NCBI GenBank assembly: GCA_037305845.1
Contig: CP147778.1
Location: 1,824,001-1,888,000, forward strand
Length of the DNA: 64,000 nucleotides
Source of the DNA: Candidatus Freyarchaeum deiterrae
Lineage (GTDB): Archaea; Asgardarchaeota; Jordiarchaeia; Jordiarchaeales; Jordiarchaeaceae
Direction: 5' to 3'
Shown: in pieces, positions 1 to 64,000 of the stretch
Layout of the letters: the number at the start of each line of letters is the position of its first letter
How positions within the stretch are numbered: the stretch's first letter is position 1
Notes under the pieces: generated by a model
Databases searched by the model: none
Seen by the model: the letters and a program-made list of their open reading frames with translations, nothing else
What the model was told of the DNA's origin: nothing
Position numbers and translations under genes: made by a program

Positions 1-3000
1 AGCAGTGTGCAGTGGAGAGTGTACATGATTGCGGATGAAACTACTGGGCGGTGGGAGATACCTTATGGCTACAGTGATATTTGGAATGATACCACTCCTG
101 TTGGTGGCGACACATACACGGCTAATTGGAACACCACTGCTCTGAATGTGAGCGAGTGGCAGACTCATCGTTACGTGGTGGTGTTTAGGGCCACGGATAA
201 TAATACTGTTCCCAGCACTGTTTACCGTAATGTTACTGTTGTCGTGGATAATGATAATCCGAATATTATTAGTGGCCCCAATATCGTTGCTTCGAATAAT
301 GTAGAGGAGGGGTTCAGTTATAACGAGGCTGGTACTGTTATTTACACAAAGTGTGATACCGCTAGCTTGACCTTTGCGGTTAGTGATTTTAGATCGAGTT
401 TGTTTTATGATATCGAGCATAATTGGAGTCGGGCTAATCTGGAGGCTTATCTAGGTTGTTTGAACATCACAGTACTTGACGAGTACGAGGATGGAAGTAG
501 ACTTTACTCGGATTATATTATGGTTGAGGGTTCTGGAAGCTTTTTCCTAGAAATCGATAACTATGCCTTGATTAACGGAACGCATAATCTCACGATTACT
601 GCGAATGACTTGGCTGGGAACATGAATCAGAGCATCCGAAAGATTGACGTGGTGGTGGATAAGACTCCGCCGATTGTAATCCCTATTCTGCCGAGAAACG
701 GGATGTGGCTCAAACGTATTATAAGTGCCAACTGGCTTCTAGAGCCTATTCTGAACCTTTACAGTTGGCTCTCTAGTCTATTAGATGAAGGAGAGCGTAC
801 ACCCAGCTGGGAAGAAGGTGTTCTCTTCGGTGTGTATGTCGACGACCTTGATTCTCCAGTTTTAACCAATGCTATCTGGTTGGACCTGTCTAATCGTCCA
901 GGACTACACTTCACAATGTCACCCGATTACCATCAATATATGGGTATGTTTGATGAGCTTCCTGAACAATGGATTATATATGATATGTTCAGTATGATAA
1001 ATAAGGAAGGTAGTGAGGATATCTTTTCTTCACTTCTTGCAGGCAGTGGGTATACTGATTTAGGTCTCATAAAATTTAAAGAATTGTACGGTGATAATGT
1101 TTTCTGGTACGGTGCGTATTTCACACCCCTTGATTTCTTCTTTAACATTTGGAGCCTTAGTTGTCTCAATCCTACTACTTTTACGTGTAAATTCACGGCT
1201 TGGGATAAAGCGGGCAATATTGGAACCGTTTATTCCACGTTTGGCATTATTCCATACTCTGATAAATATTCTCTTCATTTTCAAGGATCAGATAATTATT
1301 ATTATGGATGTGCTTCATTTGCTGCTTACGTTCAAATGATTCAACAAGAAATTGAGAGCGCGCACCTGCGGGGAAACGGAACCAGTCAGGGGGGCTCTGC
1401 CCGAGGTGTAGACGAGTCTGGTTCCGAGCTGGTCTTCAATGGACTTGCCCCTATGGGTGTTTCCGAGAAGAGTGCTTCTAGTTTTGGCCTCTTTTCTAGT
1501 GATTATGATGTTTGTGGAGGAACTGGTGAGGGTGGTAATGAAAGTGGTGGAGAACCTCTTGAGAACCCAGTTACCGTGGAGCAGGCTTTGAATTACGAGT
1601 TCTCCGAGGATGTCTCTTTCCTTCCCTGGATGAAGATGTCGTTCCGAGTCTTTGGGTCTCCTCGGGATATTAGTTTGAACGTGAAGTTCGGTGTTGCTCC
1701 GTATATTCGATTGTTCTTTGATCCGTTGAGCTTTGAGCAGTATGGAAGCAAGGAGGACAGTGCGCTTCTACGCTCTACTCCTGACACTTGGAACACTTTC
1801 ACGATACCCTTGTACCGCATGGCTAAGGAGCTGGGCTTGTTTAATGGTTTTAACGCTCCTACTAACATCAGCACGATTAGTGTTAGTGCTTATGGTGAGC
1901 GTAAGACTTGGGAGAGTTGGGCGATTTTCGATAACTTCTGGGTGGCGACGCCGGTTCCTCTGGTTGAGGATTACGCGGAAAAGGCGGCTCTCTCCCGCGA
2001 CAACTACTACAAGATTCTCAACGTTACTAAGGAGAGTAATTTTGAGCTTTTGAAGCAGGACATTTCTGAGATTTTTGCGGCGAGCTACATGGGTGACTTT
2101 GAGTACTTGGCGGAGGTTCTGGGGATTTTCACTCAGCACCTGTTTCCATCGGGCGAGATGGCGGAGTTCACGGACGCCTCTGTCCGAGTCATAAGCTATA
2201 ATAACAGTTTGAATGAAAGCGTGCCCCTGTTCGTGTTATACAGCTTCCCAGGAGGTTTGGAGAACGTTTCCTTCTTAGCCGCCTATAACTATACTAATAT
2301 TCCGAATTTGGATCTTTCGCGAGAGGCGGTACTTAACGCTAACCTCACGCAATTGTGTCAACTGCTGGCTCGGGGCGGAGGTGTGCTTACGCCTTATGGT
2401 TTAAGTGACCAAGATTTGGCGTATCTGCCGTATGGTACGGCGAGCTTCGTTATAATTAATGATACGGTTTGTATTGACCGTTTGAGCGCCAAGCCGTGCA
2501 CCATCCAGAGCGTGCTGGCTACCATTGCCAGTATTGCGGAGAGGGTGTGGAATCACAAGTGTGTGGCTCAGGTTGTGGAGCAGGAGGAGGAGGCTCAGGA
2601 GATTGGGTCTCTGAGAGCGTTCATTAACGAGGAGGCTTATCGGGTTGATACGTTCAATAAGTTGCTGGCGGCTTTGCAGTGGGTTAACTACATGCACCCG
2701 TATAACTGGGACAAGAAGAGCTTTGATGTTCTCCTCGACCCTGTTAATAGCCCTTACTGGCTCTCCTACACTTATGCGGCTTGGGGTAACGAGACTGGGT
2801 ATGAGCGGCTGAGCGAGTGTCTGGCTAATATTACTCAGATGCTGGATTTTGGCGATTACTTCGGAGCTCCGCCGGTGTTCATCACTTCTGGTGAGTATAA
2901 CCGTACCGCGGGTGCGGCGGGGGAGAAATGTGTGCTTATCTATAAGGCTCTAGAGAGGGATGCAAGCTGGAATTATCTATTGGGTGCGGTTCAGGGTGAG

Positions 3001-6000
3001 ATTTTGTGTGCTATATTTAATGACACTGATGTTTTGAATGTGGCTAGGGAGTTCGGGAGGCGGGTGAACTCCACACTGGCGGATGTTTACGTTTACCTCG
3101 CGGAAATGGCTTTCATGTATACCAGACCCTACAACACAGAGGATATACTCGGTAGTCCTGTTTCTGAAAATATACAAGCATTGTTCAGCGGGTCTCTTGG
3201 AGGAGTCGAACAGATTCTCAGTAACATAGGGGAGTTTGCTGATAACCTTACTATGCTTCCCTTCCTTAATCTTAAGAATACATTGGACATTATGTTCATG
3301 CAAAAACTCAACAAACAATTGGCAATTTTGGGCGTGGGTATGGGTTTGGGACCAACGGGGTTTAAAGACGTCATAGATAGGTTAGGGGATGAAGAAACAT
3401 CTAAGGCAAGTTCGGTTTACTCTTCAGAAGAAGACTATATTATAGACCCTGAGTTACTTTCAGTTTCTTGCCCACTAATTCCAATGCCTTCGGAATCATT
3501 TCTCTATGAAAGCTCAGAATCACACTGGAGATCGGTAATAGATAATCCGTATACCAATTTTCTATTACCTGATATGGTGGAATACGCTAAGAAAGTGAAT
3601 GTGAATCTTCCAGAGGGACAGAAGAAGGGAATAATCAGCCCTATAATAAATACGGCTTTACAAACTTTTGGATTGGAGAGTGGGTCGATAGGCTCAGTTA
3701 TGCTTAGACTATTTGCAGCAGGACGATGGCCTGTGGGCCAACCCCTTAAAATATTCATTGACCAGAAAATTGCGGACTATATGAATTTACCTAAAACGAC
3801 CGACCTAAAAGTAGCTGACTACTGGTTTGAGAAGCTAATCGACGCTTCGCCTTGGTACTTGGATTTGACAACAGGCTTACTCGAGATGCTGGATGATTAT
3901 GAGAACCCGGCGGGTACAGTATACTGGGGAGTTGATGTTTTTAGCTCAATTCTTGTTCCTGCAGGGAGTGGTGGAGCGTTTCTCAAAGTTAGTGTTTCCA
4001 TCAAGAACGATCCTGGTACTTGCAACGGGAGATTAGCGTATCTAAGCATGAGAGATGGTGAGGGGAAATTGATTCTTAGTAACGAGAGGCTGGTATCGAT
4101 GGGATGGGGGATACTGAAAAACCACGACCTGCCCGACGGCGACGGTGTAGGGCAGCTCTGGCATAATGATAATGTTGAACTGTTTATTGATAGAAATACT
4201 GGGAGGATAACGAAGTACATGGTTCAAGATATGACTACTCTGAAAAACCCAGACTTGGATGAAGGCTTTGCTAATGGTCAGCGTTACGGTGCGGATAACA
4301 TGGATAGGGTGATCATTGATATACCTCAAGAAGGTGGTGAAGAGATGGTTGATTGTGATGTAACAAATCGCGAGTGGATGGGAAGCGCAAAGACTGGTTG
4401 CGGTATGACTCATATGTGCTTCGTTTTCAAAAATTTGGATAGGATTAACCCAGTTCAAACTATCTCCGGTGAAGATAAAGTATCTGGTATCCATAGATCT
4501 CTTTGGAAATCGAGAATAGCCTATGAAAAGGAGACAGGAGGATATAAAAACAGGCCGATGCAACAAGAAATTCCTGATGCCCCTGAATTTCAGTATTATC
4601 CTATTTTAAGATATTTAATACGTGATTTAGGTCTGTCATACGCTGAACCAATTTACAGAATGCGTATTGAAAATACTCCTGCATCTGATAAATCGGTACC
4701 ACAGATAAATAGTATCTTAGAATTATTTGATGTGGCTGCGCGTATGCCTCTGGATTGGGCTGTCATTAAAGATTTTGTGCACCATAACTTCATGGAACTA
4801 GAGTTGGACGTTATGACAAGTCCAGATAGAATAATTAGTGAGCGAACAAGCTATCTTTCACTGTTCCATGAGGCTCTACTAGATTACGATGGCAAGAAGG
4901 TCTTTGTTAGCCGAATTATGGATCTCCTTCTTTTATCTTACACTCATTGTCTCTTCGGAACCAGCCATGCTAACACCGAATACTTTGTTATTCCTGAGAA
5001 TACGATTAAGGAACAGCCTAAAGATGGCCTAGGAAACATAATACCTACGAGCGAGTGGGATCATAGTAAGAAATCCCTAGCAATATTCCTAGACCAAATG
5101 CCCTACCCCTCACAGCCCAAAGTTTCTCTAATAGCCATACCTGTATTCAAAGAGGGGGCGGGAATAACACAGCTTACTCCCATCGACAAGATATTTGAAC
5201 GCCAGCATAAACAGCCGAGTCCAGCTATCCCTATTGAAAATAAAGAGGAACTTGTGTATGGTAATGTGGAATATTACCTGTTATATCATTATGTTCCCAG
5301 TGACGTAGAGAATCCCTACAAACCTTACTCAAACATTGTAAATCCCAGTACAAACATTTTTGCTCCGGATGATCTAAAATTGGGAGACATGAACGAAATA
5401 ATCAAGTTCCTCAGAATCATGCAAAGGATATGTCAATTAACCGGTAGCTACGGTAGACCGGGCCAAGAGAATTACGATCGTTCCACTGCAGCGTTCCTAA
5501 AACAACTGGAGGGGTTGATGATGAATTATCAGGAGGCTGGTTTAAAAATATTCGAGGCGCTGGGTGGATTTGAGGCCATGGATAAGATGCGGGAATTTTA
5601 TCCACTCCACCCACTGACAAATACGCAACAACAAGGGCTAATCATGGTCAAGGACATGTTCAGTGACCTCTTCGATATTATAAATAGTAAGACGGCTACA
5701 GAACAAGAAAAAGCAGCTGCGCAAGGCCTTCTAAAGTCTCGTAAGGAAAGTTACCCTGAGGCTTGGGCTTTTTATGAAATTCTACCCGAAACTGATTGGA
5801 TTCCTACTGATATTAACGGTTTTATATTCCTTCTTTCAATTATAGGAGCTGAAAGAGTTGGAGGGAACATCTATATTCCAATGAAGTGGCATGAATCCAA
5901 TAACTTCTTCGCCTTCTCAACTGAGGATAAAGTAGGAGAAAATGAAAAAGGAGTGGCTACATTTAACCCCGATGAGTTTGTTGAAAAATTAAATAAATTA

Positions 6001-7953
6001 GGTACACCTATGAAAATTAAGCTGGTTAACGGAGAAATGGTGAGATATAAAGATGGCAGATGCCAGTTAGAGCCTTTCAAAGATGAGTTGGGCAATAAAA
6101 AAACGTTTGGTCTGCTTACCCCTGAGGAGCGTAGTCAGGTAGTTGCCATAAATCTTGAAACGAATGTTGACCCGTATCTTATTAGGAATGCTTTCGGAAA
6201 TAAGATAATGGTAAATGATAGGTTGCTGGTGGAGACTCCACAGGGTACTGACCCAATGAAGAACTGTCTTGAATGGTATAAGGCTGTTACGAAGTGTGAA
6301 TCGATTCGTACAGGAGGGCGACCTGCGGCTTTATACGCTTGTTGGAAATTTATTGCTGGAGAGTATTATGATTTAGAATTAGATATTGTAAAAGATAATC
6401 AGTTTAAACTTGAACTTCTTGATTACGCTATTGAAAAGTTCCACAAGTTGATTCCTGTAGAAATTCTTAAGATGTGGGAACTTCACACCGAATCGCATAA
6501 AGAGTTAAATGTTCTCCGCTCGGTTCTTCAGCTTTTTATTATAATTGATGCTACTGGTGCTAGTACTGAAGCTGGTGTCACACAAGATTTCGGTCAGCGA
6601 CGTGGAAGCCCTAAGGTGGATACCTTTTATATTAATCTTATAAATAAACTGACTGACGTAGTTAAGAGTGGTAATGTTTACGAGATTACGGGGCTCATCT
6701 TTACAGATGCCTTGATTTTTATGGCAAATGAACTGCAGAAGAACCCGAACACTGCATTTCAAGCCTTTATGCTTCACAATATTATCAAGTTGGGAAGCGT
6801 TGCGAGCGCTATTGAATCTCTACGACCTGAGAATGTTCTACACGGTGGGGCTATGACGCTTTGGAGTATCCAACTTTCTAAGATTATGACGGAGAAAATT
6901 GCAATGGCTTCAGAAAACCTAAAGAAATACAGTTCCGTAGAAACCGTCAAATCTCTATACGGTCAGGAACTCGTTGCTATGCTCAAGTACGAAGGATGTA
7001 ACGAAGCACAAATATCATACATCACGGGGTTCACGTTGGCAGAGGTAAACCAGTTTGTGCAGGAATGGAAGATTCGCTGTGATAAGGAAAATATAGAGGA
7101 AAGAATGGCGCAGGAAATATTTGTATCTGTGATTGATAAGGTCTGTCAGGTTGCAAACCTTAAGTTCACCGATAAGTTCAAATTCCAGTTGATAGCGGGA
7201 GGTAGCTTGACTCTCAACTCTCTTTACATGGCTGGAAAAAACGTGGTTCCCTTCCTCATGATATTCGCTCCTATTATGCAGGTAATCGGCTACACTGCTG
7301 TCAGCTGGTTTGAAGGTCGGTCAATCTCTCTTCTGCCCGTTTTCGGTAACGACTCTCTCTTTGGTGGGGCGGTAACCCGATGGTGCTTGGATCCCACTCA
7401 GAATATGCTCACCTCTATTCTGATGGGGTTCGCCGTGGAATTGACCGATTACATGGAGTTTGGGGCTGAGGGGAGTCCTTTCGCTGGAAAAAGCTTCGAA
7501 AAGTTGGGCAAAATCATAGACATGGACTATATTAACGTTATTTTGACTGGCTGTCAGGGTGGTATGATTAATCTTGGTTTGAGCTACGTTTCTGGGGATA
7601 CTATAGCTGACCTTATGAAGCCTCTTTTTGGTGTTGTGGGTATCGTTTCTATGATTCCTCAGGTTGATCAGTTCTACAAGACCTGCATCTGGCCCATCGC
7701 CAAATTTACACTAGGAGCCGCACTCATGGGTGGAATTAAACCTATCGTGGGGAGCGCCATCGCTAACGTGGCTGCAATTAACGCCATTAACGCTGCTGAA
7801 AATGCCTTCATGAACAGCGTGTTTGGCACAGGACTTTTTGATGACGTAACCTTTGATTTTAGCGCTTTTACTGATTATCTTCCAGGTTTCGGCTGGGGTG
7901 ACTACGATTACATTTCAAACTATATCACCCACTATATGTACGGGGTCTGGTAG
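1..7953 (+). CDS. Giant (>2648 aa) putative surface/secreted protein, 5'-truncated by the window; Ig-like repeats at the N-terminus, hydrophobic helical C-terminus
   Basis: Frame is open from base 1. Motifs LTITANDLAGN...VVVDKTPP and FTAWDKAGN resemble Ig-like/Big domains, there are many N-x-S/T sequons, and the last ~250 aa contain several hydrophobic segments. Confidence 0.7.
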   Translation, partial: SSVQWRVYMIADETTGRWEIPYGYSDIWNDTTPVGGDTYTANWNTTALNVSEWQTHRYVVVFRATDNNTVPSTVYRNVTVVVDNDNPNIISGPNIVASNNVEEGFSYNEAGTVIYTKCDTASLTFAVSDFRSSLFYDIEHNWSRANLEAYLGCLNITVLDEYEDGSRLYSDYIMVEGSGSFFLEIDNYALINGTHNLTITANDLAGNMNQSIRKIDVVVDKTPPIVIPILPRNGMWLKRIISANWLLEPILNLYSWLSSLLDEGERTPSWEEGVLFGVYVDDLDSPVLTNAIWLDLSNRPGLHFTMSPDYHQYMGMFDELPEQWIIYDMFSMINKEGSEDIFSSLLAGSGYTDLGLIKFKELYGDNVFWYGAYFTPLDFFFNIWSLSCLNPTTFTCKFTAWDKAGNIGTVYSTFGIIPYSDKYSLHFQGSDNYYYGCASFAAYVQMIQQEIESAHLRGNGTSQGGSARGVDESGSELVFNGLAPMGVSEKSASSFGLFSSDYDVCGGTGEGGNESGGEPLENPVTVEQALNYEFSEDVSFLPWMKMSFRVFGSPRDISLNVKFGVAPYIRLFFDPLSFEQYGSKEDSALLRSTPDTWNTFTIPLYRMAKELGLFNGFNAPTNISTISVSAYGERKTWESWAIFDNFWVATPVPLVEDYAEKAALSRDNYYKILNVTKESNFELLKQDISEIFAASYMGDFEYLAEVLGIFTQHLFPSGEMAEFTDASVRVISYNNSLNESVPLFVLYSFPGGLENVSFLAAYNYTNIPNLDLSREAVLNANLTQLCQLLARGGGVLTPYGLSDQDLAYLPYGTASFVIINDTVCIDRLSAKPCTIQSVLATIASIAERVWNHKCVAQVVEQEEEAQEIGSLRAFINEEAYRVDTFNKLLAALQWVNYMHPYNWDKKSFDVLLDPVNSPYWLSYTYAAWGNETGYERLSECLANITQMLDFGDYFGAPPVFITSGEYNRTAGAAGEKCVLIYKALERDASWNYLLGAVQGEILCAIFNDTDVLNVAREFGRRVNSTLADVYVYLAEMAFMYTRPYNTEDILGSPVSENIQALFSGSLGGVEQILSNIGEFADNLTMLPFLNLKNTLDIMFMQKLNKQLAILGVGMGLGPTGFKDVIDRLGDEETSKASSVYSSEEDYIIDPELLSVSCPLIPMPSESFLYESSESHWRSVIDNPYTNFLLPDMVEYAKKVNVNLPEGQKKGIISPIINTALQTFGLESGSIGSVMLRLFAAGRWPVGQPLKIFIDQKIADYMNLPKTTDLKVADYWFEKLIDASPWYLDLTTGLLEMLDDYENPAGTVYWGVDVFSSILVPAGSGGAFLKVSVSIKNDPGTCNGRLAYLSMRDGEGKLILSNERLVSMGWGILKNHDLPDGDGVGQLWHNDNVELFIDRNTGRITKYMVQDMTTLKNPDLDEGFANGQRYGADNMDRVIIDIPQEGGEEMVDCDVTNREWMGSAKTGCGMTHMCFVFKNLDRINPVQTISGEDKVSGIHRSLWKSRIAYEKETGGYKNRPMQQEIPDAPEFQYYPILRYLIRDLGLSYAEPIYRMRIENTPASDKSVPQINSILELFDVAARMPLDWAVIKDFVHHNFMELELDVMTSPDRIISERTSYLSLFHEALLDYDGKKVFVSRIMDLLLLSYTHCLFGTSHANTEYFVIPENTIKEQPKDGLGNIIPTSEWDHSKKSLAIFLDQMPYPSQPKVSLIAIPVFKEGAGITQLTPIDKIFERQHKQPSPAIPIENKEELVYGNVEYYLLYHYVPSDVENPYKPYSNIVNPSTNIFAPDDLKLGDMNEIIKFLRIMQRICQLTGSYGRPGQENYDRSTAAFLKQLEGLMMNYQEAGLKIFEALGGFEAMDKMREFYPLHPLTNTQQQGLIMVKDMFSDLFDIINSKTATEQEKAAAQGLLKSRKESYPEAWAFYEILPETDWIPTDINGFIFLLSIIGAERVGGNIYIPMKWHESNNFFAFSTEDKVGENEKGVATFNPDEFVEKLNKLGTPMKIKLVNGEMVRYKDGRCQLEPFKDELGNKKTFGLLTPEERSQVVAINLETNVDPYLIRNAFGNKIMVNDRLLVETPQGTDPMKNCLEWYKAVTKCESIRTGGRPAALYACWKFIAGEYYDLELDIVKDNQFKLELLDYAIEKFHKLIPVEILKMWELHTESHKELNVLRSVLQLFIIIDATGASTEAGVTQDFGQRRGSPKVDTFYINLINKLTDVVKSGNVYEITGLIFTDALIFMANELQKNPNTAFQAFMLHNIIKLGSVASAIESLRPENVLHGGAMTLWSIQLSKIMTEKIAMASENLKKYSSVETVKSLYGQELVAMLKYEGCNEAQISYITGFTLAEVNQFVQEWKIRCDKENIEERMAQEIFVSVIDKVCQVANLKFTDKFKFQLIAGGSLTLNSLYMAGKNVVPFLMIFAPIMQVIGYTAVSWFEGRSISLLPVFGNDSLFGGAVTRWCLDPTQNMLTSILMGFAVELTDYMEFGAEGSPFAGKSFEKLGKIIDMDYINVILTGCQGGMINLGLSYVSGDTIADLMKPLFGVVGIVSMIPQVDQFYKTCIWPIAKFTLGAALMGGIKPIVGSAIANVAAINAINAAENAFMNSVFGTGLFDDVTFDFSAFTDYLPGFGWGDYDYISNYITHYMYGVW

Positions 7954-8070
7954 TCGCAGTGACTGTGAGCCCCATAATGTTTTTTTAATTTTCAGGGATT
8001 TTTGGTGTACTTAGCTCTCAATATGGTGATGGTGAATTGAGTAATCAGCGGCTTTTTATTCCGAGAGAAC

Positions 8071-9237
8071 CTATGTTTTTTCGATTTGTCGTATGGCTTT
8101 TCTTATGGCTTCTGCCATGGTTACGTGGGATTCAGTTTCTTCTTCTTTCTTGAAGGTTTGTTGTGCGTAGGGTATGTCTGGGTTGTACTTTCCTTCTGGT
8201 GTTTCTCTGTATTCTTTCCCTAGGAGTTCTTCTAATGGTTCCAGTGCTCTCTGGTCTCCTATGTTTCCGAGAGCTTCTACGACCTTTATTCGAACGTCGC
8301 TTTTTTCTTCCTTTATAGCAAGTTTTATGAGTGAGTTTACCGCTCTTGGGTCTTTTGTTTTTCCTAGGGCTGTTGCTGCTTCTTTTCTAATGTCACTGTC
8401 TTCATCTTTTAGTGTTTGTATTAGTGGTTCCACCGCCCGCGGGTCTCCTATGTTTCCTAGGGCTGTTGCTGCTTCTTTTCTAACATCGTTCTGTAAGTCA
8501 TCCAGTGTTTGTATTAGTGGTTCCACCGCCCGCGGGTCTCCTATCTTTCCGAGCGCCCGCGCTGCCCCCTCTCGCAATTCTGAACTCCAGTTTCTTAGTG
8601 CCTGTATTAGTGGTTCCACAGTACGGGTGTCTTTTATCTGTCCGAGAGCTATTGCTGTTGCTTTTAAGGCAGATTCATCATAATCCTCTTTTAGTGCCTG
8701 TATTAGTGGTTCTACTGCTCTTTCATCTCCAATAATTCCAAGAGCAATTGCTACTGTCATTCTGACTAAGGGGTCTTCATCTTTTAGTGTTTGTATTAGT
8801 GGTTCTACTGCTCTTCGGTCGTTTATCTTTCCGAGTGCCCGTGCTGCCGCTATTCGAGCACTAGAATCTTTGTCTTTTAGTGTTTGTATTAGTGGTTCCA
8901 CGGCGTTCACGTCTCGTTCATCTCCTATCTTTCCGATGGTCGCTGCTGCGTTTGCCCTTACACCACCATGTTCATCTTTTAGTGCCTGTATTAGTGGTTC
9001 AATTGCTCTCCTTTCCCCAATCTCTCCAAGTGCCCACGCTGCTGCATTCCTAACATCTCCGTTTTTGTCTTTTAGTGTTTGTATTAGTGGTTCTACTGCT
9101 CTCTGGTCGCGTATGTTTCCAAGAGCAACTGCTGCTCTCCTTCGGGCGGTCGGTTCTTTATCTTTTAGTTCCTGTATGTGTTTTTCTACCGCTTTGTTTT
9201 CTTCTGTTTCTTCTGTGTTTTTCAAGGTGTTTGCCAC
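8071..9237 (-). CDS. HEAT/PBS-lyase repeat protein
   Basis: About 10 repeats of ~31 aa ([21 protein letters not shown]), also visible as ~93-bp DNA repeats. Confidence 0.9.
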
Positions 9238-9335
9238 TTCTACTTACGCCGTTTGTTTTTAGCTTGGCATCACTATAAAATATGTATGCCCTTAGTATAA
9301 ATACACTTGTTTTCTATGATGCTGCTGATTGTACG

Positions 9336-9446
9336 TCTGGGTTCAGCAGGGTTAGGAGTGATAACATGGTAGCCGTATGGGAACCGGTGACTAGATTACC
9401 CCCATAGAAAATAATGGCTTATAGTTAGTCCAGCTTGTGTGCATAC
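9336..9446 (+). repeat. Degenerate copy of the 16S rRNA 3' end plus trailer (copy 1)
   Basis: GTGATAACATGGTAGCCGTATGGGAACCGGTGACTAGATTACCCCC resembles the archaeal 16S terminus GTCGTAACAAGGTAGCCGTAGGGGAACCTGCGGCTGGATCACCTCCT. It is followed by the core GGCTTATAGTTAGTCCAGCTTGTG (9416-9439). Confidence 0.8.
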
Positions 9447-9818
9447 GCGTTCGTTTGGGTTTTCATTTACGGATTAGTATCGTTTTCTATTTTTGGTGAA
9501 CGATTGTTTTGTTTTTCAATTTTTGGAGGTTAGATGTTTTTCTATAAAATTGTAGACTCGCCTCAGGTGAACCAGTTTTGCAAGGGGCGTGTCTGACCGA
9601 TTGTGGAGCTTTCTATAGGCGCACAACTGATGGGTGGTGTAAAACTGGTTATTCAGAGTGCTTTTACTAATTGTATAGCTATAAATGCTGGAGTGGTTGA
9701 GCATAATTCTTGAATTCGCTGTGGGAGGCGCCAGCGTTTAGTGGCGTTACTGTTTCCACATTGATGGAGTATATTTCAATGAGCGGCTAGTACGACTACC
9801 TTTGTATTCTGTTACCTG

Positions 9819-10292
9819 TTATTTTATTAAAATCTGAAAAAGAGTACTCACTCTATCAACAAAATTTCGGGTTAATAATAGCACTTTTTCTATTGGTCTT
9901 TTGTTGGAGGATATTATTATTCTCTTTTTTAAACTAAATTCTTTACTGCGTCTTCCGATATGCTCTAAAATTACCGAATATAATGGGGGGTATAAATTAG
10001 GTAATTCGCTCTTAGATATTATGTTGATTTCAGGATACGTATTCTGAATTTTTTGTTGCGCAAGTTTTTTTTCTTCGTCGTCCATTACTACTAATATTCT
10101 CTTCGCATCTTTGTTTCCACTTTTTTCGAACAACTTTTCTGCTGCTTGAGTGTACCTGTTCCTGTTTCTTTCATATTCGAAACGTATTAAGCCGGAATAA
10201 GATGTAGCATCCGTTCTCTTATTAAATTCTAATACTTCAACATATCCTCCAGAAATAAACGCCAGATACATTTTCGTTTCATAGTGGTCCAA
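9819..10292 (-). CDS. Hypothetical protein
   Basis: 157-aa ORF in an AT-rich segment between repeat copies 1 and 2; no recognised motif. Confidence 0.55.
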   Translation of the reverse strand: MDHYETKMYLAFISGGYVEVLEFNKRTDATSYSGLIRFEYERNRNRYTQAAEKLFEKSGNKDAKRILVVMDDEEKKLAQQKIQNTYPEINIISKSELPNLYPPLYSVILEHIGRRSKEFSLKKRIIISSNKRPIEKVLLLTRNFVDRVSTLFQILIK

Positions 10293-10686
10293 TGATTCTA
10301 TTTTAGTTCATCTCCTGATAATTTTTTTGCGATTATATTAATATGAAATTATGAATATATAAGGAGCTACGAACTTACATCATACCCCTATGTTGTTGAA
10401 AATTTGTACCCTATCCTACCCCTATTATGGTAATTCTGGACTGCCTTGGTCTTCGTGGTCAAACATTAGTATCGTTTCCAGAAATTCGGTGGCGCGGAGT
10501 GCGGCTTTTCTGTTTGTGATGAGCTGTTTTTTCATCTGGTGTCCCTTCCTTCCTCTTATAATTGGAATAATGGTTTAAATATGCCTCGGAATTCTTATCT
10601 GAGTTAGGGTCTTAATAAAGAAATAAATTTTTCTTGTAAATAAAAAACTTGTTATATTTGTGAGGTTTCGTATGCATTTCTTTCTT

Positions 10687-10741
10687 TCACCTCCTTCGAG
10701 CAAAACGGGCTTATAGTTAGTCCAGCTTGTGCGTATATGGG
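10687..10741 (+). repeat. 16S rRNA 3'-terminus fragment plus trailer (copy 2)
   Basis: TCACCTCCTTCGA (anti-SD) followed by GGCTTATAGTTAGTCCAGCTTGTG (10708-10731). Confidence 0.8.
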
Positions 10742-11031
10742 TTTTTGGGCTTTCTTTTGTTCTATTGTTTTTTTCTTTAATGGGTTTGTTTGTGTGGTCT
10801 GTTGCAGTGTTTGTCTTTGAGCTTTCTTTTATTCTCTTTCTATAATCTTTTTTTAAGTCTCAGTGCGCACCTTAAAGTGATCTAAATTATTCCCAACAAA
10901 TTCTCCAAGTGTTACTTAGCCTCATCTCTACAATTCATCTAATTCTTTTAAAAAATACAAAAGAGAGAATTCTTTAAAAAAATTGAGCGGGAAGCAAAAT
11001 TTTTATACTATGTGAAATAAATTTAGAAAGC

Positions 11032-11994
11032 ATGATGAAAGTTCCGGCGAGAAAGGGAGCGGTAAAAGTAATATTATTGGCAGTGGTTCTCCTCACAGCA
11101 ACAATCACGTTTCTCTCAATCCAAAACCAAAATACGTGTCCTCTCGTCAATGCATACCTGCAAGACATCTTCCCAGGTTCTCCCACCATCATTCAAGAAA
11201 AGACTATTAACATATCTTCTGACTACACGTTTAATGGAGACTTCTATGAAACGATAAATGTGGCTGCGGACAACATAGTGATAGACGGGAACGGATACAC
11301 TGTGCAAGGCAATGGATCTGGTTACGGCTTCTACTTAGGTGGCAGAAGCAACGTGACCATCAAGAATGCCATAGTCAAAGGGTGGCAATGCGGCTTCTGC
11401 TTAGAATATAGCTCGTACAATACTCTTTCGGATAACACCGCAATCAATAACACTAATTATGGCTTCAATCTGTACCATAGCTCGTACAATACTCTTTCGG
11501 GTAACACCGCAAACAACAACGGCTGGGGCGGCGGCTGGGGCGGCTTCCATTTGGATAGTTACAGTTCGTACAACAATCTTTCGGGCAACACAGCCACAAA
11601 CAACCCCCAAGGCTTCGAACTGTACTATTACTCGGACCACAACAATCTTTTGAGTAATACCGCTTCATACAACGGCTGGGGCTTCTACCTAGACAGTAGC
11701 TCTTACAACACTCTTAGGGGTAACACCATCATAATCATCTACTCTGGCAACGACATCCGCCAAAACCTAGGCTCACACGACAACATTCTTATGGGTAATA
11801 CAGTCATTTCCACCTCCTTACCTTTTTCATTATATAGCTTGTTTTACTCTTATCAGGCGGCGCAATCTACTTCAAATATGAATAGTGAATTTTTATTGGC
11901 GATAGTTCTTGTCGTATGCTTAGCGTTTGTCTATAAGATGATGAAGAGTGCCGCCAAGGCCAGGAGCAAGCCCGGAGCCAAACCCAAACGATGA
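11032..11994 (+). CDS. Membrane-anchored parallel beta-helix (NosD/CASH-like) surface protein
   Basis: N-terminal signal/TM segment, IVIDGNGYTV motif, repeated 'SSYNTLSGNTA.NN..GF.L' units, C-terminal TM helix with a basic tail. Confidence 0.85.
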   Translation: MMKVPARKGAVKVILLAVVLLTATITFLSIQNQNTCPLVNAYLQDIFPGSPTIIQEKTINISSDYTFNGDFYETINVAADNIVIDGNGYTVQGNGSGYGFYLGGRSNVTIKNAIVKGWQCGFCLEYSSYNTLSDNTAINNTNYGFNLYHSSYNTLSGNTANNNGWGGGWGGFHLDSYSSYNNLSGNTATNNPQGFELYYYSDHNNLLSNTASYNGWGFYLDSSSYNTLRGNTIIIIYSGNDIRQNLGSHDNILMGNTVISTSLPFSLYSLFYSYQAAQSTSNMNSEFLLAIVLVVCLAFVYKMMKSAAKARSKPGAKPKR

Positions 11995-12138
11995 AAGTCA
12001 CTATCCTAGTGGCTCGTCTCACTGATTCTAGAGTTGAACTTAATATGTATACGCTCATTTTTTACTCATCATTTAGGATACTGCTGAAGATACCTTTGAT
12101 CTTATAATCCATATTGTACATTTTTTCTGTTTTAAATT

Positions 12139-12202
12139 CGGCTGGATCACCTCCTTCGAAAAAAATGGCTTATAGTAAGTCCAGCTTGTGCGTAAATGGG
12201 TT
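12139..12202 (+). repeat. 16S rRNA 3'-terminus fragment plus trailer (copy 3)
   Basis: Exact CGGCTGGATCACCTCCT with no 16S body upstream, then GGCTTATAGTAAGTCCAGCTTGTG (12167-12190). Confidence 0.85.
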
Positions 12203-12760
12203 TAATGAGCGTTAAACTAATTTTGGTTTTACAAGAGTTTGATTTTGCAGTTTACAGCACTTGTCTTTTGTTCTGTTTTTTTACCATATAATATATGAAC
12301 TTCAAAATACGAACTTCAGGTGCGAATAGACAGAACTTAAAACTGGAATAAGAAGATGCTACTGCAATAAGTGGCGGTCGCGAATTAGAATTATTATCAG
12401 CGATAACTGGTTTACTCTAGTTGGAGGATAATTTAGCGAATTCGTTTGTTGCAATATTTTACTGTGCTCGTCATGTTGTTTCAATCTGTCTAAAATTGGT
12501 TTAACTTTATCAATAAATTTATTTATACATGTGTAAATTCTGAAACTTCTTGAATCCTAGCAATCATAGAGCACGATACCAAAAGCTTAAAAATGTGGAG
12601 TAGATTTAAACTTATGGCAATAATCCTTGTGTTTGATATTGTAAAACACTATAATTGCTCAATTATTTGGATGCACCCCAGGAACCAAAGTTAAGTTTCT
12701 GGGCGAAGGGCGTAGTGAATTTAAGGCTCTGGGTCTTAAATCATGATGATCGCTATGCAA

Positions 12761-12796
12761 AGGCTTTATTCTTACAGACGCCAATCAGTGGGCATT
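12761..12796 (+). other. 5' strand of the 23S pre-rRNA processing stem (BHB-like); pairs with 15894-15929
   Basis: AGGCTTTAT-T-CTTACAGA and TCAGTGGGCATT pair with AATGTCCACTGG and TCTGTAAG-ATAAAGCCT, with an imperfect central helix and bulges between them. Confidence 0.8.
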
Positions 12797-12803
12797 AAGT
12801 AAG

Positions 12804-15887
<3,084 letters not shown>

Positions 15888-16114
15888 TGGAAAAATGTCC
15901 ACTGGTGCGAAATCTGTAAGATAAAGCCTAAATTAATTACTATTTTTGAGCAATGGATCTGTTAAATTAAACTGTAAGACAAATATTTTATCATATTTCT
16001 ATTTCTGTGGAGGGCCTTTCTGACCGAAAGTTTCAATAGTTTGCTATGTTTTTTTTATTGTGGCCCGCCTTCGAGAACTATCCGACCTTATTTTTGTAAA
16101 ATGGAATGAAGCGT

Positions 16115-16360
16115 AGGGCAAGAGGTTGGGCTACAATTCTCGCCGCGAGATACCTATTCGACGGGCTTCTTCAGGATTGTGGCGCTTGCCTTTTAGATGA
16201 TTGGGGAGCCAACCCAGATAGGTTACAGCGGTTTGGGAGCTGCCGGAGATTCCCTGGTATGAGAGAACACAGCTGAGGGACGAGCAAGTCGCTCCATCCT
16301 AGGATGCTGTGCGTTAGTATTTTCAGGGTACACGGCGTCTCCAACTATCCCCTTTTCTAA
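16115..16360 (+). ncRNA. Candidate structured non-coding RNA of unknown family
   Basis: GC-richer island with many nested helices, e.g. 16130-16140/16173-16183 (11 bp) and 16115-16122/16185-16192 (8 bp). G-U pairs favour the + strand. Confidence 0.55.
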
Positions 16361-16582
16361 TCCACAAACTCTCCCCTGCATTTTTATGTGGAGTACTATA
16401 TTAATAGCAGGGTTGAATAACGCGGAGCAAATAGCTTTTCCTGAAAACTCTCTGTATCTTTTTTTTCAAATATTTAATTCTTTTATATTTAGGGTCAATA
16501 AAAATATATAAATACTTTAAAGAAAAATTAATAAGTTGTTTCTGCCTTTTTAAAATGGCGTGAGTTGATTTAGATTTTAAAT

Positions 16583-17383
16583 GTGCATGCGGTGAATTTC
16601 TTGAAGACGCAAAAAGACTCTCAAGCAGATGATGAAAAACTTGTAATACTTGACATAGACGGTACTTTAGGTTTATCACTTATTCCAGAGGAAGAAGCAA
16701 TAAGGAGAATTTTTCGATTGGTTTGCCTTGAAGCTAACAAGGGTTGTGATTCGAAAATTAGCGAGGAAGAAGTAGAAAATTTTTACAAACAGGCAAAAAA
16801 GGAACACTATGAACTGTATCCACTCAAGCCAAAGAGACATAACAAAAGGTTAAGATTGAGAATATTTCTCAACAAAGTACAGGAGCATAATGGGGTAAGA
16901 TTCGGCTCAAGTTTCCTCAATAAACTTCATAAATTTTATTGGGATTATTTTGTAGCTCACGCTAAACCATACCCTGATACATGTAAAACGCTTGAAGAGT
17001 TGATGAAGAAATCAATAGTAGTTATCGCTACTAATAATGAGGACAAAGAAACTGAAATAAAAACGAAGTTATTTGGACTTGAGGCGGGAAAACACTACAG
17101 ATACTTATTTTCTTCAGAACAGTTAGGTGTATGTAAACCAGCACCGGAATTCATTGAAAAATTAATTCACCTATTAGAAGAGGATTTGGGTCAGCAAGTT
17201 TCTTGCAAAAGAGTTTTTGTTGTGGGCGATGATCCAAGTAAGGATTTTGCTTGGGCGAAATCCATTGGGGCTATTACAATACGCATAAAAAAGGATTTAC
17301 ACGCTGACAGAGAACCAAATAATGAGGAAGAGAAACCAGACTATACGGTAGACAACATCTCAGAAATTTTAGACATAATCTAA
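16583..17383 (+). CDS. HAD-superfamily hydrolase
   Basis: ILDIDGTL motif I, ATNN, KP, and VVGDDPSKD motif IV. Confidence 0.9.
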   Translation: MHAVNFLKTQKDSQADDEKLVILDIDGTLGLSLIPEEEAIRRIFRLVCLEANKGCDSKISEEEVENFYKQAKKEHYELYPLKPKRHNKRLRLRIFLNKVQEHNGVRFGSSFLNKLHKFYWDYFVAHAKPYPDTCKTLEELMKKSIVVIATNNEDKETEIKTKLFGLEAGKHYRYLFSSEQLGVCKPAPEFIEKLIHLLEEDLGQQVSCKRVFVVGDDPSKDFAWAKSIGAITIRIKKDLHADREPNNEEEKPDYTVDNISEILDII

Positions 17384-17560
17384 AAATTTAGCGGTTTACT
17401 TAATGATCATCATTCGCTTTAGATCAAGTGAATCATTCTTTTTTATTTGCATTATTTCTCATTTAATATTAGCGAAATACTTTTATGAAAAAACGGCGGA
17501 ATTATCAAATAAGTCTTTCTACCTTTACTGCAAAAATAGCACTAGTTTGAAGGTGTTTCC

Positions 17561-18517
17561 ATGGTTCAAGTGGTTAGTATGGGCGCCATAAACTATGATA
17601 TCAATCTTTTTATAGAAAGCTTTCCCAAAACAGGAGAAGAGGTGCCGGTAAAGGGGATAACACGTATTCCCGGAGGAAAGGGCGCTAATGTTGCTGTGGC
17701 AGCTGCGAGAGTTTCGGCTCCCGGCGAGGTTGCCTTTATAGGAGGATTGGGTGATGACCAGATAGCCGAGATGCAGAAAGAAGTTTTGAATAATGAGGGG
17801 GTTGATATCAGTGGAATTATAACGGTTAAGGGTGCGGAATCAGGACAAGCCTATATTGTAATTGATTCAAAGGGTGAGAATGTTATTCACACGCTTTTCG
17901 GTGCAAATCATGAAATTTCGCCAAAGGAAATAGAAGAAGAGGGTAGATTAGCACTGATACGTGAAGCTAAGGTTCTCGCCATAGTCGACCCCCCACTTCC
18001 AGTTGTTAAGAACGTTATGGCGCTGGGAAAGAGGTTCGGGGCTATTAACATCTGGGACCCCGGGATACACTGTACAAAAAAATATGATTCTCTAAAAGAT
18101 ATTTTAAAATTTGTTGATATTCTTTTGGTGAACGCTGTCGAAGTTGAAAACTTAACCGGCTTCAGCGAACCAGAGGAAGTGAGAAAACGTCTTTCTCCGA
18201 TTAATAAGACTTTAACTGTCATCAAGAAAATGGGAGCAGAAGGTTCCCAGTTGATTGAGCCAGGAGATAAACCATTTGCCCTAATAAAGGGAATTCCACT
18301 CCAAAAATACGGTTTCAAAGTGCTTAATACGGTAGGCTGCGGCGACGCTTTCCATGGCGTACTTGCAAGTTCAATGGCTCAAGGATACTCTCTTACTGAG
18401 GCTTTACAAAGAGCAAACCTAGCGGGAGCGTTCAAAGCAACTAGAAGTGAAACAAGGGGAAGCCCAACCAAAGAAGAATTGGAAAAGTTCTCTAAAAAAA
18501 TTAAAAACGGCTTTTGA
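17561..18517 (+). CDS. rbsK: Ribokinase / PfkB-family carbohydrate kinase
   Basis: PGGKGANVAVAAAR and NTVGCGDAF signatures. Confidence 0.85.
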   Translation: MVQVVSMGAINYDINLFIESFPKTGEEVPVKGITRIPGGKGANVAVAAARVSAPGEVAFIGGLGDDQIAEMQKEVLNNEGVDISGIITVKGAESGQAYIVIDSKGENVIHTLFGANHEISPKEIEEEGRLALIREAKVLAIVDPPLPVVKNVMALGKRFGAINIWDPGIHCTKKYDSLKDILKFVDILLVNAVEVENLTGFSEPEEVRKRLSPINKTLTVIKKMGAEGSQLIEPGDKPFALIKGIPLQKYGFKVLNTVGCGDAFHGVLASSMAQGYSLTEALQRANLAGAFKATRSETRGSPTKEELEKFSKKIKNGF

Positions 18518-18677
18518 ATTCGGTATGCCTAGTCTATTTTTGATTTTTAATAATTGTTTTAAGATATAATTTAACCCCAAAATTTATGTAGGTTCTCACG
18601 ATTTTTCTGTATTTAATAAGAGAAATTCAAATACTTGACTAGAAATAATAATCAATCTTTCACGGAGTTGCAGGTAA

Positions 18678-19964
18678 ATGGTTGATATACAAAAAGTCTT
18701 CAAGAAGATAGGGCTCGAATTCGACGCAGAGAGTGGAGCCTATGTTCACAATAAAACAAATATCCCCCTTACAGTTCACTACGAACCAGAAGAGGAGAAT
18801 ATGGTTCTACTAGACCAGACAAAGCTTCCTTACGAGTTCACGGTGTGGAAAACCAAGGATTATCGAAAAGCTGGCATTCCAGGCATAAAGGGAATGGTCG
18901 TCCGAGGTAGTCAGGCAATAGGATGCGCAGCAGCCTATGGAATGTTACTGGCAGCCAACGAGTTTAAAGAAGAGAATAAAAACAATTTCTTGAAAAAGCT
19001 GAGAGAAGCAGCAGATTTCTTAAACAGCACAAGACCAACAGCCTCACCCCTAAAATGGGCAACAGATTTGTGTCTCAGAACGGCGGAAAAATCTCTTAAC
19101 CAAAATGGCAGCGTAGAGGAAACAGTTGAAGCTGTAAGGGAAGCAGCAGACTATTTTCTAGCTGCGGATCTTATACTTAGTTGGTATCTACGTCAGGATG
19201 GAAAGCAACACCTAGAGGACGGGGATGTTGTCATGACCCACTGCAACGGTGGAAGCATGTCCTCAAGTTACGGTGGTCACGCTCTGGGAATGCTTGAAGA
19301 AGCTTACGTTGAAGGAAAAGACATACTCATGGTTTCAAAAGAAACACGCCCCCGCAGCCAAGGATATAAACTCACAACCTGGGAGCTAAACCGTGCCCAG
19401 ATACCGACAATAATCATAACCGACAATATGATATCATCCTCCTTCGAACGTTTTGGCGTGAATAAAGTTATACTAGGAGTGGATAGAGTGGCTAGAGACG
19501 GATCGGTAGCAAACAAAATAGGGTCTGCCGACATTGCAAGAGTAGCAGACCTTTACGGAAATGTGGACTTTTACTACGCTACTTCATACAGCACAATTGA
19601 TCTACAAACCGAGAAAGGAAAAGATATACCAATAGAGGAACGCAGCATAGATGAAGTCACATATCTATACGCCCTCGAGGCCGAAGACAAGAGAAAGAAT
19701 AAGGTGATCAGTGAAAAAAGTCTAAAGGAGTGGCCGCCAAAAAATATACTCACAAACAAAAAGATACCGGGAAGAGGAGAAATAGCCATATACAACCCCT
19801 CTTTCGATGTCACTCCGCCCAAGCTTATCGACCTAATAATAACCGATATAGGAGTCTTTGCGCCACACCAGATTAAAACTCTAACAGACGAAAAAATGAA
19901 CCAAATCGTAAATCAGAGATTGGAAGCTCAAGGAATTAAAGTTCCAGAAATCATAATGGCATAA
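18678..19964 (+). CDS. mtnA: Methylthioribose-1-phosphate isomerase / eIF-2B-alpha family protein (long paralog)
   Basis: LLDQTKLP, MVVRGSQAIG, TRPTA, MTHCNGG, ETRP, ANKIG and NPSFDVTP motifs. Confidence 0.8.
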   Translation: MVDIQKVFKKIGLEFDAESGAYVHNKTNIPLTVHYEPEEENMVLLDQTKLPYEFTVWKTKDYRKAGIPGIKGMVVRGSQAIGCAAAYGMLLAANEFKEENKNNFLKKLREAADFLNSTRPTASPLKWATDLCLRTAEKSLNQNGSVEETVEAVREAADYFLAADLILSWYLRQDGKQHLEDGDVVMTHCNGGSMSSSYGGHALGMLEEAYVEGKDILMVSKETRPRSQGYKLTTWELNRAQIPTIIITDNMISSSFERFGVNKVILGVDRVARDGSVANKIGSADIARVADLYGNVDFYYATSYSTIDLQTEKGKDIPIEERSIDEVTYLYALEAEDKRKNKVISEKSLKEWPPKNILTNKKIPGRGEIAIYNPSFDVTPPKLIDLIITDIGVFAPHQIKTLTDEKMNQIVNQRLEAQGIKVPEIIMA

Positions 19965-20012
19965 AACGGTTTGAAGGCCAACTAATCTACTAGAAAGCGT
20001 AATTGGAGAATC

Positions 20013-21320
20013 CTAGTAGGAGGATTCTCTATACTTTTCTAAAAACGTGTCAAGCTCTTCCCCATAATCCCCTTCTGCTCTTAGGTCAATCAGCTTTTTC
20101 CCCTTTCTACCAATAACCGGGATACTGTCTTTTTCCACAACTTTTACTGTAGTGGGGTTAAACCAGAGCTTACCACCAAACCTGTCAGATATACTACCAA
20201 GTTGACTAGGAGTAAGCGAATCAGAATCAATGAAAACATCTATGCGATCTAAGCCGGATGAATCCTCACTAACCACAACCAAGTAATCTCTAATACCCTT
20301 ATAATCGAAAATTGCAGAATCGATGGCGAAAGGACTAGTAAGAGTCCCCTTTATCTTAATCAAACCATCCAAACGATACTCCGGAGGCATAACCCTTCGA
20401 GTAACACGGCCACAAGAACAGTCACCACTAACTACAAAAGAACTATCCCTAGAGCGAAACCTGATAGCCAAAGTACCCGTTCTGGAGAGAGTAGTGTAAA
20501 CCAATTCTCCCCTCTCGCCTTCAGGCAATCTCTCACTTGTCTCTGGATTAATAACCTCAACAAATGAAAGATCTTCGGGCCAGTGTACACCAAATTTTTC
20601 CTCACACTCACCCCCACTACCAGCCTCCGTCAGTCCATATCCGATCCTGAGATCGATGCCCCAAATATCCTCTGTACGCTTCCTCTTCACCTCCGGCACA
20701 GGCTCACCGAGTGCATACCCTTTCTCAAGGGAACTTTCCCGAGGATCCTCACCAAAGATATCCTCGTACATAGTAGCCCACTTCAATATAAATTGAGCAA
20801 TACCAATGATACTAGTGGGACGATAAAAGTGAATCATATCCACCTGTTGCCTACTACTCGTTAGCTTACCAGCCGGAACAACAACAGCTCCAATCCGTCG
20901 AAGAGCCTCGTGGAAACACAACCCTGCAAAGAACATACCATACGGACTGCAATTGATTACCGTGTCTCCTTTTTTGATTCCTGCTGTTTGCAGGTTTCGG
21001 GCTTCGTTTGAGACTTGTACCTCTACATCGTTGTTGGTGTAACCTACTACGGTTGGTGTGCCTGAGGTTCCTGAGGTTGTGTGGAAGACTGATAGGTCGT
21101 CGGGGTCTGCGATTGCTGCCCTGTAGTCTTTAACTATGTCTTGTTTGCTGGAGAAGGGGAGTTTTTCTAGATCTTTGATGTTTGTGATGTCTGCGGGTCT
21201 TAGTCCTGCTTCTTTGAACTTTTCGCTGTACAACTTTGTTCTGAATGCTAGTTCCATTGTGCGCTTGAACTTCTTTTCTTGAATCTTCAACAACTCTTCT
21301 CTGGTCATGTCCGGCTCCAT
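20013..21320 (-). CDS. Phenylacetate-CoA ligase family AMP-forming ligase
   Basis: HTTSGTSGTP, YGLTE and GELVYTTL...IRFRSRD motifs. Confidence 0.85.
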   Translation of the reverse strand: MEPDMTREELLKIQEKKFKRTMELAFRTKLYSEKFKEAGLRPADITNIKDLEKLPFSSKQDIVKDYRAAIADPDDLSVFHTTSGTSGTPTVVGYTNNDVEVQVSNEARNLQTAGIKKGDTVINCSPYGMFFAGLCFHEALRRIGAVVVPAGKLTSSRQQVDMIHFYRPTSIIGIAQFILKWATMYEDIFGEDPRESSLEKGYALGEPVPEVKRKRTEDIWGIDLRIGYGLTEAGSGGECEEKFGVHWPEDLSFVEVINPETSERLPEGERGELVYTTLSRTGTLAIRFRSRDSSFVVSGDCSCGRVTRRVMPPEYRLDGLIKIKGTLTSPFAIDSAIFDYKGIRDYLVVVSEDSSGLDRIDVFIDSDSLTPSQLGSISDRFGGKLWFNPTTVKVVEKDSIPVIGRKGKKLIDLRAEGDYGEELDTFLEKYRESSY

Positions 21321-21421
21321 AACAACACCATCAAAGTTTTAGAATTAAGTATATAAAAAGATTATTGAGTAGTAAAGTCATGTATAACGCAAATAACTTC
21401 TGGAAAATCATTTGAAGTAAG

Positions 21422-21760
21422 GTGTTTGATTTGCAGCGGAGAAATTGCAGGGAAATGAGTGCTGAGGAAATCGAATACTGGAGAATAAATGTGTTAGAGA
21501 AAAGTATAGATATAGATTCTACTGAGTGGCACAGAAGAGCTCTTCTCGCCATGCAAAGTTCTGTAAGGCGTGATATTCTGATTCTTCTAAAAGATAAGGC
21601 GCTTACGATAGTCGAAATAATAAGCAATTTAAAGCTGGAAGAAAAGGCGGTGCAATTTCATCTTCAATTTCTCAAACAAACCCTTTTCATAACAATAGAA
21701 GGGAGCATAGTAGACCTAACACCTTTTGGATTTGTATACCTAAAAAATGTTATAAGATAA
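21422..21760 (+). CDS. Winged-helix (ArsR-like) transcriptional regulator
   Basis: VRRDILILL....LTIVEI...L......VQFHLQFL pattern. Confidence 0.65.
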   Translation: MFDLQRRNCREMSAEEIEYWRINVLEKSIDIDSTEWHRRALLAMQSSVRRDILILLKDKALTIVEIISNLKLEEKAVQFHLQFLKQTLFITIEGSIVDLTPFGFVYLKNVIR

Positions 21761-21959
21761 AACACTATAAAACCGCAAATATAGTATAAAGCCTATCCAA
21801 ACGTTTTCAATAAATTTGTAAAGCGTAATAAGCCGTAAACAATCTTACTAAAAATAAATTAACGAGAATTGATTGCGATAGGTTTCGAAAATTCGCGAGT
21901 ACAAAGGTAAACTCTTTGATGTACATACGGATTAAAAAGAGAAGGGTGGGTAACCCCTT

Positions 21960-23012
21960 TTAAAAATCATAGTCCGTCACAACATATTTTTTATCAGTAC
22001 CTATACTGAATACACTGAATTTTTTGCCCTTTGGTGTTACCATGTCGAGTTTAAGCAAAGGATATACAAATATCGGGTACTCTGGGGTCTCAGCCCCTTT
22101 AGGGCCCTTTTTCTCTAGATCCTTGAAAGTTGTCCTAGCCTTGTTCATTTTATCTTCTACTTCTTTGTTGTAGAATCCGAGCTGTGGGGTGATCTCCTTT
22201 TCATTAAGACTGTTGTAGTCTTTAACACTTATTCCCTCAATGTTAGCGAATTCTTTGTTAATCACATCTGCCAAATGCTTTTCGAATTCTGCTCTAAAGA
22301 ACAGATGAGGGATGCCTTCGGTCTTAAACGGTACAGCACCGTTAGCGTATTCAAACATAGTACCAGTACCTTTGCACTGTTTGCAAGTGGTTTTTGCTTC
22401 TCCATGACACTTGTCACAATCAACCTTCCCAGTACCACCACAAGTAGTACATTTTATTGTTCCAAGGCCACCGCAAGTATAACAGTTATGAGGCAGGTCC
22501 ATATCGGTTTTCTTTCCCTCTGTCATGACCTTTAGCTTTAAATAAAGCTTCTTATCTCCCTTACAAGTGGGACAAGTAAGGTTTCCACTTCCATTACACT
22601 TCTTACACGCCAAAGCCCCTGAACCATTACACTTATCACAGGTGATGAAACCCTTTCCGCTGCATTCATCGCATCTAATTTCTTTTATTGAAGAGTGCAA
22701 AGGAACTACGTTCTCATCCTTCCATTCCGTTGAGTCCACTTCTTTGTTCTCGAAGTGGTGAAAGGTCACTTTCTGCAAATCTTCATAGTTAACTACATTT
22801 TTCTCAACTTCGGTTGTAGAAGAGGGTTCTATCCTAGAATGAAAGAAAAATACTGCATGCTTCTCTACATTCTTAACAGATTCTGCTGCAGAAACATTAG
22901 CCCTCTCGAACTTAACACGCTTCACAGAAAACAATTTCTCAAGCTTTCCCATATCCGCGCGTTCTAACCACTTTGCGAATACATCATCCGCCAAAGGACT
23001 TTTCATAGACAT
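21960..23012 (-). CDS. DnaJ-type CxxCxGxG zinc-finger repeat protein without a J domain (SSUH2-like)
   Basis: Eight CxxCxG repeats, most CxxCxGxG; no HPD motif. Confidence 0.75.
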   Translation of the reverse strand: MSMKSPLADDVFAKWLERADMGKLEKLFSVKRVKFERANVSAAESVKNVEKHAVFFFHSRIEPSSTTEVEKNVVNYEDLQKVTFHHFENKEVDSTEWKDENVVPLHSSIKEIRCDECSGKGFITCDKCNGSGALACKKCNGSGNLTCPTCKGDKKLYLKLKVMTEGKKTDMDLPHNCYTCGGLGTIKCTTCGGTGKVDCDKCHGEAKTTCKQCKGTGTMFEYANGAVPFKTEGIPHLFFRAEFEKHLADVINKEFANIEGISVKDYNSLNEKEITPQLGFYNKEVEDKMNKARTTFKDLEKKGPKGAETPEYPIFVYPLLKLDMVTPKGKKFSVFSIGTDKKYVVTDYDF

Positions 23013-23318
23013 AAAAACGCACCTCTAAAAATTTGGTGTAATATAAATAACCAAATCTACTTAAAATCTTTACCAAAAGCCACAAAGAAAACAAATACAC
23101 AATAGAAGTGAAATTATAAATAAAAAACAAAATAATTCATAAAACCAATAACCAAACAATTTTTAAATATAGAGTATGCAGCATTATAAAAAATAAAAAG
23201 ACACTTATTTAAACCAAAATGAATCATTCATTAAAAACCTAATTATCCCTAAATCTACAAATACTTCGGAAAAAAAGAACCAAATAATAAGGGGGAAATT
23301 CCCCTCGTATAATCGAAA

Positions 23319-24173
23319 TCAGTACAGTGCGAGATCGAGAACTCTGCCACAAGAACATTTTCGCTCTTTTGGAATTCTGCTCAAAGCCGCATATAACAAC
23401 TTTCGAACATTTTCCACATTTTCTTTCATACTTTTCGCCACAGCCGCGGCGTTAACCGGCCTTAACCCGTAAACATCTATGTCTGTAGGCATCGAAATAT
23501 TCACCATGCAAATCTCTGCTTCCTTTGCCAGAGCGCACTCAGGGTAACAAGTCATTCCTACAACTGAGAATCCCTGACCCTTATAGAAGAGGCTCTCCGC
23601 TCTCGTGCTAAACCTCGGCCCATTTATGCAAACATAGGTACCTTCTCCATGTATCTTTAAACCTAATTCACGAGCGGTATCAATAACCGTTTTTCTTAAC
23701 TCAGGGCAGAATGGATCTGCGAACTCTACATGACACACGACGCCACCCTCGAAGTAGGTGTCCTTTCTTTGCCCAAAGGTTCTGTCAAATACTTGTGTGG
23801 ATATTACGAATTCTCCAGGCTTAATTGTTTCAGGTTGTAAACTCCCACATGCAGCAGGGGAAATGATTCTTGTCGCCCCCAAGCTTTTGAACGCCCAGAT
23901 ATTGGCTCTATAATTAATAGCGTGTGGGGGAATCGTGTGATTTCTTCCATGCCTTGCTAGAAAGGCTACTTTGCGTCCTTTTACCAGCCCAATTATAACA
24001 TTATCTGATGGGGCTCCATATGGAGTGTAAACTTTAATTTCTCTTGGATTTTCAAATATTGCCGGATCATAGTTTCCTGTTCCACCCAGAATACCTATTT
24101 CTACTGGAAGGAACTCTTCGACTTCGTCTTTGGAGACACCAATCGGCACAAATACGGCTTCTTTTCTCGTCAT
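23319..24173 (-). CDS. mtnP: S-methyl-5'-thioadenosine phosphorylase
   Basis: IGILGGTG, TPYGAPS, LARHG..H..PPH.INYRANIWA, GPRFSTRAES and VGMT motifs. Confidence 0.93.
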   Translation of the reverse strand: MTRKEAVFVPIGVSKDEVEEFLPVEIGILGGTGNYDPAIFENPREIKVYTPYGAPSDNVIIGLVKGRKVAFLARHGRNHTIPPHAINYRANIWAFKSLGATRIISPAACGSLQPETIKPGEFVISTQVFDRTFGQRKDTYFEGGVVCHVEFADPFCPELRKTVIDTARELGLKIHGEGTYVCINGPRFSTRAESLFYKGQGFSVVGMTCYPECALAKEAEICMVNISMPTDIDVYGLRPVNAAAVAKSMKENVENVRKLLYAALSRIPKERKCSCGRVLDLALY

Positions 24174-24337
24174 TTGGTTATCCTCCTATTTTTCAGTTGT
24201 TTTGATTGCAATTATTAAGCTACTTTAGCTCTTATTTCTTGAGATTTTCTCGGTTTATAAAATTAATTATTTTTTTACTTTTCATTCGTTCTTCTACGTA
24301 GGTGTAATGCGGTTAATGAACTATTTCCCGTTACTCG

Positions 24338-25417
24338 TTATTTGGTTTTGAGTTGCTTTTTAAGATTGTAAGGTGGTTCTATGATTTGTTTTTCTGTTAC
24401 TATCTTTGAGATATACTTCGCAGGCGTGATGTCGAATACGGGGTTTTTAGCTAGGTCTTTAGAATATAGCTTAATTGTTTGAATTTCCTTTTTTTCTTCA
24501 TTGCAACCCTTTAAATAAGTTATCTCTTTTGAGTCCCTCTCCTCTATTATAACGTCTTCGGCCTTTTGATTAAGGTCTATAGATGTTATGGGGGCGGCTA
24601 CAACGAAAGGGATTTTGTTTTCATGTGCCAGTATTGCCAACGTATATGTGCCAATCTTGTTTATGATGTCGCCATTTGATAATATTCTATCAGCACCCAC
24701 TAACACTATTCGGACATCTCCATTTTTAATATAATATCCTGCGGCGTTATCTGCTATAACATAGTGTTCGATGTCCTCCTGTATCAACTCCCAGCTGGTG
24801 AGTCTCCCCTGCAGCCAGGGACGCGTTTCGGTTGCCAATACATAGAAGTCTTTATTCTGATAGTGAGCGAACCTTATTATGCTTAAGGCAGTTCCATAAT
24901 CAACTGTTCCTAAGGCTCCGGTGTTGCAGTGTGTTAGCACCCCGCCCTTATCTTTGATTAAGTTTCTGCCCAAGAGTCCAATGTTCTTGCATGCTTCCGC
25001 GTTTTCCTCCGCTATACGCTGAGATTCATTAATAGCAATTTCTACGCATTGTTGAGGAGTTTCTGCTTGCTTCATAGCTATAAGCATTCTCGCAACCATG
25101 TTGTGCATATCTACGGCGGTGGGACGAGTGTTAAGAAATTCTTGGGCAACATCCTCCATTTGCTTCCAGAATTTTTTTGTTTCCAAACCATTGAATTCCA
25201 TGGCGGCTTGTGCTAATCCATATGACGCAGCTACACCGATTGCTGGTGCTCCTCTAATCTGCATTCTTCTTATTGCTTCGGCGGTTTCTTTGTAGTTTTT
25301 TGTCTGGTGGACTTTAAATTCAAAAGGTAATTTGGTTTGATCAATCATGTTAACTGTTTCGCCATCCATCCAAACGTTGCGGTAGCTCACCGTCTTCCCG
25401 TCAATTTTAACCTTCAT
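24338..25417 (-). CDS. mtnA: S-methyl-5-thioribose-1-phosphate isomerase
   Basis: IDQTKLP, MQIRGAPAIG, TRPTAV, LTHCNTGAL, ETRPWLQG and NKIGTY motifs; directly upstream of mtnP. Confidence 0.92.
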   Translation of the reverse strand: MKVKIDGKTVSYRNVWMDGETVNMIDQTKLPFEFKVHQTKNYKETAEAIRRMQIRGAPAIGVAASYGLAQAAMEFNGLETKKFWKQMEDVAQEFLNTRPTAVDMHNMVARMLIAMKQAETPQQCVEIAINESQRIAEENAEACKNIGLLGRNLIKDKGGVLTHCNTGALGTVDYGTALSIIRFAHYQNKDFYVLATETRPWLQGRLTSWELIQEDIEHYVIADNAAGYYIKNGDVRIVLVGADRILSNGDIINKIGTYTLAILAHENKIPFVVAAPITSIDLNQKAEDVIIEERDSKEITYLKGCNEEKKEIQTIKLYSKDLAKNPVFDITPAKYISKIVTEKQIIEPPYNLKKQLKTK

Positions 25418-25660
25418 GGAGACACCTCAAAAGCAACTAAAACATGTTGTACCTCGTTTCCTATTACACTAATGCTCCTTTATGAGTTTTCTCAGAACTT
25501 TTCCAGGATACACTTCAATAAATCTATCATCTCTAATACTAGATCAAAATATGCAGCCTTCCTGCGAAGACATACAAAGTAGTAACTTTTTTTAACTAAA
25601 ACTTTTGCTAATTTATTGTTGGGCAAACTTCAGATTATGAAAAGTAGAGGTGACGATTCA

Positions 25661-26743
25661 ATGGATTACTACAACCGAGACCGACTTCAAAAATATTTCA
25701 GCAAAATACTCGGCGCCGATGTGAAGATTATAAATATTAGAGGGATAGGTGGAAAAGATGAAGAGCAATTGAAAAAGGGTGGACATAGTATCCATCATTT
25801 AGTAGAGCTAGAGCTTAAAGGCGCTAGAAAAAAGTACGTGATAGAAGTCGTAGCGCCTTCACAATTTGGACATGAAACCATGCCTGACCGGGCGCAGGTT
25901 GCTCTCTTAGCTCATAACACTTATAATCTCCTGCCTCTTCACGCCCGTTCGCTAGACTGTGGAGCATTTATGAAGGATGGGAGCATCGTTTCGGTAGGCA
26001 ATGCTGAAGAATTTTTCATGAATATTGAGTTCATTGAAGGCACCATTTACAAAGTTGATTTGTATAACATTTCTGATAGGGGCAATTTGGCAGATTTGGA
26101 TAAGCAACGAACACAGAAGTTATCCGATTATCTAGTAGAAATTCATGCCCAGAAAAAGAATGAACCGGGCCTCTACATTAAAAGAATTAGAGAATTAGTG
26201 GGACATGGTGAGTGCATTTTTGGATTAACTGATTCTTACCCTCCAGATTTTGAATTTGCCGGTTCTAAAAGGCTTAGTGAGATAGAAAAGAAATGTATAG
26301 ATTGGCGGTGGAAACTTAAGAACTATACACATAGACTGTGTCAAGAACACGGTGATTTTCATCCTTGGAATATTATATTTAGGGAAGGCACAGATTTATC
26401 GGTGTTTGATAGAAGTCGTGGAGAGTGGGGAGAAGCCGCTGACGATGTTACCGCTTTAACCATAAACTACATTTTCTTTAGCATAATAAAGTATGGAAAG
26501 CTCAAGGGAGCCTTCGAAGAGCTTTATCATCTATTCTTTAATAATTATTTGGAAAAAACTGGCGACGAAGAGATACTCGAAGTCCTACAACCCTTCTACG
26601 CTTGGAGGTGTCTGGTGACCGCAAACCCTATTTGGTACCCTCATTTGAAGGCGGATACACGAATCAAACTGTTCAACTTCATAGACAACGTTTTGAACTC
26701 TGATATCTTTGACCCCAAAGAGGTAAACTCATATCTTAAATAG
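25661..26743 (+). CDS. APH/choline-kinase family phosphotransferase
   Basis: HGDFHPWNI and FDRSRGEWGE motifs; ATG at 25661 follows GAGGTGA. Confidence 0.8.
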   Translation: MDYYNRDRLQKYFSKILGADVKIINIRGIGGKDEEQLKKGGHSIHHLVELELKGARKKYVIEVVAPSQFGHETMPDRAQVALLAHNTYNLLPLHARSLDCGAFMKDGSIVSVGNAEEFFMNIEFIEGTIYKVDLYNISDRGNLADLDKQRTQKLSDYLVEIHAQKKNEPGLYIKRIRELVGHGECIFGLTDSYPPDFEFAGSKRLSEIEKKCIDWRWKLKNYTHRLCQEHGDFHPWNIIFREGTDLSVFDRSRGEWGEAADDVTALTINYIFFSIIKYGKLKGAFEELYHLFFNNYLEKTGDEEILEVLQPFYAWRCLVTANPIWYPHLKADTRIKLFNFIDNVLNSDIFDPKEVNSYLK

Positions 26744-26831
26744 CTAGTAATACCCCCTCATGAGCCATACCGAAAGTAGTTTCAAATAATATATGCCCTG
26801 TTTTCGATTCCACAAAATTTAATTATCTAAT

Positions 26832-27884
26832 TTGTTACGTAAATTTGTTATTTCCATTGAGTATCAGGTTCTGATAAATTTGCCAAATAAAGAAAAGGTT
26901 GCAATTTCGGGTTCTGCAGCATTTGACGTAATAGCCTTTACCGAAGAAACACTCGATGAAATTTTTATGCATGCTCTTGAAAAAAAGGAAGGAGATACAA
27001 GGATTAGCTTTTCTTTTTTGGTAAATAAAAAGGTATCATTCGGCGGAACCGCTTTAAACATCGCGTATAACATGAAATTAACTAATGGTGATCCTTTTCC
27101 AATATCTTGTGTTGGAAAGGATTTCGTCAACCGTAATTATAAAAAACATTTGGAAAATCTCGGTATCGATCTAAGTGGGTTAGTGGTAAAAGAGGGGGAA
27201 GACACCGCCGAGGCTTATATTGTAACAGGCAGAATAGGAGATCAAATGTCCATTTTCCATACCGGGGCACTTAGTGATACCTGTAACATAAAAATTAAAG
27301 AAATAATAAAAAATAAAAAAGTTGAAATGAGCATAATATCACCAAACCCTGTAAATACCATGCTACGGCACTCTAATGAATTTCAGAAACTAAATATTCC
27401 CTTTATTGCAGACCCGGGACAAATGATCAACAATTTTAAACCCGAAGAATTACAAGAATTTGTCAGTAACGCATCAATGCTAATAGTTAATGATTACGAA
27501 GCAAATCTGGTTGAAAACAAATTACCAAACAAGCTAAAAAATATCATAGATCCGGTAATTATTACTCGCGGTGAGCACGGCTGCTCTGTCTATAAAAAAG
27601 ATGATCATGTCGACATACTGGCGGTAAAAATATCAAAACTGGTGGACCCCACAGGCGCGGGCGATGCTTTTAGAGGCGGCTTATTATCAGGGCTATCTAA
27701 AATTAATCAGAAACTAGAAGATTTAACCCTACAAGAACTAAAAACAGCGTGTCAGATGGGAGCAGTCTGCGGCGGATACGCCGTGGAAAAAGAAGGAACC
27801 CAAAACCATCAATTCTCAATCGAAGAATTCAAAGCAAGATACGAAAAAAATTACGGAAAAATCGATGAAGAACTTACATACTGA
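26832..27884 (+). CDS. PfkB-family nucleoside kinase (start probably TTG at 26880)
   Basis: SGSAAFD, FGGTALNIAY, ADPGQ and DPTGAGDAFRGG motifs. Confidence 0.85.
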   Translation: MLRKFVISIEYQVLINLPNKEKVAISGSAAFDVIAFTEETLDEIFMHALEKKEGDTRISFSFLVNKKVSFGGTALNIAYNMKLTNGDPFPISCVGKDFVNRNYKKHLENLGIDLSGLVVKEGEDTAEAYIVTGRIGDQMSIFHTGALSDTCNIKIKEIIKNKKVEMSIISPNPVNTMLRHSNEFQKLNIPFIADPGQMINNFKPEELQEFVSNASMLIVNDYEANLVENKLPNKLKNIIDPVIITRGEHGCSVYKKDDHVDILAVKISKLVDPTGAGDAFRGGLLSGLSKINQKLEDLTLQELKTACQMGAVCGGYAVEKEGTQNHQFSIEEFKARYEKNYGKIDEELTY

Positions 27885-28051
27885 AACTTTAAGAATACCG
27901 AAGCACTACAACACTTCTAAACTTGTAATTAGTTTAGCAAGCCTCATTTTATATCCACTTTAAAAATACACGCAAGCTGTTCAACTAAACAGATAAAATT
28001 TTAAAAAACCGAAGCCTCTTCCCCAAAGAGGAGAAATTGCAACTTAAATGG

Positions 28052-28594
28052 TTAGTAATATCTATCCAGAATTTCATTAAGAATTTTTTTAGCGTTTTCC
28101 AGCGCTGTAAACTTCACAGAGTCCAGCAGTATGTCGGGATTTTCAGGCACTTCAAATAAGACGCCCAATCCCGGCACAGTATCACTTTCCCCCGCTAATC
28201 CCCTCTTATATATGTCTCTCGGAGCCCCATAGGTTTCCTTCCTTTCCGCCTCTCTCTTCATACAAATTTCCAAAGGACACTCCACATAAGCTATCAAGAT
28301 GTTTTCAATTTCATCCTTTCCCTTTTCACGATAAGCACTACGATTAGCCGTCGCATCCAGTATAACATTTACCTCATTTTGGTTCAAGATTTTCGCTATA
28401 AAAACCAGCGTTGAATAAACCACTCCACGTTCCTTCTCAGTATAGGTTGGTTCAGGTGTTACCACCTTTCTGAGAATATCCGTACCCAAAACTTGGGCAT
28501 GCAATCCACTCTCCTCTAAAAGAGACTCAAGCTCTCTCGCTATAGTCGATTTACCTGAACCAGGGCGTCCGCAAATCCACACCGTCCAAGCCAA
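28052..28594 (-). CDS. Adenylyl-sulfate kinase-like P-loop kinase
   Basis: TVWICGRPGSGKST, LDATAN and VPGLGVLFEVPENPD motifs. Confidence 0.8.
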   Translation of the reverse strand: MAWTVWICGRPGSGKSTIARELESLLEESGLHAQVLGTDILRKVVTPEPTYTEKERGVVYSTLVFIAKILNQNEVNVILDATANRSAYREKGKDEIENILIAYVECPLEICMKREAERKETYGAPRDIYKRGLAGESDTVPGLGVLFEVPENPDILLDSVKFTALENAKKILNEILDRYY

Positions 28595-28762
28595 TCAAGA
28601 AACCTCCAAGTTGGATGTACGTTTCCTACTCCTCAAAAGATTTATTAACCAAAAAATTACTTTTCCATAATTAATTTATTAGGGAAATGGTTCAATCATA
28701 ATTCTATCATAAAATTTTTATCTATAAAGTTTAACCCTAAAAAAACTGTTGAGGGAATAACA

Positions 28763-29647
28763 ATGGATAGAGTAATAATTGGAGGTTCTTCCTCATATGT
28801 TTTAGCAATAAAGATAGCAAGAGAACTTAACGCAACTCTACTAGGAACGGATATTAAAAAATTTCCTGACGGAGAAAAATACGTCCGCATAAACGGAAAC
28901 TTGAACGGAGTCGATGCGGTAGTAGTTCAGTCAATGTACCTCAACCCTGACGAGTACCTTATGGAATACTTCCTAATGGTTGAAGCTCTGAAAGATTCGG
29001 GGGCAAAAAAAGTTACAGGCGTAATCCCCTACTTCGCTTACGCAAGGCAGGATGATAAATTCAACCCCGGGGAAGCAATAAGCCTCAGAACTGTCTCCAA
29101 ACTCATAGAAACCGTGGGAACAGACCAACTTTTTACTGTTGATATACATCTCCACAGAGTGGAAGATATGAGCAAAATTTTCAACACCCCCGCAGAAAAC
29201 CTCACAGCTATACCTGATATAGCCCGCTATATAGGAGAACACCTATCCTTAGAAAAGCCTCTAATTATAGGACCAGACGAAGAAGCAGAACAATGGGCTC
29301 GGACCGCAGCAGAACATTTGGAAACAGATTATGATGTACTAGAAAAAAAGAGACTGTCGTCAACAGAGGTCGAAATAACAACCAGAGAACTGGACGTGAA
29401 AAATAGAAACGTAGTAATAATAGACGACATTATATCCACAGGAGGAACAATCGCAAAAACCATCGAAGCACTCAAAAAGAAAGGCGCGAAAAAAATAGTC
29501 GCCGCATGCAGCCACCCCGTCTTAGTAGATAATGCACTTAAAAAGATATACACGGCCGGAGCATACAATGTTATAGGAACCACAAGTATCCCCTCTCCCA
29601 TATCTGTCGTTGAAATAGCAGGTACCCTAGCAAATGCTTTAAAATAA
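28763..29647 (+). CDS. prs: Ribose-phosphate pyrophosphokinase (paralog 1)
   Basis: FPDGEKYVRI, PYFAYARQD and IIDDIISTGGT motifs. Confidence 0.95.
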   Translation: MDRVIIGGSSSYVLAIKIARELNATLLGTDIKKFPDGEKYVRINGNLNGVDAVVVQSMYLNPDEYLMEYFLMVEALKDSGAKKVTGVIPYFAYARQDDKFNPGEAISLRTVSKLIETVGTDQLFTVDIHLHRVEDMSKIFNTPAENLTAIPDIARYIGEHLSLEKPLIIGPDEEAEQWARTAAEHLETDYDVLEKKRLSSTEVEITTRELDVKNRNVVIIDDIISTGGTIAKTIEALKKKGAKKIVAACSHPVLVDNALKKIYTAGAYNVIGTTSIPSPISVVEIAGTLANALK

Positions 29648-29759
29648 AAAGTGCCATTTTTCCAATTATCTCCTAATATAAGTTCACAGATACGAAAAAT
29701 TTATCTGATAATAAACATCTAAAACTCATGCCAGAAAGGGCTGCGAAGCCCAAAGAAAT

Positions 29760-29884
29760 CCCGCAGTAACTCAGACTGGCTAGAGTGCCCGGCTGTAGAG
29801 TTGCACTTGTCAGTGTGACTATTCCCAGTAGGCACTCGCACAGACACCGGGACGTCGCAAGTTCAAATCTTGCCTGCGGGACCA
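29760..29884 (+). tRNA. tRNA-Tyr(GTA) with a 47-nt intron at 37/38 (29799-29845); CCA encoded
   Basis: Acceptor CCCGCAG/CTGCGGG, anticodon GTA at 29795-29797, BHB CTGT-AG^A / ACAG-AC^A, T-loop GTTCAAATC. Confidence 0.95.
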
Positions 29885-30007
29885 TTCTTTTATGTTTTCT
29901 CTTCGGTCTTCGTTTCTTATTGATTTTTAAGTGGGTTAGAACGCGTTTTCTGGGAATACTTATAAAGCTTTTATGTAAGTGTTTTAGTAGTTTTATGGAT
30001 AGATTGT

Positions 30008-31180
30008 TTGGTGTTGTGTATTGCTATGATGTTGCCCTCGTTACAGTTTGGGTTAACGAGTACTGATCCTACCCTCAACCTCATCTACGTCCTTCTGTCT
30101 ATTTTATCGTTTGTGTTCATTATTATCATGATGTTCAGTGGGCTTCTTTTAAAAGTTCAGTCTAATCAGTATTTGGCTCAGATTCGGGGGGTCATAACTC
30201 AGCTCGAGAAGTGGTCTGATGAGGGCAAAAATGTTACAATAAAGATGATTAGAGAGTTGGGTAAGCCTGAGAAGGATCCCACCTCCTTGGTTGAGAATTA
30301 TATGGAATTTATTTTGATTGAGCCTGTGGAGCGTGATCCCTCGGGTGTTCTTAAAAGACTTGAACACCTGCTTGATGTGAGGAAATCTAGATTTGATGAT
30401 GTTGTTACGCAGTTGGCTCCTGCGGCTGATCGCGATCAGCAGGCTAATATCGAGATGACCTTTGAAGCAGCTATGGCTTTGCGTCAAATGTTCTTGGTTA
30501 TTCGGCACCTGTACTTTATGGGTAAAGAAACCAATAATTTTGCCATGATTGCAAGTATTCAGATTATGCTTTCAATTATTATGAAGTACGCTAAGGCTTA
30601 TTACACCGCTTTAAAGGCCTTCACCGAAGGGCAACCCATTGGTGATGGCGCGGGTGCACTTGCAGCCTCCATTCTTATGAATGAATTCTCGAAGAACGGA
30701 AACTATGAGACTAGCGAAATCGCTGAAGACATATCTTTAACTAATACAGTCTTCGAGGATAGAAATGTGTTAATTGTGAGAGCTATTGGTCCAGGTGGAC
30801 GTATTGGAAAGCCAGGCGATGCTATTGTTACTCTGATTAAGGAATCTAATGGTAATATTGCTAGAGTTATTATGATAGACGCAGGAGCAAAATTTGAGGG
30901 AGAAAAGACTGGTAAAATAGTGGAAGGCGTAGGCGCAGCTATTGGTGGACCGGAGGTCGATAAGTTTAAGATAGAAGAAAAGGTAACCAGCCAGAAAGTT
31001 CCTTTAGATGCGATTATAATTAAACTGTCCATCGAGGAGGCCTTAACTCCCATGTCGAAAGAAATTTTTGATGGGGCTTATAAAGCTGCAGAGCGTGTGA
31101 AAAACATAATCCTTGAACGCACCAAATCTGGGGACACAGTTATTGTTGCAGGCATAGGAAACTGTATGGGTATAGGATAA
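30008..31180 (+). CDS. DUF1512-family membrane protein
   Basis: IEPVERDPSG, GQPIGDGAG, MIDAGAKFEGEKTG and AGIGNCMGIG motifs. Confidence 0.85.
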   Translation: MVLCIAMMLPSLQFGLTSTDPTLNLIYVLLSILSFVFIIIMMFSGLLLKVQSNQYLAQIRGVITQLEKWSDEGKNVTIKMIRELGKPEKDPTSLVENYMEFILIEPVERDPSGVLKRLEHLLDVRKSRFDDVVTQLAPAADRDQQANIEMTFEAAMALRQMFLVIRHLYFMGKETNNFAMIASIQIMLSIIMKYAKAYYTALKAFTEGQPIGDGAGALAASILMNEFSKNGNYETSEIAEDISLTNTVFEDRNVLIVRAIGPGGRIGKPGDAIVTLIKESNGNIARVIMIDAGAKFEGEKTGKIVEGVGAAIGGPEVDKFKIEEKVTSQKVPLDAIIIKLSIEEALTPMSKEIFDGAYKAAERVKNIILERTKSGDTVIVAGIGNCMGIG

Positions 31181-31197
31181 AATAGAGGAAGATAATT

Positions 31198-31611
31198 ATG
31201 CCGCAAAAAAGAAGAACACTCCTAAATGTGGTTTTATTTACATTCTCAGGTGTGATTGCCGCATTCGGGGTTTACCTGATATATCTTTACTTAACCCCTT
31301 CGTTTTACGATCTGTTTAATGATCTGTTTACTGGTATTAGAAATCAGAGATTGTTCTACGCCTTTTTGTCATTTCTCATTGCTGCTTATCCTGCTTTAGC
31401 ATTTTCTCGCTCTAAGCCGGTTAAAGAGTATAAGACGGTGACTGTTGTGAACTGTTATGGTTGTGATTACCGAGAGATTAGAGAATTCCAAAAAGGTGAC
31501 TATATTTTTAAAAAGTTGGGTGCTTGTAGCGCTTGCGGTTCTGAACAATACATAAGTGCTATATACTCTATACCATTGTCTAAAGTTGAGGAGAAGGAAG
31601 AAGCTCTCTAG
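31198..31611 (+). CDS. Small membrane protein with a C-terminal Zn ribbon
   Basis: Two TM segments; CxxC...REFQKGDYIFK...CxxC...ISAIY. Confidence 0.8.
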   Translation: MPQKRRTLLNVVLFTFSGVIAAFGVYLIYLYLTPSFYDLFNDLFTGIRNQRLFYAFLSFLIAAYPALAFSRSKPVKEYKTVTVVNCYGCDYREIREFQKGDYIFKKLGACSACGSEQYISAIYSIPLSKVEEKEEAL

Positions 31612-32483
31612 GCAGAAGTTACCTCACATCCATTTTTCTTAACAATTAACGTGTGTTCAGCCTGTGAAACAACGCCTCTTTCTCTTTCCACCAAAACCGG
31701 ATAGTCTTGAAATGTGTCAGTCGACGCGAATTTTTTGATAAGCTCTTGGGCTTTTGGAAATTTGGAGACCAACCATCTAGCTGTGAAAGGTAGAGTTTTA
31801 AACTCGTGAGCAATGTACGATAAAAATGGGTTTGAAGTTTTCTGGCTAGGCATCCTGTAAATATAGGCGTATTTAGAATCATCAACCATTCCTGCCCCTG
31901 TTGTAGCGAAGGGTTCAATCGCGTAAACTTCGCCTTCTTTTAAAGCAAATCCTACCATTGTTTTAACGTTTGGAATGGATTTTCCAGCGTGAAGATTATA
32001 CCTGTCTAACAAGTGACCTGTAAGGTTAGATATGGGTTTGAAGCCAAATTCTTTTATTGTTTTCTCAACTATTTCGCCTATGTGATTTGATTTCACTCCA
32101 TGTTTGATGGTTTTCAAAGCGTTTTCAAGAGCAGACTCTGAAGCTTTAACCAATTCTAGGCTCACCTTACCAACACTCACAGTTAGCGATGTGTCGGCAA
32201 TAAAACCTCCAACATGAACCCCGATATCTACCTTAACTAAAGACTTAGGAGGAATAGTAGATTTATCACCCGGCGGAGAAGTATAATGTGCTGCAACATC
32301 ATTCAACGAGATATTTAGTGGGAACGCCAGCTTACCATTCTCCTTTATGATCTTTTTCTCTAACGTTTCACAGATTTTTATTAGCGGAGTTCCCTCTTTA
32401 ACTATTTTTTCCGCTTCCGCTCTAACCTTTGCTGCTATATTTCCAGCTGTCCTATAAGCTTCTAAAGCCTGGGCATCTAGCAT
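31608..32483 (-). CDS. map: Type II methionine aminopeptidase
   Basis: AAHYT, KVDIGVHVGGFIADT, NLTGH, AIEPFAT and SQAEHT motifs. Confidence 0.95.
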   Translation of the reverse strand: MLDAQALEAYRTAGNIAAKVRAEAEKIVKEGTPLIKICETLEKKIIKENGKLAFPLNISLNDVAAHYTSPPGDKSTIPPKSLVKVDIGVHVGGFIADTSLTVSVGKVSLELVKASESALENALKTIKHGVKSNHIGEIVEKTIKEFGFKPISNLTGHLLDRYNLHAGKSIPNVKTMVGFALKEGEVYAIEPFATTGAGMVDDSKYAYIYRMPSQKTSNPFLSYIAHEFKTLPFTARWLVSKFPKAQELIKKFASTDTFQDYPVLVERERGVVSQAEHTLIVKKNGCEVTSA

Positions 32484-32587
32484 TATTTATATCCCCTTTC
32501 ATATGTTTCAGTATGTGAAATATAATTGTTCTGTGAAGATGTACATATAACTATTATCAGTCTACTAGCGATGTTGGAGAGGATAGT

Positions 32588-33061
32588 ATGCCATACAAGT
32601 TTAAATTGGTAGGAGTTTCAGGGACCTTTGATAGACTTCATATCGGACACATAGCCCTGCTACGTAAGGCCTTTGAGGTCAGCGAACGCGTAGCGATTGG
32701 ACTAACTACAAGCAGAATGATTCAACACAAAAATCTTGCAGAGAAAATAGAACCCTATGAGGTGAGAAAGAAAAAATTGGAGGAATTTCTCAAAAAAGAG
32801 GGCTATCTAGAAAGAGCTGAAATATTGAGCTTGGATGATCCCTACGGCCCAGCCATAATGGACTCGGGATTAGAAGCATTAGTCGCAACTGAAGAAACCT
32901 CGACCGGAGTTGAAAAAATTAATATAATACGCAGAGAGAAAGGGTTACCACCTCTAGAAGTCGTACTAGCACCCATCATATTAGCCGAAGATAAGAAGCG
33001 TGTTTCAAGTACACGAATTCGTGAAGGAAGAATCAATGCGCAAGGAAAACTACTGAAATAA
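32588..33061 (+). CDS. coaD: Phosphopantetheine adenylyltransferase (archaeal/eukaryotic type)
   Basis: GTFDRLHIGH, DPYGP and SSTRIR motifs. Confidence 0.92.
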   Translation: MPYKFKLVGVSGTFDRLHIGHIALLRKAFEVSERVAIGLTTSRMIQHKNLAEKIEPYEVRKKKLEEFLKKEGYLERAEILSLDDPYGPAIMDSGLEALVATEETSTGVEKINIIRREKGLPPLEVVLAPIILAEDKKRVSSTRIREGRINAQGKLLK

Positions 33062-33311
33062 TCCCGTTATTATTTTAACAGAATTAAAAATTGCCCAAAT
33101 ATGTGTTACAGGTGATTATAATTGTATTATTTTTATATACACTTTTTACACATCTATTTAACAGTTGTTTATTATAACATTTCCAAAAATATTTATGAGT
33201 GTTATTAGATAAAGGATAACCCAAATTTTTTTAAGAGTTCTTAGCATTTGGTTAAACGCTGAGTCAGTAATTAGTTACTAGCCCCTTAGATTTAGCTCTG
33301 GAGGAAAGAGT

Positions 33312-34835
33312 ATGGAGAAAGAGCAATGGAAATTACGCGAAATAGAGCTTAAAATTCTAAAAGCTTTGAACAAAAGCAAAGCCGAAATGACAATCAGTGA
33401 TTTAGAAAAAGTAACAGGGCTGGATCACGTTGCAATAATTAGAGCCGCAGCTTGGCTAAGTGAGAAAGGTTTAGTGAAACAAAAAGAAACACAAGAAGTT
33501 TATGTTGAGCTACTCACGGAGGGCTACGAATATGTGGAGCAAGGGCTTCCAGAGAGAAAGCTTCTAAATACTATTGTAAAGTTAGGAGGAAGCGCTACTT
33601 TATCTCAGCTTTCTAAGGAAACCGGTCTTTCCGATAAAGACTTGAACATAGCTCTTGGATGGATTCGAAAAAAGGGCTGGGCTAACTTTAGGAAGCAGGA
33701 TGGCGAAAATCTCCTACAGGTTAAAGAGTCTCCTCCTCTTGGAGATGACGAAGAATTATTGAAAGTTTTAAAGGATAAGGGTGAAATGGAAGTCTCCCAA
33801 CTTTCAGATGAAACGAGAAAAACTCTTGATTTCCTGCAAAAGAGAGAACTGATCAATACGCGTCAAGAAACAATCCGTTCTCTGGCTCTTACTGAGGCGG
33901 GAATAAAACTCGTTCAGTCTGGTGTCAGTGTTACAGAGGAAGTTAGCAACCTGACTTCAGAACTCATCAAGTCAGGAAAATGGCGTGAAACTGTACTTAG
34001 AAAATACGATATTGAGGCTCCGGTTAGCTCTGTCTACCCTGGAAAAATTCATCCAGTCATAGAATTAATTAATGAGATTAGGGAAATTTTTTTGGACTTG
34101 GGTTTTACAGAAATAAGGGGGCCGTTTGTTGAATCCGCTTTCTGGAACTTTGATGCGTTATTCCAACCTCAGGATCACCCTGCACGTGAGATGCACGACA
34201 CATTTTACTTAAAATTTCCGAAAACTGCTAAATTACCCGACAAACAAATAGTGCAAAATGTATCTAAAACTCATGAAAACGGATGGGAAACGGGTTCAAC
34301 TGGCTGGGGCTATAAATGGAGCAGTAAAGTTGCTCGTCAAACAATTTTAAGAACACACACCACAGCAACAACGATTCGTTACTTAGCAGAGCACCCAGAT
34401 CCTCCAGTAAAGGTTTTTTCCGTTGATAGAGTTTATAGAAACGAGAAATTGGACTATAAGCATCTAGCAGAATTCTTCCAAATAGAAGGTATAGTTGTAG
34501 ATGAAAATGTGACACTAAGAGACCTTATGGGAACCCTGACCGAATTTTACAAGAATCTCGGATTCGAGAAAGTGCAGTTCTGGCCTAGTTATTTCCCTTA
34601 CACGGAGCCTTCGCTTCAGTCTACCGTTTATGTGGAAGAATTTGGTTGGATAGAACTCTGTGGAATGGGAATCTTTCGCCCCGAAGTAACGCTTCCCCTA
34701 GGTGTTAAGGTTCCTGTACTTGCTTGGGGTGGCGGTTTCGAGAGGCTTGCTATGCTACGCCTCGGTTTAGAAGATGTGAGAGAACTTTATAAAAACGATT
34801 TAGCATGGATTAGAAAAACCCCCATTCTTCTCTAG
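33312..34835 (+). CDS. pheS: Phenylalanine-tRNA ligase alpha subunit
   Basis: FWNFDALFQPQDHPAREMHDTF, LRTHTT and YFPYTEPS motifs. Confidence 0.97.
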   Translation: MEKEQWKLREIELKILKALNKSKAEMTISDLEKVTGLDHVAIIRAAAWLSEKGLVKQKETQEVYVELLTEGYEYVEQGLPERKLLNTIVKLGGSATLSQLSKETGLSDKDLNIALGWIRKKGWANFRKQDGENLLQVKESPPLGDDEELLKVLKDKGEMEVSQLSDETRKTLDFLQKRELINTRQETIRSLALTEAGIKLVQSGVSVTEEVSNLTSELIKSGKWRETVLRKYDIEAPVSSVYPGKIHPVIELINEIREIFLDLGFTEIRGPFVESAFWNFDALFQPQDHPAREMHDTFYLKFPKTAKLPDKQIVQNVSKTHENGWETGSTGWGYKWSSKVARQTILRTHTTATTIRYLAEHPDPPVKVFSVDRVYRNEKLDYKHLAEFFQIEGIVVDENVTLRDLMGTLTEFYKNLGFEKVQFWPSYFPYTEPSLQSTVYVEEFGWIELCGMGIFRPEVTLPLGVKVPVLAWGGGFERLAMLRLGLEDVRELYKNDLAWIRKTPILL

Positions 34836-34842
34836 AATTCAA

Positions 34843-36522
34843 TTGGAGGAATGCAAAATTCCAGTAATAACTCTGAATTGTAATCGAATGAGTGAGCTAT
34901 TAAGAAAAAAAATTAGTTCTGACGAACTCGAGAAAATAGTTCCATGGCTCGGAGTTGACATAGAGGAAAAAACAGAAAATTATGTCAAAATTGAGTACAA
35001 TCCTAATCGACCAGACTTCTCAAGCCAAGAAGGAATTGCACGCGCTCTGAGAGGATTAATGGAAATAGAAACCGGGCTCCCAAAATACAGAACTTCTGAG
35101 AGCGGCATAACCGTAAAGGTGGATCCTGCCATAGCAGAGATCAGACCATACATAGTTTGCGCGGTTATAAGGAATATTTCATTAAATGATGAAAATATCA
35201 TAGAACTCGTAGGTATGCAGGAGGATTTACATTGGGCCATAGGAAGAAATCGGGTGAAAGCGTCTATAGGCATTCATGACCTCGCTAATGTTAAACCGCC
35301 TTTTGAGTATCGGGCTGTAGATCCAGAAGGAATAAAGTTTATCCCTCTTAATTGGGCGGTAGAAACTACTCCTCGAGAAATTTTAGCTAAACATCCAAAG
35401 GGTTTAGAATACGCTCACATAATGGAAGGAAAGTCCAAGTACCCAATTATCACCGATGCCAATAATGATGTTTTATCATTTCCCCCCATAATTAACGGAA
35501 TTTTAACTCAACTAACCGAAAAAACAAGAAATCTTTTCATAGACGTTACTGGAACCACAATGAACCATATTAATATCGCCTTGAACATTCTTGTAACAGC
35601 ACTGGCGGAAGGAGGGGCCAAAATAGAGAGTGTCAAAATTGAATATCCTGACGAGATAATTAAAACACCAGACCTCACCCCTCAAACTTGGTCTATACAC
35701 GCTGAGTATGTTAACCGTTTACTAGGACTAAAACTTTCAACAGAAGAAATTATGCATTGCTTAGAAAAAGTGCGCATGGGCTCTAAATCAGAGAATGGTG
35801 AAATAAAATTACTAGTTCCTGCTTACCGCTACGACATTATGCATGAGGTGGACTTCGTTGAGGAAGTAGCCATAGGATACGGATTATATAATTTAACACC
35901 CACTCTTCCCAAAACGGTAACAATCGCAAAAGTTCATCCCTATCAAAAACTATCAAATTTAGTAAGACGTATACTAACAGGATTAGGATTTAATGAAGTA
36001 GTTAACTTCACACTAACAAATATTAAAGAGCATTACGAATATATGCGGACTAAAGGCAATCCGATAGAATTGCTTAACCCTGTAAGCTCAGAATACAACA
36101 TGGCAAGAGACGCCCTACTACCCGGGCTAATTAGGACTCTTAGAATCAACAAACATGAGGCATTACCCCAAAAAATTTTCGAGGTGGGTGATGTTGTTTT
36201 TTATGATCCTGAAGCTGAAACCAGCGCTACCCGCAAACTGAACGTCGCAGTGGCAATAACCGATACCGAGATAGGATTTACCGATATAAAAGCTACCTCC
36301 GAGGCCCTGTTAAGGGAGCTGGGATGTGAACAATGGAAATTCCAGCCTACATCCCTTCCAAGTTTCATTGACGGACGGACAGCCCTAGTGGAAGCAGATG
36401 GAAAAGTAATAGGCCATGTTGGTGAGATTCATCCAGAAGTATTAAATAATTTCAACTTGGAATATCCAGTAGGGGCTTTTGAATATAGTCTTGAATCTTT
36501 CTTGGAGAGGATTAAAAAATGA
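34843..36522 (+). CDS. pheT: Phenylalanine-tRNA ligase beta subunit
   Basis: NRPD, QEDLH...GRNR...SIGIHD, SFPPIING and GEIHPEVL motifs; follows pheS. Confidence 0.96.
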   Translation: MEECKIPVITLNCNRMSELLRKKISSDELEKIVPWLGVDIEEKTENYVKIEYNPNRPDFSSQEGIARALRGLMEIETGLPKYRTSESGITVKVDPAIAEIRPYIVCAVIRNISLNDENIIELVGMQEDLHWAIGRNRVKASIGIHDLANVKPPFEYRAVDPEGIKFIPLNWAVETTPREILAKHPKGLEYAHIMEGKSKYPIITDANNDVLSFPPIINGILTQLTEKTRNLFIDVTGTTMNHINIALNILVTALAEGGAKIESVKIEYPDEIIKTPDLTPQTWSIHAEYVNRLLGLKLSTEEIMHCLEKVRMGSKSENGEIKLLVPAYRYDIMHEVDFVEEVAIGYGLYNLTPTLPKTVTIAKVHPYQKLSNLVRRILTGLGFNEVVNFTLTNIKEHYEYMRTKGNPIELLNPVSSEYNMARDALLPGLIRTLRINKHEALPQKIFEVGDVVFYDPEAETSATRKLNVAVAITDTEIGFTDIKATSEALLRELGCEQWKFQPTSLPSFIDGRTALVEADGKVIGHVGEIHPEVLNNFNLEYPVGAFEYSLESFLERIKK

Positions 36523-37061
36523 AGCCTGCGATTCTGGTAATTGACATGCTTAACGATTTTGTTCTAGAGGGAGCGCCTCTAGTATGTGGTAAAGTAAGAG
36601 AGATAATAAAGCCGATAAAACGCCTTATAGAACAAGGAAGAAAGAAAAACATTCCAATAATATACGTAACGGACAGCCACGACCCTGACGATAAAGAATT
36701 TAAAATATGGCCGCCACACGCTGTAGAGAACTCTAAGGGCGCAGAGGTTATAGACGAGTTAAAGCCTCAAAAGGGAGAAATAATCGTTAGAAAAAAAACA
36801 TATGACGGCTTTTTCAGGACAAATCTAGAGAAAGTGCTAAAAGAAAAGAAAATCGACACTCTGATACTAACTGGAGTATGTACCGATATCTGTATTCTTC
36901 ACACCGGTAGCACTGCCACACTACTCGGCTATAATGTAAAGGTTCCGAGAGAATGCGTAGCTGCGCTAACAGACGAAGACCACAATTTTGCTCTGAAACA
37001 CCTAGAAAAAGTTCTCAAATCCGAAGTCAATACTTTGGATAATATAATGAAACAACTTTAA
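36519..37061 (+). CDS. Isochorismatase/nicotinamidase family cysteine hydrolase
   Basis: VIDMLNDF, WPPHA and GVCTDIC motifs. Confidence 0.9.
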   Translation: MKPAILVIDMLNDFVLEGAPLVCGKVREIIKPIKRLIEQGRKKNIPIIYVTDSHDPDDKEFKIWPPHAVENSKGAEVIDELKPQKGEIIVRKKTYDGFFRTNLEKVLKEKKIDTLILTGVCTDICILHTGSTATLLGYNVKVPRECVAALTDEDHNFALKHLEKVLKSEVNTLDNIMKQL

Positions 37062-37388
37062 CTGATTTTTATTACTAAAAAATAAAAACTGCTGCCCACT
37101 TTTCCTAATCAACAGGGTCATAACTTTTTCTAATTATAAAATTTACATTACTAACATGAAACAATAGGTTTTGGAGCGACTTTTATACAATGGCCAGTGT
37201 TTTTTATAAAATTATAACTGTCTTATGTTTCAATAATTTTGTTAATATAAATATTAATATTTATGTAATTGTCTCTGTTTAATAAAAATTACTTCGGCAA
37301 AATTAGAACTTTTTTTTAATATTCGCCAAAAGTCTTATATATTATAGTTTATGACCTCTTTAGTAATCTAATTCCTTTTTCTGAGGAG

Positions 37389-38174
37389 TTGTGTCTTATG
37401 AGTAAACTCACTGATGAGAGTAAAAAAAGTCTATGCCAGAGTATTGCTGGTGAAATAGCGTTGTCTGATGATCCAGGTAAAGTAATGCGTAAGTGGAGAG
37501 AGAAATTTCAGATTGCGCAGAAGGATTTGGCTGGATATCTTGGAATCTCTCCATCAGTGATTAGTGACTATGAAAGCGGTAGAAGGGTGTCTCCCCGAAT
37601 AGACACTATGAGAAAATTTGTAGAGTCTCTTGTGGCTATTGATGAGATAAAGGGCGGGCAGATAGTTAATGGTTTGATTAGGATTTTAACCAGGGAAATA
37701 CCCTCAGATATTATTCTGGATATTAGAGAGTTTCCATACGCGATTAAATCTGAGGTTTTATGCGAATACTTAGAATGTGAAGTTCTTGCCAATAGCGAAA
37801 TGTTAAGTCAGCCAATATATGGATACACTGCTGTGGATGTTATTAATGCGATCGTCAATCTATCTTCCGATCAGCTTCTCACGCTTTATGGAGCTACACC
37901 CCAGCGTGCAGCCATATTCACCAATGTAGTTAGTGGAAGAGCTTCTATGGTAGCCATTAAAACGAGTCAAATGGGCACTACTCGTTCATTAAAGCCTTCT
38001 CTACTAATAATTCACGGACCCAAGAAAGTGAATCAAGTAGATCCGCTCGCTATAAAAATAGCAGAGGTAGAACGTATACCCCTCGCAGTAACAAAGATAG
38101 AAAGTGTAGATGCATTAATAAAAGCATTAAGAAGCTTTATGTCAAAGGAAATAACAACTATCACAACTCCATAA
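37389..38174 (+). CDS. Conserved archaeal XRE-HTH transcriptional regulator
   Basis: IAGEIALS..PG..MRKWRE.F and SPSVISDYESGRR.SP motifs. Confidence 0.88.
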   Translation: MCLMSKLTDESKKSLCQSIAGEIALSDDPGKVMRKWREKFQIAQKDLAGYLGISPSVISDYESGRRVSPRIDTMRKFVESLVAIDEIKGGQIVNGLIRILTREIPSDIILDIREFPYAIKSEVLCEYLECEVLANSEMLSQPIYGYTAVDVINAIVNLSSDQLLTLYGATPQRAAIFTNVVSGRASMVAIKTSQMGTTRSLKPSLLIIHGPKKVNQVDPLAIKIAEVERIPLAVTKIESVDALIKALRSFMSKEITTITTP

Positions 38175-38244
38175 AGGATCCTGTCTCAAAAAAAAAGTTT
38201 CAATTCTAAGGGTATGGTTTTTCCCTCAGAAAATATTCTTTGTT

Positions 38245-39255
38245 CTAGTCCTCGTCTCTGAGGTCTATCATGTCTAGTGCTCCAGGCCCAGTTCCTATAA
38301 GGCATACTGGAATTTTTATTACTTCCTCTACTTTTCTTATGAAAGAGAGGCTTTCTTCGGGCAATTTGTCTATTGATCTAGCTCCGCTACATTCTGGATA
38401 GATTACGTCAAATTTTGTAATGGCAGCTTTAGTGGCACCATTTAGCATTACCGCTCTTTTTGCTAATTCAAAATTGAAGGGTGCAGCTCTTCTTTTTCTT
38501 CCAGTTACGGTTCCTGTTTCAAACCAGCCACGCTTTTTAGCCTCTTCTTCAGATAATTCTCCTGGGAGTTCACCCGCCCCCACTCTTGTGGTAAACGATT
38601 TGAATACAATAAAAACCTCATCTATCTTAGTTGGCCCTACTCCCACATCGGCGCAAGCTTGGGAGGCGGTGGTGTCCTTGCTGGTTACGAAAGGATAAGT
38701 ACCATGATATAGTGAGAGAAATGTACCTTGAGTTCCTTCTATTAAAACATGTTCTCCATCATTAATTGCGGTATTAACCTCTAATGGAACATCGGTAATG
38801 TAATTTGCAAGGTCCGGAATGTCTTTTGCTAGTTTAACTTTTCTCATTGCTCTCTCTGCATTACAAGGCCCGCACCCGGAACCTGTGCTTCCAATTTTTC
38901 CTTTAAGAAATGAGGAACCTCTATCTTCTTCTATGTGTTTTTCTTCAATTATTGCGCACTGACGATCAATCTTTAGTCTTTCTCCAACTCCTGTTTCCTC
39001 TGCCTCTTTTTTTAGAACATCAGCATTAACCAGCACACCGGGGCCGATTAGTATTTTGGATTTTTCTTGGACGAATCCGCTGGATATCTGTCTCAACTTA
39101 TAGGTCTTACCCTCGTATTCGACAGTGTGCCCCGCATTTGTGCCAACACCCGCTCGTACACATACTGAAGGCTCATCTTTTATCGCTAGATAAGAAACAA
39201 TTTTGCCTTTTCCTTCATCTCCGAAAAAGCCGCCTACAAGAACATGACAGGTCAA
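38245..39255 (-). CDS. purA: Adenylosuccinate synthetase (short archaeal form)
   Basis: GDEGKGK, NAGHT, EGTQG, YPFVTS, TRVGAG and GTVTGRKRR motifs. Confidence 0.97.
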   Translation of the reverse strand: MTCHVLVGGFFGDEGKGKIVSYLAIKDEPSVCVRAGVGTNAGHTVEYEGKTYKLRQISSGFVQEKSKILIGPGVLVNADVLKKEAEETGVGERLKIDRQCAIIEEKHIEEDRGSSFLKGKIGSTGSGCGPCNAERAMRKVKLAKDIPDLANYITDVPLEVNTAINDGEHVLIEGTQGTFLSLYHGTYPFVTSKDTTASQACADVGVGPTKIDEVFIVFKSFTTRVGAGELPGELSEEEAKKRGWFETGTVTGRKRRAAPFNFELAKRAVMLNGATKAAITKFDVIYPECSGARSIDKLPEESLSFIRKVEEVIKIPVCLIGTGPGALDMIDLRDED

Positions 39256-39489
39256 CCGTTAACCTCCATCAAATTTTTCAAAAGCGATAACTATAATGTT
39301 TAAACCCAATTAGAAGTACACTTATTGCCTATATTTTTCAAATTATAAACCGAATTTCTGATGTCTCAATTTGTTTTTAAGTTTTCCCTTTCCAGTTATT
39401 GAAGATATTAGAAGGTTTTTTGTGTAACAATTATATCCCTTTATTACAATTGTTTCATAACAGTTTAACGAATTGGAGAGTTAAATTAA

Positions 39490-40639
39490 ATGTGGAAACT
39501 AATTCGCCCTGATGCGTATAGAGTTTGGAATGATAGTATTGTTCGAGAAAGGCTTTGGAGATACTACGAGGTATTTAATAACAGACTCAACGCCAAGTTT
39601 TTAATTGCTTTGAAAGTGGGTGCAGATGTGGAACTAGATGCTGAATCGGGTAAGCTCTGGAGTGTACACGATAAAACTAGTGGCATATTCAGAGGCCTCT
39701 TGAAACGTGTTGACACAGGTGAAGTAAAATTAGATGATATGGACTCACCGAAGATTTCTTATTTAGATCTAAAGGTTGAACTTGCCCGTAGAATTCTATC
39801 CGAGTGCCATTTCTGTGAAAGGCGGTGCGGAGCTAACAGATTAGAGGACAAGAAAGGATTTTGTAAATTAGGAAGCGCGTCTTATGTATCCACGGCTTTC
39901 TTGCACACTGGTGAGGAAGCTCCCTTAGTTCCATCCGGCACAAACGCTTAATGAGCATTGCTCTAGCGGTGCATTCTTCTTCTCCAGTTGCACGTTTAAA
40001 TGTGTATTTTGTCAGAACTACGATATTTCAACAAATCCGAAAAGCGGTATTGAAACTTCAGGAGAAAGTCTTGCACGAATAAGTAGAGACTTGAGAAGAG
40101 AGGGTGCAAGAAATGTAAATTATGTGGGCGGGGAGCCAACACCCAATACTTACAACATTTTAAAAGGTATCAGGGAAACCAAAACAAACGTTGCTCAACT
40201 ATGGAATTCTAACATGTACTGCTCTAAAGAATGCATGAAACTTCTGCTAGATGTTATGGATTTTTGGCTTCCAGACTTTAAATATGGAAACGACCAGTGC
40301 GCCGAAAGATTAAGCAAAGTTTCGAATTATTGGGAAATCGTCTCCAGAAACCATAAGATGGCTTACGATGAAACCGTAGAAACCGGAGCGTCAGGTATGA
40401 TCATAAGACACCTAGTTTTACCAAGTCATATCGAATGCTGTACCAAACCGGTTCTTGAGTGGATAGCTAAAAACTGCCCAAAGGCTTTGGTTAATATCAT
40501 GGAACAATATCATCCTACACATGAAGTATCAGGAAACAAGGAGTTCATGGACATAGATAGAAAAGTCACTCATGAAGAGATGGAAGAGGCGTACAGGACC
40601 GCTGATGAATTGGGAATTATCTGGCAACCTGTATCTTAA
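39490..40639 (+). CDS. PflX-like radical SAM protein, intron-split: join(39490..39943,39975..40639), 372 aa
   Basis: Splicing gives HTGEEAPLVPSGTIFFSSCTFKCVFCQNYDIS (CxxxCxxC), in frame with the 40091 ORF (VGGEPTP, WNSNMY, PDFKYGND, IIRHLVLP). Confidence 0.92.
39944..39974 (+). other. 31-nt BHB intron in the radical SAM mRNA
   Basis: G-GCAC-AA^A-CGCT...AGCG-GTGC-AT^T-C; contains an in-frame TAA and shifts the frame. Confidence 0.9.
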
Positions 40640-40884
40640 TAGAGTTAAGTTATCTACAATTCTCAACCCACATCCCTAAATTGAGACAATACATTGAAAT
40701 CATGTTCCGTAAATATTATCTTCGGATTATATTGTCTTAATACATTTTTTAAACGTCTTAGATAAAAATAAAAAGTGTTGACTAGATAATTATAGTTTTG
40801 TTTTAAATGCTGTTTTAAATTTTGAAAGGGTAGATTTTTATCGAGTTTAGATTAAATTGATGCTTAGAGAAGAGTTGATAAATA

Positions 40885-41769
40885 TTGCTTGAAAAAACAG
40901 TAATACCCGGTCCTAGCTCACAGCTCTTGGGACTACGCCTCGCAAGGTGTTTAAAGTCAAGCGTGGTTCCTATAGAGTTTAAGACTTTCCCAGATGGAGA
41001 AAGATACATTCGGATAAAGGAAGAACCAAAGAATGGTCATGCTGTTGTAGTTCAGTCTACGATACCGCCTGATCCCAATCAATGTATAATTGAACTTTGT
41101 TTCATACTTGAAACTCTTAAGGAAATAGGTTTGGAGAAAATCACTGCAGTGATTCCCTATTTCGCTTACGCCCGCCAAGACAAAAAATTTCTACCTGGCG
41201 AGGCCGTAAGTGGAAAGATAATTTGCGATATCATACAGAACGCTGGGGCTGATGAAGTAATAACTGTGGATATTCATAGCAAAAGAATTTTAGAAAATTT
41301 CAAAATTCCCATAAGAGATGTTAGTGCAGTTCCTCTGCTTGGGGAATACTTGAACAATTTTAAACTAACTAACCCCTTAATTATTTCCCCAGATGAGGGA
41401 GCGATTGAAAGGGCTAGAACTCTTGCGGTTTTCATGGATGCTGAATACGTTACGTTTACTAAATCCCGGGATAAGCACACAGGTGAAATTGAAATATTGA
41501 TTAAAGAAATCGATGTTGCTAATCGCGATGTAGTTATAATAGATGACATTATCAGTACTGGCGGAACTATGGCGAGTGCGGTTGAAATCGCTAAGAGTCA
41601 GGGAGCTGCTCGAGTTTATGCAGCATGTACTCATGCTGTTTTGGTGGGTGATTCCAGATTTAAAATTCTTAACGCAGGGGCGAATGAGATAATCGGAACT
41701 GACACAGTTCCCAGCGATGTGAGTTTCGTATCTGCGGCTCCTATTATTGCTGAGGCGCTAAAAGAGTGA
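40885..41769 (+). CDS. prs: Ribose-phosphate pyrophosphokinase (paralog 2)
   Basis: FPDGERYIRI, PYFAYARQD and IIDDIISTGGT motifs. Confidence 0.95.
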   Translation: MLEKTVIPGPSSQLLGLRLARCLKSSVVPIEFKTFPDGERYIRIKEEPKNGHAVVVQSTIPPDPNQCIIELCFILETLKEIGLEKITAVIPYFAYARQDKKFLPGEAVSGKIICDIIQNAGADEVITVDIHSKRILENFKIPIRDVSAVPLLGEYLNNFKLTNPLIISPDEGAIERARTLAVFMDAEYVTFTKSRDKHTGEIEILIKEIDVANRDVVIIDDIISTGGTMASAVEIAKSQGAARVYAACTHAVLVGDSRFKILNAGANEIIGTDTVPSDVSFVSAAPIIAEALKE

Positions 41770-42812
41770 GACAAGACCAATTTTATATTTTGTCAGGAGA
41801 GAATCCCACTATTCCAAGCGCTGAATGCCTAGCAATTCTTGAAAGCCTCAATATACCCTACAAAGCAGAAAAATATGAACAGGTGCTAATTTTAAACTCA
41901 GAGGAGGAAAGCTGCCAACGAATAGCTGAGCGGGCTGCAATGGTTCACAATTGTTGTATTTTACTAACTAAAAGTGAAGCAAACATTGACCAGATAATGG
42001 GGTCTGTTCGAGAAATAGATTTTCAAAAACACATTTCTAACGATGATACCTTCGCCGTGAGAATAAAGCACATAAGTAACTATTCACAGGAATTAAGTTC
42101 AACTCTCCTTGAAAAAGAAATTGGAAACATAATCCATAAAAGTGTAGGAGCAAAAGCGAATCTCAGAAACCCCGATAAATTACTTTATGGGGTCCTAACA
42201 GAGAATGTTTTCATATTTGGAAAGAACGTTCGAAGATCCGAAAGGAAAACACTGGGTTTAAGAAAAGCCAAGTTTAGACCCTTTTTTATTCCCAGTTCTA
42301 TGAACCCCCCTCTTGCTAGAGCAATGGTTAATCTGTCTAGAGCTCGCCCCAAAGGTATTTTTTACGATCCATTTTGTGGAGCTGGAGGACTTCTAATCGA
42401 AGCCGGACTTATGGGATGTAAACTCATAGGTTCAGACATCGATATAAAAATGGTTTTAGGAACGGAAAAGAACCTCAAACATTTCAACTTAGAAGATTGG
42501 AATATACTTCAATCAGATGCCAAAAACTTGACTATAAACAAAGCTAATAGTATAGCGACAGATCCACCTTACGGAGGAGCTGCCTCCACTAAGGGTATCC
42601 GCCGCGAAAAACTAATTGCGGGTTTCATAGAAGAAATAGCCGGCATATCTAGTTCAGTTGGATACATATGTATGGGTGCGCCCTCCACAATAGACTTGGA
42701 AGAACTTGTTAAAGAAGCAGGTTTACAGACAGTAGAAAAACATTTAGTACGAGCACACAAGAGTTTAACCCGCCAAATTATAGTATTAAGAAAGCCAACT
42801 TCTGACAGCTGA
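41766..42812 (+). CDS. THUMP-domain tRNA (guanine-10 N2) methyltransferase (Trm11/TrmG10 family)
   Basis: RPFF.PSSM...ARAMVNL, DPFCGAGG, TDPPYG and HKSLTR motifs. Confidence 0.9.
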   Translation: MRQDQFYILSGENPTIPSAECLAILESLNIPYKAEKYEQVLILNSEEESCQRIAERAAMVHNCCILLTKSEANIDQIMGSVREIDFQKHISNDDTFAVRIKHISNYSQELSSTLLEKEIGNIIHKSVGAKANLRNPDKLLYGVLTENVFIFGKNVRRSERKTLGLRKAKFRPFFIPSSMNPPLARAMVNLSRARPKGIFYDPFCGAGGLLIEAGLMGCKLIGSDIDIKMVLGTEKNLKHFNLEDWNILQSDAKNLTINKANSIATDPPYGGAASTKGIRREKLIAGFIEEIAGISSSVGYICMGAPSTIDLEELVKEAGLQTVEKHLVRAHKSLTRQIIVLRKPTSDS

Positions 42813-42876
42813 AGACAAATATTTAAACAAAAAGACATTTTTTCCTACAAATGAAATAAACTTCTCGTATAGGAAT

Positions 42877-43791
42877 GTGAAAGAATTGCTGAGAGTCATT
42901 ATCCTGGGAACCTCAGGGGGAATTCCTACCGTTGAAAGAAATCTCCCAGCGATAGCTGTAAAGATAAGCAAGGAAATCATTCTGTTTGATTGTGCTGAGG
43001 GAACACAGAGACAGATGGAAAAGGCAAAGCTGAGTGTGGGCAGGATTAATAAAATTTTTGTTACACATCTTCATGGAGACCACATAATGGGAATTCCTGG
43101 AATACTGCAAACACTTTCACTTCAAAACAGAAAAACGCCTCTTCATATTTTCGGTCCGGAAGGTACTGGGGCTTTTATTAAAGCTATAAAAACTACCGTA
43201 AATTTTACTCTCACGTTTGACGTTTATATCAAAGAGATCTCTGAAGGAATAATATTTGAAGGGAGTGATTACTACATCAATTGTGTTAGAACCGAGCACA
43301 CCGATAACTCCTTTGCCTTCGCTTTCATTGAAAAAGATAGACCCGGGAAATTTTACCCAGAAAAGGCTAGCACTCTTCAGATACCAATGGGGCCGCTATG
43401 GAGAAAATTACAATACTGGCAAGCAGTCACACTACCCGACGGAAGAACAATAGAACCCGGTGAAGTGGCGGATCCTCCAAGACCAGGAAGAAAAATTGTG
43501 TATACAGGAGACACCGCTCCGTGTGATTCTGTTGTACAAATAAGCAAAGGCTCCACTCTCTTAATACATGAGAGTACTTTCGGCGATGACTTGGAAGAAA
43601 AGGCTGTGGAAACAAAGCATTCCACGGCAGCACAAGCTGCGAAGGTGGCTAAAGAGGCTGGCGTCGAAAAACTGGTTTTAACACATATAAGTTCAAGATA
43701 CCCAAACCCGAATGAATTGTATGAACAAGCCAAAAAAATTTTTGAAAACACTAAAGTTGCAAAGGATCTGATGGAGATAGTTTTTAATTAG
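42877..43791 (+). CDS. rnz: Ribonuclease Z
   Basis: LGTSGGIPT, DCAEGTQRQ, THLHGDH, YTGDT, HESTF and LTHISSRY motifs. Confidence 0.96.
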   Translation: MKELLRVIILGTSGGIPTVERNLPAIAVKISKEIILFDCAEGTQRQMEKAKLSVGRINKIFVTHLHGDHIMGIPGILQTLSLQNRKTPLHIFGPEGTGAFIKAIKTTVNFTLTFDVYIKEISEGIIFEGSDYYINCVRTEHTDNSFAFAFIEKDRPGKFYPEKASTLQIPMGPLWRKLQYWQAVTLPDGRTIEPGEVADPPRPGRKIVYTGDTAPCDSVVQISKGSTLLIHESTFGDDLEEKAVETKHSTAAQAAKVAKEAGVEKLVLTHISSRYPNPNELYEQAKKIFENTKVAKDLMEIVFN

Positions 43792-43898
43792 CGATACAGA
43801 AAAATATTATGAAAAATTTTGTTTATCAGCGATTTTAATAATACCTGCTGTCAGAAGTATCTTCTTAGTTTTATGCGGCTCACTAGGTCTTCTTCCTT

Positions 43899-44330
43899 TT
43901 AGCTGTCTATGGGAGGTTCTCGCTCTAGCGGTCTTCCCTCTACTGTTTTTGGGGAGAGCCAGTCAACTAATTCTTCTATGTTGCTGCTTCTGATACTTAT
44001 TTTTATAGAGCCCATCGGGGATTCTGCTTCTGGGTGGCTGAAGTGAATTTTACCCATGAAGGCGGCCTGCTTATGAAGGTAAAAAGTTACAGTGTCCCCG
44101 ATTACGCCTCTTCTTATGATTTTTCTTGCGGATTCAACTATGAGTTGATCTCTTAGGCGCTGGTATATTTTCGAAACCCCCTCCAGTCCTTGAGCTTTGC
44201 CGTGAAGAATATTTTGTCCATCTTTTTCTGAAAGTGAGTAGTCTATATCCACGATTGCTTTTAGGGCTTTTTCTACCTTCTCTCTACTCTCGGTGGGGTA
44301 TACGGGGGCTTCGATTTCTAGTTCTATCAT
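43899..44330 (-). CDS. UPF0201/DUF54 putative RNA-binding protein
   Basis: VYPTES.EKV..A and LHKQAAF.G motifs. Confidence 0.85.
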   Translation of the reverse strand: MIELEIEAPVYPTESREKVEKALKAIVDIDYSLSEKDGQNILHGKAQGLEGVSKIYQRLRDQLIVESARKIIRRGVIGDTVTFYLHKQAAFMGKIHFSHPEAESPMGSIKISIRSSNIEELVDWLSPKTVEGRPLEREPPIDS

Positions 44331-44875
44331 TTTATTATCTTCCCCAGAATTGTTCGCATTTTTTCAATTAATTCATCCTCACATCCTTCGTTTACAATTA
44401 GGTAATCCGCTAGGGCCATTGCTGATCTGATTCCAAAATTTGTCTCTCTAGCGTCTCTTTCTTGAAAAGTTTTGATATCCAGTGAATCATCAGAGCGTTC
44501 ACGTTCGCATAGACGTTTGAAGCGTGTTTCGGGTGATGCCTGAATAGCAACTAAAGTGAAATCAGGATAATGCTTTTTGAATAATTCTATCTCCTCGAGG
44601 CTCCTGATCCCTTCAACCAAGACAATACGAGATTTTTCTTTTTCGATTTTGGGTAAGGTCCTATTTGCCACAGCTTGCGATCCTTCCTCTTCGCGTAAGC
44701 CCTTTGATACCTTGCCCAAATTTTCTGGTGTTTCCTCTAAACCTCTTAATTTTACTTCCTCCCGAACTACGTCCCCCATCGATACTACTGGTATACCTCT
44801 ATCTTTTGCTGCATTAACTGCCAGTGATTTGCCGGAGCCGGGCATGCCGACAAACGCTATGATTTTCTTCTTCAA
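44327..44875 (-). CDS. UPF0200 dephospho-CoA-kinase-like P-loop protein
   Basis: VGMPGSGKS, SMGDVVREE, EGIRS and RSDD motifs. Confidence 0.88.
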   Translation of the reverse strand: MKKKIIAFVGMPGSGKSLAVNAAKDRGIPVVSMGDVVREEVKLRGLEETPENLGKVSKGLREEEGSQAVANRTLPKIEKEKSRIVLVEGIRSLEEIELFKKHYPDFTLVAIQASPETRFKRLCERERSDDSLDIKTFQERDARETNFGIRSAMALADYLIVNEGCEDELIEKMRTILGKIIK

Positions 44876-44959
44876 AACCTACACCCATTAGTCCGCAGAA
44901 AATAAATTTTTGGCAAGTTTTGGAGATCAAAAATAATTTGGATTGTTTATGTTTCTGTT

Positions 44960-46081
44960 TTAGGTGAACATTTTTGGTTTTTCTTTTGATTGTTTCTCGT
45001 TGAGTAGCTTAAGCGTTATCTCTATTATTTCTTGTGTTACACTGCCCTTATCTTGCAGAATTGCTTTGTGGAGAGCTGCTTTTAGAAGTTTTTCTTTAAG
45101 GTCTCTACCGGAGAAGCCTTCTGTGTTCATAACTATTTTTTTAATATCGGCTTTTACTGGTAATGGCATTTTCGATATGTAGAGTTTGAGGATTTGTTCC
45201 CGTTCTTCGGTACTAGGCAGTTTGAATTCGATCTCCTCTTCAAATCTGCTTTTTACAGCCTTATCTAAGGCGGTGGGGTTATTTGTGGCTCCAATGCATA
45301 CTACACCTAGGTTAGCGCTTAGTCCGTCCAATTCCCCTAGGAGTGCGTTGACTATCTCTGATACGTCACCTCTAATATTCTGAAAGCTACGGTCCAGTCC
45401 TATAGCATCGATTTCATCTAGGTATATAATGCTAGGCGTGTTGTCTGAGGCTATTTTGAAAATTTGGTGCACTCTTCTAGAGGCGTCTCCCACATTAGCT
45501 CCGATTAAATCAGTGGATTTAATCAAATAAAACGGTGAATTTGTTTCATTGGCTAGAGCCTGAGCCAGCATGGTTTTCCCCGTGCCCGGGGGACCATAGA
45601 ATAGAATGTTTTTTGGCGCCCATTCTCCGAAAGCCTCTGGGTTTTCTAAATACTTCTTGATTATTAGACACTTGTTTTTCGCTTCATTCTGTCCTATAAC
45701 ATCTGGGAAATGAACTTTCAGCCTTTTCTCCTCTGTTAATGGCTTCCTTTTCAGGATGAAACGGGTGGAAAGGTTTATTCTTCCCTGTTTTGGCTGCGCA
45801 TCAGTTACTTTAAAAGCAAAATCAGGGAAAACCAGTTGGTCGAACAGGTAGTCTCCTTTCTTAACATAAATTCCCGCCCATTGTTCTCGGGCGTAGGCTT
45901 GAAACAGTTCAATATCATCTGTTAGTAAGGCGATGGGGGAATCTTCTCCAGCGAGGCGAAAAGGATAACCTGATGGCTGGAGCTCCAAAACTGAAAGGGA
46001 TTGAATGCGGCTTTTCTTTTTTGCATGCTCCTCTCGTAAGGAGGTAGGCAGATGTATAATTTTCTCACTATTTTCTCTCAA
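44960..46081 (-). CDS. Archaeal AAA+ ATPase (COG1223-type)
   Basis: YAREQW.G, WAPKNILFYGPPGTGKT, LDEIDAI and RGDVSEIVNALL motifs. Confidence 0.9.
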   Translation of the reverse strand: MRENSEKIIHLPTSLREEHAKKKSRIQSLSVLELQPSGYPFRLAGEDSPIALLTDDIELFQAYAREQWAGIYVKKGDYLFDQLVFPDFAFKVTDAQPKQGRINLSTRFILKRKPLTEEKRLKVHFPDVIGQNEAKNKCLIIKKYLENPEAFGEWAPKNILFYGPPGTGKTMLAQALANETNSPFYLIKSTDLIGANVGDASRRVHQIFKIASDNTPSIIYLDEIDAIGLDRSFQNIRGDVSEIVNALLGELDGLSANLGVVCIGATNNPTALDKAVKSRFEEEIEFKLPSTEEREQILKLYISKMPLPVKADIKKIVMNTEGFSGRDLKEKLLKAALHKAILQDKGSVTQEIIEITLKLLNEKQSKEKPKMFT

Positions 46082-46140
46082 AAATCTTTCACCCTACCGC
46101 TTGTGACATCTTTATAACCGTTTCAGAGTTCCTTTTAGAA

Positions 46141-47451
46141 TTATACCTCATTGAATTGCATAATTTTTAGATTTACGGGTTTCTTTGTAATGTTTTCCTG
46201 TCGCACACCTAAAATGTATTCCGCACCTTTTTCTTGGGATATGTCCACTAACCTCTGAGTTATTATGCCGTCAAGAATAATGGCTTTCACCGAGTTCATT
46301 TCTTTCAGACTCTCTGCCAGTGAAGATACTTCTATTTCTTTGATTAACTCGAAGTTCTCCCCCAAAAGTACAGCTTTATTAGAAGAGGGAATACCTGACA
46401 AATGGCTCAAAATTTGCTCAGGAAGTTTAGGTTTCGGAGGGGCTTCCACCTTTTTATATCTCTTTACCTCTTTTTCTCTTTCTTTTCCCTTTTCTTTTTC
46501 CTTCTCTTTTTCTTTTTCTCTTTCTTTTCCCTTTTCTTTTTCCTTCTCTTTTTCTTTTTCTCTTTCTTTTCCCTTTTCTTTTTCCTTCTCTTTTTCTCTT
46601 TCCCTTTCCTTCTTTTTAGGTTCTTCTGATTCTTCTTGTTCTATAGGCAGTTTATTTCTTAATGCTTTAACCACTTCTTTTTGGCTGAGCTCTTCGACTT
46701 CTCTGCCTGGAGGGGCACGAGCTATGTAAGCTATGTCCGCTATTTGTTGGAGTTCTTTTAGAATCAAGTCTCCTCCCCTATCTCCATCTAGAAATGCTGT
46801 AATTGATTTTTTCTTACTGAGCTCAGTTACAGTCTTTGGTACACTCGTACCTTCAACTGCTACCACGTTCTTATAACCACATCTCAAAAGATTAAGAACA
46901 TCAGCTCTTCCCTCTACAATTATTATGTCATCAGAGGCATCAATACTCGGTCCAGCAGGCAGCTCTTCAGGACCGTATTTCTCGATTTCAGCGACTCGAA
47001 CAGCGTCCATAACCTCATCAGTGATCTGTTGGCTTTCAGGTGACACGTCTTCGGACCATTTTCGAATAATATCCGCCGCTCTTTCTACAATCTTCTTCCT
47101 TTTAACCTCACGAACATCTTCGATTATCTCTAGAGTTGCATGAGCTGTACAGGGTCCGACTCTATCCACGGTTTCCAGCGCAGCAGCTAACATCGCTGTC
47201 TCCACTTTATCCAAACTTGAGGGAATTATCACCGTTCCAGTTGATTTACCCGCTTTTGATTCTATGGTCACTCTTATTCTGCCTATCCGACCCGTTCTCT
47301 GAAGCTCACGTAGATCAAGCTCAGCTCCCAATAAACCTTCAGTCTGTCCAAAAACAGCTCCAACCACATCTGGTTTTTCAACCACACCGTCTACATCTAC
47401 TTTAGCTTTTATAATATATTTTGTCGTGCTAAATTCATTCTTATTAACCAT
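46141..47451 (-). CDS. dnaG: Archaeal DnaG (TOPRIM; exosome-associated primase-like protein)
   Basis: [28 protein letters not shown] and DGDRGG motifs. Confidence 0.96.
46469..46594. repeat. Three exact 42-bp tandem repeats encoding the Lys/Glu linker of DnaG
   Basis: TCTTTTTCTCTTTCTTTTCCCTTTTCTTTTTCCTTCTCTTTT at 46469, 46511 and 46553. Confidence 0.92.
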
Positions 47452-47626
47452 GTAAGCGTCACTTCCATTAAGTAAGTTAAGAAATGAAATGTGAAATGAA
47501 TGTAAGATTCAATTAATAATCCTGAATTTCAAAGCTCCTCAAATACCAATATGCATACACATACTGTTAACATTAACGATACTTTCGGGATAATTATGCT
47601 TTTCTCTTTTGAACTACGAAAAGGGT

Positions 47627-48040
47627 TTACCAGTCGATACTAACGTTTTTCCATGATTGGTTTTGGAGATTAAGATATGAAGAAGCTAACCCTTCAATAT
47701 CACAGGTGATTTTCGAGACTAAATTTTGGAATCTTCTTCTGAAACTCCGCGTTAAATCAACCTTTCGGCAATCTAAGTAACGAGAGAGACGCAAAGCCAA
47801 TACTCGTCCTTCACGGTCAAAGTCTGTTAAAATCAAGAAGTTTTCAAACTGCGCCAGCTCTTCTGCAACTTTTAAAAGATTTTTTCCAGACAGCCTAATA
47901 ATCTGCCCGCTAACTCCTAATGTTCGCAAACTTCTCTCATCTTTGAGACCCTCTACGACAATGGGGATACCGCTATCAGAGAATATCTTCAGCATGGAAA
48001 TTAACTGATCCAATTCGTCAAAGAAACTATTAATAAACAT
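47627..48040 (-). CDS. Small TOPRIM-domain protein
   Basis: IVVEGLKDERSL and ILTDFDREG motifs; ATG at 48040 preferred over the longer ORF start. Confidence 0.85.
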   Translation of the reverse strand: MFINSFFDELDQLISMLKIFSDSGIPIVVEGLKDERSLRTLGVSGQIIRLSGKNLLKVAEELAQFENFLILTDFDREGRVLALRLSRYLDCRKVDLTRSFRRRFQNLVSKITCDIEGLASSYLNLQNQSWKNVSIDW

Positions 48041-48165
48041 ACTCAACCATCCACGTGAACAAGGAAAAACTAATAATGGTAAACTCTCTAAGCACCAGAT
48101 ATAAGTGGAACAAAATAAATTTTTCTTATTTTTAAAGCAATCGGTACCATGTATAACAGAGATTA

Positions 48166-49296
48166 TCACCGTGTTACTATTGCCTTTTTTAAGGCTTCAA
48201 GAAGGTCGTGTGCTTCATTGTTTTCTTCAAAATGCCTCCTAACATTTTCCAATAGATTAATGAGCGCCTCCGCAGTGGCTTGCTTCAAATCCATGGGATG
48301 AAGATTACCACCAGCATAAGCTGATTTCAATTCGTCAAAACTCGTAAAGTCCACAGGCCCTCCGAATTTCTCCTTACGTTCCACATGAAGCTTAGAACCA
48401 TCTCTCGAAAGAAGGAGAAGCCTATTTATCTCGATTATCGGATTAAACTCCAACTGTTTCGGTGGGCAAAAAGCCGCTCCAATCTTCGCCCTTATATCCT
48501 CCGGCGTATCATGGATAAAAACAGCGGTCTGAGGCTTAGATTTCGACATCTTAGCCTCCATTAAAGCATCCTCATCCTCCTCCTCTCCCCCCTTTTTAAC
48601 ATCCATTCGTGATAAGCCCTGCAAACCAATCAGAAGAGGTGTATGAATAGCCACAGGCTTCCAATCCAAACCCAACTTGGGAGCCAACTCCCTAGCAAGT
48701 ACATGAGCCCTCCTCTGATCAGTTCCCCCCAAACACAACTTAAAACCAGAATACAAAATATCAGCAACCTGAATACAAGGATAAAGCGTTTTAGAATAAT
48801 CAGACTCCGCCTCATCCACCTTACGGCCCATAATACTCATAGCCCTCTTAACACGAGCAAGAGTAATATTCTTAGCAACATTAATCACCGTCCCCCAATA
48901 ATCCAAATCATCCATAAGATCCTCTGCTCTCTCAAACTGAACCCTCCCAGTATCTATACCCAGCGACTCCAAACAGTGCTCAATGTACCTCGCACACATG
49001 TGAATAGTATCCATGTCTCCACCAAACTTGTCATTAATCTTAGCATGCCAAGTTGCCTCGAGAACATGCACATCAGCATCAGCCAGAACCAAATCCTGAA
49101 GCTTCCAAGCCCAAACCACCCAACCTATATGAAATATTCTGGAACCATTAGGACAACTAAAGGCTTATCCAGAAGGCTCAACACCAATATAGGCTTTAGG
49201 ATGGCTTTCAACCTCAAACAAACTCTGCAAATCCTCAACCGTAACAACCTCATCCAAGCCACGCGAAACCATCTGAACCTTTTCCTCAGTATCCAT
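48166..49296 (-). CDS. tyrS: Tyrosine-tRNA ligase, intron-split: complement(join(48166..49136,49167..49296)), 366 aa
   Basis: GGAGG precedes ATG 49296. Splicing gives AYIGVEPSGLFHIGW (HIGH-type motif). YPCIQVADI, GGTDQRRAH and KMSKS lie downstream. Confidence 0.95.
49137..49166 (-). other. 30-nt BHB intron in tyrS mRNA
   Basis: T-CTGG-AT^A-AGCC...GGTT-CCAG-AA^T-A; the unspliced RNA reads an in-frame TAA just after the 5' junction. Confidence 0.88.
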
Positions 49297-49563
49297 CAGT
49301 AATTCCTCCAAATCAATATTTAATATAACCAAAACGCAAACATCATCAACAACAACGCACAATCAAATATCTGCAAAAAATAATAATAAAACCGTAATTA
49401 AAACTTTCCCAAAGTAAGTACAAACATCGAAAAATAGAAACCCAAAGTTAAACCCTCCACAAATATTCCAAAACAACGCATTTTTTTTCAATTCAATTAT
49501 AATTCAAAATTTCGTGGTGTTCAAATACCATTTTTTAAAGAAAATAGAATGAGATGATATAAA

Positions 49564-49905
49564 TTGGATCCATACTGGTTTATGTACGACCCCCTCACCC
49601 AAAGCCTGCTCAATATCATCTTCGGAATAGTCCTAATAGTCGGAATAGGTCTACTCGTCATGAACATAGTAAAACTGGCAACCTCTCACCAACGCATGGG
49701 ACCCACCATAGGTCTGATTCTAAGCTTACTCATCATCGGACTATCAGCCTCATGGCAATCCGTCCTACCCATAATCGCACAAACCATGGGAGGAGTGGTA
49801 CAATACCTCTCAATCTACCTCTACACACTCATCTACCAATGGATAGCACAACACACAACCACAACAACCGCCACAGCACTCCTACTACTACCACTACTAC
49901 TATAA
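49564..49905 (+). CDS. Small multi-pass membrane protein
   Basis: 113-aa ORF with 3-4 hydrophobic segments. Confidence 0.65.
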   Translation: MDPYWFMYDPLTQSLLNIIFGIVLIVGIGLLVMNIVKLATSHQRMGPTIGLILSLLIIGLSASWQSVLPIIAQTMGGVVQYLSIYLYTLIYQWIAQHTTTTTATALLLLPLLL

Positions 49906-49996
49906 TCAAAAACCAACGCAAAGCTAGCGATGGAAAATAACCGGTTCTCTATCCTAATAAAATAAAAAAGCGTTAAATTCATGAATATCCCAAAAG

Positions 49997-50064
49997 CCTA
50001 AAAAACACAAACAGAGCAAAGCAAAAAAACCACCAACAAACAGTAAATAAAAATAGTAAAATCA
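49997..50064. repeat. 68-bp direct repeat, left copy
   Basis: 63/68 identical to 51884-51951 in an ungapped alignment. Confidence 0.85.
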
Positions 50065-50439
50065 AATAATGCAACGAAAAACCCACACCATCCTCAAATA
50101 CACACCTCATTCTTTATCCCGCTCTTCCACAGAGAAAAAACCAAACAAAAGAGTATAAACCCCAGCTTGCATAATCCCCCAATTCACACAAGCTCTCCTT
50201 ACCCCCAACAAAAAAGAATCCGATAAAACAAAAAGAGAAAAGCCAATAACTAATAATTCAAACTTCCCATCCCTGTCACTATTATCGAACCCATCAACCA
50301 CCACAGAGAAATAAAAGAGACAAAAAACAATATATCAACCCGTTATACTTCTCCACATTCCCTCCCATCAAGCAAAACAAGACATAAAAAAATTTATAAG
50401 ACGCCTCATCGCCCTAAACAAAAGAGAGGCGGAAAAAGG

Positions 50440-51816
50440 ATGAAACTCCCAAAAGAAAATACAAACAATAAAAAGTCGAAAGCAGGGACACCACCCGCAC
50501 CACCGACATCACCCGCGGCAGGGACACCACCCGCACCACCGACACCCCTCGAAGGAAATCTAACCTTCGAAGCAAAGACACCCCCCGCAGCAACGCCAAC
50601 CCCCGAAGCAAAATCAATAATGGACGGTTATTCCGAAGAAGATAAAAAGTTAATAGAATTAATAATAGAAGTATATTCCCAAAATTTTATAGAAAAATTT
50701 CCTAAAAGAAAGAAGGAGGAGGAGGAGAGGGAGAAGAAGAAGTTAACGGAGGAGGAGAAGGAGGAGGCGAAGGGGAAGATCGAAACACTATTACTTATAT
50801 TGAGAGAGGAGGAGGAAGAGCAGGAGAAGAAGCAGAAGGAAAAGGAGGAGGAGAGGGAGAAAAAGAAGTTAACGAAGAAGCAGAAGGAGGAGGAGAAGCA
50901 GAAGGAGAAGGAGAAGGAGGAGGAAATGAAATCTCCACTGCGTGGACTTGCTTTGCTCTTTTTAGACTACGAAAAAGTCGAAAAGAAATATTTGCCCAAA
51001 CAAGAAAAAATAGAAGAAATAACGGGTAAAGGGGGACAAGAGGGGAAAGATCTCTATGAGTATATAAAAAATGAAATTTATGGAATCACAATTCATAAAC
51101 TAATATTAAAAATTTATGATCAGCGTCTCGAGAGAGTAACTGAAAGAAAGGAAAGAATCAATAAGAAATTGGACGAAATGGAAGACAAGAGTTACGGTTG
51201 GGTTGCTAAAAATTCCAAGAGATTATTTTGGATCGGTGTAGCTATTGTTTTTTCATCTATACTTATACCCTTAGGAGTTTGGATTTTATCCTCTTGGACA
51301 TTTTGGCAATTACTTAGTACTATTCCAGTATACGCACTAATTGCAACATCCACATCAACACCAGCAATATACACAACATTACCTGCAATAATCACATCAT
51401 TACCCTGGCAACAATTAAATAACACATCCCTAATCTCAGGAGGAATAGGCGGAACAGTAGGCCTAAGCACTATAATTACAACCTTGATTAAAGGAGCATT
51501 CCAAGAAATAAAGAGCGCCTCATTAGACAGAGTCCAAGTTACACTACTCCAAGATGCGTATCGTGACAAAATCAGGAAGATAACAATACAACTAGAACGA
51601 GATCTATACGATATAGTTGAAGAGAATCCGGCAAAGAAGAAAACGGAAGAGGAGAAAAACAATCAATGGAAGTATTTCTTTGATGTGGAAAAAAAATTTT
51701 ATCAAGATGAAGCTCAAATATATGAAGAATTAGCAAACGATCTACAAAAATACGTCGAAGGCATTATAAAAACCGAAAAGAGTAACAACAAAGATAGTAA
51801 CAACCAAAAAGAGTAG
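50440..51816 (+). CDS. Hypothetical membrane protein with Pro-rich repeats and Lys/Glu coiled-coil tracts
   Basis: AGTPPAPPT twice, KE-rich repeats, central hydrophobic segments; GAGGCGG upstream. Confidence 0.75.
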   Translation: MKLPKENTNNKKSKAGTPPAPPTSPAAGTPPAPPTPLEGNLTFEAKTPPAATPTPEAKSIMDGYSEEDKKLIELIIEVYSQNFIEKFPKRKKEEEEREKKKLTEEEKEEAKGKIETLLLILREEEEEQEKKQKEKEEEREKKKLTKKQKEEEKQKEKEKEEEMKSPLRGLALLFLDYEKVEKKYLPKQEKIEEITGKGGQEGKDLYEYIKNEIYGITIHKLILKIYDQRLERVTERKERINKKLDEMEDKSYGWVAKNSKRLFWIGVAIVFSSILIPLGVWILSSWTFWQLLSTIPVYALIATSTSTPAIYTTLPAIITSLPWQQLNNTSLISGGIGGTVGLSTIITTLIKGAFQEIKSASLDRVQVTLLQDAYRDKIRKITIQLERDLYDIVEENPAKKKTEEEKNNQWKYFFDVEKKFYQDEAQIYEELANDLQKYVEGIIKTEKSNNKDSNNQKE

Positions 51817-51883
51817 TAACAACGCAAATAATAGCAAAAAAGAGAACAGACAGAGAAACAAAATACACGCTCAACAACCAAAC

Positions 51884-51951
51884 CCTAAAAAACACAAACA
51901 GAACAAAGCAAAAACACCAACAACAAACAATAAATAAAAACAGTAAAATCA
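51884..51951. repeat. 68-bp direct repeat, right copy (just downstream of the ahcY stop)
   Basis: 63/68 identical to 49997-50064. Confidence 0.85.
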
Positions 51952-51984
51952 TGAAACACTGAAACCAAAGAAAAAGGGTTAGGC

Positions 51985-53601
51985 TCAGGTACCCTCAGCC
52001 CAACCATGAATATACGCATCCTGCTCTGGAGTCAGAACATCCAACTTAAGACCCATAGCCGCGCACTTTAATTGAGCCACAGTATTATCAATCGCTTCGG
52101 GAATATCCAAAACAACACTGCCCATCTTAGACAAAGACTCCCTGTTCTTGACAATATACTCTACCGCCAAAGCTTGGTCTGAGAAGCTCATGTCCATAAC
52201 CTTACCAGCCACATGCATAGTAAAAACTCCCAAAGGTGTTGGTTTATTGTGGGATGACATTTTTTGATTTGACTCAGTATCCCTCTGCTTAACACTTCTA
52301 CATAATGGTGTTAAGGGAGAACTAGAAATACTGGTCCACAATCCGCCACCACAGCAAGTTCACACATCTAGAAGTTTTAATTAAACATGTGGTCACTGGG
52401 GTGCCCCTCTGCACAAGCTAGATTCACAAGTCTGCCTTGTCCGAGTAGGTAAATTTTTCTTCCGTCTTTCATTGTGTATTCGTCGACTAGTGGTCTCAAC
52501 TCTCGTTTGCTGACACTGAGTTTCTCTAGGTCCGGTATGTTTATTTCGACATTGAAGTGCCCAGTGTTACAAATTGTCGCCCCGTTTTTGAACTTCTTCA
52601 TATGCTCTGCGTTAACCACGTTTTTACAGCCCGTAGCTGTGACGAAGATGTCGCCTACCTCAGCGGCTTCTATCATGGGCATCACATCGAATCCCTCAAG
52701 TGCAGCCGTTAGCGCTCTGTGTGGGCTAATCTCGCAGATGATAACTCTTCTGGCGCCTAGTCCCTTGGCTCTTATCGCTACGCCTCTACCGCAATGACCA
52801 AAACCAGCGACTACAAAAACTTTACCTGCTATAAGATCCGCTGTTGCTCTTAGTATGCCGTCGATGGTGCTTTGTCCGGTTCCCCACAGGTTATCAAATT
52901 TGGGCGCAAACACTTCAGCGTTTACGTTTCCCATTTTGTGGGGGTGTCGTTAGTGGCTAAAATCGGATAGAGTAATACATTATCTTTGGCCATAGCCCTC
53001 AACCGAACAATTCCGGCCATATGTTTAATAAAAACTCTCAGGGGCATTAATGATTTAACATATGGATTCCGGTCGTGGTTTCTTCGGCTCCGGCCCATAC
53101 GGTGTCTGCCCAGTCTTTTTTTTCTCCTAGGATTTTTTTGACTATTTTTATTTCTTCTCCTGTTTCTCCTCTTTTCAGTTTGATGAGTGTTGATACCAGG
53201 TCGGCGCCGTCGTCCAGAGTAATGTTGGGTTTCGCTTTGATTACGTTGGCTATTGCTCTGTAGTAGCCTTCGTGGTCCATTCCTTTCCAGCCGTAGGTGG
53301 ATATGCCTTCTTTTACCAGAGCTGCGACGACGTGGTCCTGTGTTGATAGTGGATTAGAAGCGCATAGGTAGACCTCAGCGCCGCCTGCTTTCAGGGTTTT
53401 CGCGAGCACCGCGGTCTCCTTGGTTAAGTGGAGGCATGCTCCCACTTTCACGTTTTTGAGTGGTTTCTCTTTGGTGAATCTTTGTTTTACTTGCATGAGT
53501 ACCGGCATGTGTGCTTCTGCCCATTCTATTGTGCTCTGTCCGCTTGGCGCCAATTTCATGTCTTTGACTTCGTATTTTTCTCCTTTTTCTGTTTGTGACA
53601 T
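51985..53601 (-). CDS. ahcY: Adenosylhomocysteinase, four exons: complement(join(51985..52202,52394..52898,52928..53010,53067..53601)), 446 aa
   Basis: Spliced product reads [10 protein letters not shown]...SNPLSTQD...DDGAD...[13 protein letters not shown]...[18 protein letters not shown]...[21 protein letters not shown]. Exon lengths 535+83+505+218 = 1341 nt. Confidence 0.95.
52203..52393 (-). other. 191-nt BHB intron 3 of ahcY
   Basis: ACC-CCAG-TG^A-CCACATG...CATGTGG-CTGG-TA^A-GGT; splicing restores H-P-S-E-V-M-D. Confidence 0.93.
52899..52927 (-). other. 29-nt BHB intron 2 of ahcY
   Basis: AA-TGGG-AA^A-CGTAAACGC...GTGTTTGCG-CCCA-AA^T-TT; splicing restores K-W-E-F-D-N. Confidence 0.93.
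53011..53066 (-). other. 56-nt BHB intron 1 of ahcY
   Basis: A-CCGG-AA^T-CCATATGTT...AACATATGG-CCGG-AA^T-T; splicing restores T-T-T-G-I-V-R-L. Confidence 0.92.
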
Positions 53602-53720
53602 TGTTTTTTTCACTCCTTTGTGGGGTGTTTTGTCTTTCTTTTATGGGTTTAGTCTTATAAAAGTTATATATTTGGGTGTGGATAGTTTGCACATGGATAG
53701 GCGTATTTTGTGTGGTTTTT

Positions 53721-54623
53721 ATGCTGTTGGATGCTGTTGAGAAGGCGGTTTTGAATCTTCTGTTAGAGGATTCTTCTCTTGGGATTGTGGGTTTGGCGGG
53801 GAGGCTTGGCAAGAGTCGTAATCATGTAGCCAAGCTGGTTAATCAGTTGTTTGAGAAGGGGGTTTTGAGGAGCTATAGTGTGGTTTTGAATCCTCTGAAA
53901 ATATTGTATGATCGTAGCATTTTTCTGTTTGTTAAGACTAATCCTCATGAGAATGCTATTGTTAGGGGCTTGTTGAGTCTCCCGGAGATTCAGGTTCTTG
54001 ACGGGATTTCTGGTGAGTATTCTCTTTTGGGTTTGTATCGTTTCCGGTCTCCTTCGGAGTTTTCGTCTTTTCTTTCCGGGCTTGATCGGTTGATGGTTGT
54101 TTCGAGGTTTAAGAAGTATCGTTTGGTGGAGGTTTTGGCTACTTTTAAGGAGTCTGGGTTTACTGTTCCGGAATCTAAGGGTGAGTCTTCTGTTCTTTCT
54201 GAGTTTGATTGGAAACTGCTTGGTGCTCTTAGGCAGCAGGTGGTTCGTACGCCTTATTCTCAGACCGATATAGCGAAAATGTTGGGTGTTTCGCAGCCTG
54301 TTGTTTCGAGAAGTATCTCAAAGCTGCGGAGCGAGAATGTGATTATTGGTTATACTGCTCGTATAAATTTTTCAGCAGTTGGTTTGGAAGCGAAGTTTTA
54401 TTTAGAAATTAGAGTTGATCCGCGTTCCTATCTTTCAGTGGCTAAGAAGCTTTGTGAGTTTGATGAGGTGTGGAGTTTGTATCGGTCTGGTGAGGAGTAT
54501 GGTTTGATGGCTGTTATTCGTGTGAGAGATATTAAACACTATAATCAGCTTCTGCTGAAGATTTTTGAAATGGATGATATTATAGATACTTATTCCAGTG
54601 TGGTTTTTCAGGAATGGATGTAA
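53721..54623 (+). CDS. Lrp/AsnC-family regulator with tandem HTH+RAM units
   Basis: Two HTH-RAM modules (ISGEYSL, RSGEEYGL); divergent from ahcY. Confidence 0.85.
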   Translation: MLLDAVEKAVLNLLLEDSSLGIVGLAGRLGKSRNHVAKLVNQLFEKGVLRSYSVVLNPLKILYDRSIFLFVKTNPHENAIVRGLLSLPEIQVLDGISGEYSLLGLYRFRSPSEFSSFLSGLDRLMVVSRFKKYRLVEVLATFKESGFTVPESKGESSVLSEFDWKLLGALRQQVVRTPYSQTDIAKMLGVSQPVVSRSISKLRSENVIIGYTARINFSAVGLEAKFYLEIRVDPRSYLSVAKKLCEFDEVWSLYRSGEEYGLMAVIRVRDIKHYNQLLLKIFEMDDIIDTYSSVVFQEWM

Positions 54624-54777
54624 TCTTGAAGATGAATAGTTTGGCGGATTGATTTACATTTTTTCGCCTTTTATATTTCTTTCTTTTTAAGAAATATTTT
54701 TATAATATGTGTTTTAATTATGAAAGCTTATAGACGATTAGGATACTGTTGATTTGTTTTGGTTCGGAGGTAAGTGG

Positions 54778-55800
54778 ATGTCTTTGTATGGGTTGCGGGT
54801 TATTTGGAAGCCGGAGATGTATCATGGACATTCGAAGAAGAGAAATTTCTTTGAGGGCTGGTATTTTAAGATAATCGATAGTAAAGAAGAGTTTTTTTAT
54901 GCGATTATCCCTGGAGTTTCTCTAGGAAGTAGTAAAGAAGTTTCTCATTCGTTTATTCAAGTCTTAAATGGGGTAGAAGGAACTTCAAGTTATCATACGT
55001 ATAGTCTTGGGGACTTTAGTTATTCTAAAAATAATTTTGAGATTTGGATTGGTAAGAATTATTTTAGTCTGAACGGGATAAAGCTGAATATTGAGGGATC
55101 GGAGGCTCGTATTAAGGGTGAGCTTAAGTTCAAGAATTTGATAGGCTGGCCAGTGAAATTTACTTCTCCAGGAGCGATGGGATGGTATGCCTTTTTGCCT
55201 TTTCTGGAGACTTATCATGGTATTTTGAGCCTTAACCATGATATTGATGGTAACATAACGTTTAATGATCAAAAAGTCAACTTTTCTGGTGGTAAGGGAT
55301 ATATCGAAAAGGATTGGGGATCGTCATTTCCTAGTGCATATATTTGGATGCAGAGTAATCACTTTGACGAAAAGAATGCTTCAATCACGGCTTCTATAGC
55401 TAGAGTGCCTCTTTTGGGGAGATCCTCTACTGGTTTTATTGTTGGATTCTTGTATAATAACAAACTCTATAAATTTACTGCTAATACTGGTGCCAAAATA
55501 ATCAAGTTGCAGAAGAAGGCTAACCTGATAACTGCGAGCTTCAGAGATAAAATGCACCTTTTAGAAATAGAAGCCGCAAAAGAGAAAGGCGCAGAGCTGG
55601 CTTCCCCTATTCTCGGCGAGATGGCTGGGAGAATAAATGAAACTCTCAAGGCAAAAATTAATGTTACTTTATATAGGTTAAATGGAGGAAAAAAAGAGCT
55701 TGTCTTTTCGGGGGTAGGAAGGAATAGTGGTTTAGAAGTTGTAGGAAATTTTAAAGAATTGGTTAGTGGCTTTAAGACCGTCAAACATACTAACGCGTAA
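54778..55800 (+). CDS. Tocopherol-cyclase-family protein
   Basis: FFEGWYFK, PGAMGW and GYIEKDWGSSFPSAYIWMQSNHF motifs. Confidence 0.85.
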   Translation: MSLYGLRVIWKPEMYHGHSKKRNFFEGWYFKIIDSKEEFFYAIIPGVSLGSSKEVSHSFIQVLNGVEGTSSYHTYSLGDFSYSKNNFEIWIGKNYFSLNGIKLNIEGSEARIKGELKFKNLIGWPVKFTSPGAMGWYAFLPFLETYHGILSLNHDIDGNITFNDQKVNFSGGKGYIEKDWGSSFPSAYIWMQSNHFDEKNASITASIARVPLLGRSSTGFIVGFLYNNKLYKFTANTGAKIIKLQKKANLITASFRDKMHLLEIEAAKEKGAELASPILGEMAGRINETLKAKINVTLYRLNGGKKELVFSGVGRNSGLEVVGNFKELVSGFKTVKHTNA

Positions 55801-55829
55801 ACTGGCATTCAACAACTTTTGTTTCTCGA

Positions 55830-57839
55830 TTATCCTATTTTGCTTCCTGTTTCGACGTCCTTATCTGGTACTAGTAGTGAGATTTTATCTCCGTCTAAGG
55901 CTGCTAGGAGCATACCGTTTGATAGTATTCCCTGAATTTTTCTGGGTTTTAGGTTTGTTAGCACCGTTACCTTTTTACCTTTTAGTTCTTCGGCTTTGTA
56001 GCTTCCTCCGAGTTTGCCTACTATTGTTGTTTGCTTGTTCGGTTCTGTTTGGACGACTAGTTGTACGAGGTCTCCTTGGATTTTTTTTGCTGTGATTATT
56101 TCTCCTATTCTTATGTCCAGTTTGTTGAATTCGCTGATTTCTATTTCTGGTTTCTTTTCGATTTGTTTTGTTTGTTGTTTTAGTATTTCTATTTCTTTCT
56201 TGATTTCTTCTTCGGGAATTTTTTCGAACAGCGGTTCTGCTTTCATTATTTTGTGTCCTGGTTTTAGTTGTAGTTCCCTTGCAGAGTCCCAATCGTCTAT
56301 TTTTGAGTTTAGGTATTTTTCTAATTTTTCTGCGGATTGGGGTATTATTGGGTAGAGGTAGGTTGTTGCTGAGCGTAGGAAGTTTGCGCAGATGTAGAGT
56401 GTGGTTTTTGCTTCTTCTGGGTTTTCTTTTATTTTTTTCCAGGGTTCTTTGGCTGTGAAGTAACTGTTGGCGAATTTGAAGGATTCTATTATTCTTTTTA
56501 CGGTTTTTGATAGATCGCATTGCTGATAATATGCGGCGAGTTCATCTGTTAAGGAACCAATTAGCTCGATAAATTCCTTGTCACGATTGTCGTAATCTGA
56601 GGGTTTGGGAATTTTGCTGTCATAGCGGTTGTTTATGAAGTTTAGGATTCTGTGTATGAGGTTTCCAATGTTGTCTACTAGGTCTCCGTTTATTCTTTCT
56701 TGGAATTCTTCCCAGCTGAAATTGTTGTCTTTGATTGTGTTTGCTGCTTTGAAGGCTAGGTAGAATCTTACGTAGTCTGCGGGATATTTTTTCAGAATGT
56801 AGTTTAAGGGTATTAGCCAGTTTCGGCTCTTGCTCATTTTTAAGCCTTCGAGGGTTAGATATCCGTTTACTACGTATTTTTTGGGGAGTGTTATTTCCTC
56901 GGTTCCCATGAGTACGGCTGGCCAGAAAAGAAAGTGGTGATAAACTATGTCCTTTCCAATAAAATGGGTTATGAAGGAATCTTCTCCTTTCCAGTAATCC
57001 TCCCAGTTTGTTTCCTTCTTTTTGCTCCAATTGATTGTGGAAGCTATGTATCCTATTGGTGCGTCAAACCAGACGTAGACGTACTGGTTTTCCTTTGCGT
57101 CCTTGTAGGGTAATTTGAATCCCCAGTAATTTTCACGGGTGATGTCCCAGTCCTCAAGTCCCGATTTTATCCACTGGACCACGTAATTAACAACATCTTT
57201 TGGGAAATTTTCTCCCGTTTCATCTGATGTTAACCATTCGTATAGCCTATCAGAAAAGGCGCTGAGCTTGAATATGAAATGGTTCTCTCTTCTTGTCACA
57301 GGCGGATTACCGCAGAGAATGCAGTAGGGCTTAATTATCTCGCCGGGTTCGATTGTTCGTCCGCAAACCTCGCAAGCATCGCTGTATTGGTTCTCCGCGC
57401 CGCAGTATGGGCAGGTACCCTTTATCATTCGGTCTGGCAGGTACGTTTTGTCTTTCTCACAGTAGAAGAGTTCCACCTCTTTTTGGTAAATGTATCCGTT
57501 CTCCCTCAGTTTTAGAAGGAAATGCTCTGTTATTTCCTGATTTTCTTCACTGTGGGTTCTGTAATAGTTATCATAACTGATGTTTAGTGCTTTAAGATCA
57601 TTTAATTGCCTTTCGCGATAATAGTCAACGTGTTCTAGGGGGGTACGTCCAGCTTCACGGGCTGCAATTGAAATGGGAGTGCCATGCTCGTCCGCTCCAC
57701 CAACAAAAACTACATCGTATCCTCTCAATCTGCAAAAACGTGCATAAGCATCTGCCGGGATATATGTGCTTGTAACATGCCCAATGTGAAGATCGCCATT
57801 AGCATAAGGTAGCGCAGTTGTAATCAGAATTCGATTCAA
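55830..57839 (-). CDS. metG: Methionine-tRNA ligase with C-terminal tRNA-binding domain
   Basis: ALPYANGDLHIGH, DEHGTPI, YVWFDAPIGY and KMSKS motifs. Confidence 0.98.
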   Translation of the reverse strand: MNRILITTALPYANGDLHIGHVTSTYIPADAYARFCRLRGYDVVFVGGADEHGTPISIAAREAGRTPLEHVDYYRERQLNDLKALNISYDNYYRTHSEENQEITEHFLLKLRENGYIYQKEVELFYCEKDKTYLPDRMIKGTCPYCGAENQYSDACEVCGRTIEPGEIIKPYCILCGNPPVTRRENHFIFKLSAFSDRLYEWLTSDETGENFPKDVVNYVVQWIKSGLEDWDITRENYWGFKLPYKDAKENQYVYVWFDAPIGYIASTINWSKKKETNWEDYWKGEDSFITHFIGKDIVYHHFLFWPAVLMGTEEITLPKKYVVNGYLTLEGLKMSKSRNWLIPLNYILKKYPADYVRFYLAFKAANTIKDNNFSWEEFQERINGDLVDNIGNLIHRILNFINNRYDSKIPKPSDYDNRDKEFIELIGSLTDELAAYYQQCDLSKTVKRIIESFKFANSYFTAKEPWKKIKENPEEAKTTLYICANFLRSATTYLYPIIPQSAEKLEKYLNSKIDDWDSARELQLKPGHKIMKAEPLFEKIPEEEIKKEIEILKQQTKQIEKKPEIEISEFNKLDIRIGEIITAKKIQGDLVQLVVQTEPNKQTTIVGKLGGSYKAEELKGKKVTVLTNLKPRKIQGILSNGMLLAALDGDKISLLVPDKDVETGSKIG

Positions 57840-58082
57840 ACTCCATCACCTTGAACAGGTCTTTTGATTTGTTTTAAGTGAAAGCATTAATTTTTCTTTA
57901 GAATTTTTTTGATGGGGAAAGCTAAGAAATTCAGCTTCAGTATTTTTTGAATCTCACAATCCCAATTCTGTCATCAGAAAGATGGGACGAAACTATTTTA
58001 AACATTTGGTAGCTAAACTACTGGCTAAGAAAAGTATTAAATCATTTTAAGAGCCTTATTTTACGAAACTCGAATTCCATGG

Positions 58083-58949
58083 TTGAGGGTGATAAATGTG
58101 CAGAACTTTCCTGCTACCGATAATCATATGCATATTAACCCCGTTCTGGGTCTTGGACCTATACAAATTGGAAAAGTATTCCAAAAAGCGGGTGGCACAG
58201 CGTTAATGTGTGTCTGCCTCCCTTCTTGGAGCTACAATGTTAGAGTTTTGAAGCCTTCAGATTACGAAACCTGTTACGGCTATGTTTTCGATTGTGTCGA
58301 AAAAATCAGAACCCTTGGTCTTCATGCTTATGGTGTCATAGGAGTTCATCCTGCTGAGCTAACGCAGATGCTGGATAGAGGAATAGATTTGAAAAAGGCT
58401 AGGGAACTTATGTGTGCTGGATTGGATATAGCTGCGAAATGGATTAAAGAAGAAAAGGCGATAGCTATGGGTGAGATTGGGCGCCCCCACTACCCGGTAA
58501 GTCCAGAGGTTTGGGAGGCTTCAAATGAAATTTTACTATACGCTCTCGGATTAGCTAGAGATTGTGGTTGCGCGGTTCAACTTCACACAGAAAGTGTGGG
58601 TGAAAAAGAAATAATCGAGTTATCCAAAATGGTGAAAAAGGCTAATATGGATCACAGCCGAGTGGTGAAGCATTTTAGTCCACCCTTGATAAAAATTTGT
58701 GAACGAGAAAAAATTTTTCCCTCAATAATTGCTTCAAATAAAAATATTGAAGCTGCCCTCAAGGAGGGAGATCGCTTCCTTCTCGAAACAGACTATATGG
58801 ATGATCCCAAAAGACCAGGAGCGGTTCTGAGTCCCCAATCCGTACCCAAGAGAGTAAACCAATTAAAAGAACAACAAGATTTAAAGGAGCGACTTTGGAA
58901 AGTTAATAAAGAATACCCCGAAAAAATTTACGGCGTTCAATTTTTTTGA
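58083..58949 (+). CDS. TatD-related metallohydrolase
   Basis: DNHMH, GVHPAE, GEIGRPHY, QLHTE and ETDYMDDPKRPGAVL motifs. Confidence 0.9.
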   Translation: MRVINVQNFPATDNHMHINPVLGLGPIQIGKVFQKAGGTALMCVCLPSWSYNVRVLKPSDYETCYGYVFDCVEKIRTLGLHAYGVIGVHPAELTQMLDRGIDLKKARELMCAGLDIAAKWIKEEKAIAMGEIGRPHYPVSPEVWEASNEILLYALGLARDCGCAVQLHTESVGEKEIIELSKMVKKANMDHSRVVKHFSPPLIKICEREKIFPSIIASNKNIEAALKEGDRFLLETDYMDDPKRPGAVLSPQSVPKRVNQLKEQQDLKERLWKVNKEYPEKIYGVQFF

Positions 58950-59065
58950 ACGTTTCAACTAACTCCACCCATGGATCTCGATAAAAATTTTTTCTGGGGT
59001 TGCGTCTTATAGTTTTTGTTAGTACTCGAATGGATTTATAGTCTGATTTCCGATAGAGTTCAGGA

Positions 59066-59737
59066 GTGATTTGGTTGAGTGGAATTGTTAAAAAAAGGGC
59101 CGCTGCTTACAAGGTTCATATTTCCGACTTGGTTAGTGGCAAATGGGTGGAGAAACCTGGCGGCCGATTTGTTTTGACCAATTCTGGATTAGAGGCCCAG
59201 AGGGCTCGAGTTCTGGGAACAGTGGTTGATAAATTTATCAGTTCCCAGTCGGAATTTGGTAGTATTACTGTTGATGACGGTACTAAAACAATTAGAGCTA
59301 AAACTTGGAAAACTCAGAATCCCCTTCTGAATAAAGTCCAGATTGGTGACATTGTAGATCTTATCGGTAAGGTTAGAGAGTATCAGGGTGAGATTTATTT
59401 AGTTCCCGAACTTATCATAAATGTGGACGATCCCAATTGGGAACTTCTAAGAGAATTAGAATTAATTTCCTTTAACCCTAAAGATAAGACTAGTCCCATA
59501 AAGGAAGAAGTAGGGGTATCGGAAGAAGACAAACCCCCCGCTGAAGAAGACCTCGTTGATAAGATTGGTAATGTTTTGGAAATCATAGAAGAAATGGATG
59601 AAGGCGAAGGAGTAGATTTCGAAACAATCAAGAAAAAAACCGGGTTATCACAAAAAGAATTAGAGTCTTGTCTAGTAGAACTGTTGTCTGATGGAACAAT
59701 CTACGAGCCGAGACCTCAGAATTATAGGAAACTCTGA
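59066..59737 (+). CDS. RPA32-like OB-fold ssDNA-binding protein with C-terminal winged helix
   Basis: RARVLGTVV, VDDGT..IRAKTW and G.IYEPRP motifs. Confidence 0.85.
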   Translation: MIWLSGIVKKRAAAYKVHISDLVSGKWVEKPGGRFVLTNSGLEAQRARVLGTVVDKFISSQSEFGSITVDDGTKTIRAKTWKTQNPLLNKVQIGDIVDLIGKVREYQGEIYLVPELIINVDDPNWELLRELELISFNPKDKTSPIKEEVGVSEEDKPPAEEDLVDKIGNVLEIIEEMDEGEGVDFETIKKKTGLSQKELESCLVELLSDGTIYEPRPQNYRKL

Positions 59738-59758
59738 AACATTTATGGAGGTTAAACA

Positions 59759-60169
59759 ATGGATGACTACCAACGTCTATTAGATAGAGCACGGGAGCAG
59801 GTGCCCCCTGAAGTATTTGAAAGTAAACGGTTTGATGTTCCTAAGGCGTCTATCTTCGTTGAAGGTAGCAGGACAATTATTAAAAATTACAAAGATATAG
59901 CCCAAGTTATGAATAGAGACCCTCAGCATCTGTTGAAGTTTCTCATGCGTGAATTGGCAACCTCAGGTGTTGTAGATGGACAGAGAGCGGTTTTCCAAGG
60001 AAAATTCTCAAGTAAATCCCTCGACGATTTAATATCAAGATACACCAAGACTTACGTTGTCTGTTCTGAGTGTGGTAAACCTGACACTCATATTGAGAAA
60101 CAAGATAGATTCCAATATTTGGTGTGTGAAGCTTGCGGAGCGAGAGCCTCAATAAAAATTATACAGTAA
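59759..60169 (+). CDS. eif2b: Translation initiation factor aIF-2 beta
   Basis: YQRLLDRA, RDPQHLLKFL.RELATSG and CSECGKPDT...CEACGA motifs. Confidence 0.95.
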   Translation: MDDYQRLLDRAREQVPPEVFESKRFDVPKASIFVEGSRTIIKNYKDIAQVMNRDPQHLLKFLMRELATSGVVDGQRAVFQGKFSSKSLDDLISRYTKTYVVCSECGKPDTHIEKQDRFQYLVCEACGARASIKIIQ

Positions 60170-60221
60170 AAAGCTACATTGTATCCAATTACTATAACAT
60201 GAAACACGGAGAATATAAAAA

Positions 60222-60518
60222 ATGAGAGTATACCTTCGTGTGCGAAGAGTCAATAACGAGGTTTTGGTCGCTGTTTGTGACGAGGACATAGCAGGAAAAA
60301 CCTTCAGAGAAGGCAAGCTCAAAATAGAGGTGAATAAATCCTTTTACTGCGGCGAACTTGTCTCAATAGAAGAAGGCGTTGAGGCGATTAAACAAGGAAC
60401 TATAGTAAACATAGTCGGCAACAACATAGTTTCTGAAGCTATAAGCGCCGGATTAATTCACCCTCTAGGAATCATAAAAATCGAGGGAGTAGCTCACGCA
60501 CAAAAAGTAATAATGTAG
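60222..60518 (+). CDS. DUF424-family protein
   Basis: LVAVCDE...GK.F, FYCGE, NIVGN and GVAHAQ motifs. Confidence 0.88.
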   Translation: MRVYLRVRRVNNEVLVAVCDEDIAGKTFREGKLKIEVNKSFYCGELVSIEEGVEAIKQGTIVNIVGNNIVSEAISAGLIHPLGIIKIEGVAHAQKVIM

Positions 60519-60545
60519 ATTCAGATTTGACGGAGCCATAATTTA

Positions 60546-61607
60546 ATGTCGAAAAGATTCTGCGCACTTTGTGGAAAAACAGACGTCCCCCTAATTGAAA
60601 ATCTCTGCCAAGCGTGCTATTTTAAGAAAAACCCCCCTTTCAGCATTAAACATGAACCAGAATTAAGGATTTGTCCTCACTGCTTCAGCTATAAACTCTC
60701 TAAAAAATGGGTACAAACACAAAGCTCAAACCAAACCGAATTCTTAGAACAAGCAATCGCACAGGTCTTACCACTATTCATAAAACACTCTCCAGAGTTT
60801 GATATTACCGTACAACCTCAAATAGATGAAGAAATAAAATTAACAAATAAAATCGAAATCCCCGTCTTAATATCCGCTAAAAAGGATGATATAGTTATTA
60901 CCGAAACATTGCCGGTCACAATTATCATCGAATCTGCTCCATGCGAGGTATGCACAAAAAAAATGAGTGGCGCTTATGAGGCTATACTCCAATTCAGAAG
61001 CTTGAAAGGTCGAATAAGCGAGGAGGAGAAACTACAAGTCTACGATATAATAGACAAAACTCTTTGCTTAGAAAGCTATAAAGGCGCCTACATTTCCGAA
61101 ATTAAAGAGAAAAAACAAGGCTTCGACGCCTATGTTAGCTCAATAAGATTAGCCAAGAGCATAGCAACATCCGCTAAAGATCTTATGGGCGCAAACCTAC
61201 AGGAATCGTTCAAAATTTCGGGAATGAAAGATGGAAAAAAACTAGGAAAATTCTCCCTCTCCGTGAGACTCCCCTCCTTTAGCATAGGCGAAATACTACA
61301 AACCCCTGATAAAACCATCATATTTGAAAAAATCGAAAAAGGAAACCCTATCGGAAAGAATCCAGAAACTGGAGAGCGATCAGTCATCCAATACAAAGAT
61401 TTATGGGAGTCAGAAATACAAAGCTGGGAACCAGAAACAAGAGAATACCAAATAATCTCAAAAACAGGAAACTTCCTCCAACTAATGGATCTAAAAACTT
61501 ACGAAATCACAGAAATAAAAAAAGAAGCCAACTACACCAACCTGAGCGAAGGAGAAACAGTAAAAGCAATAAAGATAGACGAAAAAATAATAATTATCAC
61601 ACCCTAA
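60546..61607 (+). CDS. nmd3: Nmd3 ribosome biogenesis protein
   Basis: N-terminal CxxC pairs, CEVC...G.YEAILQFR and SVRLP motifs. Confidence 0.92.
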   Translation: MSKRFCALCGKTDVPLIENLCQACYFKKNPPFSIKHEPELRICPHCFSYKLSKKWVQTQSSNQTEFLEQAIAQVLPLFIKHSPEFDITVQPQIDEEIKLTNKIEIPVLISAKKDDIVITETLPVTIIIESAPCEVCTKKMSGAYEAILQFRSLKGRISEEEKLQVYDIIDKTLCLESYKGAYISEIKEKKQGFDAYVSSIRLAKSIATSAKDLMGANLQESFKISGMKDGKKLGKFSLSVRLPSFSIGEILQTPDKTIIFEKIEKGNPIGKNPETGERSVIQYKDLWESEIQSWEPETREYQIISKTGNFLQLMDLKTYEITEIKKEANYTNLSEGETVKAIKIDEKIIIITP

Positions 61608-61876
61608 CCTAAAAATTAATAATGCACTTCTCTCACCTTGGAACAATGACCCATGTAACTCAAAACAAACTCACTATTTTTGATAAACGCTAACATCATC
61701 AAAGTCTCCGTATTTTACATTCATCCAATAAACAGGAATGTAATAGTGTATCACATACCATTCTCTGCCCCAACCATACAGGACAATGTCGCACACGATA
61801 CCCTATCAAAAATAGAAAGATTTAGGAAATTTTAAAAGAGCGTATACATTTATTCATTAAGAGAACCAAAAGAAGG

Positions 61877-62197
61877 TTGAAAATTGTGTCACCCAAAAGA
61901 ACAACCACAGATAACGAAGAAGAATACAAAAAGGTACGTCTCCCACGACAGGGAGAACTTCTCGGAGTAGTATTAAAAATGCTAGGCTACGACCACCTTC
62001 ACGTGAAGTCTACCGATGGACAAACCAGAATGTGCAGAATAAGAGGAAAAATGAAGAAAAGAGTATGGTTGAGAGAAGGTGACATAGTAATTCTCGCACC
62101 CTGGGACTTCCAAGACGCAAAAGCCGACATAATCTGGAGATACTCCCGGGGACAAGCCAAATGGCTCGAAGAAAACGGTTACCTACAAGGAATATGA
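61877..62197 (+). CDS. eif1a: Translation initiation factor aIF-1A
   Basis: RMCRIRGKMKKRVWLREGDIV...PWDFQ..KADIIWRY motif. Confidence 0.96.
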   Translation: MKIVSPKRTTTDNEEEYKKVRLPRQGELLGVVLKMLGYDHLHVKSTDGQTRMCRIRGKMKKRVWLREGDIVILAPWDFQDAKADIIWRYSRGQAKWLEENGYLQGI

Positions 62198-62210
62198 AGT
62201 CCTCACCGGA

Positions 62211-62795
62211 TCATGTTCCTGTTCCCGCACCGGTTCCACTCGCAGTCTTCCATGTAGCCAGTCTTCTTTTTAAAGCTCGTTTTCTCTTTTGAAGAACAGT
62301 GTAAACTGTCGAGTGGGGGGCACCTTCGATTAACATCATTACTGCCTCCTTAGCTATTCTGCTCTGATACACATCACCTATTATGGTTACAGTGTGTCCA
62401 TAAACTGACAGTATAGCCCCACTAGCTTCTTCAATAATCCTTCTGCTCTTCCCCCCAGCACCTATAATGCGACCCTTAATCCTATCCAACATGTTCTTAG
62501 ACTTGGCAAAAAGTGTAAGGTCAACTATCTCCAGCAACTCATCATCACCCAAGAGCCTAAACGCTCTACTTGGACTAAAACCTCTACCAATAGCCCGCAC
62601 AATATCCCTAGCCTTCCAAATAGCCACAGGATCTTCCATCTCCGCCGTTGGAACGATAATAACGTTGCCCTCTTCACCATCAATCTCAAGCCTAGTTTTA
62701 GTATCCCTCTCAATAACATTCTTAACCCTTCCCTCAGGGCCAATAATAACCGCAACACGTTCTTTTGGAACTTTTACAAATTCTCTTGTCTCCAT
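62211..62795 (-). CDS. KH-domain pre-rRNA processing protein (Dim2/Pno1 family)
   Basis: IIGPEG, AIGRGFSP, GRIIGAGG and GAPHSTVY motifs. Confidence 0.92.
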   Translation of the reverse strand: METREFVKVPKERVAVIIGPEGRVKNVIERDTKTRLEIDGEEGNVIIVPTAEMEDPVAIWKARDIVRAIGRGFSPSRAFRLLGDDELLEIVDLTLFAKSKNMLDRIKGRIIGAGGKSRRIIEEASGAILSVYGHTVTIIGDVYQSRIAKEAVMMLIEGAPHSTVYTVLQKRKRALKRRLATWKTASGTGAGTGT

Positions 62796-63592
62796 TTCAA
62801 CTCCTCACCTGTAACCTCTTTATAAGCCTCCTCCAAAGAGGGGACACCTACTCCTAAACCTGAAAAATACCTCAAAATATTCTTCAAATCACGTGCCAAA
62901 AAATCTAACGCAAGAGGATGACTCAGAAGAACCGCCTGAGAAACATCAATAATCACCGGCCCATTCTTCCAATACAAAATATTATACTCACTGAGATCCC
63001 CATGAACTAACTTCGCCTTCTTGTAAAGTGTAATAACATAATCAAAAACAGTCCCAAAAACGGATTCAGGTTCCTCAATAACTATATCCTTCAGCCTAGG
63101 AGCAGAAACACCGTTCTCACCAATAAACTCCATAACAAGAACATTACTCCGACAAACAACCGGCTTAGGAACCCTAACACCCACCTCATCCGCAAGCTTA
63201 AGATTCTTAAACTCCTTCTCCGCCCATGCATACATTATAGAACTAGTATCCTTCTTAACTTTAGTGAACCGCGGATCCCCCTCAATATAACCCCAAATAT
63301 GTTTAAAATCCAAGGTAGAAGTCCGATAAACCTTAACGGCCAAATCTCTTTCCTTACCATCCTCCTCAAGAGTCGCCCAATAAACATTCGACTCCTTCCC
63401 CGAAGCAACAACCCCCTTCATACCGCTCAAGTAACCACGACTAATCAAACCATACAAAATAATCGCAGTCCTCTTATCAACAACCGCCTGCACAGTATCC
63501 AAATCCTCAGACCTCTTCCTCCTAACCCTACTCCTATCAATCTTACGATCAAACCTATCCTCACGCTTATCCAAAACTATCACCATCATCAA
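62774..63592 (-). CDS. rio1: Rio1 serine kinase
   Basis: SGKESNVY, AVKVYR, YIEGDPRF, WAEKEFKNL, HGDLSEYNIL and IDVSQAV motifs. Confidence 0.95.
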   Translation of the reverse strand: MMMVIVLDKREDRFDRKIDRSRVRRKRSEDLDTVQAVVDKRTAIILYGLISRGYLSGMKGVVASGKESNVYWATLEEDGKERDLAVKVYRTSTLDFKHIWGYIEGDPRFTKVKKDTSSIMYAWAEKEFKNLKLADEVGVRVPKPVVCRSNVLVMEFIGENGVSAPRLKDIVIEEPESVFGTVFDYVITLYKKAKLVHGDLSEYNILYWKNGPVIIDVSQAVLLSHPLALDFLARDLKNILRYFSGLGVGVPSLEEAYKEVTGEELKWRQENL

Positions 63593-63664
63593 ACAAAAAT
63601 AACTAATAAAAGGTTCCCTCTATACTCAAAACAAACATTTTTTTCCACTTTTCAAGTCAAGATT

Positions 63665-63836
63665 TGGTGCGGGGAACGGGACTTTCAGCGAAGCAGAAGA
63701 ATCTGCCTCACATTCGAACCCGTGAAGGCCTACGCAGCTCCGCCAAACACCGACGAAACACTACGCCACCAGGTCCTAAGCCTGGCTCCTATAGCCAACC
63801 CTTAAGGGGGAGTTTGACCGGCTCGGATATCCCCGC
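63665..63836 (-). tRNA. tRNA-Leu(TAG) with three non-canonical introns (D-loop 63791-63813; variable arm ~63731-63760; T-loop 63682-63712)
   Basis: Removing the inserts gives GCGGGGATATCCGAGCCGGTCAAAGGAGCCAGGCTTAGGACCTGGTGGCGTAGGCCTTCACGGGTTCGAATCCCGTTCCCCGCACCA, a typical archaeal tRNA-Leu. Anticodon at 63776-63778. Confidence 0.92.
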
Positions 63837-64000
63837 AACAATTCTAAATCACTAAACTACCACAACAACAAATTCCTAATATACAAAATGGATACGCATA
63901 ATAATTTTTATACATTTCCTTTTGAACTTTACTATCCCCAAAAATTGGAATAAAGAAGATTAACAGAGAAAGAGTACCTAAAAAGTTTTTGAAACCCTTT

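Follow-up and report, generated by a model that had tools for sequence, protein, structure and literature searches.

Islands and other elements that integrate at the 3' ends of tRNA and tmRNA genes are bounded by attL and attR sites and leave a displaced 3' fragment of the gene, with integrases of the SSV and pNOB8 types known from archaea. Integrons and integrase-less clusters of attC sites (CALINs) have been reported in archaea too, and organelles and phages offer examples of homing-endonuclease genes that stand between a host gene and a duplicate of its 3' portion. Archaeal pre-rRNA processing stems carry bulge-helix-bulge (BHB) sites and give rise to circular pre-16S intermediates. For Asgard archaea, unlinked 16S and 23S rRNA genes are on record, and the frequency of unlinking has been called unclear (Juttner and Ferreira-Cerca 2022, PMC8997704); unlinking was also reported by Brewer et al. 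2020, as far as it is cited in PMC8997704.

We analysed a 64,000-nt stretch (the window) of Candidatus Freyarchaeum deiterrae, in which an earlier note had marked three orphan copies of the 16S rRNA 3' end upstream of the 23S gene. The complete genome contains a single 16S gene, which shares locus and strand with 23S and lies 30.3 kb upstream of it; as the earlier note had said, no 16S lies in the window itself. In common with the recorded Asgard cases, the two genes are tens of kb apart and need separate promoters. Unlike in those cases, the joints are still marked by 16S tails, and the interval varies from 1.4 kb to 30 kb among close relatives. The features discussed below are the following (positions in the window):

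1..7953, + strand: 3' 2650 codons of a giant-protein ORF (full ORF 7241 aa, starting 13.8 kb before the window)
8071..9237, - strand: HEAT/PBS-lyase-repeat gene, 388 aa (HEAT_2, E 8.5e-85), directly before c1
9340..9523, + strand: orphan c1, ~70-95 nt of decayed 16S 3' end, exact 24-nt core and decayed distal trailer
9416..9439, + strand: 24-nt core of c1, matching the true trailer at 24/24 positions
9819..10292, - strand: doubtful 157-aa ORF, between c1 and c2
10687..10821, + strand: orphan c2, last 12 nt of 16S and ~120-135 nt of trailer
11032..11994, + strand: NosD/right-handed beta-helix surface protein, 320 aa, with N- and C-terminal hydrophobic segments, between c2 and c3
12139..12237, + strand: orphan c3, exact last 17 nt of 16S and trailer, BHB strand intact
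12500..12802, + strand: 23S upstream block, conserved in assemblies G004, L094 and G001, with TATA-like boxes
12803..15888, + strand: 23S rRNA gene, full length (2826 bits)

The three orphans lie where the earlier note had placed them, all on the same strand, and comprise the last 12-70 nt of 16S plus trailer. Their extents, wider than first described, were set with an nhmmer profile built from true 16S ends and trailers (E-values of 5e-17 for c1, 3e-15 for c2 and 2e-14 for c3). The 24-nt core is exact in c1 and c2 (10708-10731) and has one change in c3 (12167-12190). When the 3.58-Mb genome was searched on both strands with up to 5 mismatches, the sole further copy was found behind the true 16S; with only four copies genome-wide, chance is therefore excluded. 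The anti-Shine-Dalgarno sequence is exact in c2 and c3, as previously noted, and degenerate in c1. The c2 trailer is 95% identical to the true trailer and its BHB strand is intact. The most decayed copy is c1, although it is nearest to the 16S gene. On both sides of its core the flanks are only ~50-70% alike the true trailer, a rate under which an exact core has a probability of ~1e-6 to 1e-4, and its 16S part is without the 32-nt insert present in the helix-45 loop of the live gene. The orphans have the 3' end of the unit in common, and their 5' cuts vary (16S left ends at -12, -17 and about -70). Neither the orphans nor the conserved stretch ahead of 16S matched an Rfam family. Misassembly was ruled out, as the repeats, 60-185 nt in length, have unique flanks and long reads had validated the published genome (PMC11291895). 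A sorting of the trailer right arms into two types, meant to show reciprocal exchange, was dropped: the arms are T-rich and all pairs look alike. A few motifs common to the right arms were kept as hints only.

The trailer of the true 16S carries the same 24-nt core as the orphans. With this, the position of 16S and the long-read validation, none of the three refuting conditions named in the earlier note has come true. In the pre-16S processing stem the core forms the 3' strand, beside the canonical BHB site, which agrees with the stem strand proposed in the earlier note. As in known archaeal processing stems, the true leader and trailer fold into a long helix (-52.5 kcal/mol) with a canonical 3-4-3 BHB, in which a 4-bp helix separates the bulges of leader and trailer. 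This BHB is formed by the true trailer, c2 and c3, and its central helix is broken in c1 and in the orphan of the relative L074. Every copy is able to build the complete proximal stem with the leader (-43 to -55 kcal/mol); c2 and c3 pair with it as well as the true trailer does, c1 more weakly, and the distal stem of c3 at least as well as that of the true trailer. In L049, a metagenome contig of a relative, the two helix strands are joined by 7 nt (4 + 3), as predicted for the cut-and-ligated product, which this junction may represent. The leader strand occurs only once in the genome. With one 16S whose trailer bears the core and three orphans, there are so four trailers for one leader, three of them geneless, whereas known processing stems have one of each.

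Most of the 26.6-kb block between the true trailer and c1 is taken up by the giant ORF, which matches only DUF2341 and Ig-like families in Pfam. It has an orthologue in the genus member G001 (72% identity over 900 aa) with the same HEAT neighbour. The beta-helix gene belongs to a large native family, with 93 matches in the genome and a full-length relative in G001. At least two of the intervening genes are members of native families, the beta-helix gene being multicopy and the giant and HEAT genes having orthologues in the genus. The earlier note had seen one credible gene between each pair of copies. This holds for the beta-helix gene between c2 and c3 but not for the 157-aa ORF between c1 and c2, for which we found no Pfam family and no homologue in 40 relatives or 5.8 billion proteins. 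The 23S gene starts 613 nt past the c3 core, close to the ~600 bp first estimated, and the 5' strand of its own processing stem lies at 12688-12810; its transcription is predicted to begin near 12590-12630. Orphan c3 looks like the head of the old spacer, roughly 600 nt long and ending in the conserved 23S promoter/leader block, and c3 is probably the original tail, displaced and remaining at the head of that spacer. 23S keeps its conserved upstream block, and all DNA between 16S and 23S is accessory and bounded by tail copies.

We compared the 16S-23S interval among relatives, a check suggested with the first description. One related species, represented by the assemblies L094 and G004, has compact intervals of 1.4 and 2.7 kb with a single trailer and no orphan. 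The 5' part of 16S is 99% identical between the two assemblies and the middle of the spacer is wholly different from ~72 nt behind 16S; the site just behind the stem is therefore a hot spot of turnover. The position of the only 16S of F. deiterrae, beside a tRNA and a gene for a Hel308-type helicase, is conserved and recurs in two relatives. The Hel308-tRNA-16S order is kept in L094, and L074 shares the tRNA region but has a module of giant C-terminus and HEAT gene between tRNA and 16S. There, the pair is followed by a full 16S with promoter and leader, while the same pair precedes c1 here, the two HEAT genes being 53% identical. The spacer between HEAT and c1 showed no significant homology to the spacer between HEAT and 16S in L074.

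Two other relatives also carry orphans: in L074 the copy lies 2.5 kb downstream of the 16S gene, and another occurs in G002. These long orphans have an A-to-G change and a 5-nt insertion in common, and their hosts are only ~91% alike in 16S. From these common features it follows that the orphan lineage is old, yet only ~15% decayed. In c1 as in the L074 orphan, identity ends within 1 nt of one common position in the stem. The two also agree in their left end and in a motif of the right arm, and c1 seems to be part of the old orphan lineage common to the relatives. Each orphan bears the species-specific version of the arm of its own genome, and the core is exact amid decaying flanks in two genomes.

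Among the other Asgard genomes searched, 16S and 23S are 165 nt to 72 kb apart or on separate contigs. A tail duplication of the same kind occurs in Atabeyarchaeia-1 (locus L023), where a frameshifted LAGLIDADG gene lies exactly between two copies of the 16S 3' end with trailer and its frame ends in the second copy. Scanning metagenome contigs for the exact core gave no match. With a looser pattern, 50 loci matched, and relevance was limited to L049, L074, L094 and L095. The loose-pattern scan of genome contigs returned 120 matches, nearly all due to chance, with a Jordarchaeia MAG as the sole relevant one; most matches to a 16-nt pattern across the genus were coincidences in coding sequences.

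What is observed here is the set of copies with their extents and pairing potential, together with the synteny and the situation in relatives; from this we infer a mechanism, an order of events, a direction of change and a homogenisation. Our preferred reading, which we hold to be about evenly balanced between right and wrong, takes the orphans for scars that duplicative recombination left where the 16S transcription unit ends. With compact relatives on the one hand and c3 placed before the 23S block on the other, the operon would so have opened at the 16S tail, with duplication of the tail. The repeated unit would consist of a 16S 3' end of up to ~70-95 nt, the complete 3' stem strand with the trailer half of the canonical 3-4-3 BHB site, and the T-rich stretch behind. 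At the start, 16S would have abutted c3. Several times, DNA would then have entered or been reshuffled just behind the stem, each event keeping a complete tail on 16S and leaving a spare one downstream. The outcome would be the present 30.3-kb interval with genes for the 7241-aa surface protein, the HEAT-repeat protein and the beta-helix surface protein as well as ORFans, and 16S and 23S would now require separate transcription. Compact spacers could also have arisen by the reverse route, that is, by deletion between tail repeats.

The agent in this scheme would be host recombination, homologous or illegitimate, with no element-borne integrase. It would include duplication of the whole 16S unit and partial deletion, as a full 16S stands in L074 at the place of c1, so that duplication and deletion of whole units presumably also took part. 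The earlier note had envisaged serial insertions pushing 16S at least 12 kb away from 23S. The displacement is real, at 30.3 kb, but the strong decay of c1 is the reverse of what simple serial insertion predicts, and the layout of L074 is at odds with it as well. Exchange among the copies would have kept the leader-pairing 24-nt arm identical while the remainder decays. However, an exact 24-nt patch amid flanks of 50-70% identity counts against ordinary homologous conversion as its source, and the old but little-decayed orphan lineage of L074 and G002 fits constraint or mobility better than neutral scars. The common stem position at which identity ends in c1 and the L074 orphan also counts against the scheme, and neither our analysis nor the published population study showed a recombination intermediate or a population variant. 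The core may have stayed exact despite flank decay through exchange between copies or through function.

Mobility would be provided by site-specific integrative elements, with the core as att site, the blocks as elements or cassettes, and a recombinase that was lost or acts in trans. As at tRNA and tmRNA islands, direct repeats of an RNA-gene 3' end stand at both ends of inserted DNA and bound accessory blocks, the gene itself is intact, and multi-block arrays are known for such islands. An exact core with arms diverged on both sides resembles attL and attR, the copies are all direct and occur nowhere outside the 16S-23S interval, derived features are shared by orphans that stand in different contexts among relatives, and spacer content was replaced between near-identical relatives. 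The target, however, is an rRNA tail with its processing-stem strand, and at least two of the intervening genes are from native families. Pfam scans of all ORFs in the interval revealed no recombinase or homing endonuclease, extending the earlier remark that no integrase is visible, and the single tyrosine recombinase found by a genome-wide PF00589 search is 1.6 Mb away. All 28 matches of a trailer-motif scan of IMG/VR were due to chance, with no viral contig carrying the motif. A published population study reported even coverage and neither an integrated element nor excision in this genome (PMC11529989). Of the recurrent integration that the earlier note had placed at the 16S 3' end or its stem strand, the stem strand and the tail-bounded blocks therefore stand, whereas integrating elements lack a recombinase and the native genes speak against them.

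The likeness to integrons and CALINs is limited to short repeats that part roughly 1.3-kb single-gene blocks (c1-c2-c3). Unlike in those systems, no IntI integrase with attI and Pc was found at one end of the array, gene orientations are mixed, and one 'cassette' would measure 26.6 kb. When c1-c3 and the bottom strand of c2 were folded as DNA, no attC-like hairpin appeared (z-scores -1.1 to +1.3), which lends no support to the cassette-like array suggested earlier. Overall, we regard integrative elements as unlikely.

The same doubt attaches to the possibility that the spare trailers are functional, i.e., selected as helpers, decoys or alternative partners that pair with the pre-16S leader, or as terminators or insulators. 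Selection would account for a core that stays exact in two genomes while its flanks decay, for the ability of every copy to form the full proximal stem with the single leader, for orphan arms that follow the version of their own genome, and for an old orphan lineage with little decay. On the other hand, a common promoter was sought ahead of the long orphans with inconsistent results, the BHB central helix is broken in two long orphans, and the relatives with compact spacers do without an orphan. The former helix-45 hairpin decays uncompensated: the orphans c1, L074 and G002 carry substitutions and indels in it without compensation, as truncated rRNA pseudogenes do. Identity moreover reaches the unpaired letters of the bulge, which points to copying and not to independent selection. 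A more specific form, in which spare trailers are transcribed alone and pair in trans with the pre-16S leader over the exact 24-nt arm, strikes us as quite improbable. If true, such trailers would be a chaperone, decoy or timing device in the maturation of the small-subunit rRNA, comparable in its logic to the way U3 pairs with the 5' external spacer in eukaryotes, and the two long orphans, which retain the arm but no longer a cleavable BHB helix, would be their purest form.

The orphans might also be relics of whole extra 16S genes, at least two complete units having once stood at the locus before 5' deletions left the tails. The giant C-terminus and HEAT pair that precedes a full 16S with promoter and leader in L074 and c1 here suggests as much, and a common 3' end with differing 5' cuts is what such deletions would leave. 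Nevertheless, L074 has a long orphan besides its full 16S, c1 shares its left end and right-arm motif with that orphan, only 12-17 nt of 16S are kept in c2 and c3, and we found no relic of a leader or promoter before any orphan. We therefore consider whole-gene relics distinctly unlikely as the source of the orphans. Very improbable, finally, is that an intron-borne LAGLIDADG endonuclease cut near helix 45 and illegitimate repair duplicated the 3' exon and trailer: a spare host-gene 3' end downstream of the live one, the Atabeyarchaeia-1 gene between two tail copies and the 32-nt insert in the live helix-45 loop would fit, but, unlike in Atabeyarchaeia-1, no endonuclease gene or relic is present in this interval (a six-frame PF14528 search and tblastn with the Atabeyarchaeia ORFs found nothing there and only sub-threshold matches elsewhere in the genome), and the orphan left ends do not coincide with the insert site.

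In Asgard archaea, unlinked rRNA genes are the rule, and how and how often their operons split is an acknowledged open point (PMC8997704) that bears on the reading of linked rDNA in eukaryotes. A limited literature search found no description of rRNA operon splitting marked by 16S tails. Within one genus, the distance between 16S and 23S ranges from 1.4 kb to 30 kb, and every joint bears a 16S tail with its processing arm. The joints are still legible by these tail copies, so that unlinking can be followed step by step at a defined site. Directly downstream of the pre-16S stem, the DNA emerges as a preferred place to gain and exchange accessory genes, with no visible recombinase, and the exactness that is limited to the leader-pairing arm poses a concrete puzzle.

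The genome of Candidatus Freyarchaeum deiterrae is complete (3,576,204 bp) and carries a single 16S rRNA gene, which ends 17.5 kb ahead of the window and 30.3 kb ahead of the 23S rRNA gene. Rfam found no 16S within the window, in agreement with the earlier note. The 24-nt core that the note had described at displaced 16S termini is real, recurs far beyond chance, and is also present behind the true 16S, 12 nt past its mature end, in the trailer termed here T0. With up to five mismatches allowed on both strands, the core has four sites genome-wide: T0 and window positions 9416, 10708 and 12167. A trailer profile built from the true 16S ends and trailers of four genomes returned the identical four sites and none besides. 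The rRNA genes and the three orphan copies of the 16S 3' end and trailer (c1, c2 and c3; extents from the trailer profile) are as follows.

Genome 1804896-1806517, same strand as 23S: 16S rRNA gene, sole copy in the genome
Window 9340-9523: orphan copy c1
Window 10687-10821: orphan copy c2
Window 12139-12237: orphan copy c3
Window 12803-15888: full 23S rRNA gene (Rfam)

The left ends of the orphans lie inside 16S, at about 70 nt (perhaps 95 nt) for c1, -12 for c2 and -17 for c3, and each copy extends into T-rich trailer.

The complement of the core strand sits in the 16S leader, and leader and T0 fold into a long stem (-52.5 kcal/mol over its proximal part). From the gene outward, this stem comprises a 6-bp helix, a 3-bp helix, small bulges and an 11-bp helix, followed by a canonical bulge-helix-bulge (BHB) cleavage motif (3-nt leader bulge, 4-bp helix, 3-nt trailer bulge) and a distal helix. 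The core corresponds to the trailer side of the stem between the first helix and the 11-bp helix, both included, which in the folded model is the portion that would be expected to remain on pre-16S after cleavage. Genome-wide, there is one leader helix strand for four trailer strands. The whole structure, cleavage motif included, is predicted to form between the leader and c2 or c3 (-54.8 and -51.8 kcal/mol, respectively), while c1 forms the proximal stem (-42.8 kcal/mol) with the central 4-bp helix broken. A 1017-nt metagenome contig (Ga0124943_1036376) from a relative with 95% identical 16S joins the 16S 3' end and its trailer, as far as the 11-bp helix strand, through 7 nt to the leader helix strand and the 16S 5' end. 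This junction matches the 4 + 3 nt predicted for a BHB-cut-and-ligated circular pre-16S, which it may represent, or else it may reflect a tandem 16S arrangement.

Conservation of the blocks upstream of 16S and of 23S indicates that both rRNA genes keep their immediate flanks. A Hel308-type helicase gene and a multi-intron tRNA precede 16S. The metagenome contig L094 has the identical helicase-tRNA-16S order (helicase 71% identical), and the tRNA region is shared with another relative's contig, L074, over 590 nt at 83% nucleotide identity. Read by eye, the sequence 600 nt upstream of 16S (genome ~1804120-1804288; ~725-893 of L001, the stretch holding 16S) holds a tRNA-like gene that is interrupted by three insertions and encodes its CCA end. 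Neither ARAGORN nor Rfam at E<=1 called it; at the matching place in L094, Rfam called a 134-nt tRNA. The 300 nt ahead of 23S hold the 23S stem strand as well as TATA-like boxes and are kept in L094 and in the relatives G004 and G001. Because the two TATA-like boxes and surrounding blocks (window ~12500-12700) are also found in relatives with a compact operon, 23S seems, judging from sequence conservation, to be served by a promoter of its own in linked arrangements too.

In its helix-45 loop, beside the conserved dimethyl-adenosine site, the live 16S itself carries a 32-nt insert (L001 3069-3100) that is missing from every relative searched and from c1. A second insert of 93 nt near model position 245 (L001 ~1769-1861) is common to the relative G002. 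Both may be BHB mini-introns or expansion segments; the fold of the helix-45 insert contains no offset-bulge motif.

Compact relatives have a single trailer, with a 16S-23S gap of 1384 nt in L094 and 2742 nt, including a scaffold gap, on contig C44 of the Jordarchaeia MAG G004. Although the 5' parts of their 16S genes are 99% identical, their spacers are alike only over the ~72 nt next to 16S and the ~480 nt next to 23S, and the middles (about 0.84 kb and 2.2 kb, respectively) are unrelated. This comparison suggests that the DNA just behind the pre-16S stem is subject to fast turnover. In L074, which is 94% identical to F. deiterrae in the 16S 5' part, an orphan lies 2.5 kb downstream of the contig's own 16S, with a HEAT/Arm gene in between. 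On the same contig, a complete 16S that has its promoter and leader is separated from the tRNA by a giant-gene C-terminus remnant and by the HEAT orthologue (53% identity). In F. deiterrae this pair stands before c1. The orphan of G002 follows a HEAT-like gene and a C-terminus resembling that of the giant protein. A HEAT/Arm-repeat gene is the immediate upstream neighbour of every long orphan (c1 and those of L074 and G002) and of the full 16S of L074, and in three cases the giant-protein C-terminal module is also beside it. These genes are located as follows.

Window 8071-9237: F. deiterrae
L008 (G002 orphan locus) 1019-2245: G002
L074 1067-1723 and 4693-5946: L074

More distantly, the Atabeyarchaeia-1 locus L023 1587-2830 (genome 450886-452129) contains two copies of the 16S 3' end plus trailer, the second 1 kb after the first, and a frameshifted LAGLIDADG gene separates them. 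Its 16S contains ~165 nt inserted in the helix-45 5' strand, followed by the true 3' end and trailer. The two-motif LAGLIDADG gene (L023 2043-2378 and 2418-2726) stops within the second, slightly mutated copy, and 23S follows 2.8 kb further downstream, after intervening protein genes. In other Asgard genomes, 16S and 23S are 165 nt to 72 kb apart or on separate contigs, consistent with the reported prevalence of unlinked rRNA genes (PMC8997704).

With 17 exact letters of 16S, an intact cleavage strand, a distal helix whose complementarity to the leader equals or exceeds that of T0, and a position ~270 nt ahead of the conserved 23S block, c3 is best read as the original tail, stranded when DNA entered between it and 16S. 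Its neighbour c2 matches T0 at 95% identity over about 116-135 nt and so is a recent or recently homogenised copy. The 16S part and right arm of c1 are only 50-70% like the true sequence. c1 and the L074 orphan begin at a common left end, and both show a GG-to-TT change and one motif in the right arm. The orphans of L074 and G002, whose hosts have 16S 5' parts only about 91% alike, both carry an A-to-G change and a 5-nt insertion in what was the helix-45 loop. Such derived features, shared across diverged hosts, suggest that the long orphan is old and inherited. The simplest link would be an ancestor with duplicated 16S units, followed by different deletions in the L074 and F. deiterrae lines. 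The history may comprise several steps, and its direction may be either insertion here or deletion in the compact relatives.

Within these decayed orphans, the arm itself is exact. The core of c1 is identical to T0 in 24 of 24 letters between flanks of 50-70% identity, and the L074 orphan agrees with its own genome's trailer in all 41 letters starting at the anti-SD and ending with the 11-bp helix, between flanks of about 70-84%. In both, identity stops at most one letter past the 11-bp helix strand, at the start of the cleavage motif's central helix, and that helix is broken. Each orphan matches the species-specific arm of its own genome, unpaired letters included, which favours short-patch copying off the live trailer. 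Crossovers at the end of the 11-bp helix strand could also have produced the exact arm. Selection for pairing with the leader would fit the age of the orphans; however, they have no common promoter before them, their former helix 45 decays without compensation, and compact relatives do without orphans altogether. Neutral decay does not account for the exact arm (P about 1e-6 to 1e-3).

The blocks between the copies, with a GC of 0.32-0.47 against 0.41 for the genome, contain the following.

T0 to c1, 26.6 kb: 469-aa secreted-type protein gene (reverse strand), 200-aa ORF, 7241-aa ORF, HEAT-repeat gene (reverse strand)
c1 to c2: 157-aa ORF without family and without homologue anywhere
c2 to c3: NosD-type beta-helix surface protein gene, of a family with 93 matches in the F. 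deiterrae genome

The 7241-aa ORF is uninterrupted (positions 4228-18000 of L002, the stretch running up to the window, and window 1-7953) and has only DUF2341 and weak Ig-like matches. Its GC is 0.47 against the genomic 0.41, and its last ~110 aa recur on many proteins of the genus. This giant gene and its HEAT neighbour form an orthologous pair in the genus member G001, where an IS630-like transposase reading frame adjoins the HEAT gene (contig C204, L041 4880-5700) at the place of c1 in F. deiterrae. ARAGORN, which also missed the multi-intron tRNA upstream of 16S, called no tRNA genes between 16S and 23S; further on, Rfam called a 122-nt tRNA (window 29760-29881, 48 bits) that exceeds the length of an intron-less gene.

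The central claim of the earlier note holds in that the 16S tail and its processing-stem strand mark the joints of the DNA separating 16S from 23S. Integrating mobile elements, which the earlier note had proposed, are unsupported, as Pfam scans of the ORFs in the interval found no integrase (the sole PF00589 match of the genome is at 3.475 Mb), and the interval has no LAGLIDADG trace and no attC-like fold in the trailer copies. A Genome Research paper on the source populations reported even coverage of the F. deiterrae genome with no discernible integrated element, and did not mention rRNA (PMC11529989). Insertions that simply followed one another at the 16S end are contradicted, since c1, the copy nearest to 16S, is the oldest. 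A limited full-text literature search found no description of trailer-bounded blocks splitting 16S from 23S. The best explanation, to which we give about an even chance, is that duplicative host recombination would act behind the pre-16S stem, at a hot spot of turnover, while exchange among the trailer copies would hold their arm identical.

Follow-up and report, generated by a model that had tools for sequence, protein, structure and literature searches.

Predicted tRNA-type introns in protein-coding genes of Candidatus Freyarchaeum deiterrae and a likely transposon origin for two of them

The window analyzed here, a stretch of 64,000 nucleotides from the genome of Candidatus Freyarchaeum deiterrae, carries three protein-coding genes that are interrupted by short inserts. 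A radical SAM gene (PflA/PflX-like, 39490–40639, plus strand) is split into two exons, and on the minus strand the single-copy genes tyrS (48166–49296) and ahcY (51985–53601) consist of two and four exons, respectively, those of ahcY lying at 53067–53601, 52928–53010 (an internal exon of 83 nt), 52394–52898 and 51985–52202. The inserts measure 31 nt in the radical SAM gene (39944–39974), 30 nt in tyrS (49137–49166) and 56, 29 and 191 nt in ahcY (intron 1, 53011–53066; intron 2, 52899–52927; intron 3, 52203–52393). A sequence-only reading of this DNA had reported five inserts in three genes, and all five coordinates proved exact. Its claim that the cut rule of the splicing endonuclease EndA repairs the frame also held, giving stop-free open reading frames of 372 (radical SAM), 366 (TyrS) and 446 amino acids (AhcY). 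Spliced AhcY aligns without gaps with an intronless AhcY from Jordarchaeales (72% identity); a radical SAM relative without an intron of the 39944–39974 type showed weak PFLA/NrdG matches. As had been stated, every unspliced form runs into a stop: the radical SAM protein ends at 153 amino acids, TyrS at 43 (the insert contains an in-frame TAA), and retention of any ahcY intron truncates the product at 184, 207 or 379. Protein searches returned no full-length proteins matching the spliced forms, which is weak evidence since the collection is mostly DNA-derived, and the close TyrS relatives in it are all fragments of 214–336 amino acids. Gene callers predict fragments of the split genes.

All five inserts show the helix and bulges described before: a central helix with 4/4 Watson–Crick pairs that has a 3-nt bulge at either end, one per strand, as well as an inner stem. 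The helix reads GCAC/GTGC in the radical SAM gene (bulges AA^A and AT^T), CTGG/CCAG in tyrS, where the insert lies in the HIGH-motif region, TGGG/CCCA in ahcY intron 2 and CCAG/CTGG in intron 3. The inner helix adjoining the bulge comprises 4–9 contiguous pairs and the outer exon–exon helix only 1–3 bp, so the inserts represent relaxed bulge-helix-bulge (BHB) motifs, a form reportedly cut by loop-bearing EndAs (PMC12397907). These pairs were counted directly, as the BHB is absent from the minimum-energy fold of most inserts. No alternative register with both helix and stem exists within 6 nt of any insert, and shuffling of the insert with the exons kept produced a strict BHB within 3 nt of the junction 2–5 times in 10,000 trials for each insert. 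As the three ahcY junctions can be slid by 1–7 nt with the mRNA unchanged, the BHB geometry alone fixes them. The inserts lack GT-AG ends, are too short for a group I or II ribozyme core and gave no such Rfam match at gathering score; no further copies of any of them were found elsewhere in the genome.

A positive control for the cut rule is available within the window, at 29760–29881 on the plus strand. Here, the rule removes a 47-nt intron with a canonical BHB (29799–29845), whereupon ARAGORN calls a tRNA-Tyr(GUA); before removal there was no call. The genome encodes an EndA alpha subunit, an EndA beta subunit and RtcB. The alpha subunit is nearest to that of Aeropyrum (3p1z) and has the K-P-K loop and the Y/H/K residues; by sequence, the enzyme belongs to the crenarchaeal type, (alpha-beta)2.

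The genome scan for BHB motifs in split reading frames that had been suggested revealed at least 18 such introns in 16 genes. The whole-genome sequence used for comparison covered 83% of an Odin-like reference and 1.18 Mb of G006. In a census against the Odin-like genome, 8 of the 14 ORF-breaking junctions of 12–80 nt had a BHB at the best-aligned cut, compared with 0–1 for each of six decoy geometries, and three further junctions are relaxed BHBs. The same census found no frameshifts of 1–11 nt in protein genes. Candidate 564396 was dropped for its poor alignment. An ab initio scan of the genome based on a codon model could not tell true from shifted lengths (521 vs 524–551) and was abandoned.

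Three of the inserts are widely conserved. The radical SAM intron is present in all ten order-level genomes that have the gene (27, 28 or 31 nt), every close relative examined has a tyrS intron of 30 or 31 nt, and ahcY intron 2 ranges from 23 to 34 nt. Across relatives, the central helix of the radical SAM intron is 100% paired, compared with 31–55% for slid controls; covariation in its stem is weak (matched by 13–42 of 500 shuffles). The metagenomic provenance of the genome might suggest assembly artefacts, but this probability is negligible and the idea refuted, as five independent assemblies agree at 100% over the ahcY region, three of them spanning all introns, and three introns recur in other species.

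The lengths of the three conserved inserts in relatives differ in reading phase, and each in-frame version that was translated (four alleles) contains a stop. This bears on the notion that the inserts are bypassed without EndA, whether by ribosomal hopping, by frameshifting or through split proteins whose parts are made separately. Splicing is read from DNA here, and gene callers do predict such fragments; however, no single recoding event fits inserts of phase 0, +1 and +2 at the same site, the breaks fall inside catalytic motifs, and the geometry is that of the tRNA intron in the window, which leaves bypass very improbable.

The sequence-only reading had named intact second copies of tyrS and ahcY, with the present copies decaying, as a refutation; no second copies were found in the genome. 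Another tRNA-synt_1b match was rejected as TyrS (21–28% identity to TyrS references), and we read it from its sequence as a TrpRS-like protein. All three genes are single-copy and under purifying selection (dN/dS 0.03–0.15), and values are low in every exon of ahcY (at most 0.17), including the sequence that follows the old intron 3. Genes hit by transposons are usually inactivated, and one relative (L273) does contain a decayed ahcY fragment, yet pseudogenes broken by hairpin insertions are hardly credible given a single-copy tyrS, the low dN/dS throughout, the conservation of inserts across the order and the lack of ordinary frameshifts in the census. Routine mRNA splicing, tyrS included, thus appears to be the best reading, as had been proposed, considering the single copies, purifying selection, phase-varying inserts, independent assemblies and the presence of EndA and RtcB. 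We are strongly confident that the five inserts are pre-mRNA introns excised by the tRNA-splicing machinery, as far as DNA sequence can tell.

The origin of two ahcY introns can be traced. Intron 1 consists of a 49-nt internally deleted MITE (53017–53065), whose ends match the terminal repeat of an insertion sequence (IS) at 17/22 and 20/22 positions, plus one copy of CCGGAAT, the 7-mer duplicated perfectly (7/7) on both sides of the element (53010–53016 and 53066–53072). Intron 3 equals a full-length 184-nt MITE (52209–52392; 19/22 and 17/22) plus 7 nt, and this element is 71–76% identical to free intergenic copies in relatives. Its flanks match at 4/7 positions only, hence the intron-3 duplication is a reconstructed one. 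In 3.58 Mb, only two 22-mers match the IS end at 18/22 or more, and both are ahcY intron ends. On these sequences, intron 1 is identified as a shrunken copy of a MITE of ~185 nt and intron 3 as a full one; no trace of the element was found in the radical SAM, tyrS and ahcY 2 introns.

This short, non-coding element with terminal inverted repeats was detected with a 7-bp duplication in 19 copies (14 of them perfect) in four congeners, none within a long ORF; duplications of 5, 6 and 8 bp occurred once each, and a reversed-pattern control gave 0. The IS sharing its ends (1644–1650 bp, ~1.64 kb) occurs in L250, L251 and L253 of the same genus and encodes a DDE-type transposase, with relatives in all five congeners; the IS start is identical on a congener contig. 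Searches of the source genome found neither a free MITE copy nor a transposase homolog. The IS looks Mutator-like, its transposase matching MULE, Transposase_mut, ISL3 and IS66 below cut-off in every case, and the MITE was probably mobilized by this IS with the same ends.

Other strains add further states of the locus. In L279, a full-length MITE forms an intron elsewhere in ahcY, bordered by GCGCAGA/GCGTAGA (6/7), and in L276 the intron at that site has shrunk to 34 nt with the helix GTGC/GCAC. This third MITE insertion event lies 15 nt from an ahcY intron site. The empty intron-3 site of L276 reads CTAG-TGA, the palindrome that had been predicted earlier as the ancestor of CCAG/CTGG. That insertion and duplication create the splice signal is seen directly for intron 1 and the L279 intron and by reconstruction for intron 3.

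We propose the following sequence of events. A non-autonomous MITE of ~185 nt enters a target that it duplicates over 7 bp, both the family and the length of the duplication being established above. Where such a target opens with a tetramer that is self-complementary on the sense strand, the tetramers of its two copies would pair to form the central helix, the three bases that end each copy would form the bulges, and the inverted ends of the MITE would supply the inner stem; 7 duplicated bp, made up of a palindromic tetramer and 3 nt, thereby provide exactly helix and bulge. The mRNA would fold into a relaxed BHB, in which (alpha-beta)2 EndA would cut each bulge behind its second base, and RtcB would join the exons, judging from the geometry and known enzymology. 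Removal of the element with one target copy would restore the original mRNA. Later, the middle may be deleted and the helix altered by compensatory steps, resulting in a hairpin intron of 30–60 nt. Full, shrunken and compensated stages are seen in different strains, and we infer their order.

It could alternatively be assumed that the introns are spliced but that, in ahcY introns 1 and 3, an older BHB intron was invaded or displaced by the MITE, or that one MITE intron moved 15 nt by a local hop or by reverse splicing. The intron-3 position of an Atabey-like genome is indeed occupied by an unrelated intron of 34 nt, the source genome reads GCA-G at the upstream site, like two intron-bearing alleles and unlike intronless relatives, the 5' end of intron 3 matches that of the L276 intron over 18 nt, and the 4/7 flanks would fit an origin without duplication. 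Against this, the element adjoins bulge and helix with no leftover intron bases and the intron lengths equal element plus 7 (49 + 7 and 184 + 7); the repeats at intron 1 and L279 speak for duplication, introns 1 and 3 are missing from five congeners and five further members of the order, and a local hop at the DNA level would still use the same duplication mechanism. We consider these alternatives improbable and, given splicing, a transposon origin of both introns very likely from their sequences. The joint explanation, EndA/RtcB-spliced mRNA introns of which ahcY 1 and 3 are transposon-born, is likely on the same grounds. By analogy, the MITE and IS of Freyarchaeaceae probably represent an archaeal counterpart of eukaryotic Introners that, with its 7-bp duplication and inverted ends forming an EndA substrate from the outset, has repeatedly made mRNA introns at palindromic targets. 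That such elements, once their middles are eroded, also lie behind a considerable part of the mRNA and tRNA introns of Asgard archaea is a tentative suggestion to which we give slightly less than an even chance; it draws solely on a weak, post hoc excess of self-pairing exon tetramers (6/17 vs 2.1 expected, p about 0.01), and genome-wide, BHBs with 7-nt repeats include hundreds of chance matches.

At least 16 genes, one of them an essential single-copy synthetase, apparently depend on tRNA-type splicing, so that Asgard proteomes and metabolic reconstructions would miss or truncate real genes. The findings further suggest how, in a relative of eukaryotes, a broad-specificity splicing enzyme can keep transposon insertions from doing harm. 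The bearing on pre-spliceosomal exon–intron structure that had been suggested holds as an analogy and fails as shared descent, because the chemistry is unlike that of spliceosomal introns and the positions are lineage-restricted.

In the literature we found, cbf5 is the only archaeal gene documented to carry a BHB intron within its coding sequence, and a search that covered a minority of subscription journals turned up neither mRNA BHB introns in several genes nor a MITE or IS origin for them. The MITE origin of ahcY introns 1 and 3 and the 7-bp duplication building the cut signal appear to be new. According to PMC2738675 and to PMC7714728 and PMC12397907 (citing Watanabe 2002 and Yoshinari 2006), the cbf5 pre-mRNA of Desulfurococcales and Sulfolobales likewise carries a short BHB intron in its coding sequence, alongside an (alpha-beta)2 EndA of crenarchaeal loop type. 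However, the cbf5 case concerns one gene, for which splicing was demonstrated; here at least 16 genes are affected, among them an essential synthetase and one gene with three introns, a transposon origin is traceable, and splicing is predicted from DNA. EndA also processes an mRNA at a BHB in the 5' UTR of Haloferax HVO_1309 (PMC7714728), but in an untranslated region no reading frame depends on the intron. Asgard tRNA introns (PMC11291895; bioRxiv 10.64898/2026.10.13.758758) share the lineages, the BHB motif and repeated recent gains, although both papers concern tRNA genes only. The latter preprint, of 2026, tested 18 published large elements, arrived at no general arrival route for BHB introns, leaving this an open question, and mentions neither MITEs nor mRNA; the MITE offers a specific, testable route in the same lineages. 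Nonconventional introns of euglenids (PMC11282704) similarly have inverted ends pairing in RNA, duplication-like border repeats and a suspected MITE origin, with an unknown excision enzyme and no BHB described. Another parallel is provided by eukaryotic Introners (PMC11282704; PMC12130899, bioRxiv 2022.06.06.494994), where a MITE with terminal inverted repeats likewise becomes a new intron upon insertion, as the target duplication completes a splice signal. The ahcY introns work like an Introner but are not members of that group, as they lack GT-AG ends and reside in an archaeon: Introners depend on the spliceosome and on sequence signals and spread in a burst, whereas here the signal would be RNA geometry (7 = 4 + 3) recognized by a protein endonuclease, with three events in one gene and two copies in the source genome.

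All five inserts, in a radical SAM gene (39944-39974), in tyrS (49137-49166) and in ahcY (introns 1, 2 and 3 at 53011-53066, 52899-52927 and 52203-52393), lie exactly where the sequence-only reading had placed them. Each also shows the claimed bulge-helix-bulge (BHB) geometry, with a central helix of four out of four Watson-Crick pairs and two 3-nt bulges. The inner stems comprise 4-9 contiguous pairs and the outer exon-exon helices 1-3 bp; after shuffling of the inserts, a strict BHB appeared near the junction in 2-5 per 10,000 trials. Cutting after the second bulge base indeed restores stop-free ORFs for the radical SAM protein (372 aa), TyrS (366 aa) and AhcY (446 aa), the last aligning without gaps to an intronless homolog, and all unspliced and partly spliced versions contain the expected premature stop. 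As a control, the same cut rule was applied to the tRNA at 29760-29881, which was then called as tRNA-Tyr by ARAGORN. The inner stem of its 47-nt intron (29799-29845) is irregular, and a nested intron may be present.

The host genome is a single contig of 3,576,204 bp; its congeners carry the labels Freyarchaeota or Jordarchaeia. The ahcY region is identical across five independent assemblies, three of which cover all three introns, ruling out an assembly artefact. The reading of the interrupted genes as decaying pseudogenes was rejected based on the following observations: no intact second copies of tyrS and ahcY were found in the genome, both being single-copy; dN/dS after splicing is 0.03-0.15 compared to congeners (≤0.17 per ahcY exon); and insert length is independent of the reading frame. 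The radical SAM intron is present in 10/10 order-level genomes in which the gene was found, with lengths of 27, 28 or 31 nt. In all close relatives examined, the tyrS intron has 30 or 31 nt, and ahcY intron 2 varies from 23 to 34 nt in relatives. Every in-frame insert version that was translated contains a stop codon. Frame-independent insert length combined with a conserved flanking protein is what splicing predicts. In the radical SAM intron, the central helix is paired in all sequences compared, and weak covariation is detectable in the inner stem.

Further features were noted around these genes. Between ahcY and tyrS (49560-51820) there are two ORFs of 113 and 458 aa, the latter with proline-rich and lysine/glutamate-rich tracts; the ahcY-tyrS distance is ~2 kb shorter in congeners. 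A dnaG-like gene (46141-47451) carries a tandem KEKE-type repeat expansion. In a close relative, a decayed 3' ahcY fragment (L273:6420-6686) is located beside genes for a radical SAM protein and a transposase.

The genome encodes two subunits of the splicing endonuclease EndA as well as the ligase RtcB, whose own gene is interrupted by a 29-nt relaxed BHB insert. The catalytic EndA subunit is closest to that of Aeropyrum pernix (3p1z, E 8e-43) and retains the Crenarchaea-specific loop with a K-P-K motif and Tyr, His and Lys residues; loops of this type are associated with relaxed substrates (PMC12397907). Geometry, ORF repair, selection and the presence of EndA and RtcB support the proposal of routine mRNA splicing, including that of tyrS, and on this genomic evidence the five inserts are very probably removed from mRNA by splicing.

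Comparing the host genome with 803 orthologs of an Odin-like genome, we counted 14 ORF-breaking junctions of 12-80 nt. A BHB was present at a best-aligned cut in 8/14, while each of the six decoy geometries tried gave 0-1 such cases; three more had relaxed BHBs (rtcB, ppsA and, read by eye, rps26e), and the remaining three were poor alignments or rRNA. Breaks of 1-11 nt occurred in rRNA only. In all, no fewer than 18 BHB introns, distributed over 16 genes, are listed for the host genome. Several of these genes were named from motif recognition, and the total is a lower bound, since many genes have no counterpart in the references.

The rps26e insert (G000:C1 near 2278916) is flanked by CGCGATG/CGCGATA, a 6/7 repeat on a palindrome, and has no recognisable MITE ends. 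In a census against a further reference genome (G006), the sole ordinary frameshift, of 1 nt, affected a radical SAM gene at a stretch of Ts (G000:C1 near 2485068). The Odin-like genome has three BHB inserts of its own, in gatA-like, gcvPA-like and radical SAM genes (G011:C1 near 738041, 827300 and 852817); the gatA-like stem starts with CCATAT and ends with ATATGG, resembling MITE ends, which may be due to chance. An Atabey-like genome carries a 34-nt ahcY BHB intron of unrelated sequence at the intron-3 position (L033, G021:C1 near 488300). Another ahcY position in the same motif is occupied by a 31-nt intron at two further loci (L277:3550-3580 and L278; GCA_029259465.1, ERZ27248349), with helix GGCC/GGCT, a palindromic exon tetramer and no match to MITE ends.

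The MITE family was found because ahcY intron 3 matches intergenic sequences in a congener. The elements are 170-190 nt long with inverted ends; among 31 candidate end pairs, 19 showed a 7-bp target duplication (14 perfect) and one each 5, 6 and 8 bp. No free copies were found inside long ORFs. A metagenome scan revealed an IS of 1644-1650 bp that shares the ends of the MITE and has a two-frame Mutator-like transposase, whose matches were below every Pfam cut-off; its start is identical to sequence on a congener contig. We infer that this IS mobilises the MITE. At one IS-bearing locus (L251:1234-1279), the transposase frames overlap at a G4-A7 run, likely a -1 programmed frameshift. Tandem MITE copies occur at L095, L058, L068 and L100, in one case with the same 7-bp repeat three times.

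In the host genome, no free MITE copies or transposase homolog were found, and only two 22-mers match the IS end at ≥18/22, both being ends of ahcY introns 1/3. These introns are absent in five congeners and in a further five members of the order. Intron 1 comprises 49 nt of the element and a single copy of CCGGAAT, which is perfectly repeated; in intron 3, an element of 184 nt that shares 71-76% identity with the free copies is accompanied by 7 nt. The radical SAM, tyrS and ahcY-2 introns show no trace of the element. Under the proposed mechanism, a 7-bp duplication would leave four plus three bases flanking the element on both sides. Where the first four bases are self-complementary, the central helix could form between their two copies, with the other three bases of each copy as bulges and the inverted ends stacking as inner stem. 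EndA would then excise the element plus one duplication copy, giving back the original message.

Three events fit this model. Intron 1 lies at CCGG and also occurs, more decayed, in another strain (locus L276). In a further strain (locus L279), a full element lies 15 nt upstream of intron 3 (repeat GCGCAGA/GCGTAGA), which in L276 is reduced to 34 nt with helix GTGC/GCAC; decay would have run from full to shrunken element to changed helix. For intron 3 (helix CCAG/CTGG), the empty L276 site reads CTAG-TGA, as predicted beforehand for a CTAG ancestor. Alternatively to an independent insertion, intron 3 may have arrived by a local hop from the site 15 nt upstream; in the Atabey-like genome, the unrelated intron occupies the same position. 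Palindromic tetramers occur at 3/3 coding insertions (one by reconstruction) and at 3/38 orientations of 19 free copies, with a background of ~5%. Self-pairing exon tetramers were found in 6/17 introns versus 2.1 expected, a post hoc excess suggesting that duplication may have a wider role in intron origin. Splicing of the inserts combined with a transposon origin of ahcY introns 1 and 3 is, overall, a likely explanation.

Among known archaeal BHB introns, cbf5 is the case in a coding sequence, and Haloferax has one in a 5' UTR. A previous study covers tRNA introns alone (PMC11291895), and a preprint from 2026, which deals with tRNA introns in the same families, treats the way in which they arrive as an open question; mRNA and MITEs are not mentioned there (bioRxiv 10.64898/2026.10.13.758758). 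While ahcY introns 1 and 3 differ from eukaryotic Introners with respect to spliceosome and copy number, their proposed origin from a MITE would work likewise.

What the first reader, a model, noticed from the sequence alone, without database searches (positions are those of the whole stretch)
49137..49166. Intron at the HIGH-type motif of tyrosyl-tRNA synthetase
Seen: the insert lies between EPSG and FHIGW and creates an in-frame TAA. The register CTGG/CCAG with bulges ATA/AAT gives EPSGLFHIGW, whereas the alternative register TGGA/TCCA would leave a stop. tRNA-Tyr at 29760 also has an intron. Inference: the synthetase and its cognate tRNA would both depend on the same endonuclease, which could couple their production.
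Basis: partly seen in the sequence, partly recalled or inferred. Interest (0 to 1): 0.75.

Follow-up and report, generated by a model that had tools for sequence, protein, structure and literature searches.

The report
tRNA-type intron splitting Asgard tyrS gene
The only tyrosyl-tRNA synthetase gene of this Asgard archaeon is broken at its active site by a 30-base insert shaped like a tRNA intron, so its mRNA almost certainly has to be spliced, and at least 15 other protein genes of the genome look the same, whereas published work confirms such splicing for only two archaeal mRNAs.

Summary
Observation confirmed. The single tyrS of this 3.58-Mb Asgard genome (Freyarchaeum/Jordarchaeum genus) carries a 30-nt insert (49137-49166, minus strand) with an in-frame TAA, one codon before the HIGH-type motif. 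Cutting at the bulge-helix-bulge (BHB) sites gives EPSGLFHIGW and a 366-aa TyrRS. Intron-less homologues have Leu at that position (98 of 106) and never Ile, which the other stop-free cuts would give. All 5 congeners and further metagenome contigs carry a 30- or 31-nt insert at this site: central helix and 3' bulge invariant, interior diverged. The 31-nt forms shift the frame, which excludes read-through. Both exons are under purifying selection. Two EndA subunits and RtcB are encoded. The 3' site is relaxed (no adjacent exon helix), and no RNA data cover the gene, so splicing is inferred. The proposed tyrS/tRNA-Tyr coupling is not specific: most tRNA genes of this lineage have introns, 16 protein genes carry such inserts (including cbf5 and rtcB), and the other synthetases tested are uninterrupted. 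It works like the crenarchaeal cbf5 intron; I found no paper on tyrS or on genome-wide use. This scan noted tyrS introns before in other genomes, including this genus.

The parts
49305..49309 (-). Shine-Dalgarno-like GGAGG, 8 nt before the tyrS ATG
   Evidence: sequence; kept in congeners
49167..49296 (-). tyrS exon 1 (43 codons plus one base, ending ...YIGVEPSG)
   Evidence: dN/dS about 0.16-0.47 against four relatives on 41 codons
49169..49172 (-). exonic strand of the central helix, CTGG
   Evidence: invariant in 9 distinct variants; the Ser wobble base in it and the Gly wobble base next to it are both invariant, against 7 of 47 four-fold sites overall
49166..49168 (-). 5' bulge AT^A (AC^A in some relatives); predicted cut after the second base
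49137..49166 (-). 30-nt intron; creates an in-frame TAA (49167-49165)
49143..49165 (-). intron-internal hairpin (imperfect stem, 5-nt loop); 23 or 24 nt and variable in relatives
49139..49142 (-). intronic strand of the central helix, CCAG
   Evidence: invariant in 9 variants
49136..49138 (-). 3' bulge AA^T; predicted cut after the second base
   Evidence: invariant in 9 variants
48166..49136 (-). tyrS exon 2 (FHIGW ... KMSKS ... stop). The 317-aa ORF called by annotators lacks the HIGH motif
   Evidence: NCBIfam PRK08560 346 bits, starting at profile position 50; dN/dS about 0.07-0.16
39944..39974 (+). 31-nt BHB insert in a radical-SAM (PflX-like) gene; same kind
53011..53066 (-). ahcY insert 1, 56 nt, helix CCGG/CCGG
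52899..52927 (-). ahcY insert 2, 29 nt
52203..52393 (-). ahcY insert 3, 191 nt, helix CCAG/CTGG; removal restores GHPSEVMDMSF

Best explanation
A genuine endonuclease-type (BHB) pre-mRNA intron. The tyrS transcript folds so that CUGG in exon 1 pairs with CCAG at the intron's 3' end around a short hairpin. The two-subunit splicing endonuclease EndA cuts after the second base of each 3-nt bulge, and RtcB joins the exons, rebuilding a Leu codon (U+UA) and the HIGH-type motif. Unspliced message yields a 43-residue peptide. The intron was gained once on the stem of this genus and is one of many in a lineage with permissive, heavily used EndA splicing. It persists because it sits in a catalytic motif where only exact loss is tolerated. 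Shown: insert, geometry, conservation, single gene copy, enzymes encoded. Inferred: cleavage, ligation, and the lack of a special regulatory role.
For: The register restores LF, the residues of intron-less homologues (Leu in 98 of 106, Ile in 0; G033 and G020 read EPSGLFH). 6 of 6 genus genomes and further metagenome contigs carry a 30- or 31-nt insert at the same cut sites; 31-nt forms shift the frame and stop codons differ. 97.5% of cells are paired over 9 variants. Wobble positions at the motif are frozen. Purifying selection on both exons. Sole tyrS. Two EndA-family genes and RtcB present. A blind homology test gave 11 other loci with the 3-nt-bulge geometry against 0-2 for each control bulge size, including the known cbf5 site. 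The intron-bearing tyrS genes form one clade (100/99) among intron-less relatives.
Against: No transcript evidence. No adjacent exon helix at the 3' bulge, and the BHB fold is not the predicted minimum-energy fold. No double-sided compensatory change in the two outer helices, which are almost invariant, so covariation does not itself prove the pairing.
Confidence: 0.9

Rival explanations
1. The intron is real and also a regulatory device: EndA/RtcB capacity limits TyrRS output and couples it to tRNA maturation, either for tRNA-Tyr specifically or for a set of genes that includes rtcB itself.
For: tRNA-Tyr has an intron. Several interrupted genes serve RNA metabolism (cbf5, gatE, rtcB, alba). 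The rtcB insert at LPD|AHQGY is present in all six genus genomes. The tyrS motif is relaxed, so splicing could be rate-limited.
Against: Nearly all tRNA genes have introns. The other synthetases tested are uninterrupted. Many interrupted genes are metabolic (ahcY, nadE, porA, ppsA, leuC, pcm).
Confidence: 0.15
2. Relic of a mobile homing intron: a BHB intron that once encoded or travelled with a homing endonuclease targeted the conserved HIGH site and then shrank. This concerns origin and is compatible with the best explanation.
For: The site is the most conserved motif of the gene. Deletion derivatives of mobile rRNA introns are proposed as a source of cbf5 introns (PMC2738675). Unchecked scan notes report tyrS introns at this motif in other phyla and nucleases beside tyrS.
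Against: No LAGLIDADG_3 match in this genome (one family only). All 9 variants are 30-31 nt. No similar sequence elsewhere in the genome beyond chance 12-13-mers.
Confidence: 0.3
3. No splicing: translational recoding (read-through, bypass, frameshift) or a split TyrRS made from two ORFs.
For: In this genome the insert is in frame with a single TAA. A GTG at 49119 could start a 317-aa ORF.
Against: Relatives have one to three stops of different kinds, or a +1 shift. Ten extra residues would split the HIGH loop. The two ORFs together omit the FHIGW codons.
Confidence: 0.04
4. Pseudogene or assembly artefact.
For: Metagenome-derived genome; in-frame stop.
Against: Identical insert in three independent assemblies; same site across the genus; dN/dS well below 1; no other tyrS in a closed genome.
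Confidence: 0.02

Closest known systems
cbf5 pre-mRNA intron of Desulfurococcales and Sulfolobales (Watanabe 2002; Yokobori 2009, PMC2738675)
   Same: Short (16-44 nt) insert in a catalytic motif of a conserved gene; relaxed BHB; cuts after the second base of each bulge; variable interior; associated with the heteromeric EndA. This genome has an insert at the cbf5 site too.
   Different: Different host gene (an essential synthetase) and phylum (Asgard); one of at least 18 inserts in 16 genes rather than a lone case; splicing not shown here.
HVO_1309 BHB intron of Haloferax volcanii (Schwarz 2020, PMC7714728; review PMC10485636)
   Same: EndA-cleaved BHB element in an mRNA.
   Different: Lies in a 5' UTR and does not break a reading frame; alpha2-type enzyme.
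tRNA introns of Freyarchaeia and Atabeyarchaeia (PMC11291895; bioRxiv 10.64898/2026.10.13.758758)
   Same: Same lineage, same motif, similar size, repeated gains.
   Different: Those papers treat tRNA genes only; my term searches found no mention of mRNA introns.
Archaeal TyrRS, PRK08560 family (PDB 2cya is the closest solved relative of the clade)
   Same: Spliced product has the HIGH-type and KMSKS motifs at normal spacing.
   Different: Gene is interrupted.

Membership tests
Archaeal BHB (EndA-spliced) pre-mRNA intron, cbf5 type | 4-bp central helix joining the exon 1 end to the intron 3' end | tested here: met
   CTGG/CCAG, 4 WC pairs, 9 of 9 variants
Archaeal BHB (EndA-spliced) pre-mRNA intron, cbf5 type | 3-nt bulge closed by an intron helix at the 5' site | tested here: met
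   ATA or ACA followed by a 4-7 bp stem
Archaeal BHB (EndA-spliced) pre-mRNA intron, cbf5 type | 3-nt bulge closed by an exon helix at the 3' site (strict form; relaxed forms are accepted in cbf5) | tested here: inconclusive
   AAT invariant, but only one exon-exon pair; predicted open loop. Fits the relaxed form only
Archaeal BHB (EndA-spliced) pre-mRNA intron, cbf5 type | Cuts after the second bulge base restore the conserved protein | tested here: met
   EPSGLFH(I/L)GW for 30- and 31-nt forms; matches homologues
Archaeal BHB (EndA-spliced) pre-mRNA intron, cbf5 type | Host encodes a heteromeric EndA and the RtcB ligase | tested here: met
   Two PF01974 genes and one PF01139 gene; subunit assembly not tested
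Archaeal BHB (EndA-spliced) pre-mRNA intron, cbf5 type | Spliced mRNA, or EndA cleavage demonstrated | not testable with these tools
   No RNA holder listed; the laid runs do not cover the gene
Mobile archaeal intron with homing endonuclease | Intron-encoded or adjacent LAGLIDADG ORF | tested here: not met
   30 nt; no PF14528 match in the genome; neighbours are a Toprim gene and a small ORF
Group I / group II self-splicing intron | Ribozyme core of several hundred nt | tested here: not met
   Length 30-31 nt
Archaeal TyrRS (PRK08560) | Profile score above cut-off; HIGH-type and KMSKS motifs | tested here: met
   346 bits against a cut-off of 220 for exon 2; motifs present in the spliced product

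The most novel reading that the evidence does not exclude
Freyarchaeum-type Asgard archaea run a genome-wide, protein-only pre-mRNA splicing regime in which tens of core genes need EndA/RtcB, and it is used for control: the ligase gene rtcB itself carries such an intron (a feedback loop) and relaxed introns such as the tyrS one set output. This would be a regulated intron-exon gene architecture in Asgard archaea, independent of the spliceosome.
Probability: 0.2. Interest if true: 0.88.

Novelty: new variant of a known kind. Interest (0 to 1): 0.64.

Why it matters
Print confirms EndA splicing for only two archaeal mRNAs (PMC7714728, PMC10485636). Here an essential synthetase, and by the same test 15 other genes, appear to need it, in a member of the lineage closest to eukaryotes. 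If confirmed, archaeal mRNA splicing is a routine part of gene expression in some Asgard groups. It also offers a testable model for how introns arise and become fixed in conserved motifs. In practice, databases list this clade's TyrRS as 302-336-aa fragments lacking the catalytic motif, so annotation and metabolic inference for these genomes miss or truncate such genes.

Tried and rejected
RNA evidence: no RNA holder listed; four runs laid on 34500-54000 did not cover tyrS or any insert. Uninformative either way.

A de novo genome scan without homology did not separate the true geometry from controls, so only homology-supported inserts are counted. My first motif-free census was swamped by antisense shadow ORFs and had a length bias against in-frame inserts; sites were re-examined one by one. 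One search used a wrong frame, corrected. Relaxed ARAGORN was noise, so the tRNA-intron fraction is taken from the paper. No donor sequence for the intron in the genome. P0099, a short tyrS from another clade, lies at a contig end and could not be checked. Breaks at C1:2485072, 2174694 and 634525 gave no convincing BHB and are not counted. Paper searches found no report of tyrS introns or Asgard mRNA introns; the library lacks most subscription papers. tyrS introns in Bathyarchaeia and DPANN, reported in scan notes, were not checked.

Full report
Setting. The window lies in a closed 3,576,204-nt genome. Its tyrS relatives at about 80% identity are labelled Freyarchaeota, Jordarchaeia and Jordarchaeum madagascariense. 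The size matches the 3.58-Mbp soil Freyarchaeum genome of PMC11291895; that identification is my inference.

Observation. On the minus strand, tyrS starts at ATG 49296 behind a GGAGG and reads ...YIGVEPSG*AFSCPNGSRIFHIGW. Removing 49137-49166 gives ...YIGVEPSGLFHIGW and 366 residues with KMSKS. The ends form CTGG/CCAG with bulges AT^A and AA^T around a hairpin; the shifted TGGA/TCCA register leaves a stop. Neighbouring stop-free 30-nt deletions give EPSGIFH. Among 106 intron-less homologues the two residues before His are LF 63, LV 30, FF 4, LI 4, MF 2, QF 2, LA 1, and never I-x, so the protein family independently picks the BHB register. The local fold is significant (z -3.45), and the geometry is rare at random positions (about 3e-5). 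This is the only tyrS; the other family hit is TrpRS. Three independent assemblies carry the same insert.

Comparative evidence. All five congeneric genomes and further metagenome contigs have an insert at the same cut sites. Nine distinct variants exist, 30 or 31 nt long, with one to three stops or a frameshift; every one splices to EPSGLFH(I/L)GW. The central helix and 3' bulge never vary; the hairpin interior does. The Ser and Gly wobble positions at the motif are invariant, against 7 of 47 four-fold sites overall, although synonymous divergence between these genes is 0.15-1.7. Both exons show dN well below dS. No double-sided change occurs in the two outer helices, so the support is conservation plus length variation, not covariation. 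In 161 Asgard genomes searched, a stop-bearing insert at this motif was seen only in this genus (frame-shifting inserts elsewhere could be missed). The intron-bearing proteins form one branch (100/99) among intron-less tyrS of Sifarchaeum, other Asgard and TACK archaea: one gain on the genus stem is the simplest reading. The sister family in the same order has a tyrS of another clade.

Structure caveat. Only one exon-exon pair flanks the 3' bulge, and forcing the BHB costs 2-5 kcal/mol over the predicted minimum in all nine variants. This is the relaxed type. Published cbf5 introns mostly have unconventional BHBs, cut by the heteromeric endonuclease (PMC2738675). The genome encodes two EndA-family proteins and RtcB.

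Is tyrS special? No. I joined the flanks of every candidate helix in the genome and kept those aligning without gaps to proteins of another complete Asgard genome, G011. Eleven loci passed with the 3-nt-bulge geometry, against 0-2 for bulges of 1, 2, 4, 5 or 6 nt; tyrS was not among the eleven, so this is independent of it. They include the known cbf5 site. Site-by-site follow-up gives 18 inserts in 16 genes: an HD protein, alba, rtcB, gatE, cbf5, a gene at C1:1500539, porA, nadE, ppsA, a PflX-like gene, tyrS, ahcY (three), pcm, rps26e, an EndoQ-like gene and leuC. Names other than tyrS, ahcY and rtcB rest on my recognition of motifs or on scan notes. Sixteen have a 4/4 central helix and two have 3/4. 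The count is a floor, since only genes shared with one small genome were tested. The rtcB insert is present in all six genus genomes, with a perfect CCCG/CGGG helix in the other five. The other synthetases tested (class I Ile/Leu/Val/Met, Cys, Glu, Arg, Trp and the class II hits) lie in uninterrupted full-length frames. tRNA-Tyr does have a canonical intron, but so do 92-95% of tRNA genes in these genomes.

Mechanism. Most likely (0.9): EndA cuts both bulges, RtcB joins U to UA to remake the Leu codon, and full TyrRS is translated; unspliced message gives 43 residues. The cleavage rule is established for tRNA, rRNA and cbf5; its application here is inferred, since no RNA data cover the gene. 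Origin is open. A shrunken homing intron is plausible, but no nuclease of the one family tested and no donor were found.

Comparison and novelty. It works like the cbf5 intron and meets every testable defining feature except the strict 3' exon helix. Reviews list only cbf5 and HVO_1309 as EndA-spliced mRNAs; the two Asgard intron papers treat tRNAs only. My searches found no report on tyrS. Taken alone the intron is a new member of a rare kind; with its genome-wide context it is a new variant. Earlier notes of this scan describe tyrS introns in this genus, in Bathyarchaeia and in DPANN archaea, and other Asgard mRNA introns. I used them as leads only; those on this genome that I re-tested agreed.

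Verdict. Real, conserved, very probably spliced; not specifically coupled to tRNA-Tyr; RNA proof missing. Interest 0.64.

Noticed in passing
L036 (G000 C1:1452796-1452824, minus); L121-L125: The RNA ligase gene rtcB itself carries a 29-nt BHB-type insert at LPD|AHQGYGF (3/4 central helix here; 30 nt, 4/4 and with a stop in five congeners). The ligase would need its own activity to be expressed.
   Followed up: partly
window 52203-52393, 52899-52927, 53011-53066 (minus): ahcY has three BHB inserts (191, 29, 56 nt). The 56-nt one is flanked by a CCGGAAT direct repeat; the 191-nt one is strongly folded.
   Followed up: partly
window 39944-39974 (+): 31-nt BHB insert in a radical-SAM PflX-like gene at PSGT|IFFS.
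   Followed up: partly
G000 C1:1483415-1483446 (minus): 32-nt canonical BHB insert at GHSGTL|DPK of cbf5, the same site as the published crenarchaeal cbf5 intron.
   Followed up: partly
G000 C1:987065, 1125569, 1472160, 1500539, 1589354, 1619887, 1661638, 2244134, 2278919, 2285374, 2636158: Further 20-33-nt BHB inserts in conserved motifs of HD protein, alba, gatE, an unnamed gene, porA, nadE, ppsA (3/4 helix), pcm, rps26e, EndoQ-like gene and leuC.
   Followed up: partly
L023, L025 versus window 48166-49296: The sister family in the same order has a tyrS of a different clade (near the G011 type), while this genus has a TACK-like tyrS; one of the two was probably replaced.
   Followed up: partly
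window 46141-47451 (minus): DnaG-like primase with a repetitive, highly charged KEKEKE linker.
   Followed up: no
G000 C1:2485072 (minus): Radical-SAM gene with a +1 shift in a T run and no BHB; sequencing error, pseudogene or programmed shift.
   Followed up: no
G000 C1:1974719 and C1:2176614: Two full-length CysRS-family genes.
   Followed up: no
window 50440-51816 (+): 458-aa ORF with Pro/Ala/Thr repeats, a Glu/Lys-rich coil and membrane segments.
   Followed up: no

Follow-up and report, generated by a model that had tools for sequence, protein, structure and literature searches.

Transposon-derived inserts with bulge-helix-bulge geometry interrupt the SAH hydrolase gene ahcY of the Asgard archaeon Candidatus Freyarchaeum deiterrae

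Splicing of bulge-helix-bulge (BHB) introns from archaeal mRNA rests, in the literature searched, on two cases: the cbf5 pre-mRNA intron of Crenarchaeota (Watanabe 2002; Yokobori 2009, PMC2738675) and one 5' UTR intron of Haloferax, HVO_1309 (PMC7714728). For Asgard archaea, the accessible parts of two sources (Valentin-Alvarado 2024, PMC11291895; Goswami et al. 2026, bioRxiv 10.64898/2026.10.13.758758) deal with tRNA introns only. In its accessible text the 2026 preprint gives no general route by which introns arrive, terming this the central open problem, and it cites tRNA intron transposition in Thermoproteales (Fujishima 2010), where related introns are found at different loci. A mobile source of introns is described in eukaryotes, in the form of the Introner elements of Micromonas and other lineages (Huff et al. 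2016, as covered in the accessible part of the review PMC11282704). A search that left most subscription papers outside its reach found nothing relevant on ahcY introns or on BHB introns derived from MITEs, and in the literature searched neither the MITE described below nor its 7-bp duplication or transposase partner turned up in any paper.

The genome of Ca. Freyarchaeum deiterrae is one contig of 3,576,204 bp, and ahcY is on the minus strand within the window analyzed here (the whole stretch of 64,000 nucleotides, positions 1,824,001 to 1,888,000 of CP147778.1 in GCA_037305845.1). Unlabeled coordinates are those of the window. The gene reads as four exons and three inserts, as follows.

53610..53616, minus strand: Shine-Dalgarno-like GGAGTGA upstream of the ATG at 53601, read from the sequence
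53067..53601, minus strand: exon 1, 535 nt, Met1 to the first base of Ile179, with motifs CLH56, LDDGAD129 and EETTTG173
53011..53066, minus strand: intron 1, 56 nt, aa179 phase 1, BHB helix CCGG/CCGG, bulges AAT/AAT
52928..53010, minus strand: exon 2, 83 nt, Ile179-Glu206, including Lys204 of the K..FDN motif
52899..52927, minus strand: intron 2, 29 nt, aa207 phase 0, BHB helix TGGG/CCCA
52394..52898, minus strand: exon 3, 505 nt, Phe207 to the first base of Glu375, NAD-binding domain
52203..52393, minus strand: intron 3, 191 nt, aa375 phase 1, BHB helix CCAG/CTGG, bulges TGA/TAA
51985..52202, minus strand: exon 4, 218 nt, stop included

The joined exons comprise 1341 nt, encoding 446 amino acids plus a stop with no internal stop codon, which bears out the four-exon gene proposed in an earlier note made from the window sequence. 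The rebuilt AhcY aligns with 0 gaps in 446 columns and 72% identity to intronless orthologs, so the gaps at the junctions that the note had set as a check do not occur; the intronless orthologs themselves match solved SAHases at E 1e-148. The predicted spliced product is a full-length SAH hydrolase with its catalytic motifs. Exon 2 translates as (I) plus 27 residues, the same as read before, and does encode the segment between ETTTG and FDN. It was, however, wrongly described as invisible to ORF calling, as it falls inside a 58-aa ORF (52922-53098), and public gene calls have a 41-aa gene without Pfam match at this exon in four of five contigs. The nearest ahcY relatives are records labeled Jordarchaeia/Freyarchaeota. 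Across the whole gene pN is 0.08-0.10 and pS 0.56-0.67, with pN well below pS in every exon, a pattern indicating purifying selection on all of them. Assembly error is rejected as the source of the inserts because 1617 of 1617 bases agree in four independent sequencing-run assemblies. Convergent with ahcY is a 458-aa low-complexity membrane-protein ORF (50440-51816, plus strand), and farther along, a DnaG-like ORF carries a tandem Lys/Glu-rich repeat (46402-46629, minus strand).

All three insert lengths are 3n+2 and break the frame. The earlier claim that AhcY requires three splicing events has good support at the sequence level. Each junction shows a 4-bp Watson-Crick helix, two 3-nt bulges and an intron stem of at least 7 bp. 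With cuts placed behind base 2 of the bulge, as the established rule for EndA has it, a strict BHB is found at exactly one position within +/-10 nt of each insert, and the same position restores the frame; a random position passes this strict test about 1-2 times in 100,000. The intron-side helix has 7/7 pairs in introns 1, 2 and 3 (predicted pairing probability 0.89-1.0). The exon-side helix has 1, 2 and 3 adjacent pairs respectively, the relaxed form at introns 1 and 2, and for the central helix of intron 1 pairing is predicted with a probability of only 0.28, an exon-exon fold being in competition with it. The inserts thus classify as BHB introns on all sequence tests but the exon-side helix. 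The protein reads G-I-V at the intron 1 junction (53005-53010) and G-V-I in relatives, and the exon may here have adapted to the A-rich bulge. One RtcB and two paralogs of EndA, one of them with Tyr/His/Lys-type motifs, are encoded in the host genome. In the proposed course of events, the pre-mRNA would fold three BHB motifs, EndA would cut after base 2 of each bulge, and RtcB would join the exons; splicing of the ahcY pre-mRNA in this manner is very probable. Two other intron classes were considered and rejected: group I/II or homing-endonuclease introns (no Rfam match, no intron ORF, too short) and spliceosomal introns (ends TC..AA and AC..TA, not GT/GC-AG, in an archaeal host).

The main point, missed by the earlier note, is that two of the three introns have a transposon origin. 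Introns 1 and 3 resemble each other at their ends and by sequence similarity are assigned to a family of ~185-bp MITEs with terminal inverted repeats and no coding capacity. The parts of the two introns and the autonomous partner of the family are as follows; labels beginning with G or L denote genomes and loci of the comparison set.

53066..53072, minus strand: intron 1 target duplication, 5' copy, CCGG+AAT, providing a central-helix strand and the first bulge
53017..53065, minus strand: intron 1 core, 49-bp internally deleted MITE with both inverted-repeat ends present
53010..53016, minus strand: intron 1 target duplication, 3' copy, 7/7 identical, providing the second helix strand and bulge
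52209..52392, minus strand: intron 3 core, 184-bp full-length MITE
L321/L322:2375-4018, L325, L326, L330, L331, L298: 1.64-kb insertion sequence

The intron 3 MITE has 70-75% identity to copies at unrelated places in relatives, two of which are in the congener G005 (70-73% over the length of the intron), and the 3' end of the intron 1 MITE matches a G005 copy at 22/24 positions and the autonomous element at 21/24. About 45 dispersed copies, mostly intergenic, are present across four congeners, and outside the genus no similar number of copies was found. The genome under study has just two copies, both within ahcY. A 7-nt target duplication is perfect in 19/51 copy rows and matches at 6/7 in another 12/51, while other duplication lengths (4-6, 8-10) yield 0-1 perfect cases among the same rows. 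The flanks of intron 3 (52393-52399 and 52202-52208) match at 4/7 positions and probably represent a decayed target duplication. Intron 2 was also tried as a MITE and rejected, with flanks matching at 2/7 and no family match.

The autonomous element (1644 bp) shares the MITE ends. Its DDE transposase is divided between two ORFs of about 276 and 246 aa, and their meeting point, an A7 run, suggests programmed -1 frameshifting. Copies of the element are linked to a target duplication only across contigs, of 7 bp once and 6 bp once. In common with IS256/Mutator-like DDE insertion sequences, the partner transposase has a CxxH-type motif and weak matches to the MULE, IS256, ISH6 and IS66 models. All of these matches are below curated cut-offs (for gene pieces and a distant intact relative, the scores are 23-27 bits where the cut-off is 150). 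With its two ORFs at the A7 run and its 7-bp duplication, the element also differs from those sequences, and it is left unclassified. Searches for the partner transposase in this genome, and for transposases of its family in viral contigs, found none. Two other elements were seen in the same material. One, an insertion sequence of 1876 bp (L319:962-2837, G002:C197), is intact and encodes a related transposase of 545 aa, but has different inverted repeats and an 8-bp duplication. The other is a second, unrelated MITE family of ~180 bp with a 9-bp duplication, located inside a decayed transposase (L298:1850-2033; L259).

A BHB half consists of four helix and three bulge bases, seven in total; therefore, a 7-bp duplication beside inverted repeats amounts to a splice site. 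In the proposed mechanism, a non-autonomous MITE (~185 bp) would insert such that the 7-bp target duplication abuts its terminal inverted repeats, an arrangement seen in the sequence. Where the target begins with four self-complementary bases, its two copies would pair as the 4-bp central helix, with the remaining three bases as bulges and the inverted repeats as the intron stem. EndA-type cutting would then take out the element together with exactly one of the two duplicate copies, restoring the pre-insertion sequence. This geometry is observed directly for intron 1 and for two inserts described below (ahcY aa370 and tRNA-Arg). It probably also applies to intron 3, the helix of which is two transitions away from a palindrome: CCAG/CTGG is reachable from CTAG/CTAG with pairing kept, and CTAG/CTAG occurs at the intron 3 site (aa375) in another family. 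A self-pairing tetramer is found in 4/58 orientations in intergenic copies, which is the chance rate, whereas the helix is fully paired in 5/5 in-gene MITE copies. The contrast speaks for selection acting once an element has inserted and not for targeting, with insertions in genes presumably surviving only at self-pairing tetramers. Inserted elements would subsequently shrink by internal deletion. Intron 1, with a core composed only of the two MITE ends (49 bp), would be such an intermediate and probably a step toward the ~30-nt size class. Helices would then drift by compensatory change, and some ~30-nt introns may be the result. Taken as a whole, the explanation that DNA transposition made introns 1 and 3 and that ahcY is a working four-exon gene is likely to be correct.

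Introns 1 and 3 are absent from five of five congeners and from the closest relative (92% identical), and also from the intron-2-bearing relatives wherever the site is covered; they appear to be recent insertions. The same MITE subfamily (97/99 support) makes up BHB inserts at ahcY aa370 and aa321 in two sister lineages, with the palindromic targets GCGC and GGCC, and another member is in a tRNA gene:

L365:2501-4066; L373; L368-L370: relatives with MITE-derived aa370/aa321 inserts plus 30-31-nt aa373 inserts
L183:1501-1687 (G005:C104); also L200: MITE in the anticodon arm of tRNA-Arg(CCT), in a gene with two further introns

The aa370 insert of the closest relative is 188 nt, with a 181-bp MITE copy and a 6/7 duplication. 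The aa321 insert in the third lineage is 195 nt, and its helix has drifted to GGCC/GGCT. Thus, the three sister lineages, which group weakly (85/67), each carry this MITE subfamily, at an ahcY site that differs from one lineage to the next. In tRNA-Arg(CCT) of G005, a 187-bp MITE copy is flanked by GCGC+AGG twice, giving a perfect 7-nt duplication and BHB. ARAGORN detects this tRNA only once the MITE is removed, and the insertion site is empty in the Ca. F. deiterrae genome.

Intron 2 has a different distribution, being present in five congeners, eight further genus-level contigs and one sister-family genome, at 23-34 nt and with an invariant helix. In its alignment 94% of cells are paired, with covariation not above the shuffle control. 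Intron 2 therefore seems to be older, and its origin does not appear to be covered by the MITE route. In a survey of 301 Asgard genomes plus follow-ups, BHB inserts were found at nine ahcY positions (174, 179, 207, 209, 321, 325, 370, 373 and 375) in six families, with position 375 used in four; most sampled Asgard ahcY genes are uninterrupted. Three introns in one archaeal mRNA had been thought highly unusual, but this number is exceeded in another Asgard family:

L052/L055, L051/L054 (G050, G065): ahcY with five BHB inserts (aa174, 209, 321, 370, 375), leaving a 15-nt exon

Several multi-intron genes were mis-called by automatic spliced alignment and were resolved by hand. The insert sites cluster (p about 0.01) in four conserved blocks, EETTTG, K..FDN, GHFNVE and EGHPS, which hold the residues corresponding to human Glu156, Lys186/Asp190/Asn191, His301 and His353. 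The exon helix strand is palindromic in at least one carrier at 5/9 ahcY sites, compared with a background of 5-11% (p 3e-5 to 2e-3, the sites being partly dependent), and three sites are common to MITE-sized and short inserts. The palindrome excess and the sharing of sites by both sizes therefore suggest that some short ahcY introns are shrunken elements. However, the MITE route is not general, because helices are non-palindromic at sites 174, 207, 209 and 325, and in most of ten other candidate inserts in the Ca. F. deiterrae genome. Inserts outside ahcY in this genome (G000:C1) are listed below.

49137-49166 of the window, minus strand: tyrS, 30-nt BHB insert in VEPSG^LFHIG with helix CTGG/CCAG; the frame is restored when it is removed
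G000:C1:1483446, minus strand: cbf5, 32-nt perfect BHB insert between bases 1 and 2 of the catalytic Asp codon
G000:C1: 987065, 1125569, 1152345, 2285374, 1619887, plus strand: 28-39-nt inserts
G000:C1: 1589381, 1472189, 1452824, ~2337560, minus strand: 28-39-nt inserts

The position of the cbf5 insert is the same as in Crenarchaeota. The 28-39-nt class includes frame-restoring BHB-like inserts in putative HD-domain, alba, hdrC-like, endoQ-like and gatE genes, as well as inserts in a putative rtcB (relaxed BHB), a ferredoxin gene and two unnamed genes. The ferredoxin insert has a perfect 7-nt repeat and is one further candidate for the MITE route. A radical-SAM insert candidate at 39944-39974 of the window fails the strict BHB test. 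A homology-free genome scan for frame-restoring BHBs, which is too noisy for a census, gives an excess only in the 27-36-nt class (9 vs 2 and 3), and hits of a generic scan for direct repeats plus hairpins are for the most part due to chance.

Among ~506 sampled orthologs (438 kb aligned), ahcY holds 3/5 introns found, in a homology census that takes in 800 kb of one relative and is blind to introns that this relative also has and to those close to the ends of genes. atpB, enolase and gatB are uninterrupted in 24 genomes with interrupted ahcY, the five-intron family included. Thus, ahcY is an intron hot spot across Asgard archaea, and the clustering may be due to local hopping of elements, to a scarcity of splice-competent sites, or to selection for spliced expression. 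The earlier note proposed that splicing could act as a control point on the SAM/SAH cycle. On this reading the introns would be kept for that reason, which is compatible with transposon origin; AhcY output could be tuned, for example, if EndA/RtcB activity were limiting or if a junction were modified in a SAM-dependent way. The hot spot with its nine sites in six families, the three intact control genes and the ahcY share of the census introns all speak in its favor, as does the negative-regulator role proposed for the cbf5 intron (PMC2738675). However, introns 1 and 3 stem from recent transposon insertions that the congeners and the closest relative lack, intron positions and numbers shift between sister lineages, most sampled Asgard ahcY genes are intronless, and unrelated genes of this genome carry BHB inserts too. 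Likewise, the introns have no Rfam match at E<=5, riboswitches and known ncRNAs included, and no C/D guide RNA with a C box targets the cut site at any junction. The control comparison is itself a biased sample, as the 24 genomes were picked for their ahcY introns and three genes only were compared. An Lrp/AsnC-type regulator gene (53676-54623, plus strand), divergent from ahcY and its neighbor in relatives too, is a candidate for ordinary regulation. Control of the methylation cycle through ahcY splicing is thus speculative and on balance unlikely. Eukaryotic SAM synthetase is under splicing-based control (MAT2A/METTL16), which offers an analogy only.

Spread at the RNA level would dispense with a DNA transposase, as excised introns would be reverse-spliced into BHB-like sites and fixed in DNA, the course suggested for intron transposition among Thermoproteales tRNAs. 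Elements are found at the exact positions (321.0, 370.1, 375.1) of unrelated short introns in distant families, which suggests site choice at the RNA level, and all in-gene copies come from one subfamily. However, an excised intron would bring its own 3' helix strand and bulge, whereas the 3' flank varies from site to site and copies the local target, as a duplication should. This route is largely refuted by the match of flanks to target; in addition, the majority of copies lie between genes and show 7-bp duplications but no BHB, and a transposase-bearing element with the same ends exists. We consider RNA-level spread very improbable. Finally, that the inserts are not spliced, with ahcY a transposon-killed pseudogene, a set of separate fragments or a case of ribosomal bypass, would suit the three or four ORFs with start codons given by gene callers and a four-exon reading that is sequence-based, but it is hardly credible for the sole copy of the gene in the genome, with purifying selection in all exons, a precise BHB at 3/3 junctions, an intron 2 kept with invariant helix across the genus, and fragments that would break inside the EETTTG, K..FDN and GHPS motifs.

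DNA transposition followed by splicing is therefore retained as the explanation for introns 1 and 3, and the ahcY locus offers a concrete, testable route for the arrival of archaeal BHB introns. Several stages are caught here, namely a full element, an internally deleted element and a compensated helix, along with empty and filled sites. What is new is the MITE origin of introns 1 and 3, the building of the BHB by the duplication, and the transposase-bearing partner. In practical terms, Asgard genes may be intact even where the annotation has them as split or partial. On a broader scale, it is possible, though we hold this only tentatively, that Asgard archaea have an Introner-like system, in which insertion sequences with 7-bp duplications become introns at palindromic tetramers, shrink to ~30-nt hairpins and are the source of a sizeable share of mRNA and tRNA BHB introns, with ahcY collecting them, possibly through selected spliced expression.

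The ahcY introns share with those of cbf5 and HVO_1309 the short BHB insert in an mRNA, the tRNA-splicing endonuclease type and the placement in a conserved motif. They differ in that three are found in one frame, that the host gene encodes a metabolic enzyme, that two come from a DNA transposon family, and that splicing at ahcY is predicted from the sequence. The Asgard tRNA introns, as far as the accessible text of those sources describes them, are alike in lineage, BHB motif and repeated gain, and one MITE copy is itself in a tRNA-Arg. Compared with the transposed introns of Thermoproteales, the MITE is mostly intergenic, makes target duplications and has a transposase partner. The likeness to Introners, as the accessible part of the review presents them, is that an inverted-repeat MITE becomes an intron upon insertion and that target duplication supplies part of the splice signal. 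Unlike Introners, however, the ahcY introns would be removed by EndA/RtcB, acting through RNA structure, with no spliceosome involved. The duplication furnishes both cut sites and the inverted repeats furnish the stem, the duplication has to be 7 bp long and include a palindromic tetramer, and in-gene copies are few, with two in one gene here, rather than thousands. In the closest prokaryotic relatives of eukaryotes, DNA transposons thus appear to have given rise to mRNA introns without a spliceosome, in parallel to Introners. The ahcY introns are cbf5-like in removal and Introner-like in origin, but are not Introners by definition.

Follow-up and report, generated by a model that had tools for sequence, protein, structure and literature searches.

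We propose that two of the three introns in the ahcY gene of Candidatus Freyarchaeum deiterrae are, very probably, insertions of a MITE that were converted into tRNA-type introns, with splicing predicted from sequence and structure. The ahcY locus would thereby document a sequence-level route for the arrival of archaeal BHB introns with the donor element identified, and it suggests a rule: a 7-bp target duplication (TSD) supplies the 4-bp helix and the 3-nt bulge of the splice motif whenever the target is palindromic, in either orientation of the element. In a BHB, a 4-bp helix separates two 3-nt bulges, one per strand, and cutting takes place after the second base of each bulge. The features are given below by their positions in the window, i.e., the whole analyzed stretch of 64,000 nucleotides.

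51985-53601, minus strand: ahcY (S-adenosylhomocysteine hydrolase), four exons; spliced product of 446 aa; single copy in the genome.
53011-53066, minus strand: ahcY intron 1, 56 nt, predicted BHB intron; 1 nt of the left TSD, a 49-bp element and 6 nt of the right TSD.
53017-53065, minus strand: internally deleted MITE inside intron 1; 13 nt of the left TIR and about 25-33 nt of the right end.
53066-53072, minus strand: left TSD copy of intron 1, CCGGAAT; palindromic CCGG is the helix strand, AAT the bulge.
53010-53016, minus strand: right TSD copy of intron 1, CCGGAAT; 7/7 identical to the left copy.
52899-52927, minus strand: ahcY intron 2, 29 nt, an older BHB intron; same site in relatives, no link to the MITE seen.
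52203-52393, minus strand: ahcY intron 3, 191 nt, strict BHB intron by structure; missing in 10/10 relatives.
52209-52392, minus strand: full-length 184-bp MITE inside intron 3; 75-79% identity to copies in relatives.
52393-52399, minus strand: left copy of the decayed TSD of intron 3, CCAGTGA; putatively derived from CTAGTGA.
52202-52208, minus strand: right copy of the decayed TSD of intron 3, CTGGTAA; 4/7 identical to the left copy, 4/4 pairing with it.

The host genome comprises one contig of 3,576,204 bp, and its ahcY (53601-51985 on the minus strand), for which the closest named sequence comes from a Freyarchaeota MAG (90% identity), contains three insertions of 56, 29 and 191 nt. Excision of 53066-53011, 52927-52899 and 52393-52203 at the BHB cut positions, after bulge base 2, yields a predicted AhcY of 446 aa with a gapless alignment to intron-free homologues from Asgard archaea, and each exon shows purifying selection (pN/pS about 0.05-0.25). 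Introns 1 and 3 both present a 4-bp helix between two 3-nt bulges. On folding, the strict BHB of intron 3 is the minimum-energy structure; intron 1 forms the 4/4 helix and the inner stem with a weak exon-side helix, and its strict BHB lies 1.8 kcal/mol above the best fold. The ends of both introns are structural, not GT..AG, and the host is an archaeon, so that spliceosomal removal does not apply. Rfam covariance models gave 0 matches up to E=5, whether to a group I intron or to any other Rfam RNA. The host encodes two splicing endonuclease genes of the EndA family (PF01974), along with an rtcB-like ligase gene (genome position 1452824) that is interrupted by a BHB as well.

Introns 1 and 3 are not present at their sites in any of 10/10 relatives and thus are lineage-specific gains. 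At the site of intron 2, 5/5 genomes of the same genus carry an intron of 27-30 nt and G005 one of 20 nt; genus g2 has none. Intron 2 (52899-52927 in the window) keeps its position across genomes and varies in its interior: three relatives have an in-frame version of 30 nt, one relative a version of 27 nt and G005 a version of 20 nt, and in two genomes the length is 29 nt. The region 51985-53601 also displays a strong composition gradient, from an A/C-rich 5' half of ahcY to a G/T-rich 3' end, which recurs in the relatives and in neighboring genes. A 458-aa ORF convergent to ahcY (50440-51816) contains Pro/Ala as well as Lys/Glu repeats, and membrane segments are predicted in it.

Could these be ordinary, unspliced MITE disruptions with an incidental BHB shape, the affected genes being pseudogenes or else rescued by translational bypass or by excision of the DNA? 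A full helix does arise by chance on a given strand in about 13% of non-genic copies; however, ahcY is a single-copy gene in which all exons keep pN/pS up to about 0.25 despite frame-breaking introns, stem compensation is confined to intron 3, the same gene carries an older genus-wide BHB intron, and about 20 other BHB introns occur in mRNAs of this genome, one of them apparently at the cbf5 site. We consider unspliced disruption very unlikely and favor predicted splicing of the inserted elements.

The coordinates and sequences of introns 1 and 3 in a preliminary description of the locus proved correct, and its central observation, that the two introns have related ends, is confirmed: the 3' ends are identical at 22/29 positions, as originally counted, and the 5' ends at 11/14. 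The two ends are not independent of each other through stem pairing, a circumstance that would favor mere convergence of AT-rich BHB stems. Yet agreement is 20/23 at the positions free of this constraint, namely the 5' arm and a 10-nt block that is left unpaired in intron 1; the binomial p is about 1e-7 to 3e-9, hence below 1e-6, and 0/1e6 shuffles reach this level. Moreover, intron 1 retains a 3' block whose pairing partner is present in the long form only; preservation of this block without its partner is a sign of internal deletion and is not expected under convergence. Given that both introns also match an external family found in relatives, convergence has a negligible probability.

The CCGGAAT direct repeat noted around intron 1 is present as well; in the whole genome only two other 9-bp inverted repeats have a perfect 7-mer repeat around them. 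Some of the reported similarity has another source: the last 6 nt of each intron and the central helix, cited for compensatory changes, are copies of the host target rather than family homology, whereas the compensation in the inner stem is real and specific to intron 3. In the alignment, TIR position 4 forms an uncompensated C.A in three intergenic copies and a compensated C-G in intron 3 only.

The family to which both introns belong consists of elements of ~185 bp (170-190 bp) with ~22-bp TIRs and no ORF. The sequence of intron 3 matched two other loci in the relative G010 and one metagenome contig. TIR patterns yielded 24 hits in G008, 13 in G009, 7 in G010 and 4 in G007, with 0 in the other family, and a sequence model gave 33-81 matches per genome in G007-G010 (both strands counted) and intron 3 only in the host. 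The family is thus dispersed and multicopy, with empty orthologous sites, and is represented by two copies only in the host. Among 106 copies, 29 are flanked by a perfect 7-bp repeat and 52 by repeats matching at 6/7 or more positions, compared with about 1 for shuffled flanks; repeats of 4-6 and 8-10 bp are perfect in at most 4/106. The excess at 7 bp over other lengths indicates a TSD of fixed length, which is kept at 7/7 in intron 1 and 4/7 in intron 3. The targets share no motif, nearly all copies lie in non-coding DNA, and about 55 TSD-flanked copies are located outside genes, mostly without any BHB.

Within the host genome, blastn, patterns, nhmmer and a covariance model detected no further members, so that the proposed search of the whole genome and its relatives came out empty in the former and produced dozens of members in the latter. 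Pattern searches beyond the genus gave only isolated hits with 2 mismatches, which we take as chance; viral contigs matched neither the TIR nor the transposase, and a genome-wide TSD+TIR scan of the host and of G004 detected no second active family. A metagenome hit, L114, was rejected as a chance match. Copies in relatives are frequently clustered, being tandem, nested or <1.5 kb apart. At L118, L120, L132 and L154 they sit beside or inside the TIRs of other copies, or in tandem with a shared TSD, and L162 and L164 contain oppositely oriented copies in the same target, CATCACC, with similar upstream sequence. At L115 (2536-2720) a copy without a TSD has a nucleotidyltransferase gene on one side and, on the other, a CRISPR-like repeat that precedes a cas6-like gene. 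As read from these sequences, the family is active or recently active in the sister species and extinct in the host.

The probable partner of the MITE is an intact insertion sequence (IS) of 1,644-1,650 bp (L195/196/199/205) with matching TIRs, in which two ORFs meet at an A-run and together give a frame of 529 codons that contains D, D, CxxH and E motifs; the ORFs are probably joined by a -1 frameshift. A degraded 2.1-kb element with the same TIRs contains transposase fragments, and the left end of the IS, with an identical flank, is present in G010. The contigs of the IS with matching TIRs show no TSD, and their flanks differ between assemblies; a perfect 7-bp TSD flanks a related IS. Profile hits of the transposase are weak (IS256, ISH6, IS66), with ORF1 scoring 27 bits against a curated cut-off of 150 for IS256 and 20 against 240 for ISH6, which leaves it outside the named families; its Atlas neighbors are Mutator-type. 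The element thus shares TIRs, a TSD, the D-D-CxxH-E motifs and weak profile hits with Mutator-like DDE IS of the IS256/ISH6 neighborhood and their MITEs, but differs in hits far below curated cut-offs, a 7-bp TSD, and two ORFs with a probable -1 frameshift. A TSD of 8-9 bp is typical of elements of that neighborhood. We propose that a Mutator-like DDE transposase mobilizes the MITE in trans; a search of the host genome for a cognate transposase or autonomous partner detected none. L190 (962-2837), considered as a partner, was dismissed (31% identity, other TIRs); it is an intact IS of a related transposase family with a 546-codon frame, 20-bp TIRs and an 8-bp repeat. At L199/L200 the autonomous IS is located immediately upstream of a nucleotidyltransferase-HepT toxin-antitoxin pair.

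From these data a path from insertion to intron can be proposed. Comparative genomics shows that the non-autonomous ~185-bp MITE enters as DNA and duplicates 7 bp of its target, giving target7-TIR...TIR-target7. If target bases 1-4 are self-complementary on the transcribed strand, the two copies would pair as the helix, bases 5-7 would form the bulges and the TIRs the inner stem; by computed folding, the BHB would be a geometric consequence of the palindromic start of the TSD. The host splicing endonuclease would then cut after bulge base 2 and an RNA ligase join the exons, in keeping with established EndA chemistry. Excision would take out the element together with one base of the left copy and six of the right, leaving one intact target and an exactly restored message, such that spliceable insertions could survive in needed genes. 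Deletion of the interior and drift of the TSD with pairing maintained may follow (194, 191, 56 and 31 nt, in a putative order). Introns 1 and 3 would be two such insertions, stranded once the family died out in this lineage.

The flanks of both introns can be read along these lines. The copies around intron 3 may have arisen by three transitions from CTAGTGA present twice, along a path that would stay paired through G.U and be synonymous in the exon; in relatives the site reads CAAG. Beside intron 1 (53067-53075 and 53002-53010 in the window) the exons encode TTGIVRL, as opposed to TTGVIRL in all relatives, and these changes may predate or accommodate the intron. The only two surviving copies in the genome lie 670 bp apart, both in ahcY; given the frequent clustering of copies in relatives, the most likely explanation is local hopping. 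The interpretation offered in the preliminary description is therefore partly supported. Its derivation of both introns from a mobile element stands, as does its view of the 56-nt intron as internally deleted, now from a ~185-bp element. Descent of intron 1 from present-day intron 3 is not supported, the right end of intron 1 matching other family members at 23/25 positions and intron 3 at 19/25; an ancestor of one copy may nevertheless have hopped, at the DNA level, to the other ahcY site. Continuing spread in this genome is likewise unsupported, with neither a third copy nor a cognate transposase found.

The two ahcY cases constitute the discovery set, so that only two in-gene cases in relatives are independent; both turned up after the model was formulated. 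The tRNA-Arg(CCT) gene of G010 contains a 187-bp copy in reverse orientation with a perfect TSD, GCGCAGG, a 4/4 helix and a strict BHB, at a site empty in five orthologues. In G006, a MoxR-like AAA-ATPase gene under purifying selection carries a 24-bp remnant between ATAGAAT and CTAGAGT; a 31-nt BHB cut restores the conserved motif DEIDKADIEFPNDLL, and five orthologues are empty. Here the helix pairs at 3/4, would have paired at 2/4 upon insertion, and the BHB is not the minimum-energy fold. Sense-strand helix pairing across the ahcY introns, tRNA-Arg and MoxR is thus 4/4, 4/4, 4/4 and 3/4, compared with 4/4 in 15/116 (13%) and at least 3/4 in 20/116 (17%) strand-cases of non-genic copies, and the joint chance for the two independent cases is about 0.02. 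In all four in-gene insertions, transposon sequence would have become an intron with co-option of its TSD.

The BHB shape of the in-gene copies and the strong folding of the intron 3 interior might suggest a mobile intron spreading either by homing or through RNA, with an excised circle being reverse-spliced and then reverse-transcribed, as has been proposed for tRNA introns of Thermoproteales; the preliminary description had envisaged spread as an intron or by a homing endonuclease. This is very unlikely, and largely refuted by the approximately 55 TSD-flanked copies outside genes, which mostly lack a BHB. Nearly all copies are intergenic and in either orientation, the tRNA copy is inserted in the opposite orientation, the family shares its ends with a DDE IS, and the alignment provides no support for a conserved internal RNA fold or any consensus structure beyond the TIR stem. 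The anticipated longer members do exist with an ORF, but it encodes a DDE transposase; a homing-endonuclease ORF was sought in introns 1 and 3 and is absent, and their targets are unrelated. The suggested comparison of insertion sites likewise revealed targets without a common motif and copies flanked by 7-bp duplications. Transposition as DNA, followed by predicted splicing, remains our preferred reading.

How far this route extends is a separate question. The protein genes of the host contain about 20 short BHB introns, nearly all ending in AA and with an A-rich 5' bulge, and G004 has at least nine BHB mRNA introns, most not found in the host (e.g., in IF2-like and small GTPase genes), with mostly palindromic or near-palindromic helices and, at two introns, 6/7 flanking repeats. 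Letters shared between helix strands exceed those in permutations that keep base-pair composition in G004 (25 vs. 11.6, n=9, p=6.5e-5), less so in the host (29 vs. 22, n=20, p=0.10), with a pooled p=5e-4, in a test chosen after data inspection on a list curated by hand; structure-only scans were too noisy for counting introns (99 candidates vs. 59-79 with wrong bulge sizes). The excess of helix self-similarity is no more than suggestive. A TSD+TIR scan found no donor element for the other introns of either genome, and the introns of G004 had no repeats within G004. The sizes of 194, 191, 56 and 31 nt extend down to the usual ~30-nt introns of the lineage. That 7-bp-TSD TIR elements are a general source of archaeal BHB introns, with many of the ~30-nt Asgard mRNA and tRNA introns being decayed insertions, is a tentative possibility, which we hold to be somewhat improbable at present. 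If true, it would explain the arrival of archaeal introns and constitute a prokaryotic equivalent of Introners.

Several further interruptions were observed in the host. In tyrS, a BHB insert of 30 nt (49137-49166 in the window) includes an in-frame stop, and a cbf5-like gene has a 32-nt BHB intron (GHSGTL^DPKV; G000:C1:1483415-1483446, minus strand), presumably at the site of the known crenarchaeal intron. ARAGORN recovers only 17 tRNA genes, a number compatible with extensive interruption by multiple introns, and tRNA-Arg(CCT) carries introns in the D-loop and the T-loop.

In the literature, a review describes the mechanism of intron transposition as unknown (PMC4090602), a gap that the proposed mechanism would fill. 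A complete wetland-soil genome has introns in 92-95% of its tRNA genes (PMC11291895), and an Asgard tRNA intron preprint of October 2026 (10.64898/2026.10.13.758758), which examined nearby mobile elements and donor matches but not TSD geometry, gives no general arrival route. Our search of the literature outside subscription journals yielded no earlier report of a TIR-element/TSD route to BHB introns. The cbf5 pre-mRNA intron of Crenarchaeota (PMC2738675) is likewise a tRNA-type intron in a protein-coding gene, but represents one old site in one gene, with no mention of a transposon origin. In Thermoproteales (Fujishima 2010, reviewed in PMC4090602), similar tRNA introns also occupy unrelated sites and gain at the DNA level is supposed; there the mechanism is stated to be unknown and no TIR, TSD or transposase is involved, whereas most members of the present family are not introns. 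The Caldiarchaeum model (PMC3293823) also ties a mobile element to the gain of BHB introns, except that an integrase delivers a ready-made intron within an att site, whereas here the element and its own TSD would form the intron. The nonconventional introns of euglenids (PMC11282704) share TIR-paired ends, TSD-like repeats and a proposed MITE origin, but are eukaryotic, with no BHB geometry described; for the introns analyzed here, the source IS is found. The closest parallel is intron gain driven by Introner elements of eukaryotes (PMC9860276, PMC12130899, PMC11282704), which are also TIR DNA transposons or MITEs that turn into introns at insertion, with the TSD forming part of the splice boundary and excision restoring the coding sequence. 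Introners depend on the spliceosome and GT/AG-type signals, in contrast to the structural signal and the 4+3 geometry of a 7-bp TSD plus TIR stem seen in ahcY; the present family is archaeal, yields introns at palindromic targets only, and most of its copies are not introns. The MITE introns thus work like an Introner but are not Introners, because there is no spliceosome: in the lineage closest to eukaryotes, a transposon in essential genes would potentially be rendered harmless by a protein splicing enzyme.
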